In this document: piece by piece, positions 1-32,000 of the stretch | Position numbering within the stretch: position 1 is the stretch's first letter | Layout of the letters: each line of letters opens with the position of its first letter | DNA from: Pseudoalteromonas translucida KMM 520 | Lineage (GTDB): Bacteria; Pseudomonadota; Gammaproteobacteria; Enterobacterales; Alteromonadaceae | Length of the DNA: 32,000 nucleotides | Reading direction: 5' to 3' | Assembly (NCBI RefSeq): GCF_001465295.1 | Contig: NZ_CP011034.1 | Coordinates: 1,320,001 to 1,352,000, forward strand | The notes under the pieces: generated by a model | What the model was told of the DNA's origin: nothing | The model's database searches: none | What the model saw: the letters and a program-made list of their open reading frames with translations, nothing else | Program-made: the position numbers and the translations under genes

Positions 1-1
1 G

Positions 2-223
2 AGAACTCGAGCTAAGACAATACTGGTTACGTGGTTAAAAACTATTAACACGGATTATTTTACTATTGGCGACCCTGGTACATTTAACCCATATCAAGCT
101 AATACGTTTCAAAACGTGCCTGTTGGACAGCAGTATAATTACCACGTCTACCATGTTGATGGTGCCGCATCTGAAGAGTTAGCAGACCAATTAGAACAGT
201 ACATTAATTGGGATTGGCCATAA
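2..223 (+). CDS. 3' end of an unidentified CDS (partial, enters from the left edge)
   Basis: Frame 2 is open from the window edge to TAA at 221-223. My translation ends ...DPGTFNPYQANTFQNVPVGQQYNYHVYHVDGAASEELADQLEQYINWDWP*. It is absent from the ORF track because no start codon lies in the window. No family recognised. Confidence 0.4.
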   Translation, partial: RTRAKTILVTWLKTINTDYFTIGDPGTFNPYQANTFQNVPVGQQYNYHVYHVDGAASEELADQLEQYINWDWP

Positions 224-310
224 GCTAGATAGTGTTTTCAGATACAGATTCAATAATTAGCAGTAAAGGTAGCTTCGTGTTTGATTAACATTTAACGAGT
301 GCATTACACC

Positions 311-459
311 AGATTGCAAAGATTGCAGGTATAGCGATAACTGCGCACTATAAAAACAAATAACTCATTGAAAATATTTAAAAATAACCACTGCGCACAT
401 ATAAGTTGCGCAATTACTGCGACATAATGCGCATGAGTGCACCTGCTGCGCACTAAAGC
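311..459. promoter_or_regulatory. Cluster of TGCGCA-core boxes (candidate operator/promoter array) upstream of the accessory cassette
   Basis: CTGCGCAC occurs at 341-348, 391-398 and 446-453 (spacing 50 and 55 bp). Each copy is followed directly by a TA-rich hexamer: TATAAA 349-354, TATAAG 400-405, TAAAGC 454-459. Palindromes TTGCGCAA (406-413), ATGCGCAT (427-434) and GTGCAC (437-442) lie between them. There is a degenerate ACTGCGAC at 416-423 and a tandem AGATTGCA at 311-318 and 320-327. Confidence 0.5.
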
Positions 460-545
460 ATGAAGTGAAAATGACGCTAAGGCAGCGTGTGTTACCCATA
501 AATTAACAGCTATGGACGAAACTGCTAAAAAGGAGAAGGCGAATA

Positions 546-1277
546 ATGGAGAAATTTGGAAGGTGCTTTAAATGGATAACTTTCACTTACGTGATATTAG
601 TTCTGGTCATAATTTTTGCTTACGGTTTTTTTGTTAAAGGAGGTAGCTGGGGCAGTTTAAGTGATGTTGTTATTGCTGTATTTACAGTACTCATTGCTTA
701 TACAACAAACATGCTATTAATTGCTGCTTGGCTTACTAGTAGCTCTTGGTTAGACCAGAGCAAACATAGCTCAGCTCAAGAGCTTCTTTTGTCACTTTCT
801 GAATACTACTTTACTATTCATGAAATTAAGACGATGTATATTGAGAAGAGATTTCTTGAAAGCTTTACCAAAATAACTCCGAATAATTATCATAAGCTCT
901 CCAGCCAAGCGTTAAAGTATTTCGAAGGGACACCTAAAAACGCCACACCAGCTCAACTTGCGCCTTTTTTGGATTTCATATTGCCCACATTTAAAGAGGA
1001 AGCTGAAAAACTAAAGCCTCAAATTTACGCAATTAAGGAAAAATTAAATCAGCTCAAATTTGAAGTTATGACAAAGGCAAGCCCATTCGCAATAGAGATC
1101 GAGCATTTAGATTTTGATTTAATAACAGAGATTAATTTCATGCTAACGATAGATGAAAACATGCACAAAAACGCCAGCCAATTATTTGATAAACTTAGTG
1201 CCGCCACTGGTTATGATGGCTTTAAGTTAATGTATATCGCAGACCCAGTAAAAGACGGGCTATTCAAGGATGCTTGA
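546..1277 (+). CDS. Two-TM membrane protein with a cytoplasmic helical C-terminal domain, unknown family (cassette gene A)
   Basis: AGGAG at 531-535 precedes ATG 546. Two hydrophobic helices are present (WITFTYVILVLVIIFAYGFFV and VVIAVFTVLIAYTTNMLLIAAWL), followed by about 180 aa of polar sequence. The stop overlaps the next start (ATGCTTGA). The gene is AT-rich. Confidence 0.75.
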   Translation: MEKFGRCFKWITFTYVILVLVIIFAYGFFVKGGSWGSLSDVVIAVFTVLIAYTTNMLLIAAWLTSSSWLDQSKHSSAQELLLSLSEYYFTIHEIKTMYIEKRFLESFTKITPNNYHKLSSQALKYFEGTPKNATPAQLAPFLDFILPTFKEEAEKLKPQIYAIKEKLNQLKFEVMTKASPFAIEIEHLDFDLITEINFMLTIDENMHKNASQLFDKLSAATGYDGFKLMYIADPVKDGLFKDA

Positions 1278-1644
1278 TAGTAATTTTAACAAAGCTGATT
1301 TATATCTTGATTTACCTCATGGCGTATCAGGCTTAATTGAGAAAAACAAAAACGCCACTTTCTACGGCATCGCCAGTGGTCGCTCAATGGAAGGTGTTGG
1401 CATATTCGATGGTGATTTACTTATGATTGATAGAAGCTTAAGTGTAGAGCCTGGTGATGTGATCGTTGCTGTACTTAACGGCCAGTATGTTTGCAAAATA
1501 GCAGACCTTAAAAATAACCTGCTTTTATCTGCAAGTGATGAGTACGGCCCTTATAAACTCAAGGAGGGTGACGAGTTTACATTAGAGGGTGTAGTTAGCA
1601 GCTCAGTTCGCATGCATCGTGGAAATATAAAGGATACTATTTAG
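1270..1644 (+). CDS. S24 peptidase, UmuD'-like, with no cleavable N-terminal arm and no HTH domain (cassette gene B)
   Basis: The SGRSM serine motif (S39) and YVCK lysine (K76) are spaced 37 residues apart, as in UmuD S60/K97 and LexA S119/K156. GDLLMIDRS...GDVIVAVLNGQYVCK...LEGVVSSSVRMHR aligns by eye with UmuD DGDLLIVDS...GDIVIAAVDGEFTVKK...VFGVVIHVVKAMR. An in-frame TAA at 1249-1251 rules out a longer N-terminus. Confidence 0.85.
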   Translation: MLDSNFNKADLYLDLPHGVSGLIEKNKNATFYGIASGRSMEGVGIFDGDLLMIDRSLSVEPGDVIVAVLNGQYVCKIADLKNNLLLSASDEYGPYKLKEGDEFTLEGVVSSSVRMHRGNIKDTI

Positions 1645-1645
1645 C

Positions 1646-2521
1646 ATGTGTAATACAGAAAAAAAACCAAAGCACAAGCAAGTTTTTGCTATTGATGAGA
1701 GTGAAGGATTGCACAAGAACTATTCTTTTAGGCTGGCTATATTTCTACCTATTGTGTTTTCGGCCGCAATAATTATTATATTCTCTTTACAGCTATGGAG
1801 CGATGGCGGATTTAGATTGGGATTTTCACAATCAGAAGTGTCAGCATTTATTAAATATTTTTCATTTCCAATATCTTTATTGCCACTTAGCATTGTTTTT
1901 GGCGTTATGGTTGCGAGGTTCCATTCGTCAAAGCAAAAGGCAAAAAGCAACTTGATTACTGAGGTTAACAATTCAGTAAATTTTTTTTACAAAACACATG
2001 AAGAATTTGATAAATATTGTCAGAAATTATTGGCTGTTGAGCATTCTGTATTTAATAATATTGATTCAGTTATATGTTATGGGTTCCTATTTAAAAACAG
2101 CACGACTAAAAACCCATCTTTAATCATCAATGATGAAACAATTCAGCAAATTGAAAAGTTTTACTTTTTATACTTTAACTGCTTTATGGATTATATTTCT
2201 AGCGAGGAATATAGAAATAGAAATGTGAGACTAGAATATGGAGAGGCACATGGATTTGCAGATTATTATGTAAAAAATTTCCAGCTACAACTTGGTATAG
2301 ATATCAATAGAATATTTTTAATTCACTACATAAAAGACTTTGATAAAAACATTAAATCTATAAATAAAGCATTCTTAAAGTTAATTGCCTTCCCAGGGGT
2401 TGATAATTTTATTGAGTCCCATAAGAGGTTATCTTCTATAGAAGATAACATTTTACGCTTGCTAGACGAGAGTGTTGCCTATCAAGTCGAAGTTAAGAGC
2501 TTGCAAACCCCCCAATCCTGA
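1646..2521 (+). CDS. Two-TM membrane protein with a cytoplasmic C-terminal domain, unknown family (cassette gene C)
   Basis: ATG lies 1 nt after the TAG of gene B. TM helices are FRLAIFLPIVFSAAIIIIFSLQLW and FIKYFSFPISLLPLSIVFGVMVARF. The post-TM segment loosely resembles that of gene A. The gene is very AT-rich. Confidence 0.75.
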   Translation: MCNTEKKPKHKQVFAIDESEGLHKNYSFRLAIFLPIVFSAAIIIIFSLQLWSDGGFRLGFSQSEVSAFIKYFSFPISLLPLSIVFGVMVARFHSSKQKAKSNLITEVNNSVNFFYKTHEEFDKYCQKLLAVEHSVFNNIDSVICYGFLFKNSTTKNPSLIINDETIQQIEKFYFLYFNCFMDYISSEEYRNRNVRLEYGEAHGFADYYVKNFQLQLGIDINRIFLIHYIKDFDKNIKSINKAFLKLIAFPGVDNFIESHKRLSSIEDNILRLLDESVAYQVEVKSLQTPQS

Positions 2522-2543
2522 TATAGTATTTCCCATGTTGAAG

Positions 2544-2581
2544 AAATCCGCTTAGTTTATGACTGAGCGGATTTTTGTTTT
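2544..2581 (+). terminator. Intrinsic terminator closing the A-B-C operon
   Basis: AAATCCGCT (2544-2552) pairs with AGCGGATTT (2566-2574). The stem extends inward by TAGT/ACTG with one G-T pair, leaving a 5-nt loop. TTTTTGTTTT follows. It starts 23 nt after the gene C stop. Confidence 0.75.
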
Positions 2582-2594
2582 AAAAGGACGTAAA

Positions 2595-3380
2595 ATGAAC
2601 AACCAAAATGATAGCAGTACATTAGACTTATTTCGAGAGCGATTAGCTAGCCCGTTTCTATTCACTTTTTTTTGGGTATCGTGTACTTGGAACTGGAAAT
2701 TGATTTATTGGTTTTTATATGAACCACTAAAGCCAAGCATAAAACTTGTACGCTTACCTTTTGAGTGGGAAGTGCTGACTCCTGTTTTAATTACAGTTGC
2801 GGTTATAAGTGTTGTTCCGTGGCTCAATAATGCGGTAGAGATAATAAAACAATTTGCAGAACATCAGTTAAACCTTTGGCTTAATAAGCTGAACTGGAAA
2901 AAAATGGTTACTGAAGCTCAATACCAAAAGTTGGTCGATGAGGTTGCACAGTTAAAGGAGAAGCAGCACCAGCTCGTCAACGATAACATTAAAGCTCAAG
3001 AAAGTGAGATTCAAGCGAAGAAGGAGTTACTTTCTTCGCAAGCGGAAGTTAATTTAAATTTAAAAAAGCTATCTGACCTAGAAAGAGAAAAAACAGCTCT
3101 TTCCACTAAATTATTTGAGGTGGAGAAATGTAGGGCGGTGTTAGGCGATGAATTAGGCCCATTGAAAAAGAAGGTGGAAGAAATAGAAAAAGTGATTAGA
3201 GATAGCATGGGGGAGCTATCTGAGCTGGAGTTTGACTCAAGTGACAGATCATACGCCTGGCTTAATCAACTTACTAAAAGATATAAATATATTATTAGTA
3301 TAATAGATGAAAAAGAAGCTAAATGGCGCTTCAATCAGGCTATATATGAATTAGAGAAAAAGAAAATCAATAATAAATAA
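2595..3380 (+). CDS. Two-TM membrane protein with a long C-terminal coiled coil, unknown family (cassette gene D)
   Basis: AAGGA at 2584-2588 lies 6 nt before ATG 2595. The track start at 2559 sits in the terminator loop. TM helices are FLFTFFWVSCTWNWKLIYWFLY and VLTPVLITVAVISVVPWL. About 110 aa of heptad-like E/K/L/Q-rich sequence follows. Confidence 0.7.
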   Translation: MNNQNDSSTLDLFRERLASPFLFTFFWVSCTWNWKLIYWFLYEPLKPSIKLVRLPFEWEVLTPVLITVAVISVVPWLNNAVEIIKQFAEHQLNLWLNKLNWKKMVTEAQYQKLVDEVAQLKEKQHQLVNDNIKAQESEIQAKKELLSSQAEVNLNLKKLSDLEREKTALSTKLFEVEKCRAVLGDELGPLKKKVEEIEKVIRDSMGELSELEFDSSDRSYAWLNQLTKRYKYIISIIDEKEAKWRFNQAIYELEKKKINNK

Positions 3381-3450
3381 ACTATCTACTTTATTTTATA
3401 GCGCTTATTGCTAATATTTCAACAAGTTAGGTGTTTTACGCCTAGCTAGA

Positions 3451-3476
3451 AAAGCCCGCTTAACTGCGGGCTTTTT
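3451..3476 (+). terminator. Intrinsic terminator after gene D
   Basis: AAAGCCCGC (3451-3459), loop TTAACT, GCGGGCTTT (3466-3474), T-run to 3476. Confidence 0.75.
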
Positions 3477-3524
3477 CGTATGCGCACAATGGTAAGGTTT
3501 TATTAGCCATTTTATTCCTTAGTT

Positions 3525-3554
3525 AAGCCCAGCCCTCACCGGTTGGGCTTTTTT
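3525..3554 (+). terminator. Second tandem intrinsic terminator just upstream of the lysis genes
   Basis: AAGCCCAGCC (3525-3534) pairs with GGTTGGGCTT (3541-3550), with one G-T pair and loop CTCACC. T-run 3549-3554. Confidence 0.7.
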
Positions 3555-3584
3555 ATGCGCGAAACAAATTTATAGGTGGGCGTT

Positions 3585-3935
3585 ATGACAAGCGATAAAG
3601 AAATGTGTAAAGACTTTGAAGATAGCGGGGCGGTGTTTCCAAAAGTTACGCCTGAGCGTATTGAAGAGCTAATGCAGCAGGTTCGATACATTCCGTCATT
3701 AGTAGAGGGGACTACAACAACGCTTGTTGTTAGCGTTCTACCAATTGGGCTAACAGAGTTTACTTTAGCCACCACCACAATGGCATGTGTAGATAAGCGC
3801 AATTTTAATGCTGAAAAGGGCGTTAAGTATTGTATTGAGAAATGCGAAAAAGAAACGCGCAATAAACTGTGGGAGCTTGAGGGTTACGCTTTATCGCAAT
3901 TCATTCAGGCCGGTCATTATGATTATAAAAGCTAA
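3585..3935 (+). CDS. Phage N4 gp49 / Sf6 gp66 family protein
   Basis: AGGTGG at 3574-3579 precedes ATG 3585; the track start at GTG 3576 has no RBS. The pattern VTPERIEEL...TTTTLVVSVLPIGLTEF...ACVDKRNFNAEKGVKYC...KLWELEGYAL matches my recollection of the Pfam Phage_gp49_66 family. Confidence 0.7.
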   Translation: MTSDKEMCKDFEDSGAVFPKVTPERIEELMQQVRYIPSLVEGTTTTLVVSVLPIGLTEFTLATTTMACVDKRNFNAEKGVKYCIEKCEKETRNKLWELEGYALSQFIQAGHYDYKS

Positions 3936-4413
3936 AAGCCTAATCGCGCTTGGACTGACAGGTGTTCTTGCTGCGGTTGGTGTAACGGTTGCTAACTTTG
4001 AAGGTAAAGAGCTGGTTGGTTATGTTGACCCTGTTGGCATTGAAACAGCTTGCTTTGGGCATACTGCTACAGCTATCGCAGGTAAGGAATATACAGAGCA
4101 TGAATGCTTAAATCTGTTTGCGCAGGACTTAGCTGAACATGACGAGCAGTTAAACCATGCTGTATTGGTCCCGCTCACTCGCGGTGAGCACATGGCTTAT
4201 TTATCATTTCATTACAATGTAGGTGCCGGGAACTTTAGGCGCAGCACATTATTAAAATATCTAAACGAAAATCAACGCTTACGAGCGTGTGATGAATTAA
4301 CTCGCTGGGTTTATGCCAATGGGCGCAAGCTTACGGGGCTTGTTAAGCGCAGAGAGCAAGAACGCACAATGTGTCTAGAAGGAGTTAGTAGTAATGTTGA
4401 AATTTCTAGGTAG
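3919..4413 (+). CDS. SAR-type endolysin, GH24 (T4/P21 lysozyme-like)
   Basis: FEGKELVGYVDPVGIETACFGHT carries the canonical E-x8-D-x5-T catalytic triad. The N-terminus MIIKAKSLIALGLTGVLAAVGVTVA is a Gly/Ala-rich weakly hydrophobic helix typical of signal-arrest-release domains. ATG 3919 overlaps the stop of the upstream gene. The track start at 3808 would overlap that gene by 128 nt. Confidence 0.85.
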   Translation: MIIKAKSLIALGLTGVLAAVGVTVANFEGKELVGYVDPVGIETACFGHTATAIAGKEYTEHECLNLFAQDLAEHDEQLNHAVLVPLTRGEHMAYLSFHYNVGAGNFRRSTLLKYLNENQRLRACDELTRWVYANGRKLTGLVKRREQERTMCLEGVSSNVEISR

Positions 4414-4900
4414 CGTAGAGCGAGTTATTATAGCTGCGTTAATAGTCACGATACTGGCGCTTACTTACTCAGCGAACAACCTCAGAAAAAAGTCTATAAC
4501 AGATGGTCAAGCACTCGAAAATTTAGAGTTGGCTTTAGATAAAGCTGCGCAGACAAACAAATATTTAAGCCAAAGCGTAAAGCTATCAGAGCAGAGCAAC
4601 GCAAAACTACTGAAAGAGCGTAAATCACTTGAGGCCATTAATGCCCAACACAGTGATGAGCTTGCATTGCTCAACTCACAAATAAACATCGCACAAGAAA
4701 ACATTCAAAAACTAAGGGGTTCAAATGACAGCACAATTAAAGCCTGGGCTAATCATTGCGTGCCTGATTATGCTATCAGCTTGCTCAAGTACGCGGAGCC
4801 CCAAAGTTGTAACAGAAACAATAGTACAAACACAGTACAAGTACCTACTGCCGCCAGCGGTGTTTTACCAGGCGTGCGAAGTGGCAAAATCAAATTCTAA
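4394..4900 (+). CDS. i-spanin (Rz-like)
   Basis: GGAG at 4381-4384. There is one N-terminal TM (VIIAALIVTILALTYSA) followed by a periplasmic coiled coil. The start overlaps the endolysin stop. A lipoprotein gene begins in a different reading frame inside its 3' end. Confidence 0.8.
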   Translation: MLKFLGSVERVIIAALIVTILALTYSANNLRKKSITDGQALENLELALDKAAQTNKYLSQSVKLSEQSNAKLLKERKSLEAINAQHSDELALLNSQINIAQENIQKLRGSNDSTIKAWANHCVPDYAISLLKYAEPQSCNRNNSTNTVQVPTAASGVLPGVRSGKIKF

Positions 4901-5012
4901 TGTTAGCGATACCGCTAGCTTATTAGCTTACACACGCTACCTGGAGTCTTTGATAGATACTTGCAATGAAAATACTAAACGAATTAAACAATGGGCATTG
5001 GACAATGGATAA
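4725..5012 (+). CDS. o-spanin lipoprotein (Rz1-like), overlapped architecture
   Basis: AAGGGG RBS. The signal peptide ends in the lipobox L-S-A-C (Cys20). The gene starts inside the i-spanin in another frame and runs 112 nt past its stop. Confidence 0.8.
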   Translation: MTAQLKPGLIIACLIMLSACSSTRSPKVVTETIVQTQYKYLLPPAVFYQACEVAKSNSNVSDTASLLAYTRYLESLIDTCNENTKRIKQWALDNG

Positions 5013-5295
5013 GCAAACAACAGTGTATAGCTACACTGCAAGCATCGGCACTGCTGCTGGCGGTCTTATGTCATTGAATACTTTAGCCCTGTTGTTAGGA
5101 ATAGTCTTTACAGCCGCAACGTTTTTCATTAACTGGCGCAGTCAAAAGCACCGCCTTGAGATTGAGCTGCAAAAACGCAAAGAAGATGCTGAATTTCATC
5201 GTGCGCGCATGGCAAAACTGTCGGGCGATGATGTAAACCATTACAACAAGCGGGTAATGAAGGATGATCGCCGGTGTCAAAATGGGCCGATTTAA
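5005..5295 (+). CDS. Holin, two TMDs (possibly a pinholin)
   Basis: ATG 5005 overlaps the o-spanin stop (ATGGATAA). TMD1 ASIGTAAGGLMSL is Gly/Ala-rich and TMD2 is LALLLGIVFTAATFFINW. The C-terminal tail is highly charged. The track start at 4966 is less likely. Confidence 0.65.
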   Translation: MDKQTTVYSYTASIGTAAGGLMSLNTLALLLGIVFTAATFFINWRSQKHRLEIELQKRKEDAEFHRARMAKLSGDDVNHYNKRVMKDDRRCQNGPI

Positions 5296-5981
5296 ACGAG
5301 CTGTTTTTAAAGGAGCATGCTGAAAAGGGTATCGGGCCTCTTGAGTTTTGCGAAAGCAATGGCCTGAATTACGCCACCGCCAGGCGATATATAAAACTAC
5401 CGCAAGCGAATTTAAAGAATGCCCCTAAACAGCGCAAGACTAAAGACGGTAAAAAAAGACCTGGCGTTAAGCCTGGTACCAGAAACCGAAGCATAGTTAA
5501 GCATGGTGGTTACTCAAAGTATTTTGAAAACAATATTAATCAACTTGTCGAAGGTACAACACTTGAAGATGAGCTAGACCTTTGCCGCGCTCGCATTCAC
5601 ATGGTTATGGATGCTATTGAGGGTATTCAAAAGCTTTTAGATAACCCTGAAACAGACAATGATGCAAAAACACGACTTTATGAGTCGCTATTTAAAGCTG
5701 AAATGTCGCTTGATAGAAACGTTTGCAGAGCTGAGTCGATAACTAAAACATTATCGAGCATTAAAACAGACTCGCTTGCACGCGGTAAATTGATTGCTGA
5801 AACATCACGAATTACACAGCAGACCAAAGCACTGGTTCATTCTACTAAGCGCGGCAAGCACCAGGCAGAAATTTCAGAGCATGAAGCGATTAAAGCACGC
5901 AAAGAAGCAGGCGGTACCAGTAAGCTTGATGATTATATTGATAAACGTACTGGCGGTTTAGATACCGTGGTTAGTCAATAA
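5274..5981 (+). CDS. Terminase small subunit
   Basis: GTG start with GAAGGA upstream. The N-terminus is HTH-like (LEFCESNGLNYATARRYIK), followed by a basic linker and a helical oligomerisation-like region. It lies immediately upstream of, and overlaps, the large terminase. Confidence 0.75.
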   Translation: MSKWADLNELFLKEHAEKGIGPLEFCESNGLNYATARRYIKLPQANLKNAPKQRKTKDGKKRPGVKPGTRNRSIVKHGGYSKYFENNINQLVEGTTLEDELDLCRARIHMVMDAIEGIQKLLDNPETDNDAKTRLYESLFKAEMSLDRNVCRAESITKTLSSIKTDSLARGKLIAETSRITQQTKALVHSTKRGKHQAEISEHEAIKARKEAGGTSKLDDYIDKRTGGLDTVVSQ

Positions 5982-7714
5982 TGCAGCCTAAAACAGCTAA
6001 ATACCCCAAAAGCACGTGGCTTACGCAAGAAGAGCGCTTTAATTTAGATGAAGCTGAGTTGTTTGAACGCTGCGACCCATACCTAGATTGTTGGTGGTGG
6101 CGCATAAACAACTTATACATCATTGCTAACGAAAAGGGCCAAGAGGTTTTGTTTCGTTGCCGTATAGCGCAAACCGTATTGTTTATGACGATGTGGTTTT
6201 TAAACATTATCTTAAAAGCGCGGCAATTGGGCTTCAGTACAGCAATACAGGTTTTTATCCTGGACCATGCCATGTTTAACGATAACAGGCAGTGCGGGGT
6301 AATTGCTCAGGGTAAAGACGAAGCGGGCGCTATATTCTCGTCAAAGATACTTTACCCCTACGAACGGCTACCGAATTTCTTAAAGACGGGCAAGCGCTCA
6401 GTTAAAAGCAAGACGGGTACCGGGATTAAATTTAACAATGATTCGTGGATAAGGGTTGCAGTATCGTTTCGTTCGGGAACGCTGCAGGTTTTACACGTAT
6501 CAGAATACGGCAAGATATGCGCTAACTACCCATTGCGGGCAGATGAAGTGCAATCGGGCTCGTTTAACGCCGTACATGAGGACTCTTACATATTTGTAGA
6601 GTCAACAGCCGAAGGCGCAACCGGCAATTTCTTTGATATGTCAGTCGATGCGATGGAGCTATTAGCGTCCGGGATTGATTTATCACAGCAAGATTTTAAG
6701 TTTCACTTTTACCCTTGGTTTGATGATCCTAAGTATGTAGCCCCGGTACCACCAGGCGGCCTAAAACTTTCAAAGGAAAAAGTTAAATACTTTGCGTCAG
6801 TTGAAGCGGCAAACGGCGCAACGCTAACAGACGAGCAAATTAGCTGGTACATAGGCAAAGAGCGTAACCAAAAAGGCAAGATGAAGCAGGAATATCCATC
6901 TACACCGATGGAGGCTTTTTTAACGTCGGGCCGTAAAGTATTTGATAGCGATGATTTAATGCGTGCCGAAGGGCGATGCGTTAAGCCATTAATTGTTTAT
7001 GACATTGAGCCATACACCGGCAAGCTTAAAAAAATGAACGGTAAAGTTGATTTAAGCGTAAGAGGCGGCGACAAACTTGCTCAGTCAACGCTTGGGTACC
7101 TACTTATTTGGGAATTACCCGACGATAACGAAGATTATGCGATCGGCGGCGATGTTGCAGAAGGACTTGAACATGGCGATCGCAGCTCATTAGACGTTGT
7201 TGCCAGTTCAGACGGGCGACAGGTAGCGCATTGGTTTGGTCATATAGACCCTAAGCGGTTTGCACATATAAATAAGCATATCGGATTAATGTATAACAAG
7301 GCTTATATCGGCATTGAGCGAAACAATCACGGTCATGCAACACTTCAAGAGCTTGTTGATATTTACCCAACGAGCCGGATTTACACGGAAGAGCACATTG
7401 ATCGTGAAGATACGGACGAAGAAACCCGCAAAGTAGGCTGGAATACAACTGCGCAATCAAAGCCAATTTTAACGAGTGGCCTTGATGAGCTGCTTACTCA
7501 CGACAAAGACGGCATTGTTTGGCGCGGCACAGTTAATGAACTCAATACATTTGTTTACGATAAAAAAGGCCGCATGGGCGCACAGCCTGGCGGGTTTGAT
7601 GATCAGGTGATGAGCTATGCAATTGCGCAAGAAATGCGAGTAAGAATGCCTAAGCGGCTAATTAAAGACAATACACCAGCACCCCATAACCCTAACTCTT
7701 GGATGGCACGATAA
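5981..7714 (+). CDS. Terminase large subunit
   Basis: 577 aa. It has the ILKARQLGFST motif typical of the Terminase_6-type ATPase N-domain, and a C-terminal nuclease-like FDDQVMSYAIA. Its position is between TerS and the portal. Confidence 0.9.
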   Translation: MQPKTAKYPKSTWLTQEERFNLDEAELFERCDPYLDCWWWRINNLYIIANEKGQEVLFRCRIAQTVLFMTMWFLNIILKARQLGFSTAIQVFILDHAMFNDNRQCGVIAQGKDEAGAIFSSKILYPYERLPNFLKTGKRSVKSKTGTGIKFNNDSWIRVAVSFRSGTLQVLHVSEYGKICANYPLRADEVQSGSFNAVHEDSYIFVESTAEGATGNFFDMSVDAMELLASGIDLSQQDFKFHFYPWFDDPKYVAPVPPGGLKLSKEKVKYFASVEAANGATLTDEQISWYIGKERNQKGKMKQEYPSTPMEAFLTSGRKVFDSDDLMRAEGRCVKPLIVYDIEPYTGKLKKMNGKVDLSVRGGDKLAQSTLGYLLIWELPDDNEDYAIGGDVAEGLEHGDRSSLDVVASSDGRQVAHWFGHIDPKRFAHINKHIGLMYNKAYIGIERNNHGHATLQELVDIYPTSRIYTEEHIDREDTDEETRKVGWNTTAQSKPILTSGLDELLTHDKDGIVWRGTVNELNTFVYDKKGRMGAQPGGFDDQVMSYAIAQEMRVRMPKRLIKDNTPAPHNPNSWMAR

Positions 7715-7717
7715 CAG

Positions 7718-9814
7718 ATGGCTGATCACGTAAAATCAAATAAAGACGGCTTTACGCTAGATAAGCTGTTAACCCTGCTTGGCGATATTGACAGCCAACC
7801 CGATTGGCGCACGCCAGCAACTAAAGCGTGTGCGTACTATGACGGCGACCAATTAAGCGAAGCGGTAAGAAAAGTATTACGCGATCGCGGACAGCCCGAA
7901 ATAGTGCACAACATGATTGGGCCAACTATTGATGGTGTATTAGGCCTTGAAGCCCGATCACGTTCAGATCTAATGATTGTTGCCGATGATGAAAACGGTG
8001 ATGAATTAGCGAAAGCATTAAATGAAAAGTTTAAAGACGCCTGGCGTTTATCTCATGCTGATCGTGCTTGCTCGGATGCTTACGCTAGCCAGTTAAAAGC
8101 GGGCATTGGTTGGGTAGAAGTTACTAAAAATCCAATACCTTTTGCAGCAGCTTACCGCGTTAAGTTTATTCACCGTCGCGAAGTGTGGTGGGACTGGAAC
8201 GCACAAGAAGCCGATCGCAGTGATGCACGTTGGATGCTGCGTAAAAAATGGCTAGACCTGGACGAAGCCCTTACTACTTTTCCGGACCACAAAGAAATTT
8301 TAAAGAACTCAGTTAATTTGTGGGAAGATTTTTACAAGACGGTAGATAAAAAGCACGTAGAAGAGCATGGATTACACTCCGCTTGGCACGATAGCCAAAG
8401 CTGGACACGCGGACAAAGCGAATGGCTGGACCAAACTCGCAACCGTGTATTGCTGCAAGTTATTTACTACAAAGTATGGAAGCGCGCGCACATCATTAAA
8501 ATGAGCGATGGCCGTGTTATTGAATACGATAAAAATAACGATATTCACCAGGCTGCGGTACAAAGCGGCAAGGTTACTCTTGAATACGCTGCATTCCCTA
8601 ACGTGCGTGAAGCGTGGTTTGTTGGCCCGCATAGGATTATTGATAGACCAAGTGAAGCGCCTGGCGGCATGTATAACCTAATACCTTTCATTGGCTATCA
8701 AAAAGATGCAAGCGGTGAACCTTATGGACTGATCAGTCGCATGGTACCGGCACAAGATGGCATTAACGCACGCGTTATACGTCTTAACTACTTACTACAA
8801 GCACGACGAGTAATAGCCGATGATGATGCGACGCAGTTAAGTAACGACCGATTAAAAGAAGAAATCGAAAAGCCGGACGGGTACATACCACTTAACCCGG
8901 ACCGTAAAAGCAAGTTAAAGGCGTCAGATGCGTTAAGCATTCAAAACGATGTAGGCATTGCGGCGCAGCAGTTTAACTTAATGCAAAATGATATGAAGCT
9001 TATCCAGGACACAGCCGGCGTTTATAACTCGATGCTAGGCCAGGACAGCAACGCAGTAAGTGGTGTAGCCATTGCAAACTTGGTTGAGCAAGGCACAACA
9101 ACGCTTGCTGAGCTTAATGATAACTTTCACTTTTCACGTAACCGCGTAGGCGACTTGCTACTGGCTTTCATCATTGAAGAGTTAAAGCCGCAAAACAACG
9201 TGCAAGTAACCGCTAATCGCGACGATAAAGCGAAGCGTAAGCAGATTGTACTTAACCAGCCAAATGAAAGTGGCAAGCGTGATAACGATGTAGCGCGCTG
9301 GAAAGGTCACTTAGCGTTAGCACCGGTTAAAGCAACACCAACGTATCGACAGCAGCAAGCAACGCTACTAAGCAATGTAATGAGCCAGATACCGCCAGAA
9401 GCACAAGCAGCAACTATGCCTATGTTTGTTGAATTGATGGACCTACCAAACAAAGAAGAGTTTTTAGCAACACTACGCCAGGCGTTAAACATTCCTAAGC
9501 CGCAAGAGGATATGAACGAAGATGAACTTGCACAAGCTCAAGCCCAGGCTGAAAAAGCACAGGCGATGGAAGAGCTACAAATGCAAGAGATCCAAGGCAA
9601 TATGGAAAAGTTAGCCCTTGAGCGCGAACAGCTAAAAGTCAAAATACTTGAATTACAGAAGAAAACTGAAACAGAAGAAGTTAAAGACGACAAGTTGATA
9701 GCTGAAACTGAAAAGATTTTAAGTGAAGTGCGCCGTAGTAACGCTGAAATAGCAGCTATGAAGTCAAACGTACAAGCGAACATTCAACAACAACTAGACG
9801 CGATACAGGTGTAG
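7718..9814 (+). CDS. Portal protein with a C-terminal coiled-coil extension
   Basis: 698 aa, starting 3 nt after the TerL stop. The last ~100 aa are E/Q/A/K-rich and heptad-like. Called from position and size; no motif recalled. Confidence 0.8.
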   Translation: MADHVKSNKDGFTLDKLLTLLGDIDSQPDWRTPATKACAYYDGDQLSEAVRKVLRDRGQPEIVHNMIGPTIDGVLGLEARSRSDLMIVADDENGDELAKALNEKFKDAWRLSHADRACSDAYASQLKAGIGWVEVTKNPIPFAAAYRVKFIHRREVWWDWNAQEADRSDARWMLRKKWLDLDEALTTFPDHKEILKNSVNLWEDFYKTVDKKHVEEHGLHSAWHDSQSWTRGQSEWLDQTRNRVLLQVIYYKVWKRAHIIKMSDGRVIEYDKNNDIHQAAVQSGKVTLEYAAFPNVREAWFVGPHRIIDRPSEAPGGMYNLIPFIGYQKDASGEPYGLISRMVPAQDGINARVIRLNYLLQARRVIADDDATQLSNDRLKEEIEKPDGYIPLNPDRKSKLKASDALSIQNDVGIAAQQFNLMQNDMKLIQDTAGVYNSMLGQDSNAVSGVAIANLVEQGTTTLAELNDNFHFSRNRVGDLLLAFIIEELKPQNNVQVTANRDDKAKRKQIVLNQPNESGKRDNDVARWKGHLALAPVKATPTYRQQQATLLSNVMSQIPPEAQAATMPMFVELMDLPNKEEFLATLRQALNIPKPQEDMNEDELAQAQAQAEKAQAMEELQMQEIQGNMEKLALEREQLKVKILELQKKTETEEVKDDKLIAETEKILSEVRRSNAEIAAMKSNVQANIQQQLDAIQV

Positions 9815-9816
9815 CG

Positions 9817-10206
9817 ATGAAACAACTAGAAAGTCTTGACCACATACCGGCAGAGCATATGGAGCAGATCAAGGCCATTGCCAAAATGTGCCATGAAGTT
9901 AACCGCGCTTACTGCGCCGCATTACGCGAAGATCAACCAAGTTGGGAAATGGCCCCACAATGGCAAGTTGACTCTGCTATTAAAGGCGTTGCGTTCCACA
10001 TTTTAAACCCTGACGCACCAGCAAGCGCTTCACACGAAAGCTGGATGGCTGAAAAAGTAGTTGCTGGCTGGAAGTATGGCAAGGTGAAAGACGCCAATAA
10101 AAAACAGCATCCTTGCATGGTACCGTTTCATCACCTACCAGTAGAGCAGCAAGCCAAGGACTATATTTTTAGCGCTATCGTTAAGCAAGCTATTCACGCA
10201 GGCTAG
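9817..10206 (+). CDS. RyR-domain protein
   Basis: SHESWMAEKVVAGWKYGKVKDANKKQHPCMVPFHHLPVEQQAKDYIF matches the RyR domain signature (HE-W, GW-YG, K-HP-LVP-LP, K-D). AGGTG RBS. Confidence 0.75.
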   Translation: MKQLESLDHIPAEHMEQIKAIAKMCHEVNRAYCAALREDQPSWEMAPQWQVDSAIKGVAFHILNPDAPASASHESWMAEKVVAGWKYGKVKDANKKQHPCMVPFHHLPVEQQAKDYIFSAIVKQAIHAG

Positions 10207-10233
10207 ATAAAAAACACGTACTACGCAGAAATT

Positions 10234-10265
10234 AAGCCGCTTTGTTAACTCAAGGCGGCTTTTTT
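10234..10265 (+). terminator. Intrinsic terminator between the RyR gene and the scaffold gene
   Basis: AAGCCGCTTTG pairs with CAAGGCGGCTT (one G-T pair), loop TTAACT, T-run 10260-10265. Confidence 0.7.
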
Positions 10266-10270
10266 GTGCG

Positions 10271-11368
10271 ATGCACAAACTCGCAGGGGCAGCGATACGC
10301 CTGAATTTTAATTTTCGTAGCCATACGTTAAATGGTCAATGGGGTAATAAAGTGGACGAACTAGACGAGATATTAGCAAATGGCACTGACGAAGAAATCG
10401 AGGCAGCACTAGCTGGTCTTGATATTGAAGGTGAAACACTATTTGGTGACGAAGATGGCGAAAAAGAGCCTGTAGTAGAAATCAAAGAAGAAGCACCTGC
10501 AGCAGAGCCAAAGCAGGAAGCAAGCGAAGCATCAACTAAAACAGACGTAGAAGGGGAGTCGTCAACCAAAGAAGGTGAAGCGCCAGAGGGTTACGTTGAA
10601 ATTGATGGTGAGTATTACGTAAAAGCAACGGAGGTAAGCAGCAAGAACGGTCAGCACAGTTTACCGTATGACGTACTTGTACAAACGCGAGAGCGAGCAG
10701 CAGCAGCCGAAGCAGAGCGTGAGCGACTAACCACAGAAAAGGCGGAACTTGAAAGTCAGTTTGCTGAAACCAAGCGTGTAGCAGAGTTACACAGCAGCCA
10801 GTTAAAAGAGGCTGGAATGGACCCGCGCAAACTGCCAGGCGAAATGCTTAAAGATCCTGAGCTAATGAATCGTATTAAAGACGAATACCCAGAGCTAGGT
10901 GAATTAGTTAGTGAACTTGCTAACCAAATTCAGCAATACGGCAGCAAGAGCCAGCCAGAACCACAGCAACCCGCTTCACAAAATGAAGTGCAAACCGCGT
11001 TTTCTAGTTCACAGCATTTAAAGCAGTGGATGGAAAGTGACGTTGATAAGTGGGACATGGCAAAGGTTATTGATGACAAGCTCGCAAAAGACCCATTGTT
11101 TGCAAACAAACCAGTAGCAGAACGTTTTAAAGAAGTTGAAAAGCGTGTTCAGAACGCGTTTGGCGAACAGCATAAGCCTAAGCCAAGCAACAACGGAACG
11201 TCTGCACCAATCCCAAATACCCCAACTGATTTAGGCTCGCAAGCCAACGACTCAAGCGCTAACGCAAACTTACTAGATAAAGATGCCGGTACTATCACGG
11301 ATCAAATGGCAAGTATGACCGAAGCGCAAATTGAGGCGATGCTTGAGAGCGCGTCAGATTTTCTCTAG
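10271..11368 (+). CDS. Scaffolding protein (start uncertain: ATG 10271 or GTG 10352)
   Basis: Very acidic and E/A/K/Q-rich with predicted coiled coils, located directly upstream of the capsid gene. ATG 10271 abuts the terminator T-run and has no RBS. GTG 10352 has GGGG 7 nt upstream. Confidence 0.7.
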   Translation: MHKLAGAAIRLNFNFRSHTLNGQWGNKVDELDEILANGTDEEIEAALAGLDIEGETLFGDEDGEKEPVVEIKEEAPAAEPKQEASEASTKTDVEGESSTKEGEAPEGYVEIDGEYYVKATEVSSKNGQHSLPYDVLVQTRERAAAAEAERERLTTEKAELESQFAETKRVAELHSSQLKEAGMDPRKLPGEMLKDPELMNRIKDEYPELGELVSELANQIQQYGSKSQPEPQQPASQNEVQTAFSSSQHLKQWMESDVDKWDMAKVIDDKLAKDPLFANKPVAERFKEVEKRVQNAFGEQHKPKPSNNGTSAPIPNTPTDLGSQANDSSANANLLDKDAGTITDQMASMTEAQIEAMLESASDFL

Positions 11369-11377
11369 GAAATTAAA

Positions 11378-12589
11378 ATGAGCACAATTACTAAAGCGCA
11401 AGCGGCTAAGGCGTTTGGCGCTGCCCTGTTTACCCACACTCGTCGTCAAAATACGTTTGTGAATATGTTAACCGGCGCAGCTCCACAAGCAGCAAAAGCA
11501 GACACGGCACATAACAAAAAGCAAACTGAAAAGGGCGCACCTATTGTTATGATCAACGACTTACAAAGCCAAGCAGGCGACGCGGTAGAAATGGACTTGT
11601 TCCATAATCTAGGCGGTTTGCCAACGATGGGCGATAAAAAACTAGAAGGCCGAGGCGAGAGCTTAAGCAAGACAGTATTTGAATTGCGCATTGACCAAGG
11701 CCGTAAGATGGTTGATAGCGGTGGCAAAATGTCACAAAAACGTACTAAGCATAACTTGCTTACAACAGCTAAAACGCTGTTAGGCAACTACTACAACGAC
11801 CTTAAAGACGAAGTGGCTATGTACCACTTGGCGGGCGCGCGCGGTTCGTTTGCACCGGACGATATTATTATCCCACTTGAAAGCCATGAAGAGTTTAAAG
11901 AAATCATGGTTAACGAAGTATTGGCACCTACATATGACCGCCATATCTTTGGTGGTGATGCGACTAGCCTTGAAAGCATTGATGCTGCGGATATTATGAC
12001 GCTAGAAAAGCTAGATGATTTAGCGCTTATTCTTGAAGAGCAATCAAATCCGATGAAGAACATCACGTTTGAAGCCGATCAGATGGCGAATGAGTCACCG
12101 TTCTTCTTACTATTTGTTACTCCGCGTCAATGGCGTGACCTATGGGCTTCTGCGACTGATAAGAAATTGCAAGAGCTACAATCACGCGCTATCAAACGTG
12201 GTACCGGCTTTAATCACCCGGTATTCAAAGGTGATGTGATCATGTGGCGCAACATTCTTGTTCGTCAATATCGTAAGCCAGTACGCTTCTATGCAGGCGA
12301 TACGGTTACAGTGTCTAACAATGACAGACTTGCAACGACCAAACAGGTTACTGCAGGCGTAGACATTGACCGCGCTATCTTATTAGGTGGCCAGGCACTT
12401 GCTAACGCATACGGTAAGTCTGATTCAGGCTCGCACTTCTCTATGACTACTGAGAAAACCGACCATGGCAACGCCAATGAAACAGCAATCGTATGGATGA
12501 ATGGCTGTAAGAAAGTACGCTTCTCTGATAAGACAGGCCGCGTAAACGATTACGGCACTATGGTCCTTGATACCGCCGTTACGCTTTAA
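11378..12589 (+). CDS. Major capsid protein
   Basis: 403 aa with an AGGAAA RBS, located directly after the scaffold and followed by a hairpin plus T-run. No specific family motif recalled. Confidence 0.8.
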   Translation: MSTITKAQAAKAFGAALFTHTRRQNTFVNMLTGAAPQAAKADTAHNKKQTEKGAPIVMINDLQSQAGDAVEMDLFHNLGGLPTMGDKKLEGRGESLSKTVFELRIDQGRKMVDSGGKMSQKRTKHNLLTTAKTLLGNYYNDLKDEVAMYHLAGARGSFAPDDIIIPLESHEEFKEIMVNEVLAPTYDRHIFGGDATSLESIDAADIMTLEKLDDLALILEEQSNPMKNITFEADQMANESPFFLLFVTPRQWRDLWASATDKKLQELQSRAIKRGTGFNHPVFKGDVIMWRNILVRQYRKPVRFYAGDTVTVSNNDRLATTKQVTAGVDIDRAILLGGQALANAYGKSDSGSHFSMTTEKTDHGNANETAIVWMNGCKKVRFSDKTGRVNDYGTMVLDTAVTL

Positions 12590-12596
12590 TTTAGCT

Positions 12597-12619
12597 GGCG
12601 GCTTAGGTCGCCTTTTATT
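12597..12619 (+). terminator. Weak terminator-like hairpin after the capsid gene
   Basis: GGCGGC / GTCGCC forms a 6-bp stem with one G-T pair, loop TTAG, followed by TTTTATT. Confidence 0.35.
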
Positions 12620-12642
12620 CGTTAACTAATTGGAATAACACC

Positions 12643-13023
12643 ATGAAAGAAACATTTTACAAAGGCGCTGCGGGCAATTTATCAATGCACAGCGTTACCC
12701 TGGCATTATCAGCTTTAGCAGTAAGTGGCGTGGCGGTTGCGTCTGCAAACCTACCTATCGGTACACAAATCACAGCCGTTCGCATTGTTAATGAAGCGCT
12801 TGGTGCTGATACAGAAGTGACAGCACAAGTGGTTAATCGCAATGGCGACTCAACCGATTTAGCTGCGTTCTCAACAGTAGCAGCGGACAACGGCGTCACT
12901 TACATTAAGCCGCACTACATTGGCGATGAAGGTCCTAGCGACTTAGTGGTCAAGAATACCGGCACTGGCGCAGCTACCGGCGAAGTGGTACTGCAAATTG
13001 AGTACCGCTACAAAGGTTACTAA
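12643..13023 (+). CDS. Small beta-rich virion protein, candidate capsid decoration/cement protein
   Basis: 126 aa, rich in G/A/V/T with no TM, located directly after the capsid gene and bracketed by terminators. This position is analogous to the small cement proteins of epsilon15 / BPP-1-type podoviruses. Called from position only. Confidence 0.45.
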   Translation: MKETFYKGAAGNLSMHSVTLALSALAVSGVAVASANLPIGTQITAVRIVNEALGADTEVTAQVVNRNGDSTDLAAFSTVAADNGVTYIKPHYIGDEGPSDLVVKNTGTGAATGEVVLQIEYRYKGY

Positions 13024-13049
13024 GCCTTTTTCGATACACGTTTAAATCT

Positions 13050-13074
13050 AGCCCTGCGTTTGCGGGGCTTTTTT
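13050..13074 (+). terminator. Intrinsic terminator
   Basis: AGCCCTGC / GCGGGGCT forms an 8-bp stem with one G-T pair, loop GTTT, T-run 13069-13074. Confidence 0.75.
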
Positions 13075-13081
13075 ATTGGGA

Positions 13082-13537
13082 ATGACCATGACTACCAAAA
13101 CTAATATTGTCTACATTGGCAGCAAGCCATTTAAAAAAGACACCGTATGCGGTACGCGCTTAGTATTTAAACAGCTAGAGCCGGTACCCGTAGATAATGA
13201 TTTACTGCAACGCTTTTTAAGTTACCCAAAAGTGTGGGTTCTTGAGTCTGAGCTTAAAGACGTTATTGAACGACTAGAAGCAGAGCAAGAAGCGGAACAG
13301 CAAAAGCGTTTAGCCGCGGAAGAAGCTAAGCAGAAAGCCATTAAAGATGCGGACCTTACCGTTGAAATTAGCGGCGAAACTATCGACCTGGGCAAATACA
13401 GTTCTTCACAGCTTGATACCTTCGTTGTTGCGCACGATCTGGTTATTGAAGGCGCTAAAAAGCCGTTACCTGCTTACAAGCTAAGAGTACGTGACGCAGT
13501 ACGTGCACTAACTGCCACTGAAAACGGCGGAGAGTAA
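13082..13537 (+). CDS. Hypothetical virion-module protein
   Basis: The ORF is open from TTG 13076, which lies just past the terminator T-run (13069-13074). ATG 13082 or 13088 is more likely. It has a central EAEQEAEQQKRLAAEEAKQK charged helix. No family recognised. Confidence 0.6.
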   Translation: MTMTTKTNIVYIGSKPFKKDTVCGTRLVFKQLEPVPVDNDLLQRFLSYPKVWVLESELKDVIERLEAEQEAEQQKRLAAEEAKQKAIKDADLTVEISGETIDLGKYSSSQLDTFVVAHDLVIEGAKKPLPAYKLRVRDAVRALTATENGGE

Positions 13538-13540
13538 CCA

Positions 13541-14101
13541 ATGGCGCAACTATCTAGCTTGATCCCGTTAGTTCGTGAGCGCTGCGGGGGCGTTCTTGAT
13601 CAAATGGCAAAGGACCAACTAGGTCGCGCCTATCAAAAGTTTTGTTATGAGTCGCGCTTTTTGGCCCGCATTCAAGAAATTGAGCAAGGGCAAGACGGCG
13701 CGCTTGTTATTGATGATGAACATGTATTTGTGAGTGTTGATTTTGTATTGGATGCTAATGGGCGCGAGCTTAAAAGCGCACAAGATTACACTGTATCTAC
13801 CGGCGGTAAAGTAACAGCGCTCGGCACTACTGCAAAATTACGTGTGTTTTACCATATCGCCCCGCAATTTATGCTGCCTAATGAATTTGAAGCAGATAAC
13901 ACCATTGTTAACCGGTGGGCCGATGCTATCGCAGATGGTGCAGCCGCGAACCTGTCGATGATGCCTAACACCCAATGGACCGACTTATCAAAGTCTGACT
14001 ACTTTAAACGCCGTTTTACCGATGGCTACCGCGATGCCTTCCAGGTTGCTATTGAAGCCCTGGGCGAGCAAAGACCAACACAACCAAGAGTATTTTTCTA
14101 A
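13541..14101 (+). CDS. Hypothetical protein, head-completion/adaptor candidate by position
   Basis: GGAGAG RBS. Translationally coupled to the next gene through a TAATG overlap. Confidence 0.6.
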   Translation: MAQLSSLIPLVRERCGGVLDQMAKDQLGRAYQKFCYESRFLARIQEIEQGQDGALVIDDEHVFVSVDFVLDANGRELKSAQDYTVSTGGKVTALGTTAKLRVFYHIAPQFMLPNEFEADNTIVNRWADAIADGAAANLSMMPNTQWTDLSKSDYFKRRFTDGYRDAFQVAIEALGEQRPTQPRVFF

Positions 14102-14754
14102 TGGCTATAATTACATCAAATGAAATCATGCAGCGCGTTAATAAGTTACTAAACGATCCTGGCTTTACTCGCTGGCCTAAAGACGAGCTATTAAATTACT
14201 TAAACGATGCACAGCGCGCCATTGTATTGCGCCGCCCTGACTCTTACACCGTTGACGTTGACGACTTTGCATGTGTTATCGGGGTAAAACAGTCATTACC
14301 AGCCGATGCGCTTAAATTAATTGATATACCGCGTAACGCTAGCGGCAAAGCTATTCGTGGCCCTTATAATCGCCAAGTTCTAGATGATAACTACGATACC
14401 TGGTATGCGGGCAAAACCGCTACCGAAGTAGAGCTTTATATCTACGACGAGCGCAACCCTAAAACATTTTATGTTTACCCTGGCGTTACGCCTGGCATTG
14501 AGTTGACCTTAGTTTATTCAAAGGCACCGCCGGCAATTGATTCAGCGGCCAATGATTCGGGCGAAGTTATTGCGCTTGATGATGTGTATGTAAACGCCAT
14601 TATTGAATGGGTTTTGTACCGCGCGTATATGAAAGATGCTGAATATGCGGCTAACCCAAACAAGAGCCAAATGCACATGAACGCATTTAGAAGCCAGCTA
14701 GGCGAAAAGAGCCAGGCTGACGTAGCGATGATGAGCGAAGAAAAGGGCAACTAA
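14101..14754 (+). CDS. Hypothetical protein, head-tail connector candidate by position
   Basis: TAATG coupling upstream; the next gene starts 1 nt after its stop. No family recognised. Confidence 0.6.
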   Translation: MAIITSNEIMQRVNKLLNDPGFTRWPKDELLNYLNDAQRAIVLRRPDSYTVDVDDFACVIGVKQSLPADALKLIDIPRNASGKAIRGPYNRQVLDDNYDTWYAGKTATEVELYIYDERNPKTFYVYPGVTPGIELTLVYSKAPPAIDSAANDSGEVIALDDVYVNAIIEWVLYRAYMKDAEYAANPNKSQMHMNAFRSQLGEKSQADVAMMSEEKGN

Positions 14755-14755
14755 C

Positions 14756-17686
14756 ATGACAGCAAGCGCAGGCGCGTGGTATCGCGTAGGTACGGTAAAC
14801 GTAACTAAAAACAATCAAATAGTAACCGGTGTAGCAACTAACTGGCAAAACGATGTTATTGCTATTGCGGTAGGTGATATTTTTACCCTAGATGCAAAGA
14901 CCTGGTATGAAGTAACTGCGGTGGCAAGTGATACCAGCATTACGCTTGATCGCGGCTTTGAAGGTGCCACAGGTACGGGTAAAGCTTACGCCATTGTGCG
15001 CAATACGTCCGGCACGATATTAACGCGCATTGCGGGCCAGGTATCAGTACAGTTCAATCAAAAGCAATTGTTTTTAGATGAGCTGCGTACCTGGTTAAAC
15101 TCTAACAGCGCCAGCGAAACACTAACCGATAGTCACGGCATTACGCAGTCGCTTAAAACACCATCGCAGATGGTGCGTGACCATGACAACCGCTTGGCTG
15201 AGTTAGATGAAATTCACCCATTCCCTTGGGCTATGCGTAAAGTAGAGTTTGAAGCTAGACGTGCTGTGAATAACGAAATGTTTGCAGCCAGTGGGTTCGT
15301 GTATTTTGGTAAGCAAACCACGCTCTCTGAAAACGTAGGGGAAGGTTTATCCTCCGTGGAAAGTCAGCATTGGGTTAATCAATTTCGTTTAGGGGTAAGC
15401 CCTGTAAGTAATAATATCTTTGGCAAGTCCGTGACCCATTTCCCGAAACTCAATATTGGTGGAGTGGTTACTAACTTAAGACAGATAGGCAGGGCGGCCC
15501 ATGAAACTGATAATAACAGTGTGCGGCTACCTCCGGCGGAAGATGGTACGCGTACATACGATAGCGCCACAGGATTATCGGTAACTCACGCAACCCCCGA
15601 AATAGCTTTTGCTAGTGAAACAGCAACTAATAAAGTGGTTACGGACCGTGTAGATATGTGGGGGTTTGAAGCGTACTTGCGTGAAGTGAAGGATGATGAC
15701 CCGTTTGTCTATGCTAATGGCTTGATCCAATCCCTAGCGGGGGATATTAATGGGGTGGCAACCTTTGTTGATACTTCGCGGCCCGAAACATACTTTTCAT
15801 GGTTCGAGGGCGACGCCCCGATACGTGGGCGGGGGGTTAACTGGCAAACAGCAAGTGAAGCTAATCGCATTAAAATAGCTAGCGACCCCGCAAACAATAT
15901 TTATTTTGATGATGCGACAGGTAAATTTTATCAATGGTGTGTCCGTGGTCGCAGCTTTGCGGGTGCGGGTAATGGTGACTGGCGAACTTCTAGACCGCAA
16001 AAGGCAGACACATTAGGATTCGCACAGCACCTAGCAACTACAGTGCAAATCCAAGGATCGCGTGGCGCGTTGGAGCCTCCGGCATGGGCAACAACGTACG
16101 TAGGCCGAGAACATACATCAAACAAAAATCCCTTTTTAGGGGTTTTTACCAATGTTAATCACGGCATTCCAGAGGATAACTACTTCCTAGTGTGCGGCTC
16201 TGTGAATAGGCTTAACCAAGGAGCGTACCATCCTAGCTTTAACCCCTCAGGAACGGCTAAGTGGGGGGGCGGCACCTTAGATGAGTATAACCTAGCTTAT
16301 CGCTATGACTGGAGGGAAATCGGCAGTTTACCGTCTCTAGGCATGGTGGCGACGACTAGACAGCAGGCTTTCACCTTGAAATCTACCGCCCAACAGGGCT
16401 CCGGTAGTATAGGGAGTGAACCCGCCCGCCCAGATGGCCGAAACCATGACACTATTTACGCCAGCGGTCACGGTGGCCTTTGTCGTGATATGCGCTACTC
16501 AGCTTGGGGATTAACTCAAGAAGATTTTGTTGAAGCTGATTTGAATGTTAAGTCCGGTAAGTATCGCGGGCGTGAAAATCTGGCCCGCACTAAAGTAGAT
16601 AAATTGGAAGTGATTAGTGATGGCTTTTCGGGTGCCGTACCTAATTACCTGTACCAAGACAGTAGGCTTAGAAATATTGGTGTTAATATGGCTTCGGGTG
16701 AGACGCTGGATTACTACCTAGTTAACAGTGCAACTAAAGAAGTTATCCATAGTGACGACATACCCCCAGCGGCGCATGACGTAAGCCGCTCTAAATCAAT
16801 ATACTACCCCGCAGCTTGGGGCGATACCCCTACTATTTATGTCATTCATCGAACGCCCGAAGCGAGCTCAATCGCGGGTGAGTTCAGTCACGCTGAAGTT
16901 ATAGGTACGCCTTCAAATATTCTACTTTGTAAGGATTTGAAAAGCGGATGGCTTGGCAGTTGGCACCCTATTTTGCCCGACGGAGTGAGTCAGCCTCGGA
17001 AGCTATCCAGAAAAGCTAAGGACGTCACGAAAGTATACAGAACTACGGATTTAGGAGTTACCTGGACGGGCCATACTATTAGTAGCTTAGCCGTCTTTTC
17101 AGAGAGAGAGAATACGGTTAGCTTTCCGAGTCTATCCGCCGACTATATCCTTATGCTTATGTACACTACTAAGGCAAGGATGACCGAAGGAGCTAGTAAT
17201 AGCCCCGTTTATGGTGGGGAAAAAGGGGTAGGGGTTGTTCACGCCACAGCCTTTACTCAGGGAGATAATAACTACCAAAGTTCATCCGATTTTTGTTATA
17301 GCTTGATTTCTAAAGTTACAGACCGATATACAGTCGCAGCGTACCCAGAAAATCAAAAGACCTTAAGCCTTAGTATCAATACGGATAAGAGATTAACCGA
17401 TGCCAAGGAAGCTATAACCACCCACACACCTATTAATTTATCTATTATCCCAGAAAATCCAGCAGTGAAGGCACTTAACTACAACGTACTTAATAATCAG
17501 CAAGGTTTTGTAAACTACGCGTACACCGAACTAAAAGCTGAAGCTTTGGGCGCGGGCGTAGGAGACGACAATCAGATACATATCGTAGATGGTAAATCAA
17601 CACGCCTAGACGACAACGGTGCAAAGGTTATTTACGGAACAGCACAAATCGTAGAACCATTAGGGTGGATAAAAAATGACAAGTAA
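14756..17686 (+). CDS. Tail fibre/tailspike-like structural protein (976 aa), apparently mosaic
   Basis: The N-terminus (AWYRVGTVNVTKNNQIVTGVATNWQNDV..GDIFTL....YEVTAVASDTSITLDRGFEG) resembles N-terminal anchor domains common in phage fibres. The remainder is beta-rich. Gly codon usage switches near nt 15290. A chaperone-like gene follows. Confidence 0.65.
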   Translation: MTASAGAWYRVGTVNVTKNNQIVTGVATNWQNDVIAIAVGDIFTLDAKTWYEVTAVASDTSITLDRGFEGATGTGKAYAIVRNTSGTILTRIAGQVSVQFNQKQLFLDELRTWLNSNSASETLTDSHGITQSLKTPSQMVRDHDNRLAELDEIHPFPWAMRKVEFEARRAVNNEMFAASGFVYFGKQTTLSENVGEGLSSVESQHWVNQFRLGVSPVSNNIFGKSVTHFPKLNIGGVVTNLRQIGRAAHETDNNSVRLPPAEDGTRTYDSATGLSVTHATPEIAFASETATNKVVTDRVDMWGFEAYLREVKDDDPFVYANGLIQSLAGDINGVATFVDTSRPETYFSWFEGDAPIRGRGVNWQTASEANRIKIASDPANNIYFDDATGKFYQWCVRGRSFAGAGNGDWRTSRPQKADTLGFAQHLATTVQIQGSRGALEPPAWATTYVGREHTSNKNPFLGVFTNVNHGIPEDNYFLVCGSVNRLNQGAYHPSFNPSGTAKWGGGTLDEYNLAYRYDWREIGSLPSLGMVATTRQQAFTLKSTAQQGSGSIGSEPARPDGRNHDTIYASGHGGLCRDMRYSAWGLTQEDFVEADLNVKSGKYRGRENLARTKVDKLEVISDGFSGAVPNYLYQDSRLRNIGVNMASGETLDYYLVNSATKEVIHSDDIPPAAHDVSRSKSIYYPAAWGDTPTIYVIHRTPEASSIAGEFSHAEVIGTPSNILLCKDLKSGWLGSWHPILPDGVSQPRKLSRKAKDVTKVYRTTDLGVTWTGHTISSLAVFSERENTVSFPSLSADYILMLMYTTKARMTEGASNSPVYGGEKGVGVVHATAFTQGDNNYQSSSDFCYSLISKVTDRYTVAAYPENQKTLSLSINTDKRLTDAKEAITTHTPINLSIIPENPAVKALNYNVLNNQQGFVNYAYTELKAEALGAGVGDDNQIHIVDGKSTRLDDNGAKVIYGTAQIVEPLGWIKNDK

Positions 17687-18314
17687 ACTAATTGAGTTCA
17701 TCGTATTAGATGAAGAGCAAGGCCCTGTTTTGACTGAGCAGGGTTTGCCCCAACTGCTACAGCGACCAGACACTAAAACTGAGCAAGATATTGAGCGATT
17801 AATTTCGCTCGGTAAACCTGTGGCAGTGATCAACGTGTTTGCGGGGCTAGTAAGCTTAGGCGAGCAGTGGGGTTGGGCGCAAGACTACTTTAACTACTTG
17901 GTTGAGCTTAACGAAGCAAACGAGTACAACGCTAACTTACCTGAGCCAATAGCAAACGAAGATGGCACAATAACCGAAGCAGAGCCTAAGCCCCTACCTA
18001 CTGAGCCATTGCGCCCCGAAGCTAGAACCGTTGAGCAAGTGCTAGCGCCGTATCAAAGAAAGCTATCTAAGATGGTGGGTATAGATATAAAAGGCGTTAA
18101 CGTATCGCTGAACGAAACCAACCAAAACGGGCTATCTGCTTTGAAGTCCGCCTTTGACTTGGCTACCGAATTTGATGCGCAAGGGCAATTTTTCCCTATT
18201 AAATTTAATGCTGAAACAGCGACCGGCGAGCAGGTTGTAGAGCTGGCAGATGAAGCAGAGTTTAAACAGTTTGGTTTGCAGTTTATCCTTGCTCGAAAAG
18301 CCTACTTTGAATAG
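17676..18314 (+). CDS. Tail fibre assembly/chaperone-like protein (C-terminus resembles DUF4376)
   Basis: Overlaps the fibre gene by 11 nt. The C-terminal GVNVSLNETNQNGLSALKSAF....FPIKFNA..GEQVVELADEAEFKQFGLQFILARKAYF fits my recollection of the DUF4376 pattern. Confidence 0.5.
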   Translation: MTSKLIEFIVLDEEQGPVLTEQGLPQLLQRPDTKTEQDIERLISLGKPVAVINVFAGLVSLGEQWGWAQDYFNYLVELNEANEYNANLPEPIANEDGTITEAEPKPLPTEPLRPEARTVEQVLAPYQRKLSKMVGIDIKGVNVSLNETNQNGLSALKSAFDLATEFDAQGQFFPIKFNAETATGEQVVELADEAEFKQFGLQFILARKAYFE

Positions 18315-18325
18315 GGGCAATTACA

Positions 18326-18652
18326 TTGACCGCACTTAAAACCCTTAGAACGTTAATAGGCTACATTTTATGTGGCCTTTTGTTTATATGGCCCTTTGTA
18401 ATTTTATCTGTATTTGCATTTGCAGGTAGCACTTGGGCTTTTAATAGTTTGTATAGCATAGACATTGCTATTTGCAGTATTTGTCATGGTACCAGGCTTG
18501 AGTCTATATCAGCGCGCAGCTTTAGGTTGTCGCACGATAAACGCTACCGGTACCAAATGCTTGTCATTGACTTTTTAGCGCGCCCTTTTGATGGGGATAA
18601 CCATTGCAAGCGCGCGCACAAATGGGAAAGCAAAGTAATCAAGCTCAGATAA
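18326..18652 (+). CDS. Small membrane protein with Cys/His cluster (TTG start), candidate moron
   Basis: GGGG at 18315-18318 precedes TTG 18326. It has an N-terminal TM (IGYILCGLLFIWPFVILSVFAFAG), then C50-x2-C53-H54 and H93-C94-x3-H98. It is more AT-rich than its neighbours. Confidence 0.5.
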   Translation: MTALKTLRTLIGYILCGLLFIWPFVILSVFAFAGSTWAFNSLYSIDIAICSICHGTRLESISARSFRLSHDKRYRYQMLVIDFLARPFDGDNHCKRAHKWESKVIKLR

Positions 18653-18702
18653 CCCGCCCCACAGCAGCAATTAAACATTTAATCTAACTATAAGCGAATA
18701 CT

Positions 18703-20313
18703 ATGCCTGCCATATCCGTTAAAACATTTGCCGGTGAACGGCCTAAAGTTGATCCGCGCTTGCTCCCTAACGAATCAGCCGCTAAAGCCTATGGCTGCCA
18801 CTTTGATAATGGCAACTTATCGCCACTCAAAAGCCCGTTACTGACTGGTATATCCGTTATTTCTAACGCGAAAACTATTTACAAGCACTTAAATGAGTAT
18901 TGGTTCTCATGGGATAAAGCGGTTAACGCGGTAGCAAGTCCGGTGGCTAACGATCCATGGCAACGGGTTTACTTTACCGGTGACGGGTACCCGAAGGTAA
19001 CGAACAACACTATTTTTAGTGGCGCTATCATGCCAGCTAATGATTACCGCCTGGGTATTCAGTCGCCAGAAGTGCCGATAATCGCCATTGTTAATGATGC
19101 GGCTACCGAGGAAGTTGATCCCAACGATGATGAAACGCGTTATTACACGCACACGTTTGTTACTGAGCAAGGCGAAGAAGGCCCGCCAGGTGAAGCGTCG
19201 CAGCGTATTGATATTAGATACCCCAATGAAGAAGGTACGCATGTAAAGCTATCGTTTTCACCGCCTAACGTGAACGCGTCGAACATCACGCACCGACGAA
19301 TATACCGAACGGCAACCGGCGGCGGCATAGCTGATTACTTGTTTGTTGCTGAAATTCCTATTTCACAAAACCTATTTGTTGACGATATATCTACCGACGA
19401 GCTGGGATCATCGCTTGATACTTACGACTATGAAATGCCAAACGAAAACATGATCGGCTTAACGTCGATGGCTAACGGTATCTTAGCTGGCTTTTTTGAT
19501 AGTACCGTTTGCTTTAGTGAGTCCTACTTACCATATGCCTGGCCTACCGGGTACCAACTAACAACCGAGCATAAAATAGTAACGTGTGCAGCACTTGGCA
19601 ATACGCTGGCGGTACTCACAGAGGGCTACCCGTATTTATTTAGTGGCATTAGCCCTGACTCAATGGCCGGGCAAAAGCTTGAATCTAACCAGTCATGCAC
19701 CAGCGCGCGATCGGCGGTTATTGTTAATGGCTCACTTATTTACGCAAGCCCCGATGGTTTAATAGGCCTTAACGGTGGTGGGCTATCCATGCTTACCGGG
19801 CAGATAATTACTCGCGAGCAGTGGCAGGAATATGAGCCAAGCACGATTGAGGCGTACCACCAGGAAGGGCGCTACCTGGCGTTTTACGGTGCCAATTTAG
19901 ATAAGGCATTTATATTTGACCCTACAGATGGCGATTTTAGGCATTTTACAGCGACAGCCAATTGTGGCTTTAACAGCCTGGTTGATGATGCGCTTTACAT
20001 TTGCCAAGGTAAAAACCTTAGCAAGTGGGAGGCTGGCCCCGCAGTTATGAGCTACGAGTGGAAGTCTAAGGCGTTTATAGCTAACGACCTAAGCTTTGCA
20101 TGTGCAATGGTAAAAGGCGTAGACACGGAGCTTGCAGGGCTGCGCATTTACGCCGACGAAGTGGAGGTATTACATTTAGCGCCAGGGCAAATACCTAAAT
20201 CAGCATTTAGACTGCCAAACACGCGCGGTAATTCATGGTCCTTTGAAGTTTACGGCAAGGGTACAATTCATAGCGTGTCGATTGCGACAACGATGCAAGA
20301 GGTAGCGGCTTAA
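18703..20313 (+). CDS. Tail structural protein (536 aa), unknown family
   Basis: A long beta-rich ORF whose stop is directly followed by the start of the giant fibre gene. Called from position. Confidence 0.65.
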   Translation: MPAISVKTFAGERPKVDPRLLPNESAAKAYGCHFDNGNLSPLKSPLLTGISVISNAKTIYKHLNEYWFSWDKAVNAVASPVANDPWQRVYFTGDGYPKVTNNTIFSGAIMPANDYRLGIQSPEVPIIAIVNDAATEEVDPNDDETRYYTHTFVTEQGEEGPPGEASQRIDIRYPNEEGTHVKLSFSPPNVNASNITHRRIYRTATGGGIADYLFVAEIPISQNLFVDDISTDELGSSLDTYDYEMPNENMIGLTSMANGILAGFFDSTVCFSESYLPYAWPTGYQLTTEHKIVTCAALGNTLAVLTEGYPYLFSGISPDSMAGQKLESNQSCTSARSAVIVNGSLIYASPDGLIGLNGGGLSMLTGQIITREQWQEYEPSTIEAYHQEGRYLAFYGANLDKAFIFDPTDGDFRHFTATANCGFNSLVDDALYICQGKNLSKWEAGPAVMSYEWKSKAFIANDLSFACAMVKGVDTELAGLRIYADEVEVLHLAPGQIPKSAFRLPNTRGNSWSFEVYGKGTIHSVSIATTMQEVAA

Positions 20314-23300
20314 ATGGCTAAGTTAACAAAAGGTGGCTTTTCGGGTATTGCTCGAAAGGCAAAGCAAAGCCAATCAGAAGGCGCGATCACAGAGAACATT
20401 GAAATATTAACCGGGCAACGTGGTAGTGGTGAAAACCGCGCGCTATTAGTTAAGGACCTGGTTAACTTAGATGATATGAAACGCAATGCGCTAATCAATA
20501 GCGCAAAGGGTGGCAACAATAGCGGTGGCTTACCCATTGTTGTAGGTGGTATTCAGCGCCCGCACGCACCAGTAAACCTTAGCGCTACCGGCGGCTTTAC
20601 GTTTATAGCACTAACCTGGGACCGCCCAACTTATCGAGGTCACGCTTACGCTGAAATTTGGCGCAGCGAAACAGACGCGTACAACACAGCTACGCTTATA
20701 GCTACCGAAGTGGCGGACGTATTTAGCGACTCAGTAAACATGGGTGCTGAATTTTACTATTGGGTTCGCTTTGTAAACGTTGCTGATATGAAAGGCCCTA
20801 CGCAGGGCGCAAAAGGTATCTATGCTAAAACTGTTGAGTCTGCGGCGTCTATACTTGATGAAATAGGCGGGAAAATTGAAGGCTCGCACCTGGGGGATTT
20901 CCTAACGTCTGAAATAGGGAAGATACCGGAAATAGATTTTACTTTAAACGAAGTGATCACGGTTGAGATACCGAAATTAAAAGTAGACGTTGATAGCTTT
21001 GGAGCCGACGCCGACCAACTGCGCATTGACGCTGACTCATTACGCGTTGATGTTGATAGTAACCTTGCAGCAATACCCCCGCTTAAGCTTGATGTTGATA
21101 AAATAAAGCTGACTGAAATACCAAAATTAAAGACTGACATTGATCAGCTAAATGTAGATGTTCCTGCATTAAGGGCGGACGTTGATAAAAACCTGGTAGA
21201 TATTCCAGCGTTAAGAATAGACGTTGATAAAAACCTGCTAGAAATACCGGACATTAAAAGCGATGTTAGTGCGATAAATGTTGAGATACCAGCTATTCGC
21301 CAGGACTTAATAGACTTAACTGGCGAATCAGCAGAAATCAAAGCTATTGCAGATACAGCAAAACAAAGAGTTGAATCGGTAGAAGCAAGCAGCGAAACTT
21401 TAGCTAGGCAGCTAATTGAAAGCGCGTCGGTAAATGATACCAATTGGCAAAGCAATACGACAAAGCTAATAGCGTTTGAATCGTCTTTAGAAAATGTGAA
21501 TGCCCGTATTGAGTCTGATTTTTTAACTAAAACAGAAGCAAACGAAGCGATAGCCGCCGCGTCACAAACCATACGCACTGAAATAGAAGAGTCGGGCTTA
21601 GCGCTATCTGGTGATATAGAGAGTACCTATTACACTAAAACAACTACAGATCAGGCAATTGCTCAAGCGACCCAGGATATAAAGGCGCAAATTGAAGATC
21701 CATTGGGTAGCAGTGTTGGCGCTCAACTTAAATCGCAGCATTACACTAAAGTCGATGCGGACAGCGCGATTAGCTTTTCAGCAGAGCAGCTAAAATCAGC
21801 AATAGAGAACCCGGCGGGTACCAGCCTGGGCGCATTAATAAACAACGACTATTACACAAGCATTGCTACAGATAGCGCCATTGCGGCTTATGGCTTGCAA
21901 CTAAAAAGCGATATTGAAAACCCGGAAGGCGATAGTATAGGGGCCTCACTTAAAACCGATTACTACACTAAAACCGATACGGATAGCGCAATAAGCCAGG
22001 CGACTACGCTATTAAGCTCAGAAATTACCGGCGCAACCGATCAGATAGATACAATAAATGCCACACTTACAAGCGATTATTATACAAGTGCGGAAGCGGA
22101 TCAGGCGGTATCAGCAGCGACGCAGCTTTTAAAATCTGAAATAGAAAACCCGTTAGGCTCAAGTGTTGGCGCAACTTTATTTAATAACTACTCGACTACC
22201 ACAACTACAAATGAGGCTATAAGCCAGGCGACGACTGAGCTTAAATCAACCTTGGATGGTGACATTGGCGCGATAAGTGCGGACCTGGGCAGCAATTACT
22301 ACACCATAGCCAGCACAGACAGCGCAATAAGCCAGGCGACACAGTTATTAAAATCAGCAATTGAGGACCCGCTAGGCACTAGCATTGGTGCGACTTTGGC
22401 TACTGAATATTCTACTACGGTAGATATAGACCAAGCTATTAGTGAAGCAACTACGCAGCTGAACTCGAACATTGATAGTGCCGAAGCAGATATTTACCAA
22501 AACGTATATACGAAAGTTGAGGCAGATACCGCCATATCAGGAAGTGTAACTGCGCTCAGATCTGAATTAAGCAAGGTTATCGAGGATGGCGACACCGCTT
22601 TATTCCAGGACTTTAGTGCGGACCTGCAAACTAACTACTACACAAAAACACAAGCGGACGGCGCGATAAGCTCGGCTACAACGGCTTTAAAATCAGCGCT
22701 TGATAGTGATATAGGTAATGTAACTACTGAGCTACAAGATAACTACCTTACAAAAGTAGGCACCAACTCAGCCATTAGCCAGGCTACGCAGCTTTTAAAA
22801 TCTGAGATTGAAGATCCAGAGGGCAACAGCCTGGGCGCTACGCTTTTTACCGACTACTCAACTAAGACAGAAGTTAACCTGGCAATTAGTGAAGCGACCA
22901 CACAGCTAAACACTAACCTAGATAACCTGCAGTCTGATGTATATAACAACTTTTACACCAAAACGGATGCGGATAGCAGCATAGCCGGTAGCGTTACCGC
23001 GCTTAGATCTGAGCTTATGCAGGTTATTGATGATGGCAATAGCGACGCCGTTCAATCCATCGAAGCCGACCTGCAAACTAACTACTACACCAATGTAGCA
23101 ACAGATAGCGCTATCAGTGAGGCGACAACCTTACTAAAGACAACTATTGAAGATCCGCAAGGGGATAGCCTGGGTGCTGAACTGTTTAATCGGTACTACA
23201 CCAAAACAGACACCGACGGCGCATTGGCTGAACTTAATACGCAGCTAAGGGCAGAGTACCAACCACTAAGCGAAGCGGTTATTGAAAACGCCCTTGCCAA

Positions 23301-26300
23301 TGATGAGGCAAACAACAAGCAGCTAAAATTTGCAGCAGAGATAATATCGCAACAGAAAACCTTTGTTGATGATCAGGGCGCGCTTGCTGAGTCTATTTTT
23401 GCGCTACGTTCTGAATTTGGCGACAGCCAGGCAGAGCTATATACCTTGAAAGAAACGTATGCTGGCAACGTGCTAGCAACTGCGAAGGAGTTTAACAAAC
23501 TAGAGTCAAGCATAGGCGACGTATCAGCAACGCTATTAAATAGCTATGACACATCGGCCACGACAACAGAAGCGATAGCTAATGCGGTTTTGGCCCTTAA
23601 ATCTGAAATAGAAGATCCTGCAGGGGATAGTGTAGCCGCCAACCTACAGGTGAACTACTACACCAAAACTGATACTGATAACGCACTAAGCGAGCTAACC
23701 ACGCAGTTAAACGCAAGCGTCACCGGTTTATCAGCTGAAATTTATGAAAACATTTATACTAAGGTCGATGCGGACAGCGCTATAAGCTCGGCTGTTACTG
23801 CGCTTCGCTCAGACGTTGATAGTGATATAGGCGAACTTAGTGCAGGAATAGAGCAAAACTACTACACCAAAACGGATGCGGACAGCGCAATAGCACAGGC
23901 TAACCAACTGCTAAAATCGGCTATTGAAGATCCGGAAGGTAGTAGCCTGGGCGCAACCTTGTTTAATGCTTACTACACAAGCACTCAAGCAGATAGCGCG
24001 ATAAGTGAGGCCACAACGGCCCTTAAATCTGTTTTAGATAGTGACATAGGTAGCGTTACTGCGGACTTGCAAAACAATCACTCTACTACAGCGCAAACAA
24101 ATCTCGCCATTTCAGAAGCGACCCAGCAGTTAAAAAGTGCTATTGAAGATCCCGCCGGCGACAGTTTAGCGGCGGATATTTACACTAACTTTTCAACCAA
24201 GGCTGATACAACTAGCGCCATTAGTGAAGCGACAACAGCGCTAAAATCTACACTCGATGGCGATATAGGTGCGGTTTCGTCCGACTTGCAGACTAACTAT
24301 TTAACTAGCACGCAAACAGATGAAGCCATTAGCCAAGCGAATACCTTATTAAAATCGACAATAGACGATGATATAAGCTCAGTAGCCGCAGACCTACAAA
24401 CTAACTACCTAACAAGCACGCAATCTAACCAGGCGATAAGCGAAGCTACTACAGCGCTTAAATCTGTTTTAGACGGCGATATAGGAAGTGTTGCGGCGGA
24501 CTTGCAGAACAACCACTCTACGACAGCAGAAACAAATTTAGCTATATCCCAGGCAACCCAGCAACTTAAAAGCGCAATCGAAGATCCTGCCGGAGATAGC
24601 TTAGCGGCAGATATTTACACCAATTTCTCAACCAAGACAGATACAACCAGCGCAATAAGCCAAGCAACTACGGCACTAAAATCTACACTTGATGGCGAAA
24701 TTGGCACAGTAGCATCGGATTTGCAGACTAACTACTACACGAAAACTAACACTGACAGCGCCATTAGCCAGGCGACTACGGCGTTAAAATCTACGCTGGA
24801 CGGCGATATAGGTGCGGTAGCCTCAGACTTACAGACTAATTATTTAACCAGCACGCAAACGGATCAGGCAATAAGCCAGGCAACCACAACATTAAAATCC
24901 ACACTGGATGGTGATATTGGCGAGGTGGCCGCAGATCTGCAAAACAACTATCGCACAGAGACAGATACCGATACGGCAATCAGCCAGGCAACAACTGTTT
25001 TAAAAAGTGAGATTGAAGATCCGGAAGGCAACAGCCTGGGCGCTACGTTATTTAATGACTTTCAAACTAAGGTGGATGCGGACAAATCAACGGCAACGAC
25101 TAACCAGCAACTTAGGGCAGAGTTTGAGCCAAGCGCACAAGCGGTAATTGAAAACGCATTAGCGAATGACCTGGGGCAAGGCAGAAGAGCGCTAGCCGAG
25201 GCTGATATAATCAACAAGCAAACTGTTTTTGCTAATGAGCAAGAAGCACTAGCCGAATCCATTACCCTGCTAAATACGTCGATTGACGAAAGTAACTCAA
25301 ACCTTTACCAGCTACAAAAGACTTTTGCCAGCAAGACGCAGGCAACCGCACAGGATTTATTAAAGCTCGATAGCAGTGTTGGCGATGTTAAGGCTGATTT
25401 AGTAAATAACTACTTCACTAGCGCAGACGTTAACGAGGCAATAGCCAGTGCAGATATGGCTTTGCGTGCTGCCATAAAAGGCGGCGACGATGAAGCTTTA
25501 GAGACTGTAACGGCAGAGCTACAAACCAATTATTATACAAAGGCATCGGCAGATAGCGCCATTGCAGAAGCGACGACGCAACTTAAAAGCGCCATTGAGG
25601 ACCCTAACGGATCAAGTGTTGGTGCTGATTTATACGTTAACTATTCAACAACTACTGAAACAGGCTTAGCTATAAGCTCAGCTGTTACCGGGCTAAAGTC
25701 TACAATTGATACTGATATTGGCAACTTAAGCGCTGGATTGTCGCAGAATTACTACACAAAAACCGATACAGATAGTGCAATAAGCCAGGCTACTACAGCT
25801 TTAAAGTCAACACTTGATGGCGATATTGGCGACTTGAATGCGGTTTTGCAGACGGACTATTACACTAAGGTAGCCACGGATAGCGCGATTAGCTCAGCAG
25901 TAACCACCTTAAAGTCTACGCTGGATAGTGATATAGGAAGTTTGGGCGCAGTATTGCAGGCAAACTACTACACTAAAACAGCGGCGGATAGTGCGCTTAG
26001 CTCAGCAGTAACTAATCTAGGCTCTAAAATTGACACTGATATAGGCGTTGTTAATTCAGGGCTGCAAACAAATTACTACACTAAAACAGCAACAGATAGC
26101 GCCATTAGCTCAGCAGTAACTACGCTTGAATCAAGTGTGGGTGATGATATTGGCGACTTAAGCGCGGTACTACAGGCCAACTACTACACGAAAACAAACA
26201 CTGACGGCGCAATTAGTAGCGCCAGCCAGGTGCTAAAAGCCGCTATTGAGGACAAAAACGGTAACAGTGTGGGTGCCAGCCTGCAAACACTTGGCGAAAC

Positions 26301-27462
26301 CGTGGCAACAAATGACGGTAAATTCTCTTCTTTGTGGGGCGTAAAGACCAGCGTTAACGGCTTGCAGTCGAGTATTGGCCTAGTGAACGACGGCGTAGAG
26401 CCTATCTTTGCAGTTAAGGGCGCTAAGTTTGCGATTATAACGGATCAAGATCCTACTAACTTAACACCGGTATTTGCAGTTTCAAGCGGTAAAACGGTAA
26501 TTAACACGGCGATAATTGACCAGGCATTTATAAAAAGCCTGGTTACAGATGATTTATTATCTAATCGTATACTGGTTGGCTCCCGCTTTACGTCGCCGTC
26601 TATCAACTACAATCCCGCCAATGGCGCAAGGAGCAATAACTTTTCAATTGACCCTGGCGGCAACATGCTTGCTAAGAGCGCGACGCTTGAGTCGGTAACT
26701 ATTAAAGACAGTTACGGCAATGTTGTTATGTCGTCTACCGGTGCCATACCTTCATCAAAAGTAACTGGCCTGGGGGCTTTAGCCGCTAAAAGCTCACTGT
26801 CTTATAATGAGGTAACAGGCACGCCCGCGCTTGGCTCATTGGCTTACTTAAACTCGCTCGCTTACAACAGCATAACCGGCAAGCCGTCACTAGGTCCTTT
26901 TGCTGGACTTAGTAAAATATTGAGTTCAAACGTTACAACCTATATAGCCAACGGCGCTATTGGTAGTGCGCAAATAGATACGGCGTATATCAACTCGTTG
27001 TTTGGTCAAAACGCGAGCTTTTATGGCACCGTGTATGCGAACAATATTGAGGGCGATGTAACTGATATAAAGTCAAAATCAACATCGTTTGTAACAACCT
27101 CATCTTCGGCGGAGCTAACAGTGGTAACATTTACAGTGTCGGCACTTCCTTTTACAAGAAACGTGATGATTTGCGGGGTGGAAACGACAGGCTCAGGAGC
27201 TAGCGGATCGGCTCCCAACGTTGAAGTGCTTCTATATGTTTCCGGCTACTCAGGGGCGCGAGACAAATATCTTTGTTCTCATTCAAGTACAGGATCTAGC
27301 GTGGCAATATCAATGCCACTAGTTGCAACCATACCCGCCAATAGCACCAGGACAGTAACAGTTAAGATTAGGAAGGTGGGCGGCAGCAGTTCAAGCACTG
27401 CGACTGCGCGAGCGCAGAATGTGGTGTGCCAAGTATTCAAGTCGGGTTCTACAATTTCATAA
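20314..27462 (+). CDS. Giant host-specificity/tail fibre protein (2382 aa): FN3 domain, tandem-repeat shaft, lambda-J-like C-terminal region
   Basis: FN3-like APVNLSATGGFTFIALTWDRP...AEIWRS...EFYYWVRFVNV. There are about 39 repeats of ~36 aa. The C-terminus (LWGVKTSVNGLQSSIGLVNDG...FAII...TPVFAV..GKTVINTAIIDQAFIKSL...GTVYANNIEGDV) parallels lambda J (WGMKLEQT...IAFID...[21 protein letters not shown]...GTLRAEKIVGDI), as recalled from memory. Confidence 0.85.
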   Translation: MAKLTKGGFSGIARKAKQSQSEGAITENIEILTGQRGSGENRALLVKDLVNLDDMKRNALINSAKGGNNSGGLPIVVGGIQRPHAPVNLSATGGFTFIALTWDRPTYRGHAYAEIWRSETDAYNTATLIATEVADVFSDSVNMGAEFYYWVRFVNVADMKGPTQGAKGIYAKTVESAASILDEIGGKIEGSHLGDFLTSEIGKIPEIDFTLNEVITVEIPKLKVDVDSFGADADQLRIDADSLRVDVDSNLAAIPPLKLDVDKIKLTEIPKLKTDIDQLNVDVPALRADVDKNLVDIPALRIDVDKNLLEIPDIKSDVSAINVEIPAIRQDLIDLTGESAEIKAIADTAKQRVESVEASSETLARQLIESASVNDTNWQSNTTKLIAFESSLENVNARIESDFLTKTEANEAIAAASQTIRTEIEESGLALSGDIESTYYTKTTTDQAIAQATQDIKAQIEDPLGSSVGAQLKSQHYTKVDADSAISFSAEQLKSAIENPAGTSLGALINNDYYTSIATDSAIAAYGLQLKSDIENPEGDSIGASLKTDYYTKTDTDSAISQATTLLSSEITGATDQIDTINATLTSDYYTSAEADQAVSAATQLLKSEIENPLGSSVGATLFNNYSTTTTTNEAISQATTELKSTLDGDIGAISADLGSNYYTIASTDSAISQATQLLKSAIEDPLGTSIGATLATEYSTTVDIDQAISEATTQLNSNIDSAEADIYQNVYTKVEADTAISGSVTALRSELSKVIEDGDTALFQDFSADLQTNYYTKTQADGAISSATTALKSALDSDIGNVTTELQDNYLTKVGTNSAISQATQLLKSEIEDPEGNSLGATLFTDYSTKTEVNLAISEATTQLNTNLDNLQSDVYNNFYTKTDADSSIAGSVTALRSELMQVIDDGNSDAVQSIEADLQTNYYTNVATDSAISEATTLLKTTIEDPQGDSLGAELFNRYYTKTDTDGALAELNTQLRAEYQPLSEAVIENALANDEANNKQLKFAAEIISQQKTFVDDQGALAESIFALRSEFGDSQAELYTLKETYAGNVLATAKEFNKLESSIGDVSATLLNSYDTSATTTEAIANAVLALKSEIEDPAGDSVAANLQVNYYTKTDTDNALSELTTQLNASVTGLSAEIYENIYTKVDADSAISSAVTALRSDVDSDIGELSAGIEQNYYTKTDADSAIAQANQLLKSAIEDPEGSSLGATLFNAYYTSTQADSAISEATTALKSVLDSDIGSVTADLQNNHSTTAQTNLAISEATQQLKSAIEDPAGDSLAADIYTNFSTKADTTSAISEATTALKSTLDGDIGAVSSDLQTNYLTSTQTDEAISQANTLLKSTIDDDISSVAADLQTNYLTSTQSNQAISEATTALKSVLDGDIGSVAADLQNNHSTTAETNLAISQATQQLKSAIEDPAGDSLAADIYTNFSTKTDTTSAISQATTALKSTLDGEIGTVASDLQTNYYTKTNTDSAISQATTALKSTLDGDIGAVASDLQTNYLTSTQTDQAISQATTTLKSTLDGDIGEVAADLQNNYRTETDTDTAISQATTVLKSEIEDPEGNSLGATLFNDFQTKVDADKSTATTNQQLRAEFEPSAQAVIENALANDLGQGRRALAEADIINKQTVFANEQEALAESITLLNTSIDESNSNLYQLQKTFASKTQATAQDLLKLDSSVGDVKADLVNNYFTSADVNEAIASADMALRAAIKGGDDEALETVTAELQTNYYTKASADSAIAEATTQLKSAIEDPNGSSVGADLYVNYSTTTETGLAISSAVTGLKSTIDTDIGNLSAGLSQNYYTKTDTDSAISQATTALKSTLDGDIGDLNAVLQTDYYTKVATDSAISSAVTTLKSTLDSDIGSLGAVLQANYYTKTAADSALSSAVTNLGSKIDTDIGVVNSGLQTNYYTKTATDSAISSAVTTLESSVGDDIGDLSAVLQANYYTKTNTDGAISSASQVLKAAIEDKNGNSVGASLQTLGETVATNDGKFSSLWGVKTSVNGLQSSIGLVNDGVEPIFAVKGAKFAIITDQDPTNLTPVFAVSSGKTVINTAIIDQAFIKSLVTDDLLSNRILVGSRFTSPSINYNPANGARSNNFSIDPGGNMLAKSATLESVTIKDSYGNVVMSSTGAIPSSKVTGLGALAAKSSLSYNEVTGTPALGSLAYLNSLAYNSITGKPSLGPFAGLSKILSSNVTTYIANGAIGSAQIDTAYINSLFGQNASFYGTVYANNIEGDVTDIKSKSTSFVTTSSSAELTVVTFTVSALPFTRNVMICGVETTGSGASGSAPNVEVLLYVSGYSGARDKYLCSHSSTGSSVAISMPLVATIPANSTRTVTVKIRKVGGSSSSTATARAQNVVCQVFKSGSTIS
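20920..21315 (+). repeat. Short-period coding repeats (I/V)P-x-(L/I)-(K/R)-x-D-(V/I)-D
   Basis: Eight copies seen in the translation: IPEIDF, IPKLKVDVD, IPPLKLDVD, IPKLKTDID, VPALRADVD, IPALRIDVD, IPDIKSDVS, IPAIRQDLI. Related QLRIDAD and SLRVDVD segments also occur. Confidence 0.7.
21517..26290 (+). repeat. Coding tandem-repeat array, about 39 units of 32-44 aa (mode 36-37)
   Basis: Manual segmentation of the translation. The unit consensus is YYTKTDTDSAISQATTALKS followed by either IEDPxGxSxGAxLxxN or LDGDIGxxxxDLQTN. Two ~100-aa non-repeat modules break the array into three blocks. Confidence 0.85.
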
Positions 27463-27500
27463 TGGATAAACCCCCCAATATAGGTTAATATTTTACCATA

Positions 27501-27926
27501 ATGGAAAAATCGTATCTGCAATGTGTTGTGTGGGAAAACCACCGCGACCGGCTTAAAGAGCCAATAACTCGAATAGGTAATATTGCAAACGACCCACACC
27601 TATACTCTGAAATAAATAAAGCCTGCTCAAATGAGCGGGCTTTTTTGTTTTTAGCACCCGATGGTTTTGTTGTTTTATGGCCGCGCCACATTGATAAAAA
27701 TACATTTATTGAAGTGACCATTGCGTCTTGCCATGGCGGAAACGCAGTGCAACGCTACCTTCGTCATATCATTAGGCTTGCCCGTTGTGGTAACGCTTCT
27801 TTTATAGAATTTGCAACCGCCAGGCGCGGTTTTAACAAAATAGCCCCCCTGCATGGCTGGGTTCGCAGTGGCGAGCGCGACAACTTAACAATATGGCGGC
27901 ACTTTTTAGAGGTTGATAATGGGTAA
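27501..27926 (+). CDS. Hypothetical protein, weakly GNAT-like; 5' part doubtful
   Basis: The stop overlaps the next gene start (ATGGGTAA), which supports translation of the 3' part. FIEVTIASCHGGNAVQRYLRHIIRLARCGNASFIEFATARRGFNKIAPLHGW loosely resembles the GNAT beta4-alpha3-beta5-alpha4 region. There is no RBS before ATG 27501, and a textbook terminator hairpin lies inside codons ~40-50. Confidence 0.45.
   Translation: MEKSYLQCVVWENHRDRLKEPITRIGNIANDPHLYSEINKACSNERAFLFLAPDGFVVLWPRHIDKNTFIEVTIASCHGGNAVQRYLRHIIRLARCGNASFIEFATARRGFNKIAPLHGWVRSGERDNLTIWRHFLEVDNG
27618..27651 (+). terminator. Intrinsic terminator-like hairpin ~160 nt downstream of the giant fibre gene, inside the predicted ORF
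   Basis: AAAGCCTGCTC pairs with GAGCGGGCTTT (one G-T pair), loop AAAT, followed by TTTTTTGTTTTT. Confidence 0.6.
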
Positions 27927-28554
27927 AAGTAACGAAGTAAAAGAAACTGAATATGAAAAGGAGCTTGCGAAAGTGTACGCCGAGGAATGGGAGCTTTATC
28001 AAGAGAAAATTGTGCCGTTTGAAAACATGGTTATTGACGATGCGAAGCAATCTAATGATGAAAGTGTTTACGGCGATATAGCTGAAAACACCAACCTTGG
28101 CTATAAAAAATCATTTTCAGAAGCGAGTAATAACACGCTAGCAAATATGGAGGCTAGCGGGATAAACCCCAATAGCGGCAAGTTTAAAAACGCTGTTAGC
28201 GATATGGCTGACGGCGAAGCGTCTGTAACGAGTGATGCTATTGCTCGCTCGCAAGTTGCTGGGCAGGACCGTTACATAGGCAAGATGAGCAACATCATGG
28301 CAATGGGCCAGGGGCAATCTCAGCAAGCGACGGCAACGCTTAGTGATATAGCGTATGGCTCGCAGCAAAAGGCATTTAGCGATGCGAAAAACAACCAGGC
28401 TATAAGCGATAGCTACATAGGCGCAGCGGGAGCTGTTGCAGGTGCTGCAGGTAGTTATTACTCAAACCTGCCCGCCGGAACAGTAACGCCAAGCGCCAAT
28501 ACTAACGCCGCAACTACCAGCGATATAAACAATGCACTAACAGGGGGAGGTTAA
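27919..28554 (+). CDS. Putative internal virion/ejection protein
   Basis: AGAGG at 27908-27912 precedes ATG 27919; the track start is TTG 27913. The protein is rich in Q/S/A/G/N and has a C-terminal Gly/Ala stretch (IGAAGAVAGAAGSYY). It opens a coupled five-gene block. Confidence 0.55.
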   Translation: MGKSNEVKETEYEKELAKVYAEEWELYQEKIVPFENMVIDDAKQSNDESVYGDIAENTNLGYKKSFSEASNNTLANMEASGINPNSGKFKNAVSDMADGEASVTSDAIARSQVAGQDRYIGKMSNIMAMGQGQSQQATATLSDIAYGSQQKAFSDAKNNQAISDSYIGAAGAVAGAAGSYYSNLPAGTVTPSANTNAATTSDINNALTGGG

Positions 28555-28555
28555 T

Positions 28556-29026
28556 ATGGCTAGCATATACAGCGGTACGGTTGACTCAGCAACGAACCAA
28601 GTGGAAAACGCGGATCTTGCTAATGCTGATCCGGGAAATGTACGCACAGACAAGTACCAAAACGCGCTAGCCGACTTAACGCGCCAGCAATTTGAAGATT
28701 ACAAAAACCGTTTTTTACCGGTGCAAGAGGAATTGTTTGGCCTAGCTACCAGTGACAAGCTACTGAACGAGCAAATGCAGCGCAATGAGAAAAATATAGA
28801 CAATGCTTTTGCTCAATCCAAAGTTGCTGAATCGCAGCGCTTGGGCCGATATGGTTTATCACCCGAAGAAACAGCCCAAGGCAGTGCCAATGAAGGACTA
28901 CTAAAAGGGCTTACTACAGCTTCAATCAACAACGAAACTCGCGAGTCTGTAGATGATTTGCAAAATAAAATTTTAACGGGGCAAGGCGGCGCGCCACAAT
29001 CCCTAGCTGATATAGGTGGAAAATAA
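28556..29026 (+). CDS. Putative internal virion protein
   Basis: GGGGGAGG RBS. The start is 1 nt after the upstream stop, and there is a TAATG overlap downstream. Confidence 0.55.
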   Translation: MASIYSGTVDSATNQVENADLANADPGNVRTDKYQNALADLTRQQFEDYKNRFLPVQEELFGLATSDKLLNEQMQRNEKNIDNAFAQSKVAESQRLGRYGLSPEETAQGSANEGLLKGLTTASINNETRESVDDLQNKILTGQGGAPQSLADIGGK

Positions 29027-29262
29027 TGTCTTACTCAATTATGCAATCGGGCCAAAGCACGAAAGGCAAAGCGACCGACTCATTAAAAACGCTGTCGGAT
29101 ATGGAGCAAAAGCGCGACATAACCAATGAAGGCATAAAAACGCAGAAAAAAACGTCGCAAATGAGCGGTGCAGCTTCGGGCGCAATGGTTGGCTTTACCG
29201 TTGGTGGGCCTTGGGGCGCAGCTATTGGCGGCGCAATTGGCTTAGTGGCTGGCGGACTTTAA
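29026..29262 (+). CDS. Small protein with a C-terminal glycine-zipper membrane helix
   Basis: GAASGAMVGFTVGGPWGAAIGGAIGLVAGGL forms the C-terminus. GGTGGA RBS. Coupled to both neighbouring genes. Confidence 0.55.
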   Translation: MSYSIMQSGQSTKGKATDSLKTLSDMEQKRDITNEGIKTQKKTSQMSGAASGAMVGFTVGGPWGAAIGGAIGLVAGGL

Positions 29263-29272
29263 GGGGTAATTT

Positions 29273-30529
29273 ATGGCAGGTGCATTTGTAGACGGCGCAT
29301 TAAAAGGCTTTGAAATGATGGAGCGCCACCAGGCGCGCAAGGACGACAAGGCTCGACTTTCTATCATGGATGAGCGTAATGAAGAGCGCTACCGTGAGAG
29401 CATTGAAAGACAAAACCGAATGGATGAAGAGAGCCGTAAAAACCGCGAAAGCGATGTTACGTGGCGAGAGAGTCAAGCGGAAAGTACCAATAACTACCGC
29501 AACGATGCGCTAACGGCGAATAAGGAGCAGACTAAGTGGCAGCAAAACTACAAAAACCAGCAAGCGCAATGGCAAAAAGATCAGCAGGCAATACCCGTCG
29601 CATGGCAATCATTCAGAGAAACGGGGCAGGTACCAGAAGAGCTTAGCGATGTGCTAGAGCGAAACAAAGGTATGGACCCAAGAACCTATATGAACCCACA
29701 GTACCGCGCAGAAGTTAAAGGGCTGGGTGAAAAGCTTGATAACGTAATCAAGAGCGGCAACATGGCAGAAGCCAACTCGCCAGAAACGTTAAATCTATTT
29801 AACAATGTTTTTAAAGACAAGATAAGTCAATCGGTAGGACAGTTCGATGAAAAGGTTAACTCTAAAATTGCCAGTGTTGATTTTGCCGGGTTCGTTCCGG
29901 CCGAGCGCGAGGACGGTAGCGTAGCCCTGGCGCTCAAGGTGACGTATGCAAATGGATCACAAGAAATAAAACCTATGACCAAAGGGCGCTCGTCTGACGG
30001 CGACGATCCGGTAATGACCTACACGCCGAAAGAGCTTGTAAACACTATAAAAACGCGTGCCATGATGGCCGATATGATGGAACGCCCTGAGTATTGGGAC
30101 AAAATGGGCGCAGAGGTCGCCGCAAACTTTGGCCGTGGCACGAAAGCAAGCGCCGGCAAAGGTGGAGATAATGGGTATCAAAAGCAACTCAACTCGATAC
30201 AAGATGAAATGACTAAAGCGCTCGCTAAAATCGAAGGCGGATCAGACCTGGACTACCTTGATGATGGTGGTAGAGAGGAAGCTAAAAACAGAGTTAAGAA
30301 GCTTTATCAAGAGCGTATAGAGCAGCTACAGCAGTCTTACGGTACATCATCTAGCAGCAAGCCTACAAATTCTAATCAGACAAATGAATCTGTTAAATAC
30401 ATTAGTAAAATAGATGGCGTTGATGCCAAGGGCGTTATCTCCAAATTCATGGAAGCGAACAAAAATTTATCAGAACAGCAAGCTACACAAATAGCCATTC
30501 AGCAAGGGTATTTATCAAATGACCAATAA
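29273..30529 (+). CDS. Putative internal virion protein, highly charged and Q/N/R/E-rich
   Basis: AAGGGG RBS, 418 aa. The N-terminal ~120 aa are charged low-complexity sequence. It overlaps the next ORF by 11 nt. Confidence 0.6.
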   Translation: MAGAFVDGALKGFEMMERHQARKDDKARLSIMDERNEERYRESIERQNRMDEESRKNRESDVTWRESQAESTNNYRNDALTANKEQTKWQQNYKNQQAQWQKDQQAIPVAWQSFRETGQVPEELSDVLERNKGMDPRTYMNPQYRAEVKGLGEKLDNVIKSGNMAEANSPETLNLFNNVFKDKISQSVGQFDEKVNSKIASVDFAGFVPAEREDGSVALALKVTYANGSQEIKPMTKGRSSDGDDPVMTYTPKELVNTIKTRAMMADMMERPEYWDKMGAEVAANFGRGTKASAGKGGDNGYQKQLNSIQDEMTKALAKIEGGSDLDYLDDGGREEAKNRVKKLYQERIEQLQQSYGTSSSSKPTNSNQTNESVKYISKIDGVDAKGVISKFMEANKNLSEQQATQIAIQQGYLSNDQ

Positions 30530-32000
30530 AATAGTAGATCCATTTACAAATAAAGAAATTGAGTTTGTTGATCCCTTTGCTGAGCCAGAAACTAAAAGTG
30601 GGATGGCGGCAGCATTTGGAGCGGGAGTTGATAAAGTTGAAGAGCTAGGTTACCGCGCAGTAAAGGGCTTTACTGACACAGGCGAAAACCCAGATGATCA
30701 CGAAGAGGGCTCGTTTTCTCAGTCGGTGGCAAAGGCAATTGGCAAAGGTGGCTCAGTTTCTAAATGGGCGCAAGAAGGCATCGATCGCAATGTTAAAGAG
30801 CAGGAGGCATACGAGCCAACCGTTAAATCATATAAAGATATTGATGGGTTTGGTGACGCAGCCAGCTATACCGGCGAATTGCTGGCTGGCTCGCTACCCT
30901 ACATGGCAGGCGCTGCTACTGGAATAGGCGCGCTTGGTATGGCTGGCGGTTTATCGCATGAGGCTTATGAAAAGCAGCCAGAAGGCGAAAAAGACGCGGC
31001 AAGAGCTGTTACATCGGGTGCCGCTCAAATGCTACTTGAGCGTTTAGGTATCAAGGTAAGCATGGGCCAACTTGGCAAAGATATTTTAAAAGATGGTGTG
31101 GTAGAAACCGCTAAGCGCATGGGCAAGGGAGAGCTTGTAGATGCTGTACGCGATCCAAGTTTTGCTAAGCGCATATTCAAAGGCGCTGTAGGCGAAGGCT
31201 TAACCGAGACAGGTCAAGAGGCACTAGCGCAATGGGGCGCAGGTAAAAGCATTGATGAATTTGAAGGGCTAGACGAAGCATTTGTAGGTGGTTTTGCGGT
31301 CGGTGGCGTAATGCGTACTGGCTCAGAGTCAGCGCAAAAGGTAATGGGATACCAGAAAAAAACAGCCGAAGCGGTAAAGCAAGGTGTAGATCAACTTGTT
31401 GAGGCAGGCGCAAGCCACGGTGAGGCAATTGATACTGTACGTAAACAGCAATATGACGCCGCTAAAAAGCAGGGGCTAAGTGAAGCAGAGGCGTCCGCAG
31501 TTGTTGCGCGCACCATGAAAGAAAAATTTGGCATTGACGATCCTTTGTTTGCAGCAGCAGCGGAGCCAGTGGCGGTGGAGTCGGTAGAAGCGGGCATGGA
31601 GCCAACCATACCCGAAGATACGCAAACACCTATTTTTCAAAATGATGAAGTGGATTTCGATGCGCCAACAGCAGCTAGACAGGCGGGATTTGATCAAACA
31701 AATAAAGCGGCCGGCCAATATGGGGATATGCTTACAAGCCCTGCGCAACAGTCATTAAGCGCTTTAGATGCAGGCAACAATGCGCCCACAGTAGACGAGC
31801 GAGTAAAGGCGGCGGCCTTTGATAAATCACCAACACCAGAAGATCGTTTTAGCCCAATAAAGTACCAGCATGAAGGCGATTTATTGGGGCCAGAGGCGCA
31901 AGACGCGCAAAGCATAGACAATGCCCCTATTGATGGGCAAACAGTGCCAGAACAAGGTAAGTTACCAACGGCAGAGCAAACACAAAGCCGGCAAATGCGT
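30519..32000 (+). CDS. Large putative internal virion/ejection protein, 5' part (at least 494 aa, continues past the window)
   Basis: My own translation from ATG 30519 (MTNKIVDPFTNKEIEFVDPFAEPETKSGMAAAFGAG...) is open through nt 32000, which is 494 codons. It is missing from the track because there is no stop in the window. AAGGG lies 10 nt upstream. It contains a Gly/Ala-rich hydrophobic segment (LLAGSLPYMAGAATGIGALGMAGGL). Confidence 0.75.
   Translation, partial: MTNKIVDPFTNKEIEFVDPFAEPETKSGMAAAFGAGVDKVEELGYRAVKGFTDTGENPDDHEEGSFSQSVAKAIGKGGSVSKWAQEGIDRNVKEQEAYEPTVKSYKDIDGFGDAASYTGELLAGSLPYMAGAATGIGALGMAGGLSHEAYEKQPEGEKDAARAVTSGAAQMLLERLGIKVSMGQLGKDILKDGVVETAKRMGKGELVDAVRDPSFAKRIFKGAVGEGLTETGQEALAQWGAGKSIDEFEGLDEAFVGGFAVGGVMRTGSESAQKVMGYQKKTAEAVKQGVDQLVEAGASHGEAIDTVRKQQYDAAKKQGLSEAEASAVVARTMKEKFGIDDPLFAAAAEPVAVESVEAGMEPTIPEDTQTPIFQNDEVDFDAPTAARQAGFDQTNKAAGQYGDMLTSPAQQSLSALDAGNNAPTVDERVKAAAFDKSPTPEDRFSPIKYQHEGDLLGPEAQDAQSIDNAPIDGQTVPEQGKLPTAEQTQSRQMR

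Follow-up and report, generated by a model that had tools for sequence, protein, structure and literature searches.

To our knowledge, experiments have located packaging sites in no more than a handful of model phages, and their prediction from sequence is difficult. The pac and cos sites normally lie in or next to the gene of the small terminase subunit (terS), a proximity that is usual but no strict requirement. The pac site of phage P1 consists of seven TGATCA/G hexamers of a single box type, arranged as two groups that flank an IHF site and the cut, and the pac site of SPP1/SF6 comprises direct repeats (boxA/B/C) around the start of the TerS gene. Repeat arrays that are read by the small terminase subunit (TerS) are thus already known from lambda cosB, SPP1 pac and P1 pac. 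The cosB repeats of lambda-like phages (R3-I1-R2-R1, with R sites of about 16 bp next to cosN) are read by the winged HTH of the small subunit gpNu1. In lambda cosB, which has the layout R3-I1-R2, the TerS recognition helix and the R sites are matched in the lambda, 21 and N15 specificities (PMC4669245). In TerS rings, adjacent helix-turn-helix (HTH) motifs are about one DNA turn apart, and the DNA has been proposed to wrap around the HTH ring; the DNA-binding domain of SF6 TerS binds pac DNA with little sequence specificity (PMC4737164). The pac site of P22 is a single 22-bp sequence (PMC9611059). Here we report an array of five TGCGCA boxes in a 32,000-nt stretch of the genome of Pseudoalteromonas translucida KMM 520 (the window), which is probably a TerS recognition array, i.e. 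a packaging-initiation site of the pac or cosB kind, as judged from sequence comparison with related phages.

The array is located in an intergenic region (positions 223-545) between the end of a truncated ORF (position 222; phrog_10564, a family of unknown function) and a four-gene accessory cassette (546-3380). The TGCGCA hexamers start at positions 342, 392, 407, 428 and 447. Three of the boxes are identical octamers CTGCGCAC (box 1, 341..348, with its TGCGCA core at 342-347; box 2, 391..398; box 5, 446..453), which are spaced 50 and 55 bp apart and represent all exact copies of this octamer in the window. The two others are 8-bp palindromes (box 3, TTGCGCAA, 406..413; box 4, ATGCGCAT, 427..434). 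An AT-rich spacer of 42 bp (349..390) separates box 1 from boxes 2-5 and contains, on the minus strand, a match to the IHF consensus with one mismatch (TTTCAATGAGTTA, 361-373). The positions of the five hexamers within about 110 bp, the identity and spacing of the octamers, and the palindromes had all been given correctly in the original prediction, as had a tandem AGATTGCA to the left of the array, which is present in two copies (311-318 and 320-327). No counterpart of this pair was seen in the arrays of relatives; its membership in the array is doubtful. Folding z-scores of +0.68 and 0.00 for the two strands of region 223-545 and an Rfam scan of window positions 1-600 without a match at E ≤ 1 rule out a structured RNA element.

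The original prediction had proposed a count of TGCGCA as a check. The whole window contains 18 copies versus 18.2 expected, so that there is no overall enrichment, but five of these 18 copies fall within 111 bp, a density that a single one of 2000 dinucleotide-preserving shuffles attained. No hexamer of the window other than TGCGCA has five or more non-overlapping copies per 111 bp, and no hexamer of any kind reached this value in 200 shuffles. It is the clustering of TGCGCA, rather than its overall abundance, that is exceptional.

The window represents a siphovirus-like late region, in which the array is followed by the cassette, two intrinsic terminators in front of the lysis genes (3454-3476 and 3525-3556), a gene of the gp49/66 family, and the genes for an endolysin, a spanin, TerS, the large terminase subunit (TerL), a P22-type portal protein, and head and tail proteins. 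The cassette encodes a TM protein, an S24/UmuD-like peptidase, a second TM protein, and a coiled-coil protein, and could be a moron or a defence module. The peptidase is without a DNA-binding domain; its gene is conserved (67-82%) in relatives of both box types (see below), and the partner cassette genes vary. An exact-protein look-up with the first cassette gene yielded no record, and a megablast search of window positions 1-3600 against INPHARED gave no match. Farther downstream, a 2382-aa ORF (20314-27462) consists of many degenerate repeats of ~40 aa (...YYTKTDTDSAISQATTxLKS...) and presumably encodes a tail fibre or central fibre protein.

The terS gene (5274..5981, plus strand) encodes a protein of 235 aa, and its stop overlaps the start of terL (5981..7714, plus strand). 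The product of terL belongs to PHROG terminase families, shares 55-56% identity with the annotated TerL of Aeromonas phage phiARM81mr and of Stx phages, and is presumed to be the nuclease/motor that is recruited by TerS. The assignment of TerS draws on its gene position and on matches to PHROG and NCBIfam profiles (phrog_370, E = 7.6e-39; phrog_51, E = 1.2e-11; a weak match to TerS_not_xtmA, E = 6e-6, under the cut-off), which together point to a small terminase subunit; homologues are annotated as such in Aeromonas, Stx, Pasteurella and Klebsiella phages. A Pfam search with TerS gave no match, a search against PDB sequences found no solved TerS at a significant level, its only match being a non-significant one to the HTH of an IS21-family transposase, and a Foldseek search of the TerS model against the PDB returned only generic helical hairpins (all E > 0.1) and no solved TerS by fold. 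In the AlphaFold model (overall pLDDT 79), a three-helix domain (residues 1-42) is followed by a disordered basic linker (residues 43-78) and a long helical hairpin, which as modelled is the general layout of small terminases. The helices of the N-terminal domain (residues 4-18, 22-28 and 33-36) have pLDDT values of 82-91. This three-helix HTH domain (5274..5399, plus strand) is the proposed reader of the boxes, and the putative recognition helix within it (sequence ...NYATARRYIK) is YATARRYIK at residues 33-41 (nt 5370-5396, plus strand).

Relatives with 75-95% identity in TerL are common in IMG/VR and are also present in genomes of Pseudoalteromonas, Psychromonas, Colwellia and Shewanella. 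In all of them, a 186-aa zinc-ribbon protein at the Q position comes after a nin-like module of the lambdoid kind (NinB, YbcO, RusA). The Q-position protein, which is encoded after RusA (L002, 2965-3525; L026, 5325-5933; Q-centred loci L104-L126), ranges from 186 to 202 aa and carries two CxxC pairs; it has no match in Pfam or NCBIfam and weak matches to PHROGs of unknown function, and may represent an uncharacterised antiterminator family. An array, defined as at least three TGCGCA or at least three CGGAAC per 150 bp no more than 3 kb downstream of the Q-position gene, was found in 24 of the 25 Q-centred IMG/VR loci. These arrays are situated ahead of the late operon, ~0.3-1.5 kb past the Q-position gene, which is where the window has its boxes. 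The boxes of the marine relatives are TGCGCA (3-7 copies), CGGAACA (4-8 copies; type B) or CGGTCTA-like (L022 and L130), and flanks, spacings and neighbouring genes differ among the loci. In the compact arrays of relatives, the boxes are mostly spaced by 7-16 bp, with some only 7 bp apart, as in TGCGCAcTGCGCA; the spacing in the window (50, 15, 21 and 19 bp) is wider. A perfect IHF consensus (WATCAANNNNTTR) is present in the equivalent spacer of L002, L006 and L121 and in the type B and type C arrays, and is absent from the array of the window. Arrays of several repeats are thus present in the window (five boxes) and in the relatives (three to eight), with the perfect IHF consensus in bipartite arrays of relatives and the one-mismatch site in the window.

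One relative (L001) has no cassette, and its array lies directly before the same two terminators and the gp49 and lysis genes. The array is therefore a conserved feature of the phage backbone, and the cassette is an insertion beside it, which speaks against the proposed connection between the boxes and cassette expression. Two further elements that had been counted as parts of the feature do not belong to it: the TGCGCA at position 3481 is a lone copy without a counterpart in L001, and the ATGCGCG at 3555-3561 follows the second terminator also in type B relatives, whose box differs, and hence belongs to the conserved junction between the terminator and gp49. The array of the window ends 4.8 kb upstream of terS, and those of the clade relatives are located 1.6-4.4 kb upstream; only in distant relatives is an array found within or immediately beside terS.

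Several other features of these loci were noted. A Pseudoalteromonas sp. APC 3691 prophage with a TGCGCA-type TerS (L129) has only two boxes (3867-3881), followed by unrelated DNA; truncation or interruption of its array is possible, as is a packaging defect of the prophage. Three contigs (L007, L008 and L014) end 56-73 bp left of the first box, which is at most a weak hint of physical DNA ends, since the positions differ slightly and the mosaic junction is prone to assembly breaks. L018 and L128 also have a loose group of TGCGCA motifs, ~2 kb upstream of their arrays, which was judged incidental, as it lies in NinB/YbcO-like coding sequence with spacings that are mostly >100 bp. On the minus strand, a short hydrophobic ORF that is conserved among loci starts directly left of the CGGAACA arrays (MSIGYLIIISVSILLGFISM...; 6739-6948 in L001, and at the equivalent position in L005, L012, L013 and L030), which might encode a small membrane peptide or a toxin-like gene product.

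The type of box changes in step with the DNA-reading helix of TerS across the related phages, and it is this correspondence that leads to the reading of the array as a TerS site. Identity to the window in TerS residues 1-76 was 74-76% for the 7 close TGCGCA-type loci versus 46-52% for the 16 CGGAACA-type loci, i.e. the ranges do not overlap (the loci are phylogenetically related, and counts of concordant loci overstate their independence). In the C-terminal 160 residues, identity was 77-82% for the TGCGCA type versus 82-84% for the CGGAACA type. For this part of TerS and for TerL, portal protein, Q-position protein, lysin, spanin, orf4966 and S24 peptidase, the ranges of the box types overlap, so that the N-terminal HTH of TerS is the only gene segment whose similarity separates them. 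Clustering of the ORFs in 10 kb either side identified no family that separates all TGCGCA-type from CGGAACA-type loci; it yielded two ORFs restricted to subgroups, one of 61 aa in the closest TGCGCA-type loci, which is absent from the window and from more distant TGCGCA-type loci, and one of 76 aa after the Q-position gene in most CGGAACA-type loci, both without a family match. The lysis module between the array and terS comes in two allele groups, each of which is found with both box types. The array and terS have thus been parted by recombination, yet the match was kept, and linkage cannot explain it; such a pattern is, as far as sequences can tell, the signature of a swapped DNA-binding domain that is kept in step with its site.

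The same correspondence extends to a wider range of phages. TerS proteins with the motif ARRY(I/L)K are accompanied by TGCGCA boxes in the window and in L002, L006, L018-20, L055, L128, L023, L026 and L051, as well as in a Colwellia (L131) and a Shewanella (L132) locus. In more distant phages with an ARRY-type terS, the TGCGCA boxes are located within the gene itself (Aeromonas phage phiARM81mr, seven boxes; Klebsiella phage ST405-OXA48phi1.3, six; E. coli phage vB_EcoS-683R6, four; IMG/VR L034, five; a Xenorhabdus prophage, three), 59-146 nt past the start of the HTH motif. TerS proteins with AKRYIK correspond to TGCGAA arrays at the same in-gene position (Pasteurella Pmp11, Klebsiella RothD), those with ARTRIK (Stx phages VT2-Sakai and phi419) to four in-gene GATCAT boxes with a spacing of 12 bp, and those with ARKH, ARKN or ARKK to (C)GGAACA arrays. 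L022 and L130 share the ARKH core with type B yet have CGGTCTA-like boxes; the helix core alone thus does not fix the box type. For three contigs chosen from the TerS sequence alone, the predicted boxes were found in all cases at the expected positions (L144, ARRH, five TGCGCA; L141, ARKN, and L143, ARKK, five to six GGAACA). The in-gene TGCGCA boxes are read as AQ, as LR/VR/MR or as CA, i.e. in two or three reading frames, and the in-gene TGCGAA boxes as CE or AN/AK, which indicates a constraint on the DNA and not on the peptide.

In the Klebsiella phage ST405-OXA48phi1.3 (L138, 5986-6990; MK416008), TerS is a fusion with the ARRYIK HTH module at its front, a linker encoded by the six TGCGCA boxes, and a complete Terminase_2 domain (PF03592) that has an HTH of its own; the phage combines this TerS with a TerL that is different and shorter, and with head genes of the P22 type. 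The arrangement is evidence, at the level of sequence, that the HTH module and its array may be portable between terminase scaffolds. In the Stx phages VT2-Sakai (L135, 6127-6168) and phi419 (L134), the GATCAT boxes follow the HTH-coding part of terS and encode DHE/DHK/DHE/DHD; each contains a GATC (Dam) site. In the AKRY-type terS genes of L137 and L139 (+111 in both), the codons for the helix residues (T/S)-A-K spell the cognate box TGCGAA, which is probably a coincidence. A scan of virus contigs for three CTGCGCAC at the spacing of the window yielded 46 loci, which did not include any of the contigs retrieved here by TerL or Q similarity, and a metagenome scan for four TGCGCA at the exact spacing of the window yielded four unrelated GC-rich contigs and no close relative of the window. 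These four contigs (L145, 10187-10265; L146, 365-446; L147, 193-290; L148, 1509-1590) carry five to six taTGCGCAat boxes, mostly 14-21 bp apart, which in at least L146 adjoin a divergently transcribed gene whose product resembles a winged-helix protein. They represent a different TGCGCA-array system, and the motif is not unique to TerS.

Compared with the described systems, the locus shares several properties with lambda cosB: it has several short repeats, the bipartite arrays of relatives have an IHF consensus between the repeat groups, and helix and repeats change together, here with three to five helix/box types. Unlike in lambda, the TerS of the window has no detectable sequence similarity to gpNu1 (no match in Pfam or among solved structures), the repeats are 6-8 bp versus about 16 bp and present in up to 7-8 copies, no cosN or cosQ was identified, and the array is 2-5 kb from terS, whereas cosB lies directly upstream. 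As in P1 pac, the hexamers are partly palindromic and form two groups split by an IHF-type site, the arrays of distant relatives are inside the terminase gene, and the Stx box GATCAT contains GATC; the TerS of the window, however, has no homology to PacA, and there are several exchangeable box types. The N-terminal HTH domain of TerS and the repeats about one helical turn apart resemble SPP1/SF6 and fit the wrap-around model, and the fusion protein of the Klebsiella relative joins the ARRYIK module to a Terminase_2 domain, whereas the strict covariation of helix and box argues for base-specific reading, unlike in SF6. The location of the array within terS in the Aeromonas, Klebsiella, E. coli, Xenorhabdus, Pasteurella and Stx relatives, 30-180 nt past the helix-coding segment, is reminiscent of P22/Sf6 pac, although the site is a repeat array rather than the single sequence of P22 and, in the clade of the window, lies outside terS altogether.

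The spacing of HTH motifs by one turn in TerS rings and the 7-16 bp between the boxes of compact arrays mean that the architecture fits a TerS site. Each N-terminal HTH of an oligomeric TerS would read one TGCGCA box with the helix ...NYATARRYIK, and the AT-rich, probably bent spacer that splits the boxes of the window would allow the DNA to be wrapped or looped on the TerS assembly. TerS would then recruit TerL, which would make the first cut nearby and start the filling of the capsid. In the marine Alteromonadales clade, the array lies 2-5 kb upstream of terS, between the Q-position module and the late (lysis, packaging and head) genes, a place to which it would have moved, and in the window the four-gene accessory cassette has been inserted just right of it. 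We infer the physical binding and the role in packaging from the covariation. The distance of 4.8 kb between array and terS is unusual and counts against a pac or cos site, and further points against the TerS reading are the lack of a perfect IHF site in the window, the wide spacing of its boxes, the two boxes of L129, the departure of L022 and L130 from the pairing of ARKH with CGGAACA, the assignment of TerS by profiles and gene position, and the TGCGCA arrays beside a different DNA-binding gene in the unrelated GC-rich contigs.

The boxes had originally been interpreted as operators of a dimeric regulator that overlap promoters, or as a phage-specific promoter element linked to the lysogeny/late-gene switch. 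What is supported of this interpretation is that they are repeated sites for a sequence-specific DNA-binding protein; their identity as sites of a transcription regulator or as a promoter element is not supported. An operator array for a dedicated regulator (a repressor, a Cro-like protein, or a late activator/antiterminator) at the promoter of the cassette or the late genes would be in keeping with an intergenic region directly upstream of the cassette, a palindromic core, TA-rich hexamers adjoining three boxes, and a Q-position gene upstream in all relatives, but we consider it quite unlikely. The -10-like hexamers beside the octamers do exist in the sequence, but a sigma-70 scan detected no -35 partner and they are not conserved beside the boxes of relatives; a consensus scan, which activator-dependent promoters would escape, found no sigma-70-like promoter on the plus strand in 223-545 or in the arrays of L001 and L002. 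The only protein segment that covaries with the boxes is the N-terminal HTH of TerS. The Q-position protein does not partition by box type, being nearly identical in L006 (TGCGCA) and L001 (CGGAACA), which also rules out a Q-binding element of a late promoter, and among the ORFs within the sampled +/-10 kb there is no family, either in up to 10 kb upstream of Q or from Q to TerL, that is common to all TGCGCA loci and absent from CGGAACA loci. The array is kept in cassette-less relatives, boxes only 7 bp apart would presumably crowd classical dimeric binding, and the occurrence of the same boxes inside the terS reading frame of more distant relatives is at odds with a late or lysogeny-switch promoter element. 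It is very unlikely that the boxes serve as iterons of a replication origin or as partition sites, or that a DNA methyltransferase or a restriction system acts on them as clustered targets. Short repeats at roughly helical spacing beside AT-rich DNA do resemble iterons, but relatives have separate iteron-like repeats in their early genes, and the arrays are downstream of the nin/Q module. In L141, an early gene contains seven copies of GACCCA(CG) (2471-2588), and in L144 there are four copies of CAAAAG in a Phage_rep_O gene (4098-4147); these resemble iterons of a replication origin and are separate from the box arrays. TGCGCA is the FspI restriction site, but the boxes that replace it there in other phages (CGGAACA, TGCGAA) are not palindromes, unlike a type II site, and the remainder of the window shows neither avoidance nor enrichment of TGCGCA.

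Alternatively, the N-terminal domain of TerS might bind the boxes mainly for the sake of transcription, e.g. in a feedback on the late operon or the cassette or in the control of read-through at the junction of early and late genes. The covariation supports binding by TerS and is silent on its purpose, and the arrays are located exactly at the early/late boundary, where those of types B and C straddle the intrinsic terminator of the early operon and where, in L026, L051 and L131, only a few bases separate the last box from the ribosome-binding site of the gene that follows. We regard a mainly transcriptional function as unlikely, given that there are no promoter-like sites in or beside the arrays and that the in-gene arrays of Aeromonas, Klebsiella, E. 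coli, Pasteurella and Stx phages occupy the classical place of pac, where the role of a promoter or operator is improbable. We know of no TerS that acts as a transcription factor. A packaging-initiation site read by TerS is the interpretation that we prefer.

In the open-access literature that was searched, we found no description of the N-terminal module of TerS, of the hexamer boxes or of a correspondence between several types of helix and box, no description of an array that in marine phages has been displaced to the start of the late region, and no paper linking TGCGCA to terminase or pac; the open-access papers on Stx phages contained no usable end mapping for the 933W type. The module of TerS HTH and boxes is found on scaffolds of the Stx-phage type, the Terminase_2/P22 type (Klebsiella), and in marine siphoviruses. 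More tentatively, the N-terminal HTH and the hexamer array may constitute a portable packaging-specificity cassette, exchanged among terminase scaffolds without other relationship, with a simple, readable recognition code, a possibility that would include the split between array and terS in the marine phages; at the early/late boundary, binding by TerS might then also link the onset of packaging with late transcription, or with expression and transfer of the neighbouring accessory cassette.

If the array is a TerS site, the supposed regulatory switch before the accessory cassette of the window would be removed, and the cassette would have been inserted beside a packaging site and upstream of the two terminators in front of the lysis genes. 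Packaging-initiation sites could then be found by searching for a hexamer array that matches the N-terminal helix of TerS, a rule that would cover Shiga-toxin phages, Klebsiella and Pasteurella prophages, and abundant marine prophages; for the Shiga-toxin phages of the 933W type, the GATCAT array is the predicted TerS recognition site. The phages would also provide a compact natural set of helices and boxes for dissecting the reading of DNA by an HTH ring, for example the pair in which a change from Arg to Lys in the helix accompanies a change from C to A in the box, and would help to predict chromosomal and plasmid sequences that are prone to mis-packaging and transduction.

Follow-up and report, generated by a model that had tools for sequence, protein, structure and literature searches.

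The genes just upstream of the lysis cassette in a prophage of Pseudoalteromonas translucida KMM 520 raise the question of whether neighborhood implies partnership. A stand-alone S24 peptidase (gene B) lies between two genes coding for proteins with two transmembrane helices (2TM; genes A and C), and a third 2TM protein (D) is encoded further downstream. The original prediction saw in this triad a possible protease-gated membrane effector. We analyzed the locus within a window of 32,000 nt (the whole stretch of DNA, to which all coordinates refer) and compared it with related loci. With moderate confidence, we interpret positions 546–3380 as a mosaic of independent cargo genes, coding for likely membrane exclusion or abortive-infection proteins and for an autonomous HumD-like UmuD′.

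The Cassette and Its Prophage Setting

The window is a P22-like prophage of P. translucida. The full gene order of the backbone was read from a related locus (L102), and starts with CI, which has its own S24 domain, followed by Cro, O, P, and NinB, and further on by a 186-aa Cys-rich gene at the Q position, a conserved element of about 80 bp, and the lysis genes. For the 186-aa protein, searches detected neither homology to known Q proteins or families nor a match in PDB, and gave only weak Cys-rich or zinc-finger-like matches.

The four open reading frames of the cassette are real (Table 1). A and B overlap by 8 nt (1270–1277) and a single base (1645) separates the stop of B from the start of C, confirming the translational coupling that had been proposed. 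The AT-rich character of the region is equally clear: G+C content in 500-nt windows is 29–38% between 501 and 3500, versus 41–52% over the remaining window. The original view holds in this respect: the cassette looks like foreign accessory DNA, carried in a prophage slot ahead of the lysis genes.

Genes A, B, and C are one co-transcribed operon, extending from after a repeat-rich regulatory region to the hairpin of the conserved element. Upstream of A, a consensus scan called no sigma-70 promoter and a search for a LexA box found none. The repeat-rich region contains three direct copies of CTGCGCAC, spaced by 50 and 55 nt, and two more TGCGCA palindromes. Its segment 380–464 is 94% identical to L002, where it precedes the opening gene of the equivalent operon. 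The iterated repeats found at the equivalent place differ with the lineage of B, e.g., CGGAACA ×7 in L019, L020, and L095, and GACCGAT/GGTCTAT in L025.

Table 1. Features of the cassette and its surroundings, in window coordinates
Feature	Position	Strand	Description
TGCGCA / CTGCGCAC(T/A) repeat cluster	341..455		upstream of the operon; putative operator/regulatory region
Gene A	546..1277	+	243-aa inner-membrane protein, orphan family
Gene B	1270..1644	+	124-aa stand-alone S24 Ser/Lys peptidase, UmuD′-like, naturally without cleavable N-terminal arm
Gene C	1646..2521	+	291-aa inner-membrane protein
Ultra-conserved ~80-bp element	2500..2585	+	CTTGCAAACCCCCCAATCCTGATATAGT (extended -10-like TGaTATAgT), 16-bp hairpin 2542–2576, T-run
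Gene D	2595..3380	+	261 aa from the probable start; ORF opens at 2559
Terminator-like hairpin after D	3449..3476	+	AAAAGCCCGC-loop-GCGGGCTTTTT; dG -22 kcal/mol for 3435–3485, z -3.3
Second terminator-like hairpin	3525..3560	+	before the lysis cassette; kept in relatives, there directly after the 80-bp element
Lysis cassette	3576..5295	+	gp49/66-family gene, phage lysozyme, Rz-like and Rz1-like spanins, holin

A Conserved Element between Two Insertion Slots

The element that follows C is the best-conserved feature of these loci, as it is 90–96% identical across all of them, whereas the flanking genes are only 67–79% identical. Its hairpin, with a 16-bp stem and a U-run (dG -21 kcal/mol, z -5 to -7), is the strong intrinsic terminator expected after C. 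The element also contains an invariant TGATATA (extended -10-like) with a weak -35, and the consensus scan made no promoter call there. The element is probably a late promoter/terminator of the phage, PR′-tR′-like, that ends the A-B-C operon, the promoter itself being putative.

The first 22 nt of the element encode the last residues of C (LQTPQS*). This C-terminus is common to the C family and to the unrelated 312-aa protein of L027, and the last cargo gene of L095 ends in LQTPQD*. The element thus supplies this tail, whose presence identifies the right-hand junction of the cargo. In L099 and L093, the element directly follows the Q-position gene (186/191 aa), and in L099, L077, and L082, which have no B, it is followed by the lysis genes.

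On the other side of the element lies D, with an aromatic-rich 2TM hairpin and a cytoplasmic coiled coil. The ATG that opens its reading frame is within the terminator stem and its homologs begin at the equivalent of Met13; hence, the true start is probably the ATG of Met13, which has an AAGGA RBS. Two terminator-like hairpins (3449–3476 and 3525–3550) lie downstream of the gene. D resembles phrog_4780 (E = 1.4e-9), a family of unknown function, and has no match in Pfam or PADLOC. Its homologs (63–65% identity in L068/L069, 46% in L054, and 34% in L028) are always just after the element. D is separate cargo, in an insertion slot downstream of the element and distinct from that of A-B-C.

The membrane proteins might be accessories that modulate the timing of lysis (antiholin or holin modulators) or block entry (SieA/Imm-type injection blockers), instead of suicide effectors. 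Small size, two TM helices, and a cytoplasmic domain are a typical combination for holin regulators and Sie proteins. The best candidates would be D and a family of 184-aa 2TM proteins: both are always downstream of the promoter-like element, and so presumably are transcribed late, and both directly precede the endolysin, spanin, and holin genes. However, the lysis cassette is already complete, minimal relatives (L099 and L077) lyse without A, C, or D, and searches of Pfam and PHROGs linked none of these three proteins to a holin, antiholin, or Sie family. The link between C and a family of defense effectors (see below) also argues against such a role, which we regard as improbable.

A Peptidase Resembling Processed UmuD′

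The sequence of B is that of PTRA_a1447 from P. translucida KMM 520, with 100% identity. It matches Pfam Peptidase_S24 (PF00717) with 50.7 bits (cut-off 23.3, E = 1.7e-13), PHROG 811 “UmuD-like” (8.5e-27), and the UmuD′ structures 1I4V/1AY9/1UMU in PDB (about 1e-11). Residues Ser39 (SGRSM) and Lys76 (VCKI) align with the catalytic region of E. coli UmuD/UmuD′ (motifs SGDSM and TVKK) and are invariant in 26 homologs, so that the assignment of B as a stand-alone, UmuD′-like S24 peptidase with this dyad is well founded. The best scores are obtained with UmuD models, above LexA/CI models, and remain below the NCBIfam cut-offs both for UmuD (NF007621, 73.5 versus 110 bits) and for HumD (NF051876, 21.9 versus 120). 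Homologs of B form more than 110 clusters at 90% identity, nearly all of 121–126 aa.

Because residue 18 of B aligns with residue 39 of UmuD, B starts near UmuD residue 22, i.e., approximately where processed UmuD′ starts. The alignment to UmuD further shows that the Cys/Ala-Gly cleavage site is absent; hence, B is “pre-processed.” Longer homologs (P0127 and P0133, 135–137 aa) keep a CG or AG site. No umuC is found beside B, the next gene downstream being C. Among distant homologs (45–53% identity, 135 aa, some with the CG/AG site) an overlapping Y-family polymerase gene (419 aa) follows, and from this gene order B looks like a captured umuD′ that lost umuC.

The better scores of B with UmuD than with LexA/CI models, its location far from the immunity region, and the lack of a LexA box all weigh against another possible function: an “SOS-sensing” protease acting in trans on repressors (its own CI, the CI of a rival prophage, or the LexA of the host), with A, C, and D as unrelated cargo. 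Kim and Little reportedly found in 1993 that isolated C-terminal domains of LexA and CI cleave full-length repressors in trans. Furthermore, gp4 of phage ACA1 is 64% identical to B over residues 28–117 and is annotated as “SOS sensing protease.” For gp4 of ACA1/ACA2, an association with an immunity repressor lacking its own autoproteolytic domain has been suggested (PMC10612066). Yet, among the P22-like relatives with the B cassette, CI does have its own S24 domain (L102, 213 aa, HTH_3 + Peptidase_S24), and a split sensor is thus not needed. We consider it very doubtful that B acts in this way.

The Membrane Proteins

The original prediction gave A, C, and D a common architecture and no recognizable fold. 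Two hydrophobic helices are indeed present in each, and AF2 helices concur for A and C, but homology between A and C is not detectable (hhalign probability 1.3%). None of the three has a Pfam, NCBIfam, or PADLOC assignment of its own, PHROG searches with A gave no match either, and structural searches with A and C returned no fold match. A conserved Ala/Cys-Gly site was looked for in A and C and not seen.

In A, the two N-terminal TM helices lead into a long juxtamembrane helix, and the cytoplasmic domain is helical as well. The family comprises 14 clusters at 90% identity, the named ones all from Pseudoalteromonas, and its N-terminal 2TM part is conserved (VKGGSWGS...IAYTT), whereas the C-terminal domain is variable or swapped.

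Within its first ~160 residues, C has a cytoplasmic IDExxGLHKN motif, the two TM helices, and a juxtamembrane RFHSSKQKA...NN..N.FY.THEEF; the C-terminal part is a private alpha/beta domain for which structural searches found no recognized fold. A profile search with C retrieved 474 clusters at 50% identity (E ≤ 1e-3). The C family aligns with a group of proteins around P0160 with an hhalign probability of 99.9% (E = 6.9e-36, 157 columns, C residues 7–168). Eight of the nine members of this group match PADLOC model 2TM_IV (best 2e-8), as do 18 of 60 remote relatives (best 9.2e-14), although C itself has no direct match to it, even at E ≤ 1. We take this model (PDLC02912) to be the CBASS type IV 2TM effector, following PADLOC/DefenseFinder naming. 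By these profile comparisons, C shares homology over its N-terminal ~160 residues with a large family that lacks annotation and has members matching 2TM_IV. A membrane-effector role for C would fit the possession of this module, the analogy being one of transitive homology that concerns the membrane module only. No cyclase (CD-NTase) model in PADLOC or Pfam matches A–D, and the operon consists of A, B, and C only.

Gene Co-Occurrence

A conserved 2TM-S24-2TM unit, as had been envisaged, does not emerge from the gene neighborhoods. The three genes co-occur, with the same order and coupling, in the window, L001, and L002, but each is also found apart. B is present without A or C in L018–L029, L054, and L068–L072, and homologs of B with ~64% identity stand alone in the P2-like Pseudoalteromonas phages ACA1/ACA2/C5a and in L033–L037. 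Conversely, L095 has an A-family protein without B, and distant relatives of C without B stand alone at other prophage and island sites (L006–L017 and L073).

Downstream of B we found at least seven unrelated gene sets, and none at all in L025. These are the C family, a family of 292–312 aa, a protein of 325 aa (or two of 167 + 146 aa), proteins of 160 aa and of 243 aa, a set of 350 + 268 + 208 aa, and a soluble protein of 108 aa (L018, L023, and L068–L070). The identity matrix shows that B proteins 94–97% identical to one another have different downstream partners, or none, and that partners are exchanged without co-variation with the lineage of B. The same hotspot contains other defense-type cargo, such as the NACHT proteins of L071/L072. 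In conclusion, A-B-C is interchangeable cargo in a hypervariable slot and not a fixed three-part system. The claim that no named defense system fits was upheld by a scan with PADLOC-DB v2, in which A and B had no match, C and D gave only noise (E > 0.03), and alternative cargo matched weakly (best PDC-S46, 1.2e-4).

A looser association would make B, as a pre-activated peptidase, the common regulatory subunit of a modular prophage defense. On sensing RecA*-ssDNA or another infection cue, it would cleave, bind, or release a membrane effector that can be exchanged (C, the 292–312-aa family, the 325-aa protein, and others), so that the cell is killed or depolarized. Defense systems such as CBASS, retrons, and Thoeris are usually built in this way, around a conserved core with effectors that can be swapped. 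Within the cassette, conservation is highest for B (66–95% identity, versus values down to 30–46% for A and C), and its catalytic dyad is invariant. All downstream cargo genes begin 0–10 nt after the stop of B or overlap it, and their expression would thus be obligately coupled to that of B; about three quarters of the genes directly downstream encode TM proteins, and the TM module of C is related to the CBASS effector family. The lack of a partner in L025, the soluble 108-aa partner, the solo homologs, the relatives of C and the one of A without S24 neighbors, and the partner swaps without co-variation are difficult to reconcile with such a subunit, as are the lack of a conserved Ala/Cys-Gly site in A or C and of a PADLOC match for B or the whole set. 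Overall, we find this explanation rather unlikely. Its strongest form is unlikely as well: B would be the shared sensor or switch of a new family of modular prophage defense, with membrane effectors tethered by co-translation, including a cyclase-less relative of the CBASS 2TM effector, and unleashed by trans-cleavage or binding upon a RecA* or phage cue. If true, this would directly link SOS-type Ser/Lys proteases to membrane-disrupting abortive infection.

Three observations count against the independence of the cargo. Tight coupling is also expected of a true multi-protein system; the enrichment in TM proteins after B might be functional and not due to chance; and the close C family (≥40% identity) is seen only directly after B.

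In the independent-cargo interpretation that we favor, these genes would sit at a recombination hotspot in a P22-like, lambdoid prophage of Pseudoalteromonas. A-B-C would have been inserted between the Q-position gene and the element, and D immediately downstream of the latter, at the lambdoid “stx position.” Cargo would be exchanged between two conserved anchors, the 3′ end of B and the element, with an RBS, supplied by the incoming gene, overlapping the final codons of B, and B would in this way come to lie beside membrane proteins. The products of the four genes would act largely independently of one another. In C, and by analogy in A and D, the conserved 2TM hairpin may be the effector part and the fast-evolving cytoplasmic domain the sensor or regulatory part. 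Upon a cue (a superinfecting phage or late infection), these proteins would oligomerize and compromise the membrane or block entry, resulting in abortive infection or superinfection exclusion. B would be an autonomous, pre-processed UmuD′ analog of the P1 HumD kind, and its targets would most likely be RecA*, UmuC, or repressor-type proteins, not its neighbors.

Comparison with Known Systems

B shares with UmuD′ and P1 HumD the S24 fold, the Ser/Lys dyad, and approximately the length of processed UmuD′. It is also carried by a temperate phage, with no umuC gene next to it, and its best matches are UmuD models and UmuD′ structures. It differs in scoring below the NCBIfam cut-offs and in belonging to a translationally coupled operon with membrane proteins. 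B also falls in the same clade as gp4 of ACA1/ACA2/C5a, all being stand-alone S24 proteins of ~121–126 aa from Pseudoalteromonas phages. The function of gp4 (“SOS sensing protease”) is only hypothesized, and its gene stands alone within the immunity module of P2-like phages, the repressor of which has no S24 domain (PMC10612066). The prophage that carries B is instead P22-like, with relatives in which CI is complete, and places the gene after the Q-position gene and ahead of the lysis genes.

C resembles the CBASS type IV 2TM effector in its size (~270–300 aa), in its N-terminal TM hairpin followed by a C-terminal soluble domain, and in a 2TM plus juxtamembrane module that belongs to a superfamily of 2TM_IV-matching proteins. 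However, C does not match the model directly, its C-terminal domain has no recognized fold, the A-B-C operon contains no CD-NTase or other CBASS gene, and relatives of C are single genes in prophage cargo slots.

The conserved element is reminiscent of the lambdoid Q-PR′-tR′ region, as it is short, combines a -10-like motif with an immediate strong terminator, and follows the last early gene directly, ahead of the lysis genes. Cargo has been inserted on its flanks as in the lambdoid moron slot (e.g., stx in Stx phages). The differences are that known Q families show no homology to the 186-aa gene, that promoter activity and antitermination are putative here, and that cargo is mostly upstream of the element and not downstream. 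Finally, no sequence or fold similarity to lambda RexAB or P22 SieA/SieB was detected, and the analogy with these systems is a functional one only: the membrane proteins are likewise AT-rich prophage accessories, dispensable for the growth of the phage, and plausibly act at the inner membrane.

Organization of the Cargo Region

The four open reading frames (ORFs) of the original prediction, A to D, are present as described, and the finer claims made about them also hold: A shares its last 8 nt with B, B and C lie one base apart, and the region is poor in G+C (29-38% over 501-3500 versus 41-52% in the rest of the window). The expected strong terminator follows C: its 16-bp hairpin occupies 2542-2576, carries a U-run, and has a folding energy of -21 kcal/mol (z -5 to -7). 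Two further terminator-like hairpins lie 3' of D. ATG 2559 of the D ORF falls within the terminator stem, and the first residue of D homologues corresponds to Met13; the likeliest start of D is therefore 2595, with the ribosome-binding site AAGGA ahead of it.

Upstream of A, we found neither a sigma-70 consensus promoter nor a LexA box, for which matches were at chance level only. A cluster of repeats (TGCGCA/CTGCGCAC) lies at 341-455, ahead of the cargo operon. Iterated short repeats are found upstream of cargo operons, their sequence varying with the lineage of B, and they may be binding sites of lineage-specific regulators. In most B-containing loci the first gene of the operon codes for a conserved protein of about 60 aa (MQQKLTNIKVQPVGF...AYKLRALADKIE), absent from the window, and either runs into the start of A or lies ahead of B. 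Searching window 1-6000 against Rfam returned only sub-threshold noise, and neither window 1-8000 (megablast) nor the D protein had a match among GenBank phages.

Two observations concern the remainder of the prophage. A gp49/66-family ORF with a GTG start (3576-3935) overlaps the longest lysozyme ORF, from ATG 3808 (3808-4413), by 128 nt in different frames; the Pfam domain of the lysozyme is not reached until residue 63, so its actual start codon is probably 3' of ATG 3808. In the tail/injection region, 20314-27462 is a single ORF of 2382 aa, whose only Pfam matches, PurS (1.1e-6) and Nol11_C (3.8e-4), are short partial stretches that look spurious.

Cargo genes and associated features in the window and in related loci (L numbers)
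Feature	Position	Size or sequence
Gene A	window 546-1277	243 aa
Gene B	window 1270-1644	124 aa
Gene C	window 1646-2521	291 aa
Gene D, ORF	window 2559-3380	
80-bp element	window 2500-2581 (to 2585); also L001-L003, L018-L029, L054, L068-L072, L077-L100	
Lineage repeats	L019/L020/L095 (L019 5650-5930; L095 reoriented 3290-3470)	CGGAACA x7
Lineage repeats	L025 (1000-1170)	GACCGAT/GGTCTAT
Operon-heading gene	L027 5691-5879; L068 3819-4004; L001 3498-3686; others	~60 aa
2TM family in the D slot	L001 6997-7551; L003 7000-7557; L027 7446-8000; L031 5144-5701; L018 2153-2785	184-210 aa
Other hotspot cargo (defence-type or regulatory)	L071 1998-3698; L072 1-1511; L068 721-1815; L002 3427-3828	

Exchange of Genes Next to B

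The triad A-B-C (2TM-S24-2TM), which had been put forward as a possible unit, is present, coupled in the same way, in L001 and L002, both of them P22-like prophages of Pseudoalteromonas, and B-C without A is found in L003 and L004. Among the 46 viral contigs carrying B relatives that were examined, close homologues of B (68-82%) occupy the same slot, and unrelated genes start 0-10 nt after them. The next gene may belong to a 292-312-aa 2-3TM family, or code for a 325-aa protein (split as 167+146 aa in one locus), a 160-aa 1TM protein, a 243-aa 2TM protein, or a soluble 108-aa protein; in L071 it is a three-gene set (350+268+208 aa), and in L025 nothing at all follows. Different partners are found beside B proteins that are 94-97% identical to one another. 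B follows an A-family gene in eleven loci, and a relative of A without B is present in L095. Because A, B, and C each turn up apart from the other two, the triad is one combination among many rather than a conserved unit, and the appealing reading of a three-gene system is replaced by a testable alternative.

B Is a Truncated UmuD'-Like Protein

B is the S24 peptidase that had been predicted (Pfam Peptidase_S24, 50.7 bits for a cut-off of 23.3); it matches PHROG 811, "UmuD-like", at 8.5e-27 and is 100% identical to PTRA_a1447 of Pseudoalteromonas translucida KMM 520. The protein aligns to UmuD' structures and to full-length UmuD, residue 18 of B corresponding to residue 39 of UmuD, and therefore begins at about the start of processed UmuD'. 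The UmuD alignment reveals no Cys/Ala-Gly site in B, and the dyad Ser39/Lys76 is invariant in 26 homologues. The clade of B contains more than 110 clusters. Homologues less close to B (45-53%, 135 aa), of which some keep a CG/AG site, overlap a downstream Y-family polymerase gene; these are canonical umuDC. The P2-like phages ACA1/ACA2/C5a have a homologue of about 64% identity as a solo gene in their immunity module. Stand-alone S24 proteins of Pseudoalteromonas phages were already noted in the literature (PMC10612066); new here is the size of the clade, which documents a large group of naturally truncated UmuD'-like proteins in marine phages.

A repressor-directed role has been proposed for the B homologue gp4 of ACA1 (PMC10612066). 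That B, too, acts on repressors, in a "split repressor" role, is an explanation weakened by the fact that CI of a related prophage (L102) carries an S24 domain of its own. Alternatively, B and the membrane proteins might form a protease-gated module, which would fit their obligate co-expression, the invariance of the dyad, and the excess of TM proteins encoded immediately 3' of B; such a module is at odds with the loci where B is alone, with its soluble partners, with the partners present without B, and with the lack of a canonical cleavage site, and we consider it unlikely. Less probable still is a UmuD'-switched modular membrane defence.

C Belongs to a Superfamily Linked to CBASS Effectors

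None of A, C, and D could be assigned with Pfam, NCBIfam, or PADLOC. The AF2 models of A and C have good cytoplasmic domains (pLDDT about 90), and Foldseek searches with them gave nothing below E 0.1 in the PDB or, for C, in BFVD. Family A has 14 clusters and family C has 20. A and C share an architecture, as the original prediction says, but are not detectably related: with similar juxtamembrane motifs the two were candidate paralogues, which hhalign rejects (probability 1.3%). In both families the TM module is conserved and the C-terminal domain variable, as one would expect if an effector module had been combined with a private sensor.

The C-family profile matches 474 clusters at 50% identity, 58 of them at E<=1e-10. 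The matches, mostly of 270-350 aa, align over the N-terminal ~160 residues and have in common the motif P...LS...GV.V.RFH.SKQ...NN.F.NY..H..F; no Pfam family was found among these relatives. PADLOC model 2TM_IV, which from the naming in PADLOC and DefenseFinder we take to be the two-TM effector of type IV CBASS, is matched by 18 of 60 remote relatives (best 9.2e-14). For one relative, P0160, the match spans the TM and juxtamembrane region; eight of the nine members of its group match the model, and the group aligns with the C family at an hhalign probability of 99.9% (E 6.9e-36). C itself does not reach the model, and no cyclase accompanies it. The distant relatives, which share 27-35% identity with C across its N-terminal half, stand as single genes at other sites in prophages or islands. 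A metagenome scan for the superfamily yielded four loci, with no S24 neighbour in the two examined (L073 and L074), and a scan of viral sequences yielded none. One region that looks like a defence island is on a Pseudoalteromonas plasmid/chromid (L010 and L011, 4600-12400): its distant C-like genes are flanked on one side by a 1055-aa protein and on the other by an ATPase-like protein of 698 aa, which has partners of 150 aa and 308 aa.

2TM effectors are already known; new here is a cyclase-less family related to those of CBASS. In wide circulation are single genes that combine a membrane module related to type IV effectors with a private C-terminal domain and have no cyclase. Should these relatives of C prove active, they would show that an effector module can be re-wired to sense directly.

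A Conserved Element Bounds the Hotspot

An element of about 80 bp is 90-96% identical in every related locus, versus only 67-79% for the flanking genes. It starts sharply at CTTGCAAACCCCCC, has an invariant TGATATA (extended -10-like, TGaTATAgT), and ends with the hairpin and T-run (CTTGCAAACCCCCCAATCCTGATATAGT...hairpin...T-run). With its 18-nt core as query, 25 viral contigs were picked up, 12 of them new. Because its first 22 nt code for LQTPQS*, this tail is common to the C family and an unrelated 312-aa protein, and recurs as LQTPQD* in the last cargo gene of L095. The right-hand recombination junction of cargo exchange lies at this LQTPQ-coding start of the element.

In L099 and L093 the element comes directly after a Cys-rich gene of 186/191 aa, and in L099, L077, and L082, which lack B, the lysis genes are next after it. 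L102 has the complete lambdoid order, CI (HTH and S24 domains), Cro, CII-like, O, P, NinB, ..., 186-aa gene, cargo, element, lysis, terminase, P22 portal. Thus, the element is found where lambdoid phages have their PR'-tR' late control region and is probably a late promoter/terminator region, the promoter role being putative: a consensus scan made no promoter call in it, and no Q homology was detected in the 186-aa protein.

The cargo slot predicted upstream of the lysis genes corresponds to a hotspot between the 186-aa gene and the lysis genes (L102, L099), in which A-B-C appear as cargo inserted before the element and D as cargo inserted just after it. A search of viral contigs for relatives of D recovered only loci of this hotspot, and in other phages the slot of D is filled by a 184-aa 2TM family; members of that family (up to 210 aa) carry a juxtamembrane GLRHNEKQ motif. 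Other cargo includes a NACHT-domain protein, an NA37 nucleoid-associated protein, and a weakly HEPN-like 133-aa protein; for the alternative cargo proteins and the neighbours in the hotspot, Pfam and PADLOC gave nothing significant. That cargo is inserted around Q/PR' is classic; new here is the definition of the hotspot and its boundary element. This hotspot of Pseudoalteromonas P22-like prophages has a sharp right-hand boundary, is directly searchable through the element, and readily yields candidate genes for exclusion and defence.

Proposed Function and Comparison with Known Systems

We favour, with moderate confidence, a mosaic prophage cargo in which C, and by analogy A and D, would be self-contained inner-membrane exclusion or abortive-infection proteins, and B an autonomous, HumD-like analogue of UmuD'. 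Cargo exchange anchored at the 3' end of B and at the 80-bp element would explain why B lies next to membrane genes. Gene structure, coupling, domain identities, distribution, the conserved element, and the homology chain are established here. Membrane disruption by the cargo proteins, its triggering cue, the target of B, and promoter activity are what we infer for this mosaic cargo; a further rival explanation places the membrane proteins in lysis timing or in a block of entry. Among known systems, the lambdoid PR'-tR' region is matched in place by the element, which in minimal relatives follows the Q-position gene and precedes the lysis genes. With the 2TM effectors of type IV CBASS, C shares a related membrane module, but it does so without a cyclase.

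Follow-up and report, generated by a model that had tools for sequence, protein, structure and literature searches.

Why should a phage carry a umuD-type gene of its own, without the polymerase gene that normally accompanies it? Pre-processed UmuD' homologues have been known in phages since P1 HumD and are read as simple suppliers of an activated subunit of DNA polymerase V (Pol V). Here, we analyzed a 32,000-nt stretch of the Pseudoalteromonas translucida KMM 520 genome (contig NZ_CP011034.1, positions 1,320,001 to 1,352,000 of the forward strand; hereafter the window, with positions counted from its first letter), which represents a P22-portal, lambdoid-type prophage, and focused on an arm-less gene of the S24/UmuD type at 1270–1644 on the plus strand (ATG to TAG, 124 aa), the product of which is 100% identical to PTRA_a1447 of the same strain. 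An earlier note, made from the DNA letters, had described this protein as a stand-alone mimic of UmuD' born without the cleavable arm and without a UmuC partner, and had raised the possibility that its retained catalytic dyad acts on a substrate in trans.

The limits of the gene could be set from the window and from its relatives. An in-frame TAA at 1249–1251 (plus strand), 21 nt 5' of the ATG, excludes a longer N-terminus, as had been claimed, and homologues in other prophages likewise have in-frame stops just 5' of the equivalent start. The upstream frame is occupied by a separate 243-aa gene, gene A (546–1277, plus strand), which has homologues of its own. These upstream stops, the gene A frame, and the equivalent stops of the homologues together rule out an N-terminal arm or a helix-turn-helix (HTH) domain hidden by a frameshift. 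In total, 110 homologues of the S24 gene were found, with a dN/dS of ~0.1 (0.07–0.16 wherever dS was unsaturated); the gene is real and under purifying selection. The upstream prophage context was taken from relatives with 95% identity. A megablast search of window positions 1–8000 against phage records returned no match, and the PADLOC-DB defence models gave no hit for the S24 protein or for gene A and chance-level matches only (E ≥ 0.03) for genes C and D, which lie 3' of it.

The protein consists of a single recognizable domain. Pfam Peptidase_S24 (PF00717) matched it with E = 1.7e-13 (50.7 bits against a cut-off of 23.3), and the domain search of the 124 residues gave nothing besides this family and no HTH, so that the earlier description of a stand-alone UmuD-type domain, as opposed to a CI/LexA-type repressor, holds. 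The top matches among solved structures are UmuD' (1i4v, 1ay9, and 1umu; E ~1e-11), with LexA at ~3e-7, and an AF2 model (pLDDT 80) matches UmuD' 1umu with a TM score of 0.80. Residues 1–10 of this model are of low confidence, which leaves docking of the N-terminal tail in the active site as a pseudo-substrate unsupported.

Alignment to UmuD places the predicted catalytic nucleophile at Ser39 (codon 1384–1386, plus strand; UmuD Ser60) and the predicted general base at Lys76 (codon 1495–1497, plus strand; UmuD Lys97), with the same 37-residue spacing as between Ser60 and Lys97. The predicted dyad falls at the conserved positions of PF00717, and the two residues had been correctly assigned in the earlier note. 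The Ser is kept in 106 of 106 aligned homologues and the Lys in 108 of 110, and the whole SGRSMEGVGIFDGDLL motif is invariant among them. The self-cleavage site of UmuD (Ala-Gly or Cys-Gly, ~35 residues ahead of the Ser), on the other hand, is missing in 95 of the 97 full-length homologues; these 95 site-less proteins have diverged as far as 39% pairwise identity, and the window protein itself has no [AC]G dipeptide anywhere in its 124 residues.

The N-terminus and the remainder of the sequence relate the protein to host UmuD. Relative to E. coli UmuD, the offset is 21, which brings UmuD Gly25 onto residue 4; the chromosomal P. distincta UmuD aligns without any gap at an offset of 10, and Met1 stands on the P1' Gly of the Ala10-Gly11 site, in agreement with the claim that the protein begins at the UmuD' N-terminus. 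The P. distincta protein is 57% identical to the S24 protein, without gaps, over residues 12–117, and that of P. agarivorans is 52% identical; both host genes lie within SOS-boxed umuDC operons. Marine host UmuD and the S24 protein thus share gapless colinearity, the same dyad, and a C-terminal segment, EGVVxxSxRxHR. Host UmuD differs in having a 10–12-residue arm that ends in Ala-Gly, and its gene has a perfect SOS box at −30 to −38 and is overlapped by umuC, all of which are absent from the window gene or its product. The NCBIfam UmuD model (NF007621) scored 73.5 bits against a cut-off of 110, i.e., below threshold yet the best of the families. Judged by sequence, the S24 protein is an independent derivative of a marine gammaproteobacterial umuD. 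In a neighbor-joining tree with 100 bootstraps, in which the marine UmuD radiation is poorly resolved, the S24-protein family was monophyletic with a support of 10–14%, and its separation from HumD alone is robust. An origin of the gene as a recent duplicate of the C-terminal domain of prophage CI was also considered and rejected (38% identity over merely 29 aa).

The gene lies outside the two settings, SOS control and linkage to umuC, in which ordinary umuD is found. No CTGT-N8-ACAG motif is present upstream of gene A or of the S24 gene, and SOS regulation of the latter was rejected for want of a LexA box even when one core mismatch was allowed; an SOS box is present, in contrast, at humD, at host umuD, and at related umuD genes that stand alone in phages. 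As the earlier note had stated, umuC is missing from the window (best tblastn match, E = 4.2), and it occurs at 0 of 39 related site-less loci (433 kb of flanks) versus 75 of 76 ordinary umuD loci. A host UmuC, which the note had thought worth looking for, is found at the level of the genus. It occurs widely in Pseudoalteromonas, among others in the host of phage ACA1 and in P. agarivorans, where the prophage S24 gene is found as well; numerous species of the genus are named in the UmuC clusters, KMM 520 not being among the names, and P. haloplanktis TAC125 has umuC on plasmid pMEGA (PMC11858219). Since UmuC is common in the genus, a host UmuC partner for the S24 protein is plausible.

The best reading of these observations, which we hold tentatively and rate as somewhat short of an even chance, is that the S24 protein serves as an enzyme-only protomer of UmuD and acts on host UmuD and Pol V. 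By anatomy and ancestry, it is a paralogue, carried by a phage, of UmuD, which is the accessory and regulatory subunit of the error-prone polymerase, and its gene was captured from an Alteromonadales-type umuD; the captured gene has lost the N-terminal arm with its Ala-Gly site, the SOS operator, and the umuC partner, and kept the Ser-Lys protease site together with the C-terminal region conserved in host UmuD. As the active site is retained while the self-cleavage site is gone, the protein probably still cuts a partner protein. It would pair with host UmuD-type proteins via the UmuD dimer interface and, on RecA filaments, cut the host protomer's arm in trans, and it could also serve host UmuC as a ready-made UmuD'. 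How far host Pol V is activated would then be decided by the phage, through a promoter which, as far as we infer the timing of expression, is phage-controlled and not LexA-controlled.

Several points sit uneasily with this scheme. Loss of the SOS box is odd, since the partners are SOS-induced, and host UmuD dimers can already cleave themselves, so that a gain for the phage is not obvious. Further, the helix that corresponds to UmuD residues 39–45 has diverged in the lambdoid clade, where it reads GVSGLIEKNK versus SLDELLIKH in host UmuD. A mutation at N41, a position that falls in this helix, turns E. coli UmuD monomeric, and with the helix diverged, heterodimerization with host UmuD is not assured.

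Two precedents bear on an enzyme-only UmuD protomer, one from the laboratory and one natural. UmuD delta-18, which is arm-truncated and does not cleave itself, efficiently cleaves UmuD S60A in trans (heterodimers, RecA:ssDNA), and UmuD/UmuD' heterodimers form preferentially (PMC5342242). Delta-18 thus resembles the S24 protein in its truncated arm and lack of self-cleavage, and its active site is competent for the arm of a partner; it is, however, an E. coli laboratory construct that retains the cleavage site, whereas the window protein is natural and lacks the whole arm. The natural case comes from tandem S24-S24 UmuD proteins, of which 37 were found. Domain 1 of these proteins has a cut site in 28 of 37 and keeps the Lys in just 4, while domain 2 lacks the site in 35 of 37 and keeps the Ser in 35 and the Lys in 36; the gene of one tandem protein stands in an SOS-boxed operon with umuC. 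Domain 2 is, like the S24 protein, a site-less S24 module with conserved Ser and Lys, and it adjoins a module that bears the site and is catalytically degenerate. Unlike the phage S24 protein, it shares one polypeptide with its presumed substrate domain, and its gene belongs to an SOS-boxed umuDC operon. These tandem UmuDs form a large, apparently undescribed class in which a division between enzyme and substrate appears hard-wired, and domain 2 may by analogy be taken as a natural precedent for an enzyme-only module. A derivation of the phage family from domain 2 found no support in the tree, which gave no specific relation between them. The broader claim that a natural enzyme-only S24 protomer cleaves Ala-Gly sites in trans, be they those of host UmuD or of LexA/CI-type repressors, seems possible, if somewhat doubtful.

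Should the substrate be a repressor, which we consider unlikely, the S24 protein would be a trans-acting protease or antirepressor that cleaves, or poisons by binding, an Ala-Gly-bearing LexA/CI-type repressor and thereby couples or commits prophage induction. Its targets could be host LexA, the prophage's own CI, the repressors of other prophages, or, in P2-like relatives, the HTH-only immunity repressor. A conserved dyad without a site of its own would fit any substrate in trans, and the family is confined to phages and prophages, of two different immunity types. Intermolecular cleavage by the C-terminal fragments of LexA and lambda CI, reportedly described by Kim and Little in 1993, also counts in favor of a repressor substrate. 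In the P2-like Pseudoalteromonas phages ACA1 and C5a (PMC10612066), gp4 is a member of the same family (64% identity over residues 28–117) and is, like the window protein, site-less, with the dyad intact and no umuC. The gp4 gene belongs to the early/lysogeny module, the repressor of this P2-like phage having no S24 domain, and, unlike the window gene, has an SOS box in its upstream intergenic region; some P2-like family members have such a box ~55–60 nt 5' of the start. It has been hypothesized that gp4 is an "SOS sensing protease" that makes the HTH-only repressor SOS-inducible (PMC10612066), and the ACA1 repressor does have NPAAGQIAPG directly following its HTH, although AG is expected by chance in a protein of 154 aa (three occur there) and the AAG is not statistically meaningful. 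It also weighs against a repressor substrate that related lambdoid prophages already have a separate, complete 213-aa CI with HTH and S24 domains and the canonical SWVQAG/KW site, and that the S24 protein is weakly CI-like, with its 38% identity over 29 aa, and far nearer UmuD than LexA.

A pure HumD-like role, in which the protein supplies pre-activated UmuD' to host UmuC and catalysis is irrelevant, is in our view quite unlikely, even though its outward likeness is close. P1 HumD, N15 gp26, phiKO2 gp23, and the UmuD-like proteins of HK639/HK140 are, as in the window, products of solo phage genes without umuC, they start at the UmuD' N-terminus and have the S24 fold, and UmuC is available in the genus. 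In these respects, the HumD precedent drawn in the earlier note stands; as a matter of family membership, it does not. The S24 protein scored 21.9 bits against a cut-off of 120 with the HumD NCBIfam model (NF051876) and thus falls under both the HumD and the UmuD family cut-offs; its family and HumD joined in 0 of 100 bootstraps, HumD and E. coli UmuD grouping in 72 of 100, and identity to HumD is ~31% over 52 aa. HumD begins MGFPSPA, and humD has a LexA box at ~−37 that is absent from the window gene. By sequence, then, the S24 protein falls outside the HumD family, and the stand-alone form and the UmuD' start represent a likeness in design, not descent, with independent origins. The active sites also differ: of eight HumD-type proteins, seven no longer have the Ser and three no longer have the Lys, and in P0382, a marine example of the pre-cleaved form, Ala and Arg occupy the dyad positions, whereas the dyad of the window family is essentially invariant, as is SGRSMEGVGIFDGDLL. 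A dyad that is invariant here and decayed where only the UmuD' role is needed supports a trans substrate, and the suggestion of such a substrate in the earlier note thereby gains comparative support.

It is less probable again that the protein acts as a decoy for the RecA filament or an SOS damper, binding, while not itself consumed, to the RecA* groove or to the interaction partners of UmuD and, by competition, slowing the cleavage of LexA, CI, and UmuD, so that lysogeny is stabilized or SOS is tuned. The groove of the RecA filament is bound by the C-terminal domains of UmuD and LexA (the top structural matches of the S24 protein include PDB 8gmt and 8gms), some phage proteins, 434 Hex among them (PMC3564112), block the RecA-mediated cleavage of repressors or modulate SOS, and DinI homologues adjoin HumD-type genes. 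The position of the gene is compatible as well, 5' of a late-promoter-like element and in a cassette with its own upstream region. A decoy, however, has no need of a Ser-Lys dyad, and the dyad is invariant.

The upstream region is the intergenic stretch at 224–545, which we take as regulatory and which has no SOS box; it has three direct repeats, CTGCGCAC(T/A)(A/T), at 341, 391, and 446 (spacing 50 and 55 nt), and a stretch within it is 96% identical to the region 5' of the first cassette gene of L002. At the other end, the promoter-like element TTGCAA-15 nt-TGaTATAGT (2501–2527, plus strand) overlaps the 3' end of gene C, is conserved 3' of the cassette in every lambdoid-clade relative, and is interpreted as a putative late (pR'-like) promoter. 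Just past it follows a tR'-like terminator (2544–2581, plus strand; hairpin AAATCCGCTTAG/CTGAGCGGATTT and a T tract), which was read from the sequence, was not listed by the terminator scan, and is conserved in relatives.

Among the flanking genes, gene A (two N-terminal TM helices, no family match) is an optional neighbor, present in roughly half of related prophages, and ends with an 8-nt overlap of the S24 start. Gene C (1646–2521, plus strand; 291 aa, two TM helices) starts 2 nt past the S24 stop, in a hypervariable slot directly 3' of it that holds at least seven unrelated gene types across close relatives and is empty in others, such as L016 and L111. A fixed two-gene module of the S24 gene and gene C was rejected, as tblastn and ORF tables show that close relatives have an unrelated gene, or none, in the downstream position. 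Gene D (2596–3380, plus strand), which encodes a TM and coiled-coil protein, is another optional neighbor; its start was re-called to ATG 2596, with AAGGA 7 nt 5', the listed ATG 2559 lying inside the terminator loop. Being 3' of the late-promoter-like element, gene D does not share a unit with the S24 gene. Two intrinsic-terminator-like hairpins (~3452–3476 and 3525–3550, plus strand) stand before the lysis genes. The link to these membrane genes entertained in the earlier note, that the S24 protein processes A, C, and D, finds some encouragement in the tight spacing but is very improbable, since the neighbors vary between relatives, D lies beyond the promoter/terminator pair, no Ala-Gly or Cys-Gly dipeptide occurs in any of the three proteins, and all three are missing from P2-like relatives.

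Together, these results describe the S24 family as a second, independently evolved phage design, in which the arm, the SOS operator, and umuC are gone and the protease site is under strong purifying selection. The contrast with the decay seen in HumD-type proteins turns the question of why a phage should carry a lone umuD into a testable one, namely, what the active site cuts. With host UmuD or a repressor as the substrate, host mutagenesis or induction would be directly accessible to temperate phages, with Pol V activation or prophage induction placed under phage rather than SOS control, which would bear on the supply of mutations and the dynamics of prophages in marine bacteria.

The window is a prophage with a lysis cassette and genes for a P22-type portal, the terminase subunits and a capsid protein, and the product of its S24 gene matches PTRA_a1447 of Pseudoalteromonas translucida KMM 520 at 100% identity. 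Relatives with S24 proteins 79-95% identical reveal the remaining phage genome, in the order CI repressor (HTH plus S24), Cro, O, P, NinB, YbcO, RusA, S24 gene, lysis and head genes. Elsewhere in the window, a 2382-aa ORF without a credible Pfam domain (20314-27462) lies amid the structural genes, and a 129-aa RyR-domain protein is encoded directly 3' of the portal gene (9817-10206).

Peptidase_S24 was the sole domain found in the protein (E = 1.7e-13, 50.7 bits, cut-off 23.3). Among solved structures UmuD' was the top match (E ~1e-11), with LexA behind (~3e-7), PHROG 811 ('UmuD-like protein') was matched at 8.5e-27, and the AlphaFold2 model (pLDDT 80; residues 1-10 disordered) superposed best on UmuD' (1umu) and RecA-bound UmuD (8gmt). 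Alignment placed Ser39 on UmuD Ser60 and Lys76 on UmuD Lys97. The gene (1270-1644, + strand) runs from ATG to TAG over 124 aa, and an in-frame TAA (1249-1251, + strand) stands 21 nt 5' of the ATG. The DNA 5' of it is filled, in a different frame, by gene A (546-1277, 243 aa), which has homologues of its own and whose stop overlaps the S24 start codon by 8 nt; homologues from other prophages likewise have in-frame stops directly 5' of the equivalent Met. Together, these observations rule out a longer form with an arm or HTH masked by a frameshift.

Outside phages, the closest relatives are bona fide UmuD proteins (46-57% identity) of marine gammaproteobacteria, Pseudoalteromonas included, whose arm of 10-12 residues carries Ala-Gly at its end (e.g., MFVIPIYIEA/GVCGFESPAAQY), whose genes have a perfect SOS box 30-38 nt 5' of the start, and each of which is overlapped by umuC (~418 aa). 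The alignment to P. distincta UmuD is ungapped and 57% identical across 106 aa; with numbering shifted by 10, Ser39 falls on Ser49 and Met1 takes the place of the P1' Gly, and no Ala-Gly or Cys-Gly occurs anywhere in the S24 sequence. The host genes have arm, SOS box and umuC, whereas the S24 gene has none of the three. The anatomy drawn in the earlier note, with an S39/K76 dyad, no HTH, a start at the UmuD' N-terminus, a longer form excluded by the TAA and no umuC partner, was right.

Related genes in marine phages form a graded series. A complete umuDC operon is present in some prophages (loci L123 and L129); others have a solo umuD whose Cys/Ala-Gly site is intact and whose SOS box is perfect (P0093/L011/L022, P0099/L009, L121, L127, and L128); and a large site-less group lacks both the arm and umuC. 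Adjacent umuC was found at 75 of 76 ordinary umuD loci vs none of the seven solo-with-site loci, and at none of 39 loci without a cut site (433 kb of flanking DNA). The site-less group comprises two clades, one of P2-like phages (ACA1 gp4 and C5a gp4) and the lambdoid one that includes the window's gene; an SOS box lies ~55-60 nt 5' of several P2-like members and ~270 nt 5' in ACA1, while none was found upstream of the lambdoid-clade genes. Besides gp4, ACA1 encodes an IrrE-like antirepressor (gp1) and an HTH-only immunity repressor (gp9; locus L001, 3190-3654), in which NPAAGQIAPG directly follows the HTH domain; this stretch resembles a LexA-type Ala-Gly cleavage site, a likeness that alone is not statistically significant.

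The cut site is missing in 95 of 97 full-length homologues (pairwise identity of the 95: median 57%, minimum 39%), and of 110 homologues 108 keep Lys76, while Ser39 is kept in all 106 aligned sequences. The motif SGRSMEGVGIFDGDLL and Asn5 of the N-terminal tail are almost invariant, and dN/dS is 0.07-0.16. By contrast, eight HumD-type proteins have S, T, T, Y, A, T, T, and I at the Ser position and K, K, M, R, R, K, K, and K at the Lys position, and Ala and Arg stand at these positions in P0382 (MGITGFASPAADY...), a pre-cleaved marine form; the dyad thus decays where the UmuD' role alone is needed. The remark in the earlier note that the dyad is retained was well founded, and its invariance here against its decay in HumD-type proteins argues that catalysis is still used in the S24 family.

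A separate parallel in nature comes from tandem S24-S24 proteins (~220-290 aa), which made up 37 of the best 145 hits of a profile search over 1.84 billion representative proteins. Of the 37, 28 bear the Ala/Cys-Gly site in their first domain, which has Ser in 14 and Lys in only four (Arg in 21); their second is without the site in 35 and has Ser in 35 and Lys in 36. One of them (P0289; locus L130, 5001-5771) has an SOS box 28 nt 5' and umuC immediately 3'. Such a protein looks like a hard-wired dimer in which one protomer is the substrate and the other the enzyme. This split agrees with biochemistry: UmuD can be cleaved intermolecularly, and arm-truncated UmuD delta-18, incapable of self-cleavage, is an efficient trans protease for UmuD S60A on RecA:ssDNA (PMC5342242). 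We therefore tentatively favor, as the best-supported of several readings, an S24 protein that is an enzyme-only UmuD protomer, although the lambdoid clade has a divergent counterpart of the UmuD dimerization helix, the SOS box is lost, and the gain for the phage is not obvious.

A trans protease or antirepressor directed at LexA/CI-type repressors, the role proposed for ACA1 gp4 (PMC10612066), would also employ the dyad and is a less probable contender. A purely structural HumD-like mimic appears unlikely, the dyad being invariant here but decayed among HumD-type proteins. P1 HumD, N15 gp26, phiKO2 gp23, and the HK639 and HK140 proteins begin with MGFPSPA, the exact N-terminus of E. coli UmuD', and annotated LexA sites lie at P1 humD and phiKO2 gp23, whereas lambdoid-clade S24 genes have no SOS box. 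In neighbor-joining trees HumD-type proteins joined E. coli UmuD in 72 of 100 bootstraps and the Pseudoalteromonas S24 family in 0 of 100, and the S24 protein scored below both NCBIfam cut-offs (HumD, 21.9 bits vs 120; UmuD, 73.5 vs 110). Membership of the HumD family was accordingly rejected, so HumD, offered earlier as a precedent, holds as an analogue of the same design but not as kin. Since the trees resolve the marine group poorly (family monophyly bootstrap 10-14%), firm ancestry claims are restricted to separation from HumD and high identity to Alteromonadales UmuD. Near the HumD-type genes of phiKO2 and HK140 lies a homologue of DinI, which binds RecA filaments (L101, 78-320, and L102, 1-73, respectively); in phiKO2 it is divergent from the HumD-type gene across a common region with the annotated LexA site, and in HK140 one small gene intervenes, which suggests small SOS-modulating cassettes. 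For the S24 protein itself, a decoy role on RecA filaments, which would leave the invariant dyad idle, is more doubtful again.

A protease acting on the flanking membrane proteins is highly improbable, and the link to these genes drawn in the earlier note is unsupported, as the neighbors vary and proteins A, C, and D contain no Ala-Gly or Cys-Gly; nor did A, C, or D match a defense system in PADLOC. Gene A (two TM helices) occurs in about half of lambdoid-clade loci. The slot directly 3' of the S24 stop (1646-2521, gene C, in the window; L002-L006, L015-L019, and L104-L115 in relatives) may be empty or hold up to two genes, drawn from at least seven unrelated kinds that for the most part encode small TM proteins (291, 326, 290, 350, 312, 160, and 108 aa); the first usually begins 1-11 nt past the stop, and L016 and L111 have none. 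The slot has the look of a hot spot for morons or superinfection-exclusion genes. All lambdoid-clade relatives keep, 3' of the slot, a promoter-like element (TTGCAA-15 nt-TGaTATAGT, 2501-2527, overlapping the 3' end of ORF 1646-2521) followed by a terminator (12-bp hairpin plus T tract, 2544-2581), which we read as a putative late promoter/terminator of the pR'/tR' kind. Because this pair precedes gene D, that gene would belong to a separate transcription unit; a likelier start for it is ATG 2596 (AAGGA 7 nt 5'; 261 codons, ending at 3380), since the listed ATG 2559 falls in the hairpin loop, and homologues of ~255-268 aa occupy the equivalent place in L002 and L018. With the late-promoter-like pair after the slot, the S24 gene probably either closes the early region at its far end or forms part of an autonomous cassette. 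Preceding gene A, an intergenic region of 320 bp holds direct repeats CTGCGCAC(T/A)(A/T) at 341-350, 391-400, and 446-455 (spaced 50 and 55 nt), with further TGCGCA-like words between; part of it is 96% identical to the DNA that precedes L002's first cassette gene, while L005 and L006 have six copies of CGGAACAA there instead. Both repeats are candidate operator sites.

The family is already known by annotation ('LexA family protein', 'UmuD-like', 'SOS sensing protease'), its function being putative. Because HumD-type proteins stand apart from it in trees and scores, the 'born cleaved' UmuD design is, on this evidence, one that has evolved at least twice. Potential host partners are at hand: UmuC is common in Pseudoalteromonas, including P. 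agarivorans (which also carries the S24 prophage gene), P. sp. HL-AS1 (the host of ACA1), P. distincta, P. arctica, and P. carrageenovora, and in P. haloplanktis TAC125 umuC lies on plasmid pMEGA (PMC11858219). As an enzyme-only UmuD protomer, the S24 protein would pair with host UmuD and, on RecA filaments, trans-cleave the host protein's arm; it could itself also serve as UmuD' for host UmuC.

Follow-up and report, generated by a model that had tools for sequence, protein, structure and literature searches.

A 39-unit repeat shaft in a probable tail-tip fibre encoded by Pseudoalteromonas translucida KMM 520

A 2382-aa fibre protein with a shaft of 39 repeat units is encoded in the 32,000-nt stretch of Pseudoalteromonas translucida KMM 520 DNA analysed here (the window). 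It is the podoviral equivalent of lambda gpJ's distal half, produced as a protein in its own right. We consider it probable that this is the tail-tip fibre of an F116/933W-type phage, presumably a homotrimer, with a segmented and mostly helical shaft; we infer its trimeric state, where it attaches, what receptor it binds and that it is part of the virion from homologues approximately 5-fold shorter. The protein type is already known; a stalk of such length and construction (39 copies of 36/37 residues, ~1,600 residues in all) has not previously been studied.

Gene neighbourhood and domain order

The fibre gene (Table 1) maintains an uninterrupted reading frame over 7149 nt, with its product matching the 'tail fiber protein' family phrog_37064 (E 7e-286) and its position being syntenic with the douglas 12A4 tail fibre, the phiARM81mr tail tip fiber and Stx2-86 gp26. 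Its start abuts the stop of the nozzle gene, an order shared by four relatives. Hardies et al. (PMC4819975) list the douglas counterpart of that neighbour, VPAG_00068, among the tubular tail B homologues in the F116 group; phrog_511 labels the window product 'internal virion protein'. The separate side fibre displays N-terminal matches to several tail-fibre PHROGs and is positioned as is Stx2-86 gp21, while the open frame at the window end is syntenic with the giant genes Stx2-86 gp35, douglas VPAG_00062 and that of PE002. The resulting gene order (terS-terL-portal-capsid-...-side fibre-nozzle-fibre gene-...-giant IVP-D) is that of Stx2-86, douglas 12A4, PE002 and phiARM81mr. Judged by sequence, the host element is a short-tailed phage or prophage of F116/933W type from a marine gammaproteobacterium, with its F116-group placement made via PMC4819975.

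The first-pass annotation had pointed to a J-type architecture within a gene set lacking any tape measure. Both elements were indeed observed, but they do not constitute an odd mixture, since F116/933W-type and N4-like podoviruses are ordinarily arranged in this way; the position of the fibre gene just after the nozzle gene, in an F116/933W-type podovirus, accounts for the absent tape measure. Given Sp5 ORF71, DEV gp56 and SU10 gp16, the combination is hence less novel than had been implied.

Table 1. Features of the fibre gene and its neighbourhood, in window coordinates
Feature	Position (nt)	Strand	Basis
Side tail fibre, separate, 976 aa, counterpart of Sp5 ORF67	14756..17686	+	tail-fibre PHROG matches, position
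Tubular tail B (nozzle) homologue, upstream neighbour	18703..20313	+	47.6% identity to douglas VPAG_00068
J-like tail-tip fibre, complete gene, 2382 aa	20314..27462	+	ORF list, translation, phrog_37064, synteny
Conserved N-terminal segment, aa 1-82, 'ENIEILTGQRG..RALLV.DL'	20314..20559	+	alignment A4
FN3-like domain, aa 83-175	20560..20838	+	profile A4 alignment to lambda gpJ, DEV gp56
Central straight fibre start, 14-aa repeats and helical stretch	20839..21519	+	lambda gpJ 806-841 alignment, TRF, sequence reading
39-unit repeat array (shaft), aa 403-1993	21520..26292	+	repeat HMM, unit typing, lag-36 self-identity
Long unit 1, aa 961-1077, head plus J-type module '..QLRAEYQP..AVIENALAND..'	23194..23544	+	profile A3, hhalign
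Tandem duplication of four-unit block, 2 x 145 aa, aa 1220-1364 and 1365-1509	23971..24840	+	TRF
Long unit 2, aa 1583-1699, second J-type coiled-coil module	25060..25410	+	profile A3
Phage_Tail_Tip / DUF1983 domain, aa 1994-2130, beta-rich central-straight-fibre core	26293..26703	+	PF09327, SU10 gp16, AF2
Linker, aa 2131-2249	26704..27060	+	alignment A5
C-terminal all-beta TNF/C1q-like jelly-roll domain, aa 2250-2382	27061..27459	+	AF2, Foldseek
Large ORF start, counterpart of giant IVP-D-like protein (Sp5 ORF80)	30603..32000, past window end	+	open frame, synteny

The protein runs from a conserved N-terminal segment through an FN3-like domain, the straight-fibre start, the shaft and the Phage_Tail_Tip domain to a TNF-like domain. 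Conservation of the N-terminal segment reaches as far as the 422-aa Stx2-86 gp26 (alignment A4), and by analogy with SU10 gp16 and DEV gp56 (PMC9509320, PMC12892993) this segment presumably attaches the fibre to the tail nozzle or plug. The profile built on this N-terminal family (A4) aligned with lambda gpJ 708-841 (8iyk_J; E 4.3e-5), i.e., the FNIII domain ahead of the central straight fibre together with the first residues of that fibre, as well as with DEV gp56 (9ze4_N; E 1.8e-10), bearing out the earlier call of an FN3 domain upstream of the array as an FN3-like one; a Pfam search returned no match of the fn3 model to the fibre protein. In the alignment to lambda gpJ 806-841, the straight-fibre start reads 'ILDEIGGKIEGSHLGDFL', with 'LDFFKGKITESHLGKEL' as its lambda counterpart, after which come 14-aa 'IPxLKxDVD' repeats (aa ~215-330, nt 20956-21303; TRF period of 42 nt at 21154-21257) followed by a helical stretch.

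Beyond the shaft, PF09327 matched directly after the array (aa 1995-2078; E 4.8e-10, 39.8 bits vs. a cut-off of 22), and the same region matched SU10 gp16 (7z4b; E 6e-5), with beta strands predicted in a low-confidence AF2 model. The linker contains ~20-aa 'SL.Y..(V/I)TGKP.LG' repeats and an invariant 'GPFAGLSKILSSNV.TYIANGAIGSAQI' segment (alignment A5), with a 40-aa indel (two repeats) separating the window protein from those of two relatives, L027 and L035. For the last 130 aa, AF2 gave a pLDDT of ~90 (model residues 77-206), for which the top PDB hits by Foldseek were the lambda gpJ-LamB structures (8xcj_F/8xck_F; E ~1e-5, albeit with a TM of only 0.38-0.43), followed by the TNF-like lectins BC2L-C and PLTL (TMt ~0.7). 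This position is filled by alternative cassettes in homologues, and the domain is presumed to bind a host surface receptor. The lambda-J-like C-terminus proposed from the first reading is thus borne out by PF09327 and by the best PDB match, while the proposal of a fibre shaft is in keeping with both the phrog_37064 assignment and the homology of embedded modules to solved coiled-coil shafts.

Repeat units and their turnover

Unit calling with an iterated repeat HMM over the translated ORF yielded 39 significant units (per-unit i-E of 4e-8 to 2e-20) at 21520-26292, matching the ~39 units of ~36 aa, at 21517-26290, that had been segmented by hand; lag-36 self-identity reached 0.255, the background being 0.087 +/- 0.023 and the maximum of 200 shuffles 0.12. 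The unit-head pattern (Y/F/H..)(Y/S/L..)T(K/S/T..)...(D/N).A(I/L) fits all 39 heads. The description of consecutive ~36-aa units holds for 37 short units, but not for the two in which a conserved ~80-aa non-repeat insertion creates a 117-aa module. Similarly, the two proposed tail types were recovered as 36-aa 'LDxDIG' (15 units) and 37-aa 'EDPxGxS' (14 units) forms, yet eight variant units (32, 36, 39, 40 or 44 aa) and the two long ones exist besides these.

Higher-order structure is also present in the array, with the two copies of the duplicated four-unit block being 83% identical in protein and 75% in DNA (TRF period 435, 76% matches), and with a second, looser block spanning 149 aa. Across units, nucleotide identity is 63-75%, and identical residues use the same codon in only 34-51% of cases. 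Among relatives, arrays range from 0 to 39 units, with close relatives differing by indels of 36, 72-76, 108, 182 and 217-218 aa, i.e., by one to six whole units; such whole-unit indels distinguish the window protein (2382 aa) from L027 (2565 aa) and L035 (2442 aa), these being the longest proteins found. By comparison of these arrays, expansion and contraction evidently proceed by recombination in unit register, with older units having diverged synonymously while the protein pattern was kept; the suggestion that shaft length is tuned by gain and loss of units is well matched by this series.

That the array might instead be an assembly artefact, with collapsed or expanded repeats generating a false long ORF, has nothing in its favour beyond the general risk posed by tandem repeats, and we regard its likelihood as close to negligible. 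The array is not an artefact because its unit DNA is diverged, because its longest exact repeat within 4.8 kb is 23 nt and so too short to mislead an assembler, and because independent assemblies carry intact ORFs with 29-39 units, including the isolate genome of Pseudoalteromonas shioyasakiensis JCM 18891; the frame being open for 7149 nt speaks against it as well.

Fold of the shaft

Units are Ala-, Ser- and Thr-rich, with few large hydrophobic residues. Each contains two turn-like segments, with Gly27 almost invariant and Pro25 present in 14 units, and hydrophobic harmonics occur at 3.6 and 4.0 residues, the latter being dominant. An uninterrupted canonical coiled coil does not accommodate Gly27, Pro25 and the 4.0-residue hydrophobic period.

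The profile of the long modules (A3) matched the T1 J-like fibre (9l9p_S; E 3e-15), the J-like gp24 (23gd_D; E 1e-4) and residues 967-1077 of the F2-pyocin central fibre (25vf_A; E 2e-4), so that profile comparison identifies both modules as homologues of the three-stranded coiled-coil shafts in T1 and F-pyocin central fibres. Short units have their head in common with these modules (hhalign of short-unit head vs. long-module start, 95%), and ~18 such units occupy the shaft position of P0026, a siphoviral J-like protein of full length. PDB profile searches found no short unit in solved structures. Sub-threshold Pfam matches were to long helical families only. The sole model covering the units, an AF2 monomer, places helices through them at a mean pLDDT of 44, including a single helix spanning five G-type units (low confidence). 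We predict that the shaft is most likely a segmented, mainly alpha-helical trimeric rod, its helicity drawing on weak prediction and on the homology of two units out of 39. The shaft comprises two canonical J-type three-stranded coiled-coil modules and 37 short units, each of the latter having retained the module head (YYTKxDxDxAISxA..LKS) with a short tail. In each unit the conserved Gly (and Pro) turn and a polar NYYTKTD junction would interrupt the rod. Its 1591 residues would extend up to ~240 nm if fully helical, or nearer 100 nm with fold-backs at the breaks.

The turn-like segments, Gly27, Pro25 and the strong 4.0-residue harmonic could also suit a helix-turn-helix hairpin per unit, stacked as a TPR-like alpha-solenoid or as short helical bundles, which would make the shaft much shorter and stiffer than if it were an extended coiled coil. 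A multi-unit profile did match consensus TPR proteins (8bu0_A; E 7e-7), but the single-unit profile lacked any TPR match in the PDB, and the multi-unit value is therefore inflated by repetition. The units offer few large hydrophobics for solenoid packing, the modelled helix runs through five G-type units, and the flanking modules adopt a parallel three-stranded coiled coil; we thus judge this arrangement unlikely. The unit as a tetratricopeptide repeat was itself rejected, with hhalign of the unit profile against consensus TPR giving 0.8% probability and Pfam TPR models giving no match even at E <= 10, both of which also count against the solenoid.

Another arrangement, which we rate as quite improbable, is a metastable coiled coil that converts to a beta-prism upon binding of the tip to a receptor, as in the F7 pyocin central fibre, where a 163-residue shaft segment undergoes this switch (PMC12874032). 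The long modules have homologues in the shaft region of F-pyocins, which in F7 is the switching segment (PMC12874032), and a beta-rich tail-tip domain directly follows the shaft, as in switching fibres; pyocin-shaft homology is limited, however, to two of the 39 units, and switching has been demonstrated only for the 163-residue segment on a siphovirus-type tail. Composition rich in Ala, Ser and Thr is consistent with a switch, as are matches to the published SxSxxMxxLxS signature at fixed unit positions (24 forward and 18 reversed, vs. 9.2 +/- 2.8 and 8.8 +/- 2.8 in shuffled sequences), but the shuffle test is anti-conservative for repeats because one consensus match is counted many times, and motif orientations within the unit lack the clean alternation that a beta-meander requires. 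Were such a switch to take place, refolding of ~1,600 residues would shorten the fibre several-fold (roughly from 240 nm to 70 nm), reeling the capsid to the cell surface and powering tail opening, and the repeat shaft would amount to a very large conformational spring. In its fullest form, which we likewise doubt, the array would be a greatly enlarged fold-switching shaft, i.e., a trimeric tether of ~0.2 micrometre that zips from a tail-tip beta-prism seed, pulling the phage in and triggering tail opening, with unit number setting both reach and stroke.

Homologues and proposed function of the fibre

Full-length lambda-type J was considered as an identity and rejected. The FNIII domain with straight-fibre start, Phage_Tail_Tip domain and C-terminal beta domain of receptor-binding type are all present, but the hub domains (J residues ~1-700) are lacking, with neither Pfam nor PDB matches to Phage-tail_3 / HDII-HDIV and with ~80 aa ahead of the FN3-like domain; moreover, the gene set is of F116/933W podovirus type, not a tape measure with a gpL/K/I module. 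In common with the distal part of gpJ (8iyk, 8xcj/8xck), the fibre protein has the FN3-like domain, the 'LD..GKI.ESHLG' start, Phage_Tail_Tip/DUF1983 and the C-terminal beta domain in the same order, whereas it has a gene to itself, in a tailless-tube (podovirus) setting, and its ~1,600-aa shaft contrasts with a lambda straight fibre of ~190 aa.

Its true orthologues are DEV gp56 (9ze4), SU10 gp16 (7z4b) and ORF71 of the Sp5/933W group (Stx2-86 gp26). The fibre protein is linked to Stx2-86 gp26 by tblastn, and gp26 in turn aligns along its whole length with DEV gp56 (E 1e-14); with these and the SU10 short tail fibre gp16, homology spans the N-terminal/FN3 and tail-tip regions, and in Stx phages the fibre gene likewise lies beside the nozzle gene. 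In contrast to the window protein, these podoviral J-like fibres are 322-429 aa in length, with a short coiled coil at most and zero 36-aa units; DEV gp56 also carries separate receptor-binding subunits (gp54, gp55), whereas the window fibre has a TNF-like domain of its own at the end. A homotrimer at the tip of the virion tail, required for sealing or forming the tail, is known from the literature for DEV gp56 and Sp5 ORF71: tails do not form without Sp5 ORF71 (PMC5155283), and DEV gp56 serves as tail seal and as carrier of the receptor-binding protein (PMC12892993). Members of phrog_37064 (e.g., Vibrio phage douglas 12A4 VPAG_00067 and Vibrio phage 1F273_PE002 gp55) belong to the same family and use the same unit but are shorter, with 13-20 units, and have been annotated in phage genomes rather than studied. 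As for T1/F-pyocin shafts (25vf, 9l9p), resemblance extends to both 117-aa modules, AIENALAND motif included, and to the site between FN3 domains and beta-prism; known shafts of that kind, however, are 160-250 aa and not made of 36/37-aa units, and it is for those pyocin/T1-type shafts that side-fibre docking and fold switching have been demonstrated.

With the segmented helical rod as the preferred reading, the N-terminus would dock on the nozzle or plug, the C-terminal domain would engage the host surface receptor and the shaft would set the reach of this receptor-binding tip away from the capsid. As DEV gp56 and lambda J suggest by analogy, the shaft would also relay the receptor-binding signal to the tail plug, whereupon the channel would open.

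Host finding by short-tailed phages is thought to use short fibres or spikes near the capsid. A tip-fibre stalk of the present type could extend several capsid diameters, with its length evolving in ~36-residue steps, and the natural series of 0-39 units would allow tests, in marine bacteria, of how host range and adsorption depend on fibre length. In addition, the family connects podoviral 'J-like' fibres (DEV gp56, Sp5 ORF71, SU10 gp16) with the shafts, coiled coils in nature, of lambda-type central fibres, and its unit offers a defined modular rod element usable for the engineering of fibre length.

The repeat array and its variation in length

The fibre is encoded by a single open reading frame, for which a repeat HMM (seeded with four clear units, then iterated on the fibre protein) returns 39 significant units with per-unit independent E values of 4e-8 to 2e-20. 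The array bounds agree to within three bases with those of the first-pass annotation, and the unit head that it described is present at the start of 39/39 units. The units comprise (i) 15 of 36 aa with an 'LDxDIG' tail (G), (ii) 14 of 37 aa with an 'EDPxGxS' tail (P), (iii) eight of 32, 36, 39, 40 or 44 aa with variant tails (o), and (iv) two of 117 aa in which the head is joined to a long module (J). From N to C terminus, their order is oPPPoPGPooGPooPJPoGPGPGGGPGGGPJoPGGGGGP. Self-identity of the fibre at a lag of 36 is 0.255, compared to a background of 0.087 +/- 0.023 and a peak of 0.12 in 200 shuffles; higher-order blocks emerge from lags 145 and 149, and Tandem Repeats Finder (TRF) detects a four-unit duplication with a period of 435 nt. 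The array originally noticed is real, and its interpretation as a fibre shaft essentially right.

Features of the fibre gene and its surroundings (nt, window positions; aa, fibre residues)
Feature	nt	aa	Details
Side fibre	14756-17686		976 aa
Two ORFs	17676-18652		212 and 108 aa; function unassigned
phrog_511-labelled gene	18703-20313		
Fibre gene	20314-27462 (+)		7149 nt; 2382 aa
14-aa in-frame repeat (second repeat)	20956-21303	~215-330	'(E/D)IPxLKxDVDxxL'; ~8 copies
14-aa repeat, TRF	21154-21257		period 42 nt
Repeat array	21520-26292	403-1993	39 units
Long (117-aa) units		961-1077, 1583-1699	
P-type stretch matching PurS		1094-1117	'LKSEIEDPxG'
Four-unit duplication	23998-24876		period 435 nt
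20-aa repeat (third repeat)	26776-26913	~2155-2200	'SL.Y.E(V/I)TGKP.LG'
Terminal cassette	27061-27459		last ~130 aa
Large ORF	30603-32000		at least 466 aa; continues beyond window end

That such an array could be an assembly artefact is very unlikely, because its units have diverged in DNA and intact orthologous reading frames occur elsewhere. Unit pairs with 72-83% protein identity display just 63-75% DNA identity, the codon is shared at only 34-51% of identical residues between units, and exact repeats in the 4.8 kb reach 23 nt at most; the units are old at the DNA level. Moreover, a search of two contig collections, in which the non-repetitive N-terminal domain served as query, recovered intact ORFs in an IMG/VR contig (L027; 2565 aa, 39 units), a Paraglaciecola MAG (L035; 2442 aa, 36 units), and the isolate genome of Pseudoalteromonas shioyasakiensis JCM 18891 (L036; 2155 aa, 29 units).

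Across the family, the repeat HMM counts 0 units (Stx2-86 gp26 and phiARM81mr), 6-29, or up to 36-39. Unit-type strings follow a common scaffold (o-PPP ... J ... J ... P) with added lineage-specific blocks; the G runs are the window's own expansions. The two closest relatives share 73% aa identity with the window (75-80% nt identity over the module), and array indels relative to them measure 36, 72, 73, 76, 108, 182, 217, and 218 aa, i.e., 1, 2, 3, 5, or 6 units. Since these indels are whole units, the comparison of encoded proteins demonstrates that fibre length changes by unit gain or loss; the first-pass proposal that shaft length could be tuned in this manner is thereby borne out, with counts running from 0 to 39. 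Outside the array, a 14-aa indel corresponds to one N-terminal 'IPxLKxDVD' repeat (the window being one copy short relative to L027 and L035), and a 40-aa indel to two C-terminal 20-aa repeats (extra in L027 and L035). Copy number of the latter, which lie between the tail-tip and C-terminal domains, varies further, with homologue P0011 carrying more; in P0005, P0006, P0015, and P0016, an inserted domain of about 130-250 aa takes the place of this region.

A J-like fibre in a podoviral gene neighbourhood

From the terminase genes (small, then large), the gene order in the window runs through portal, major capsid protein, a number of virion proteins, and the 976-aa side fibre to a 536-aa protein and the fibre gene; four small genes follow, and then a large ORF running off the window end. 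This order is matched gene for gene by Stx2-converting phage 86, Vibrio phages douglas 12A4 and 1F273_PE002, and Aeromonas phage phiARM81mr. Hardies et al. (PMC4819975) assigned both douglas 12A4 and VT2-Sakai (Sp5) to the 'F116' tail group of podoviruses; by their identification, the gene directly upstream of the fibre encodes the homologue of tubular tail B (nozzle), and the giant gene that of IVP-D. No tape measure is expected in this group; the lack of one beside a J-type fibre, which the first-pass annotation had pointed out, is thus no oddity. The fibre matches phrog_37064 ('tail fiber protein', E 7e-286). Against 50,697 phage records, megablast gave no match for either the fibre gene or the head module; relatives exist at the protein level only.

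Several neighbouring loci merit mention. The phrog_511 label ('internal virion protein') conflicts with the nozzle (tubular tail B) assignment of Hardies et al. for the douglas 12A4 orthologue. By synteny, the large ORF cut off by the window end corresponds to a giant virion protein of ~2800-3700 aa, IVP-D-like or LPD5/methyltransferase-domain, in Sp5, Stx2-86, douglas 12A4, and PE002. In PE002 and phiARM81mr, the side fibre and nozzle genes are separated by a diversity-generating retroelement (DGR) cassette comprising Avd and reverse transcriptase (L002 5029-6680 and L003 2200-3833); the two ORFs at this position in the window include no reverse transcriptase or Avd homologue. No tRNA genes were found in the window.

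At the N terminus, a profile built from the first ~210 aa of the family matches lambda gpJ at residues 708-841 (E 4.3e-5), a segment in which the FNIII domain leads into the first residues of the central straight fibre (the straight fibre spanning residues 808-998; PMC13455828). An FN3 domain upstream of the array, as first proposed, is consequently supported, with an even better match to gp56 of the N4-like podovirus DEV (PDB 9ze4 chain N, E 1.8e-10). Directly C-terminal to the array lies PF09327 (Phage_Tail_Tip, formerly DUF1983; 39.8 bits, cut-off 22), where the SU10 short tail fibre gp16 (7z4b) also aligns. The last ~130 aa are modelled as an all-beta domain (pLDDT about 90), for which the best PDB matches are lambda gpJ-LamB (8xcj, 8xck) followed by TNF/C1q-like trimeric lectins; in a viral library, it matches Vibrio and Pseudoalteromonas phage proteins named 'Tip attachment protein J central straight fiber'. 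Together with PF09327, this upholds the lambda-J-like C-terminal region of the first-pass annotation. Given the gpJ/DEV gp56 match at the N terminus, PF09327, and the gpJ-like terminal domain, the fibre is, by homology, a J protein's distal half with a gene of its own.

Stx2-86 gp26 (422 aa) is the same protein with no units at all; it aligns with DEV gp56 along its entire length (E 1e-14). Tail formation in Sp5 requires ORF71 (DUF1983/COG4733), the counterpart of the fibre (PMC5155283). DEV gp56 forms a homotrimeric fibre, which closes off the tail plug and bears LptD-binding subunits (PMC12892993), and in SU10, trimers of gp16 attach to the nozzle protein (PMC9509320). The fibre is of a known kind, the podoviral J-like tip fibres, and phage genomes already carry annotated members of its family. 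Its novelty with respect to characterised systems lies in the shaft of 36/37-aa units, expanded to about 1,600 residues; in the literature searched on this phage group or repeat, we found no description of the 36/37-aa unit or of such a shaft.

Homologues share an invariant 'GPFAGLSKILSSNV.TYIANGAIGSAQI...GDV' segment, after which at least three different terminal cassettes occur, a pattern that is the usual one for a receptor-binding tip. Among otherwise very similar fibres (that of the window and homologues P0004, P0007-P0010, and P0013), the last ~130 aa are swapped as cassettes ending in '..FKDGSTIS', '..FKKASSLS', or '..FKKGSSLG', the exchange point lying just after the invariant 'GTVYA.N..GD(V/I).D' boundary. 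Such exchange suggests host-range switching by tip swapping.

Fold and distribution of the units

An AF2 monomer of seven units plus the tail-tip domain (pLDDT 44) was used solely for secondary-structure tendency; it places helices across the units, with five G-type units in one continuous helix and breaks at 'EDPxGxS', and beta strands in the tail-tip domain. Consensus hydrophobic residues occupy unit positions 11, 14, 18, 22, 26, 29/30, and 33/34 (with aromatics at 1-2), giving harmonics of 4.0 and 3.6 residues; Gly27 is almost invariant, and Pro25 is found in the 37-aa type. On these grounds, a largely helical rod that is broken or kinked in every unit fits better than an uninterrupted heptad coiled coil. 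Such a shaft of 1591 residues would extend about 240 nm if fully helical or about 100 nm with each unit folded back; a beta-prism with ~11-residue strands would reach about 70 nm.

A TPR-like solenoid, prompted by repeat-inflated matches to consensus TPRs, was rejected: profile comparison gives it 0.8% probability, Pfam returns no TPR match at all, and no TPR appears in the single-unit search of the PDB, where only a chance GlmU match was obtained. A search with a 290-aa stretch of units yielded no match. Whole-protein Pfam matches to PurS, 4HBT, Nol11_C, and Mt_ATP-synt_B are likewise repeat-inflated false positives, some above the gathering cut-off (e.g., PurS, 29.1 vs 22.2 bits, on P-type units). 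These account for odd names such as 'FGAM synthase PurS component/archaellum component FlaC', given to P0007 in one source.

Each of the two long units holds a ~120-aa module ('..QLRAE(F/Y)xP..AVIENALAND...LYQLQ...KLDSSVGDV.ADL.NNY'), present in 1-4 full copies in most array-bearing family members and absent from a few of the shortest. Its profile matches the phage T1 J-like fibre (9l9p_S, residues 851-1018, E 3e-15), a J-like tail tip protein (23gd_D, E 1e-4), and the F2-pyocin central fibre (25vf_A, residues 967-1077, E 2e-4). Since the short-unit head aligns with the module start (hhalign probability 95%, E 4e-8) and the module end resembles the unit tail, short units look like the module minus its central ~80 residues. 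An exhaustive HMMER search of 1.84 billion representative proteins with the unit profile found only 216 proteins at E <= 0.001; none of the matches listed has >25 matched stretches. One of the 216, P0026 (1975 aa), is a full-length siphoviral J-like protein whose shaft position is occupied by about 18 such units; the unit is thus a modular shaft element common to true J proteins and podoviral fibres. P0050 (2611 aa), an unrelated giant fibre-like protein, has about 25 copies of a shorter 'ANTQLKSYTDGAISS' motif matching only unit positions 7-29; the 'T(D/x)xAIS..' core may occur more widely as a motif in fibres.

Proposed action of the fibre

In the F7 pyocin central fibre, a 163-residue coiled-coil shaft converts to a beta-prism upon receptor binding, opening the tail tip, with the beta-prism strands immediately C-terminal to the shaft as the proposed seed; many central fibres of siphophages are predicted to switch similarly (PMC12874032). 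The present shaft might by analogy be a switching, contractile tether, as its modules are homologous to those of the F-pyocin and a beta tail-tip domain occupies the seed position. The signature SxSxxMxxLxS is also commoner than in shuffles, which we count as weak evidence only since shuffling destroys repeats and so biases the test; however, its strand orientations do not alternate, and we consider such a switch improbable.

For the mechanism we propose, domain order, homologies, genomic position, and stepwise length variation are established. In it, a fibre homotrimer would dock via its N terminus on the nozzle or plug, from which a long, segmented, mostly helical shaft would carry a TNF-like tip able to bind a host surface molecule. 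Binding would then be signalled to the plug in the way suggested for DEV gp56 and lambda J. Like Sp5 ORF67, the 976-aa side fibre probably provides the other receptor contact.

Follow-up and report, generated by a model that had tools for sequence, protein, structure and literature searches.

The shaft region of a predicted giant phage tail-tip fibre gene carries a 435-nt block twice in tandem, and the second copy is probably the product of an old duplication. The gene lies in the window, i.e., the whole 32,000-nt stretch of Pseudoalteromonas translucida KMM 520 DNA that was analysed. The two blocks, which a preliminary description had proposed, are real: they are in frame within a single open reading frame (Table 1) and align without gaps, with 83.4% amino acid and 75.2% nucleotide identity. 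Identity was 85%, 94%, and 46% at the first, second, and third codon positions, respectively. The blocks differed at 83 of 145 codons, 59 of them silently and 24 with an amino acid change. The earlier counts were also reproduced, with 13 amino acid differences in the 109 residues of the first three units (6 + 2 + 5) and, in the 37-codon unit credited with about 20 differing codons and 2 replacements, a recount of 21 differing codons and 2 replacements.

Table 1. Features of the predicted fibre gene and its upstream neighbour (window coordinates)
Feature	Position	Strand	Basis
Upstream neighbour, 'internal virion protein' homologue, abutting the fibre start codon	18703-20313	+	phrog_511, E 5.8e-182
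Predicted tail-tip fibre gene, 2382 aa, carrying both blocks	20314-27462	+	single ORF
Conserved N-terminal domain, aa 1-195	20314-20898	+	tblastn homology
About eight 14-aa repeats '(I/V)P-x-(L/I)-(K/R)-x-D-(V/I)-D' and predicted helical linker, aa 196-402	20899-21519	+	motif listing
Shaft array, ~40 units of 36/37 aa, interrupted by 76-aa and 117-aa modules	21520-26292	+	unit segmentation
Copy A: a 23971-24078, b 24079-24189, c 24190-24297, d 24298-24405	23971-24405	+	
Copy B, bounds of the preliminary description: a' 24406-24513, b' 24514-24624, c' 24625-24732, c'' 24733-24840	24406-24840	+	
Unit d', better partner of d and true end of the second copy	24841-24948	+	offset-181 profile
Pfam PF09327 Phage_Tail_Tip (formerly DUF1983), aa ~1990-2076	26281-26541	+	E 1.2e-10
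C-terminal region	26542-27459	+	phrog_37728 on aa 2153-2382; conserved in P0001-P0004

The repeat was detected independently in the DNA by Tandem Repeats Finder, with a period of 435 at 23998-24876 (2.0 copies, 76% matches, no indels). The pairs a/a', b/b', and c/c' gave the top three protein identities among the 178 same-length unit pairs of the gene, a/a' (0.83) being tied with two other pairs. The four-unit register proposed earlier held for these three units and failed for the fourth, since c'' shared only 69% protein identity with d, against 83% with c' and 81% with c. At an offset of 181 aa, d and d' shared 78% protein and 74% DNA identity, with 92% over the first 12 residues. Unit c'' is an extra c-type unit, and the units run in the order a b c d and then a' b' c' c'' d'.

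The gene is assigned to the tail-tip fibres from PF09327, PHROG 37064, and a matching gene order. The match to PHROG 37064 ('tail fiber protein') had an E value of 7e-286 and consisted of 15 matched stretches, the best of which covered aa 6-494. In a scan of only the C-terminal 433 aa, PF09327 scored 41.8 bits (cut-off, 22 bits); it was absent from the hit list when the whole protein was scanned against Pfam. Otherwise, the whole protein and the repeat block gave only sub-threshold, spurious Pfam matches (PurS, apolipoprotein, DUF1664), and the NCBIfam scan gave no match. The order of phrog_511 virion gene, fibre gene, and giant virion protein gene, the last of which starts at 30495 in the window, was also found in Aeromonas phage phiARM81mr and in L001-L010. 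In the relatives, the gene is annotated as 'phage tail tip fiber protein'.

The N-terminal domain, which is probably the part attached to the tail, was 34 to 44% identical (tblastn) to tail fibre or tail-tip fibre genes from phages of Vibrio (among them douglas 12A4) and Aeromonas (phiARM81mr) and from Stx phages; it was also matched by phrog_496 (E 1.5e-46). One Vibrio phage gene among these matches is annotated 'fibronectin type III'. Within the 14-aa repeat region that follows, Tandem Repeats Finder reported a period of 42 at 21154-21257. The C-terminal region is presumed from the sequence to be the distal or receptor-binding part.

The consensus of the shaft unit is YYTKTxTDSAISxATTxLKSxIExxIGxSxxAxLxxN. 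In the unit alignment, T3 and A10 were invariant, and I11, A14, L18, and G27 were at least 90% conserved. The unit is an uncharacterised building block of the fibre, with neither a Pfam model nor a solved relative. Neither the protein nor a 28-unit profile retrieved anything meaningful from PDB sequences, and the matches to GlmU and RecA were due to chance (E 0.03 or higher). A single-sequence AlphaFold model of aa 1183-1582 was of low confidence (pLDDT 47.7); it placed helices on the DSAISxATxxLKSxIE segments. Unit b was considered as an exceptionally conserved docking site doubled by the duplication, but its mean best identity across 16 homologues was only 0.64 to 0.65, and units 1546 and 1740 reached 0.73 to 0.75; the idea was therefore rejected.

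The claim of strong purifying selection combined with high synonymous divergence was borne out by codon-aware analysis of the two blocks. Nei-Gojobori counting gave a pS of 0.72, a pN of 0.106, and an omega of about 0.05 (ranges, 0.72 to 0.73 for pS and 0.072 to 0.106 for pN). With the codon model, dN was 0.075 to 0.12 and omega about 0.03 to 0.05, and an omega of 1 was rejected (2 x delta lnL = 99.7). The maximum-likelihood dS was about 2.2, with a lower bound of about 1.15 and no upper bound. Amino acid changes have been removed about 20 to 30 times more efficiently than silent ones, and the silent sites have drifted by ordinary single-base mutation to near-saturated third positions. The likely constraint is that every unit has to keep the fibre-building residues T3, A10, I11, A14, L18, and G27.

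Ordinary genes behaved in the same way. The upstream virion gene, used as a control, was 87% identical in protein and 80% in DNA to its orthologue in the closest relative found (L001), with a pS of 0.66 and a pN of 0.070. For other genes at 82 to 88% protein identity to L001, pS was 0.47 to 0.69. The flanking fibre repeats (aa 924-1219) had a dN of 0.108 to L001, and their dS was fully saturated. Ordinary orthologues thus show the same relation between protein and DNA as the two blocks, and orthologues and flanking repeats are equally or more saturated. The reading of an old duplication, which the preliminary description had offered as one of two, fits all these controls. The pattern is ordinary for this fibre gene family and bears no sign of deliberate recoding.

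An old tandem duplication within the repetitive shaft is the explanation favoured here, with rather better than even confidence. Out-of-register recombination between neighbouring 36/37-aa units would have copied the block a-b-c-d, and one more c-type unit would then have been added to give the present order. The 145 to 181 added residues would lengthen the fibre shaft. The fibres of relatives vary in length in the same modular manner.

L001 was about 75 to 80% identical in DNA to the present sequence, and its fibre N-terminal domain was 76% identical. Neither the repeat block nor the N-terminal domain found anything closer in IMG/VR or among metagenome and GTDB genome contigs, and the fibre gene and window positions 1-20313 had no megablast match among GenBank phages. 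The duplication therefore cannot be dated. The comparison of arrays in related phages, which had been suggested earlier, found a-b-c once in L001 (matches to copy A of 30/36 for a, 35/37 for b, and 28/36 for c) and b-c once in L010, L002/P0001, P0004, and P0005. The presence of a single block in these five relatives indicates that the extra copy is specific to the present lineage.

The age of repeats in the fibre family forms a continuum. In L001, units 871 and 907 shared 99% DNA identity over 108 nt, and L006 carried a graded series with a period of 222 nt and DNA identity of up to 93%. Unit pairs of 16 fibre genes that were at least 80% identical in protein mostly had a third-position identity of 0.28 to 0.57, and the baseline was 0.35 to 0.40.

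The single block in all five relatives is also what would be seen if copy B had been imported from a diverged relative, either co-infecting or resident, whose fibre gene recombined with this one out of register. The copies would then have been silently divergent already when they came together. Such an import is unlikely, at roughly one chance in five, and several observations point towards it. The gene is visibly mosaic against L001, with DNA identities of 94% in unit b, 70% in the adjoining unit c, and 86 to 94% in aa 1700-1850. The private branch of copy B is longer, with 17 unique sites against 6. At silent sites, copy A was nearer to the single copy of L001 (pS 0.55) than to copy B (0.73), and in unit b the values were 0.20 and 0.79. 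This closeness may reflect either an older duplication with loss in the relatives, a recent exchange of unit b, or the import of copy B. However, the informative amino acid sites in b and c joined A with B by 4:0:0, and the first and second codon positions did so by 6:2:0, both in comparison with L001 and L010. On this grouping, the donor could only be a sister lineage that is both very close and unsampled, and no donor was found in the IMG/VR, metagenome, and genome scans.

The preliminary description had also raised selection against DNA identity. Here, synonymous changes that break the tandem identity would have been favoured because recombination deletes identical repeats, a natural form of codon scrambling. 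The longest exact match between the copies was 17 nt, and the longest exact repeat anywhere in the 7.1-kb fibre gene was 23 nt, both as such selection would have it. The pS between A and B (0.73 ± 0.05) slightly exceeded the 0.63 to 0.66 of ordinary genes with the same pN, and most of the protein-similar unit pairs in the 16 fibre genes were near baseline third-position identity. Copy B also had 12 unique third-position changes against 6 in copy A. The two kinds of excess, in pS and in the third positions of B, are weak signals that may point to an acceleration at silent sites.

Five tests that could reveal such selection nevertheless came out negative, and silent sites driven apart are improbable. 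Identical codons at conserved residues were commoner than at random (62, where random codon choice would give 43.6; z = 3.6), and the observed-to-expected ratio was 1.04 to 1.26 across all unit pairs and identity classes and never fell below 1.04. The longest exact match was close to the mean obtained by shuffling codon columns (17.8 ± 4.2 nt; P for shuffled at or below observed, 0.60), indicating no even spacing of the differences. All 15 conserved serines kept their codon family, with none changing from TCN to AGY or back. The array contains 109 AGY and 74 TCN serine codons, and redrawing them at random would move about 48% of the conserved serines to the other family. The switch rate climbed with unit divergence, from 0/27 to 0.09 and then 0.20. 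Orthologues in separate phages, which are unable to delete each other, were equally or more saturated, and the relatives keep young repeats at 93 to 99% DNA identity. In 57 of the 59 silently differing codons, the difference was a single base; copies A and B share DNA descent by single-step mutation. With no exact match longer than 17 nt, there would be little substrate for homologous deletion, and the absence of long DNA identity is read as a by-product of age and survivorship, not as selected recoding.

A related idea, that long tail-tip fibre arrays are under second-order selection and that duplicates survive only if synonymous changes quickly erase the recombination substrates, is given an equally small chance. 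If it is true, silent change that sped up after the duplication would have left its trace in the slightly raised pS between A and B and in the private third-position excess of B.

Convergence or chance likeness among low-complexity units, with no duplication at all, would draw on the common consensus, on the 50 to 60% identity already seen between unrelated unit pairs, and on a codon model in which the silent sites of A and B are indistinguishable from full saturation, but it is effectively refuted by the collinearity of the three most similar unit pairs at a single offset and by the identity of serine codon families at 15/15 sites, and unit-specific features in the same order (HSTTA..., ...LAADIYTN, FSTK...) and the 435-nt period in the DNA also stand against it.

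The old duplication within the shaft cleanly illustrates the growth of a modular phage fibre through added units, and on its own it matters little. Purifying selection and time have made a repetitive protein that non-repetitive DNA encodes. As a caution, high protein identity between repeats whose silent sites are scrambled is on its own no indication of selection against DNA identity. The comparison of same-codon use with random expectation, the spacing shuffle, serine family switching, and the orthologue controls can be reused on other arrays. In the literature, a search requiring all six terms together found no prior description of this repeat pattern in tail fibres.

The gene was compared with the PF09327 family, namely, phiARM81mr p63, the douglas 12A4 fibre, ORF71 (ECs1233) of Stx2 phage Sp5, and the Pseudoalteromonas and Rheinheimera prophage proteins P0001-P0016. 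Among these, a place at the tail tip together with a need in tail assembly or adsorption is known only for ORF71 of Sp5, a DUF1983 protein whose deletion abolishes the formation of tails (PMC5155283). The present protein shares with these fibres a homologous N-terminal domain, PF09327 near the C terminus, and the order of virion structural gene, fibre gene, small genes, and giant virion protein gene, and the marine relatives have the same array of 36/37-aa units. The best whole-protein identity in the protein database was 48 to 55%. At 2382 aa the present protein is among the longest, full-length relatives having 1342 to 2565 aa, and of the genes compared it alone has the a-b-c block twice. 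The longest open frame of all, that of L024, was 2684 aa, with the start not determined.

Trimeric alpha/beta coiled coils with beta-layers are found in the tail fibre hyaluronidase of Streptococcus prophage SF370.1 (PDB 2C3F) and in the P22 gp26 needle (Hartmann et al. 2016, PMC4786415). The beta-layer motifs listed there include 'VYTKAESKQE', 'LATKVETAQK', and 'YVSKTAT', and a helical segment comes after each of them (PMC4786415). The start of the fibre unit, 'YYTKTDxDSAI', resembles these motifs, a resemblance of sequence only. In contrast to the described motif, the fibre units have a Pro/Gly-rich segment (EDPEGxSLGA or DGDIG).

Synthetic codon scrambling is an engineering practice in which repetitive genes are recoded to suppress recombination. 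The end state is alike, a repetitive protein with little DNA repetition, but the fibre gene does not show what free recoding should leave behind, namely, same-codon use no higher than random, serines moved between codon families, and an even spread of the differences. Another parallel is polyubiquitin, reportedly presented by Nei, Rogozin and Piontkivska in 2000 as the classic case of birth-and-death tandem repeats under purifying selection. The fibre units differ from it in that they are not identical in protein, a structural consensus being constrained instead of one exact sequence, and in that they belong to a mosaic phage gene that swaps segments between lineages. What the two have in common is units nearly identical in protein with strongly diverged silent sites, an omega far below 1, a copy number that varies with the lineage, and duplicates of different ages without the long identical tracts of gene conversion.

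Copy A of the block (units a, b, c and d) and copy B align in frame and without gaps, with identities of 83.4% in amino acids, 75.2% in nucleotides, and 85%, 94% and 46% at codon positions 1, 2 and 3. Of the 145 codons, 83 differ; the difference is silent in 59 and replaces the amino acid in 24. Tandem Repeats Finder independently reported two copies with a period of 435, 76% matches and no indels. On recount, the 13 amino-acid differences in 109 residues given for units 1-3 in the preliminary description were found again, and the 37-codon unit described as having about 20 differing codons and 2 replacements has 21 and 2. Among the 178 unit pairs of equal length in the gene, protein identity is highest in the three collinear ones, a/a', b/b' and c/c' (a/a', at 0.83, is tied with two other pairs), indicating that chance does not account for the likeness of A and B. 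The duplication had been described as a four-unit tandem block. This holds for units 1-3 but not for the fourth, where identity is only 69%; unit d matches the unit following copy B better (78%). The last unit of copy B is an extra c-type unit, so the layout is a b c d / a' b' c' c'' d'.

By Nei-Gojobori counting, pS was 0.72, pN 0.106 and omega about 0.05 between A and B (pS 0.73 and pN 0.072 for a-b-c only). A maximum-likelihood codon model gave a dS of about 2.2, a dN of 0.075-0.12 and an omega of 0.03-0.05; the likelihood profile of dS had a lower bound of about 1.15 and no upper bound. An omega of 1 was rejected (2 x delta lnL = 99.7). Purifying selection with silent sites near saturation is firmly supported, as originally proposed. 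The consensus residues of the shaft unit (YYTKTxTDSAISxATTxLKSxIExxIGxSxxAxLxxN) are under strong constraint, with T3 and A10 invariant and I11, A14, L18 and G27 conserved at 90% or more, and the silent sites have drifted.

The block occurs once, in the order pre-a-b-c-e, in the closest relative with DNA, phage contig L001 (IMGVR_UViG_2871515535_000003), and b-c occurs once in the related phages and prophage fibres L010, L002/P0001, P0004 and P0005, indicating that the second copy is specific to the lineage of the window among the sampled relatives. Compared with L001 and L010, the informative amino-acid sites in b and c grouped A with B 4:0:0, and third positions were split 7:8:3. The preferred reading, given the derived residues common to A and B, is that the block was duplicated in place no later than the divergence from L001. 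The less favoured reading is that out-of-register recombination brought B in from a close, unsampled sister lineage. In copy A, the DNA of unit b is 94% identical to that of b in L001 and the DNA of the adjoining unit c 70%, indicating that the fibre gene is a mosaic with segments moved between lineages. Two patches are 86-94% identical in DNA to L001, compared with 70-80% for the rest of the gene; their sequence points to recent exchange of short, single-unit-size segments between phage lineages. Duplication in place and import alike amount to ordinary divergence under purifying selection. An old duplication under such selection, one of the two explanations first offered, is supported and agrees with all the controls.

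The other explanation, selection against DNA identity, was unsupported by same-codon use, spacing, serine families, orthologous controls and young high-identity repeats in relatives. At residues conserved between A and B, 62 of 121 codons were identical, whereas drawing codons at random from the usage of the fibre gene would give 43.6, and the same-codon ratio over all unit pairs was 1.04-1.26, never below 1. The longest exact A/B match was 17 nt, against a mean of 17.8 +/- 4.2 nt with codon columns shuffled, indicating that the differences are not placed so as to break identity tracts. A and B have 15 conserved serines; all 15 have stayed within their codon family (TCN or AGY), whereas about half would change family if codons were redrawn freely. 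The array contains 109 AGY and 74 TCN serine codons, mostly with column-specific families within the unit, and the switch rate climbs smoothly with unit divergence (0/27, then 0.09, then 0.20). This pattern is the hallmark of descent from one DNA ancestor by single-step mutational drift. In the L001 fibre, aa 871-942 (gene nt 2578-2807) are a very young one-unit tandem duplication (units 871/907, 99% DNA identity over 108 nt), and the fibre of another related contig, L006, has a 222-nt-period series at aa 680-975 with copies of graded age, up to 93% identical. These young copies show that duplication is ongoing in this fibre family.

Ordinary genes of the window, set against its closest relatives, follow the same protein/DNA curve as A and B. 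For the phrog_511 gene upstream, identity to L001 was 87% in protein and 80% in DNA (pS 0.66, pN 0.070), and other window genes with 82-88% protein identity had a pS of 0.47-0.69. The fibre repeats flanking the duplication (aa 924-1219) had, against L001, a dN of 0.108 and a completely saturated dS; such repeats lie in different phages and have no way of deleting each other, yet the protein is kept and the silent sites are scrambled in the same way. Sixteen fibre genes of the family show this pattern as a rule: among their 18 unit pairs at 80% protein identity or more, only 3 had a third-position identity above 0.6.

Efficient RecA-type recombination has a minimal length of about 20-30 bp. The longest exact repeat in the whole fibre gene is 23 nt; matches as short as this and the 17 nt between A and B would be near or below that length, so the array would be stable now. 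Such stability may be a by-product of age and survivorship. The additional 145-181 residues would lengthen the fibre shaft, and the range of fibre lengths in relatives (1342 aa to about 2600 aa) may come from unit number. The A/B duplication is an ordinary finding.

Features of the window and of the fibre protein
Feature	Position	Strand	Remark
Terminase	5981		PHROG match
Portal	7718		PHROG match
Major head protein	11378		PHROG match
976-aa protein	14756-17686		probably side fibre or tailspike
'Internal virion protein' phrog_511	18703-20313		PHROG match
Tail fibre ORF	20314-27462	+	2382 aa; single long ORF with both blocks
Two antisense ORFs	20820-21578	-	106 and 144 aa; probably spurious
14-aa repeats	20899-21330 (aa 196-340)		about 8 units
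Tandem Repeats Finder array in 14-aa repeats	21154-21257		period 42 nt, 79% matches
117-aa module, first copy	23194-23544 (aa 961-1077)
Copy A	23971-24405		a b c d; d at 24298-24405
Patch similar to L001	24079-24189
Copy B	24406-24840		a' b' c' c''; c'' at 24733-24840
Unit d'	24841-24948
117-aa module, second copy	25060-25410 (aa 1583-1699)
Patch similar to L001	~25411-25857
Very large ORF	from 30495		continues beyond window end (32000)
N-terminal domain	aa 1-195		conserved
14-aa repeats (~8) and linker	aa 196-402		Tandem Repeats Finder, motif listing
Shaft	aa 403-1993		~40 units of 36 or 37 aa, broken by 76-aa and 117-aa modules
76-aa modules	aa 699, 848, 1115
PF09327 domain, then C-terminal region	beyond shaft

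PHROG matches identify the window as a phage structural module. The product of the long ORF gave a hit to PHROG 37064 (E 7e-286), a 'tail fiber protein' family, and one to phrog_496, and its C-terminal part contains PF09327 Phage_Tail_Tip, the former DUF1983 (41.8 bits, cut-off 22). In tblastn, its N-terminus was 34-44% identical to genes that bear the annotation 'tail tip fiber protein' or 'tail fiber protein' and come from Aeromonas phage phiARM81mr, Vibrio phage douglas 12A4 and short-tailed Stx2 phages, and the gene order around it is identical in phiARM81mr. Judged by sequence similarity, the ORF is a tail fibre gene. Its closest proteins among 5.8 billion (48-55% identity) are from Pseudoalteromonas and Rheinheimera, with further relatives on Paraglaciecola and Colwellia contigs; megablast of the gene and of window positions 1-20313 found no close DNA relative among GenBank phages. 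The gene is a new, unusually long PF09327 tail-tip fibre member that has gained four to five units in its own lineage. The ORFs antisense to its 5' part are probably products of repeat composition. In phiARM81mr (KT898134.1), the stretch 5185-6818 of the structural module, lying some 2 kb upstream of the tail-tip fibre gene, carries annotations for a 'retron-type RNA-directed DNA polymerase' and a '23S rRNA-intervening sequence protein'; this pair, which has no counterpart in the window, could be a diversity-generating retroelement.

The 14-aa repeats (such as 'VDIPALRADVDKNL'), between the N-terminal domain and the shaft, are unrelated to the shaft units. The two copies of the 117-aa module ('...QLRAE(Y/F)(Q/E)P...AVIENALAND...') share 46% identity in protein and 54% in DNA; the module is probably a long helical segment, and L001 has three of this kind. 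The 76-aa modules are another, older super-repeat. A sequence search of the PDB found no solved relative. The unit start 'YYTKTDxDSAI' resembles, in sequence, the beta-layer motifs of phage fibres listed by Hartmann et al. 2016 (PMC4786415), and a low-confidence AlphaFold model places helices over the DSAIS...LKSxIE segment; a beta-layer/helix fold of the unit is suggested as a lead only.

Tail formation of Stx2 phage Sp5 requires its DUF1983 protein, ORF71 (PMC5155283). The first ~150 residues of the 976-aa protein match N-terminal parts of the PHROG tail fibre families phrog_2712, 1980 and 1591, suggesting a second fibre that may parallel the separate fibre ORF67 of Sp5. The first ~500 aa of the very large ORF are 69-82% identical to giant ORFs, each exceeding 1600 aa, that lie downstream of the fibre gene in L001 and the related contigs L003 and L010, and its position suggests a possible counterpart in Sp5, the 2793-aa tail-formation protein ORF80.
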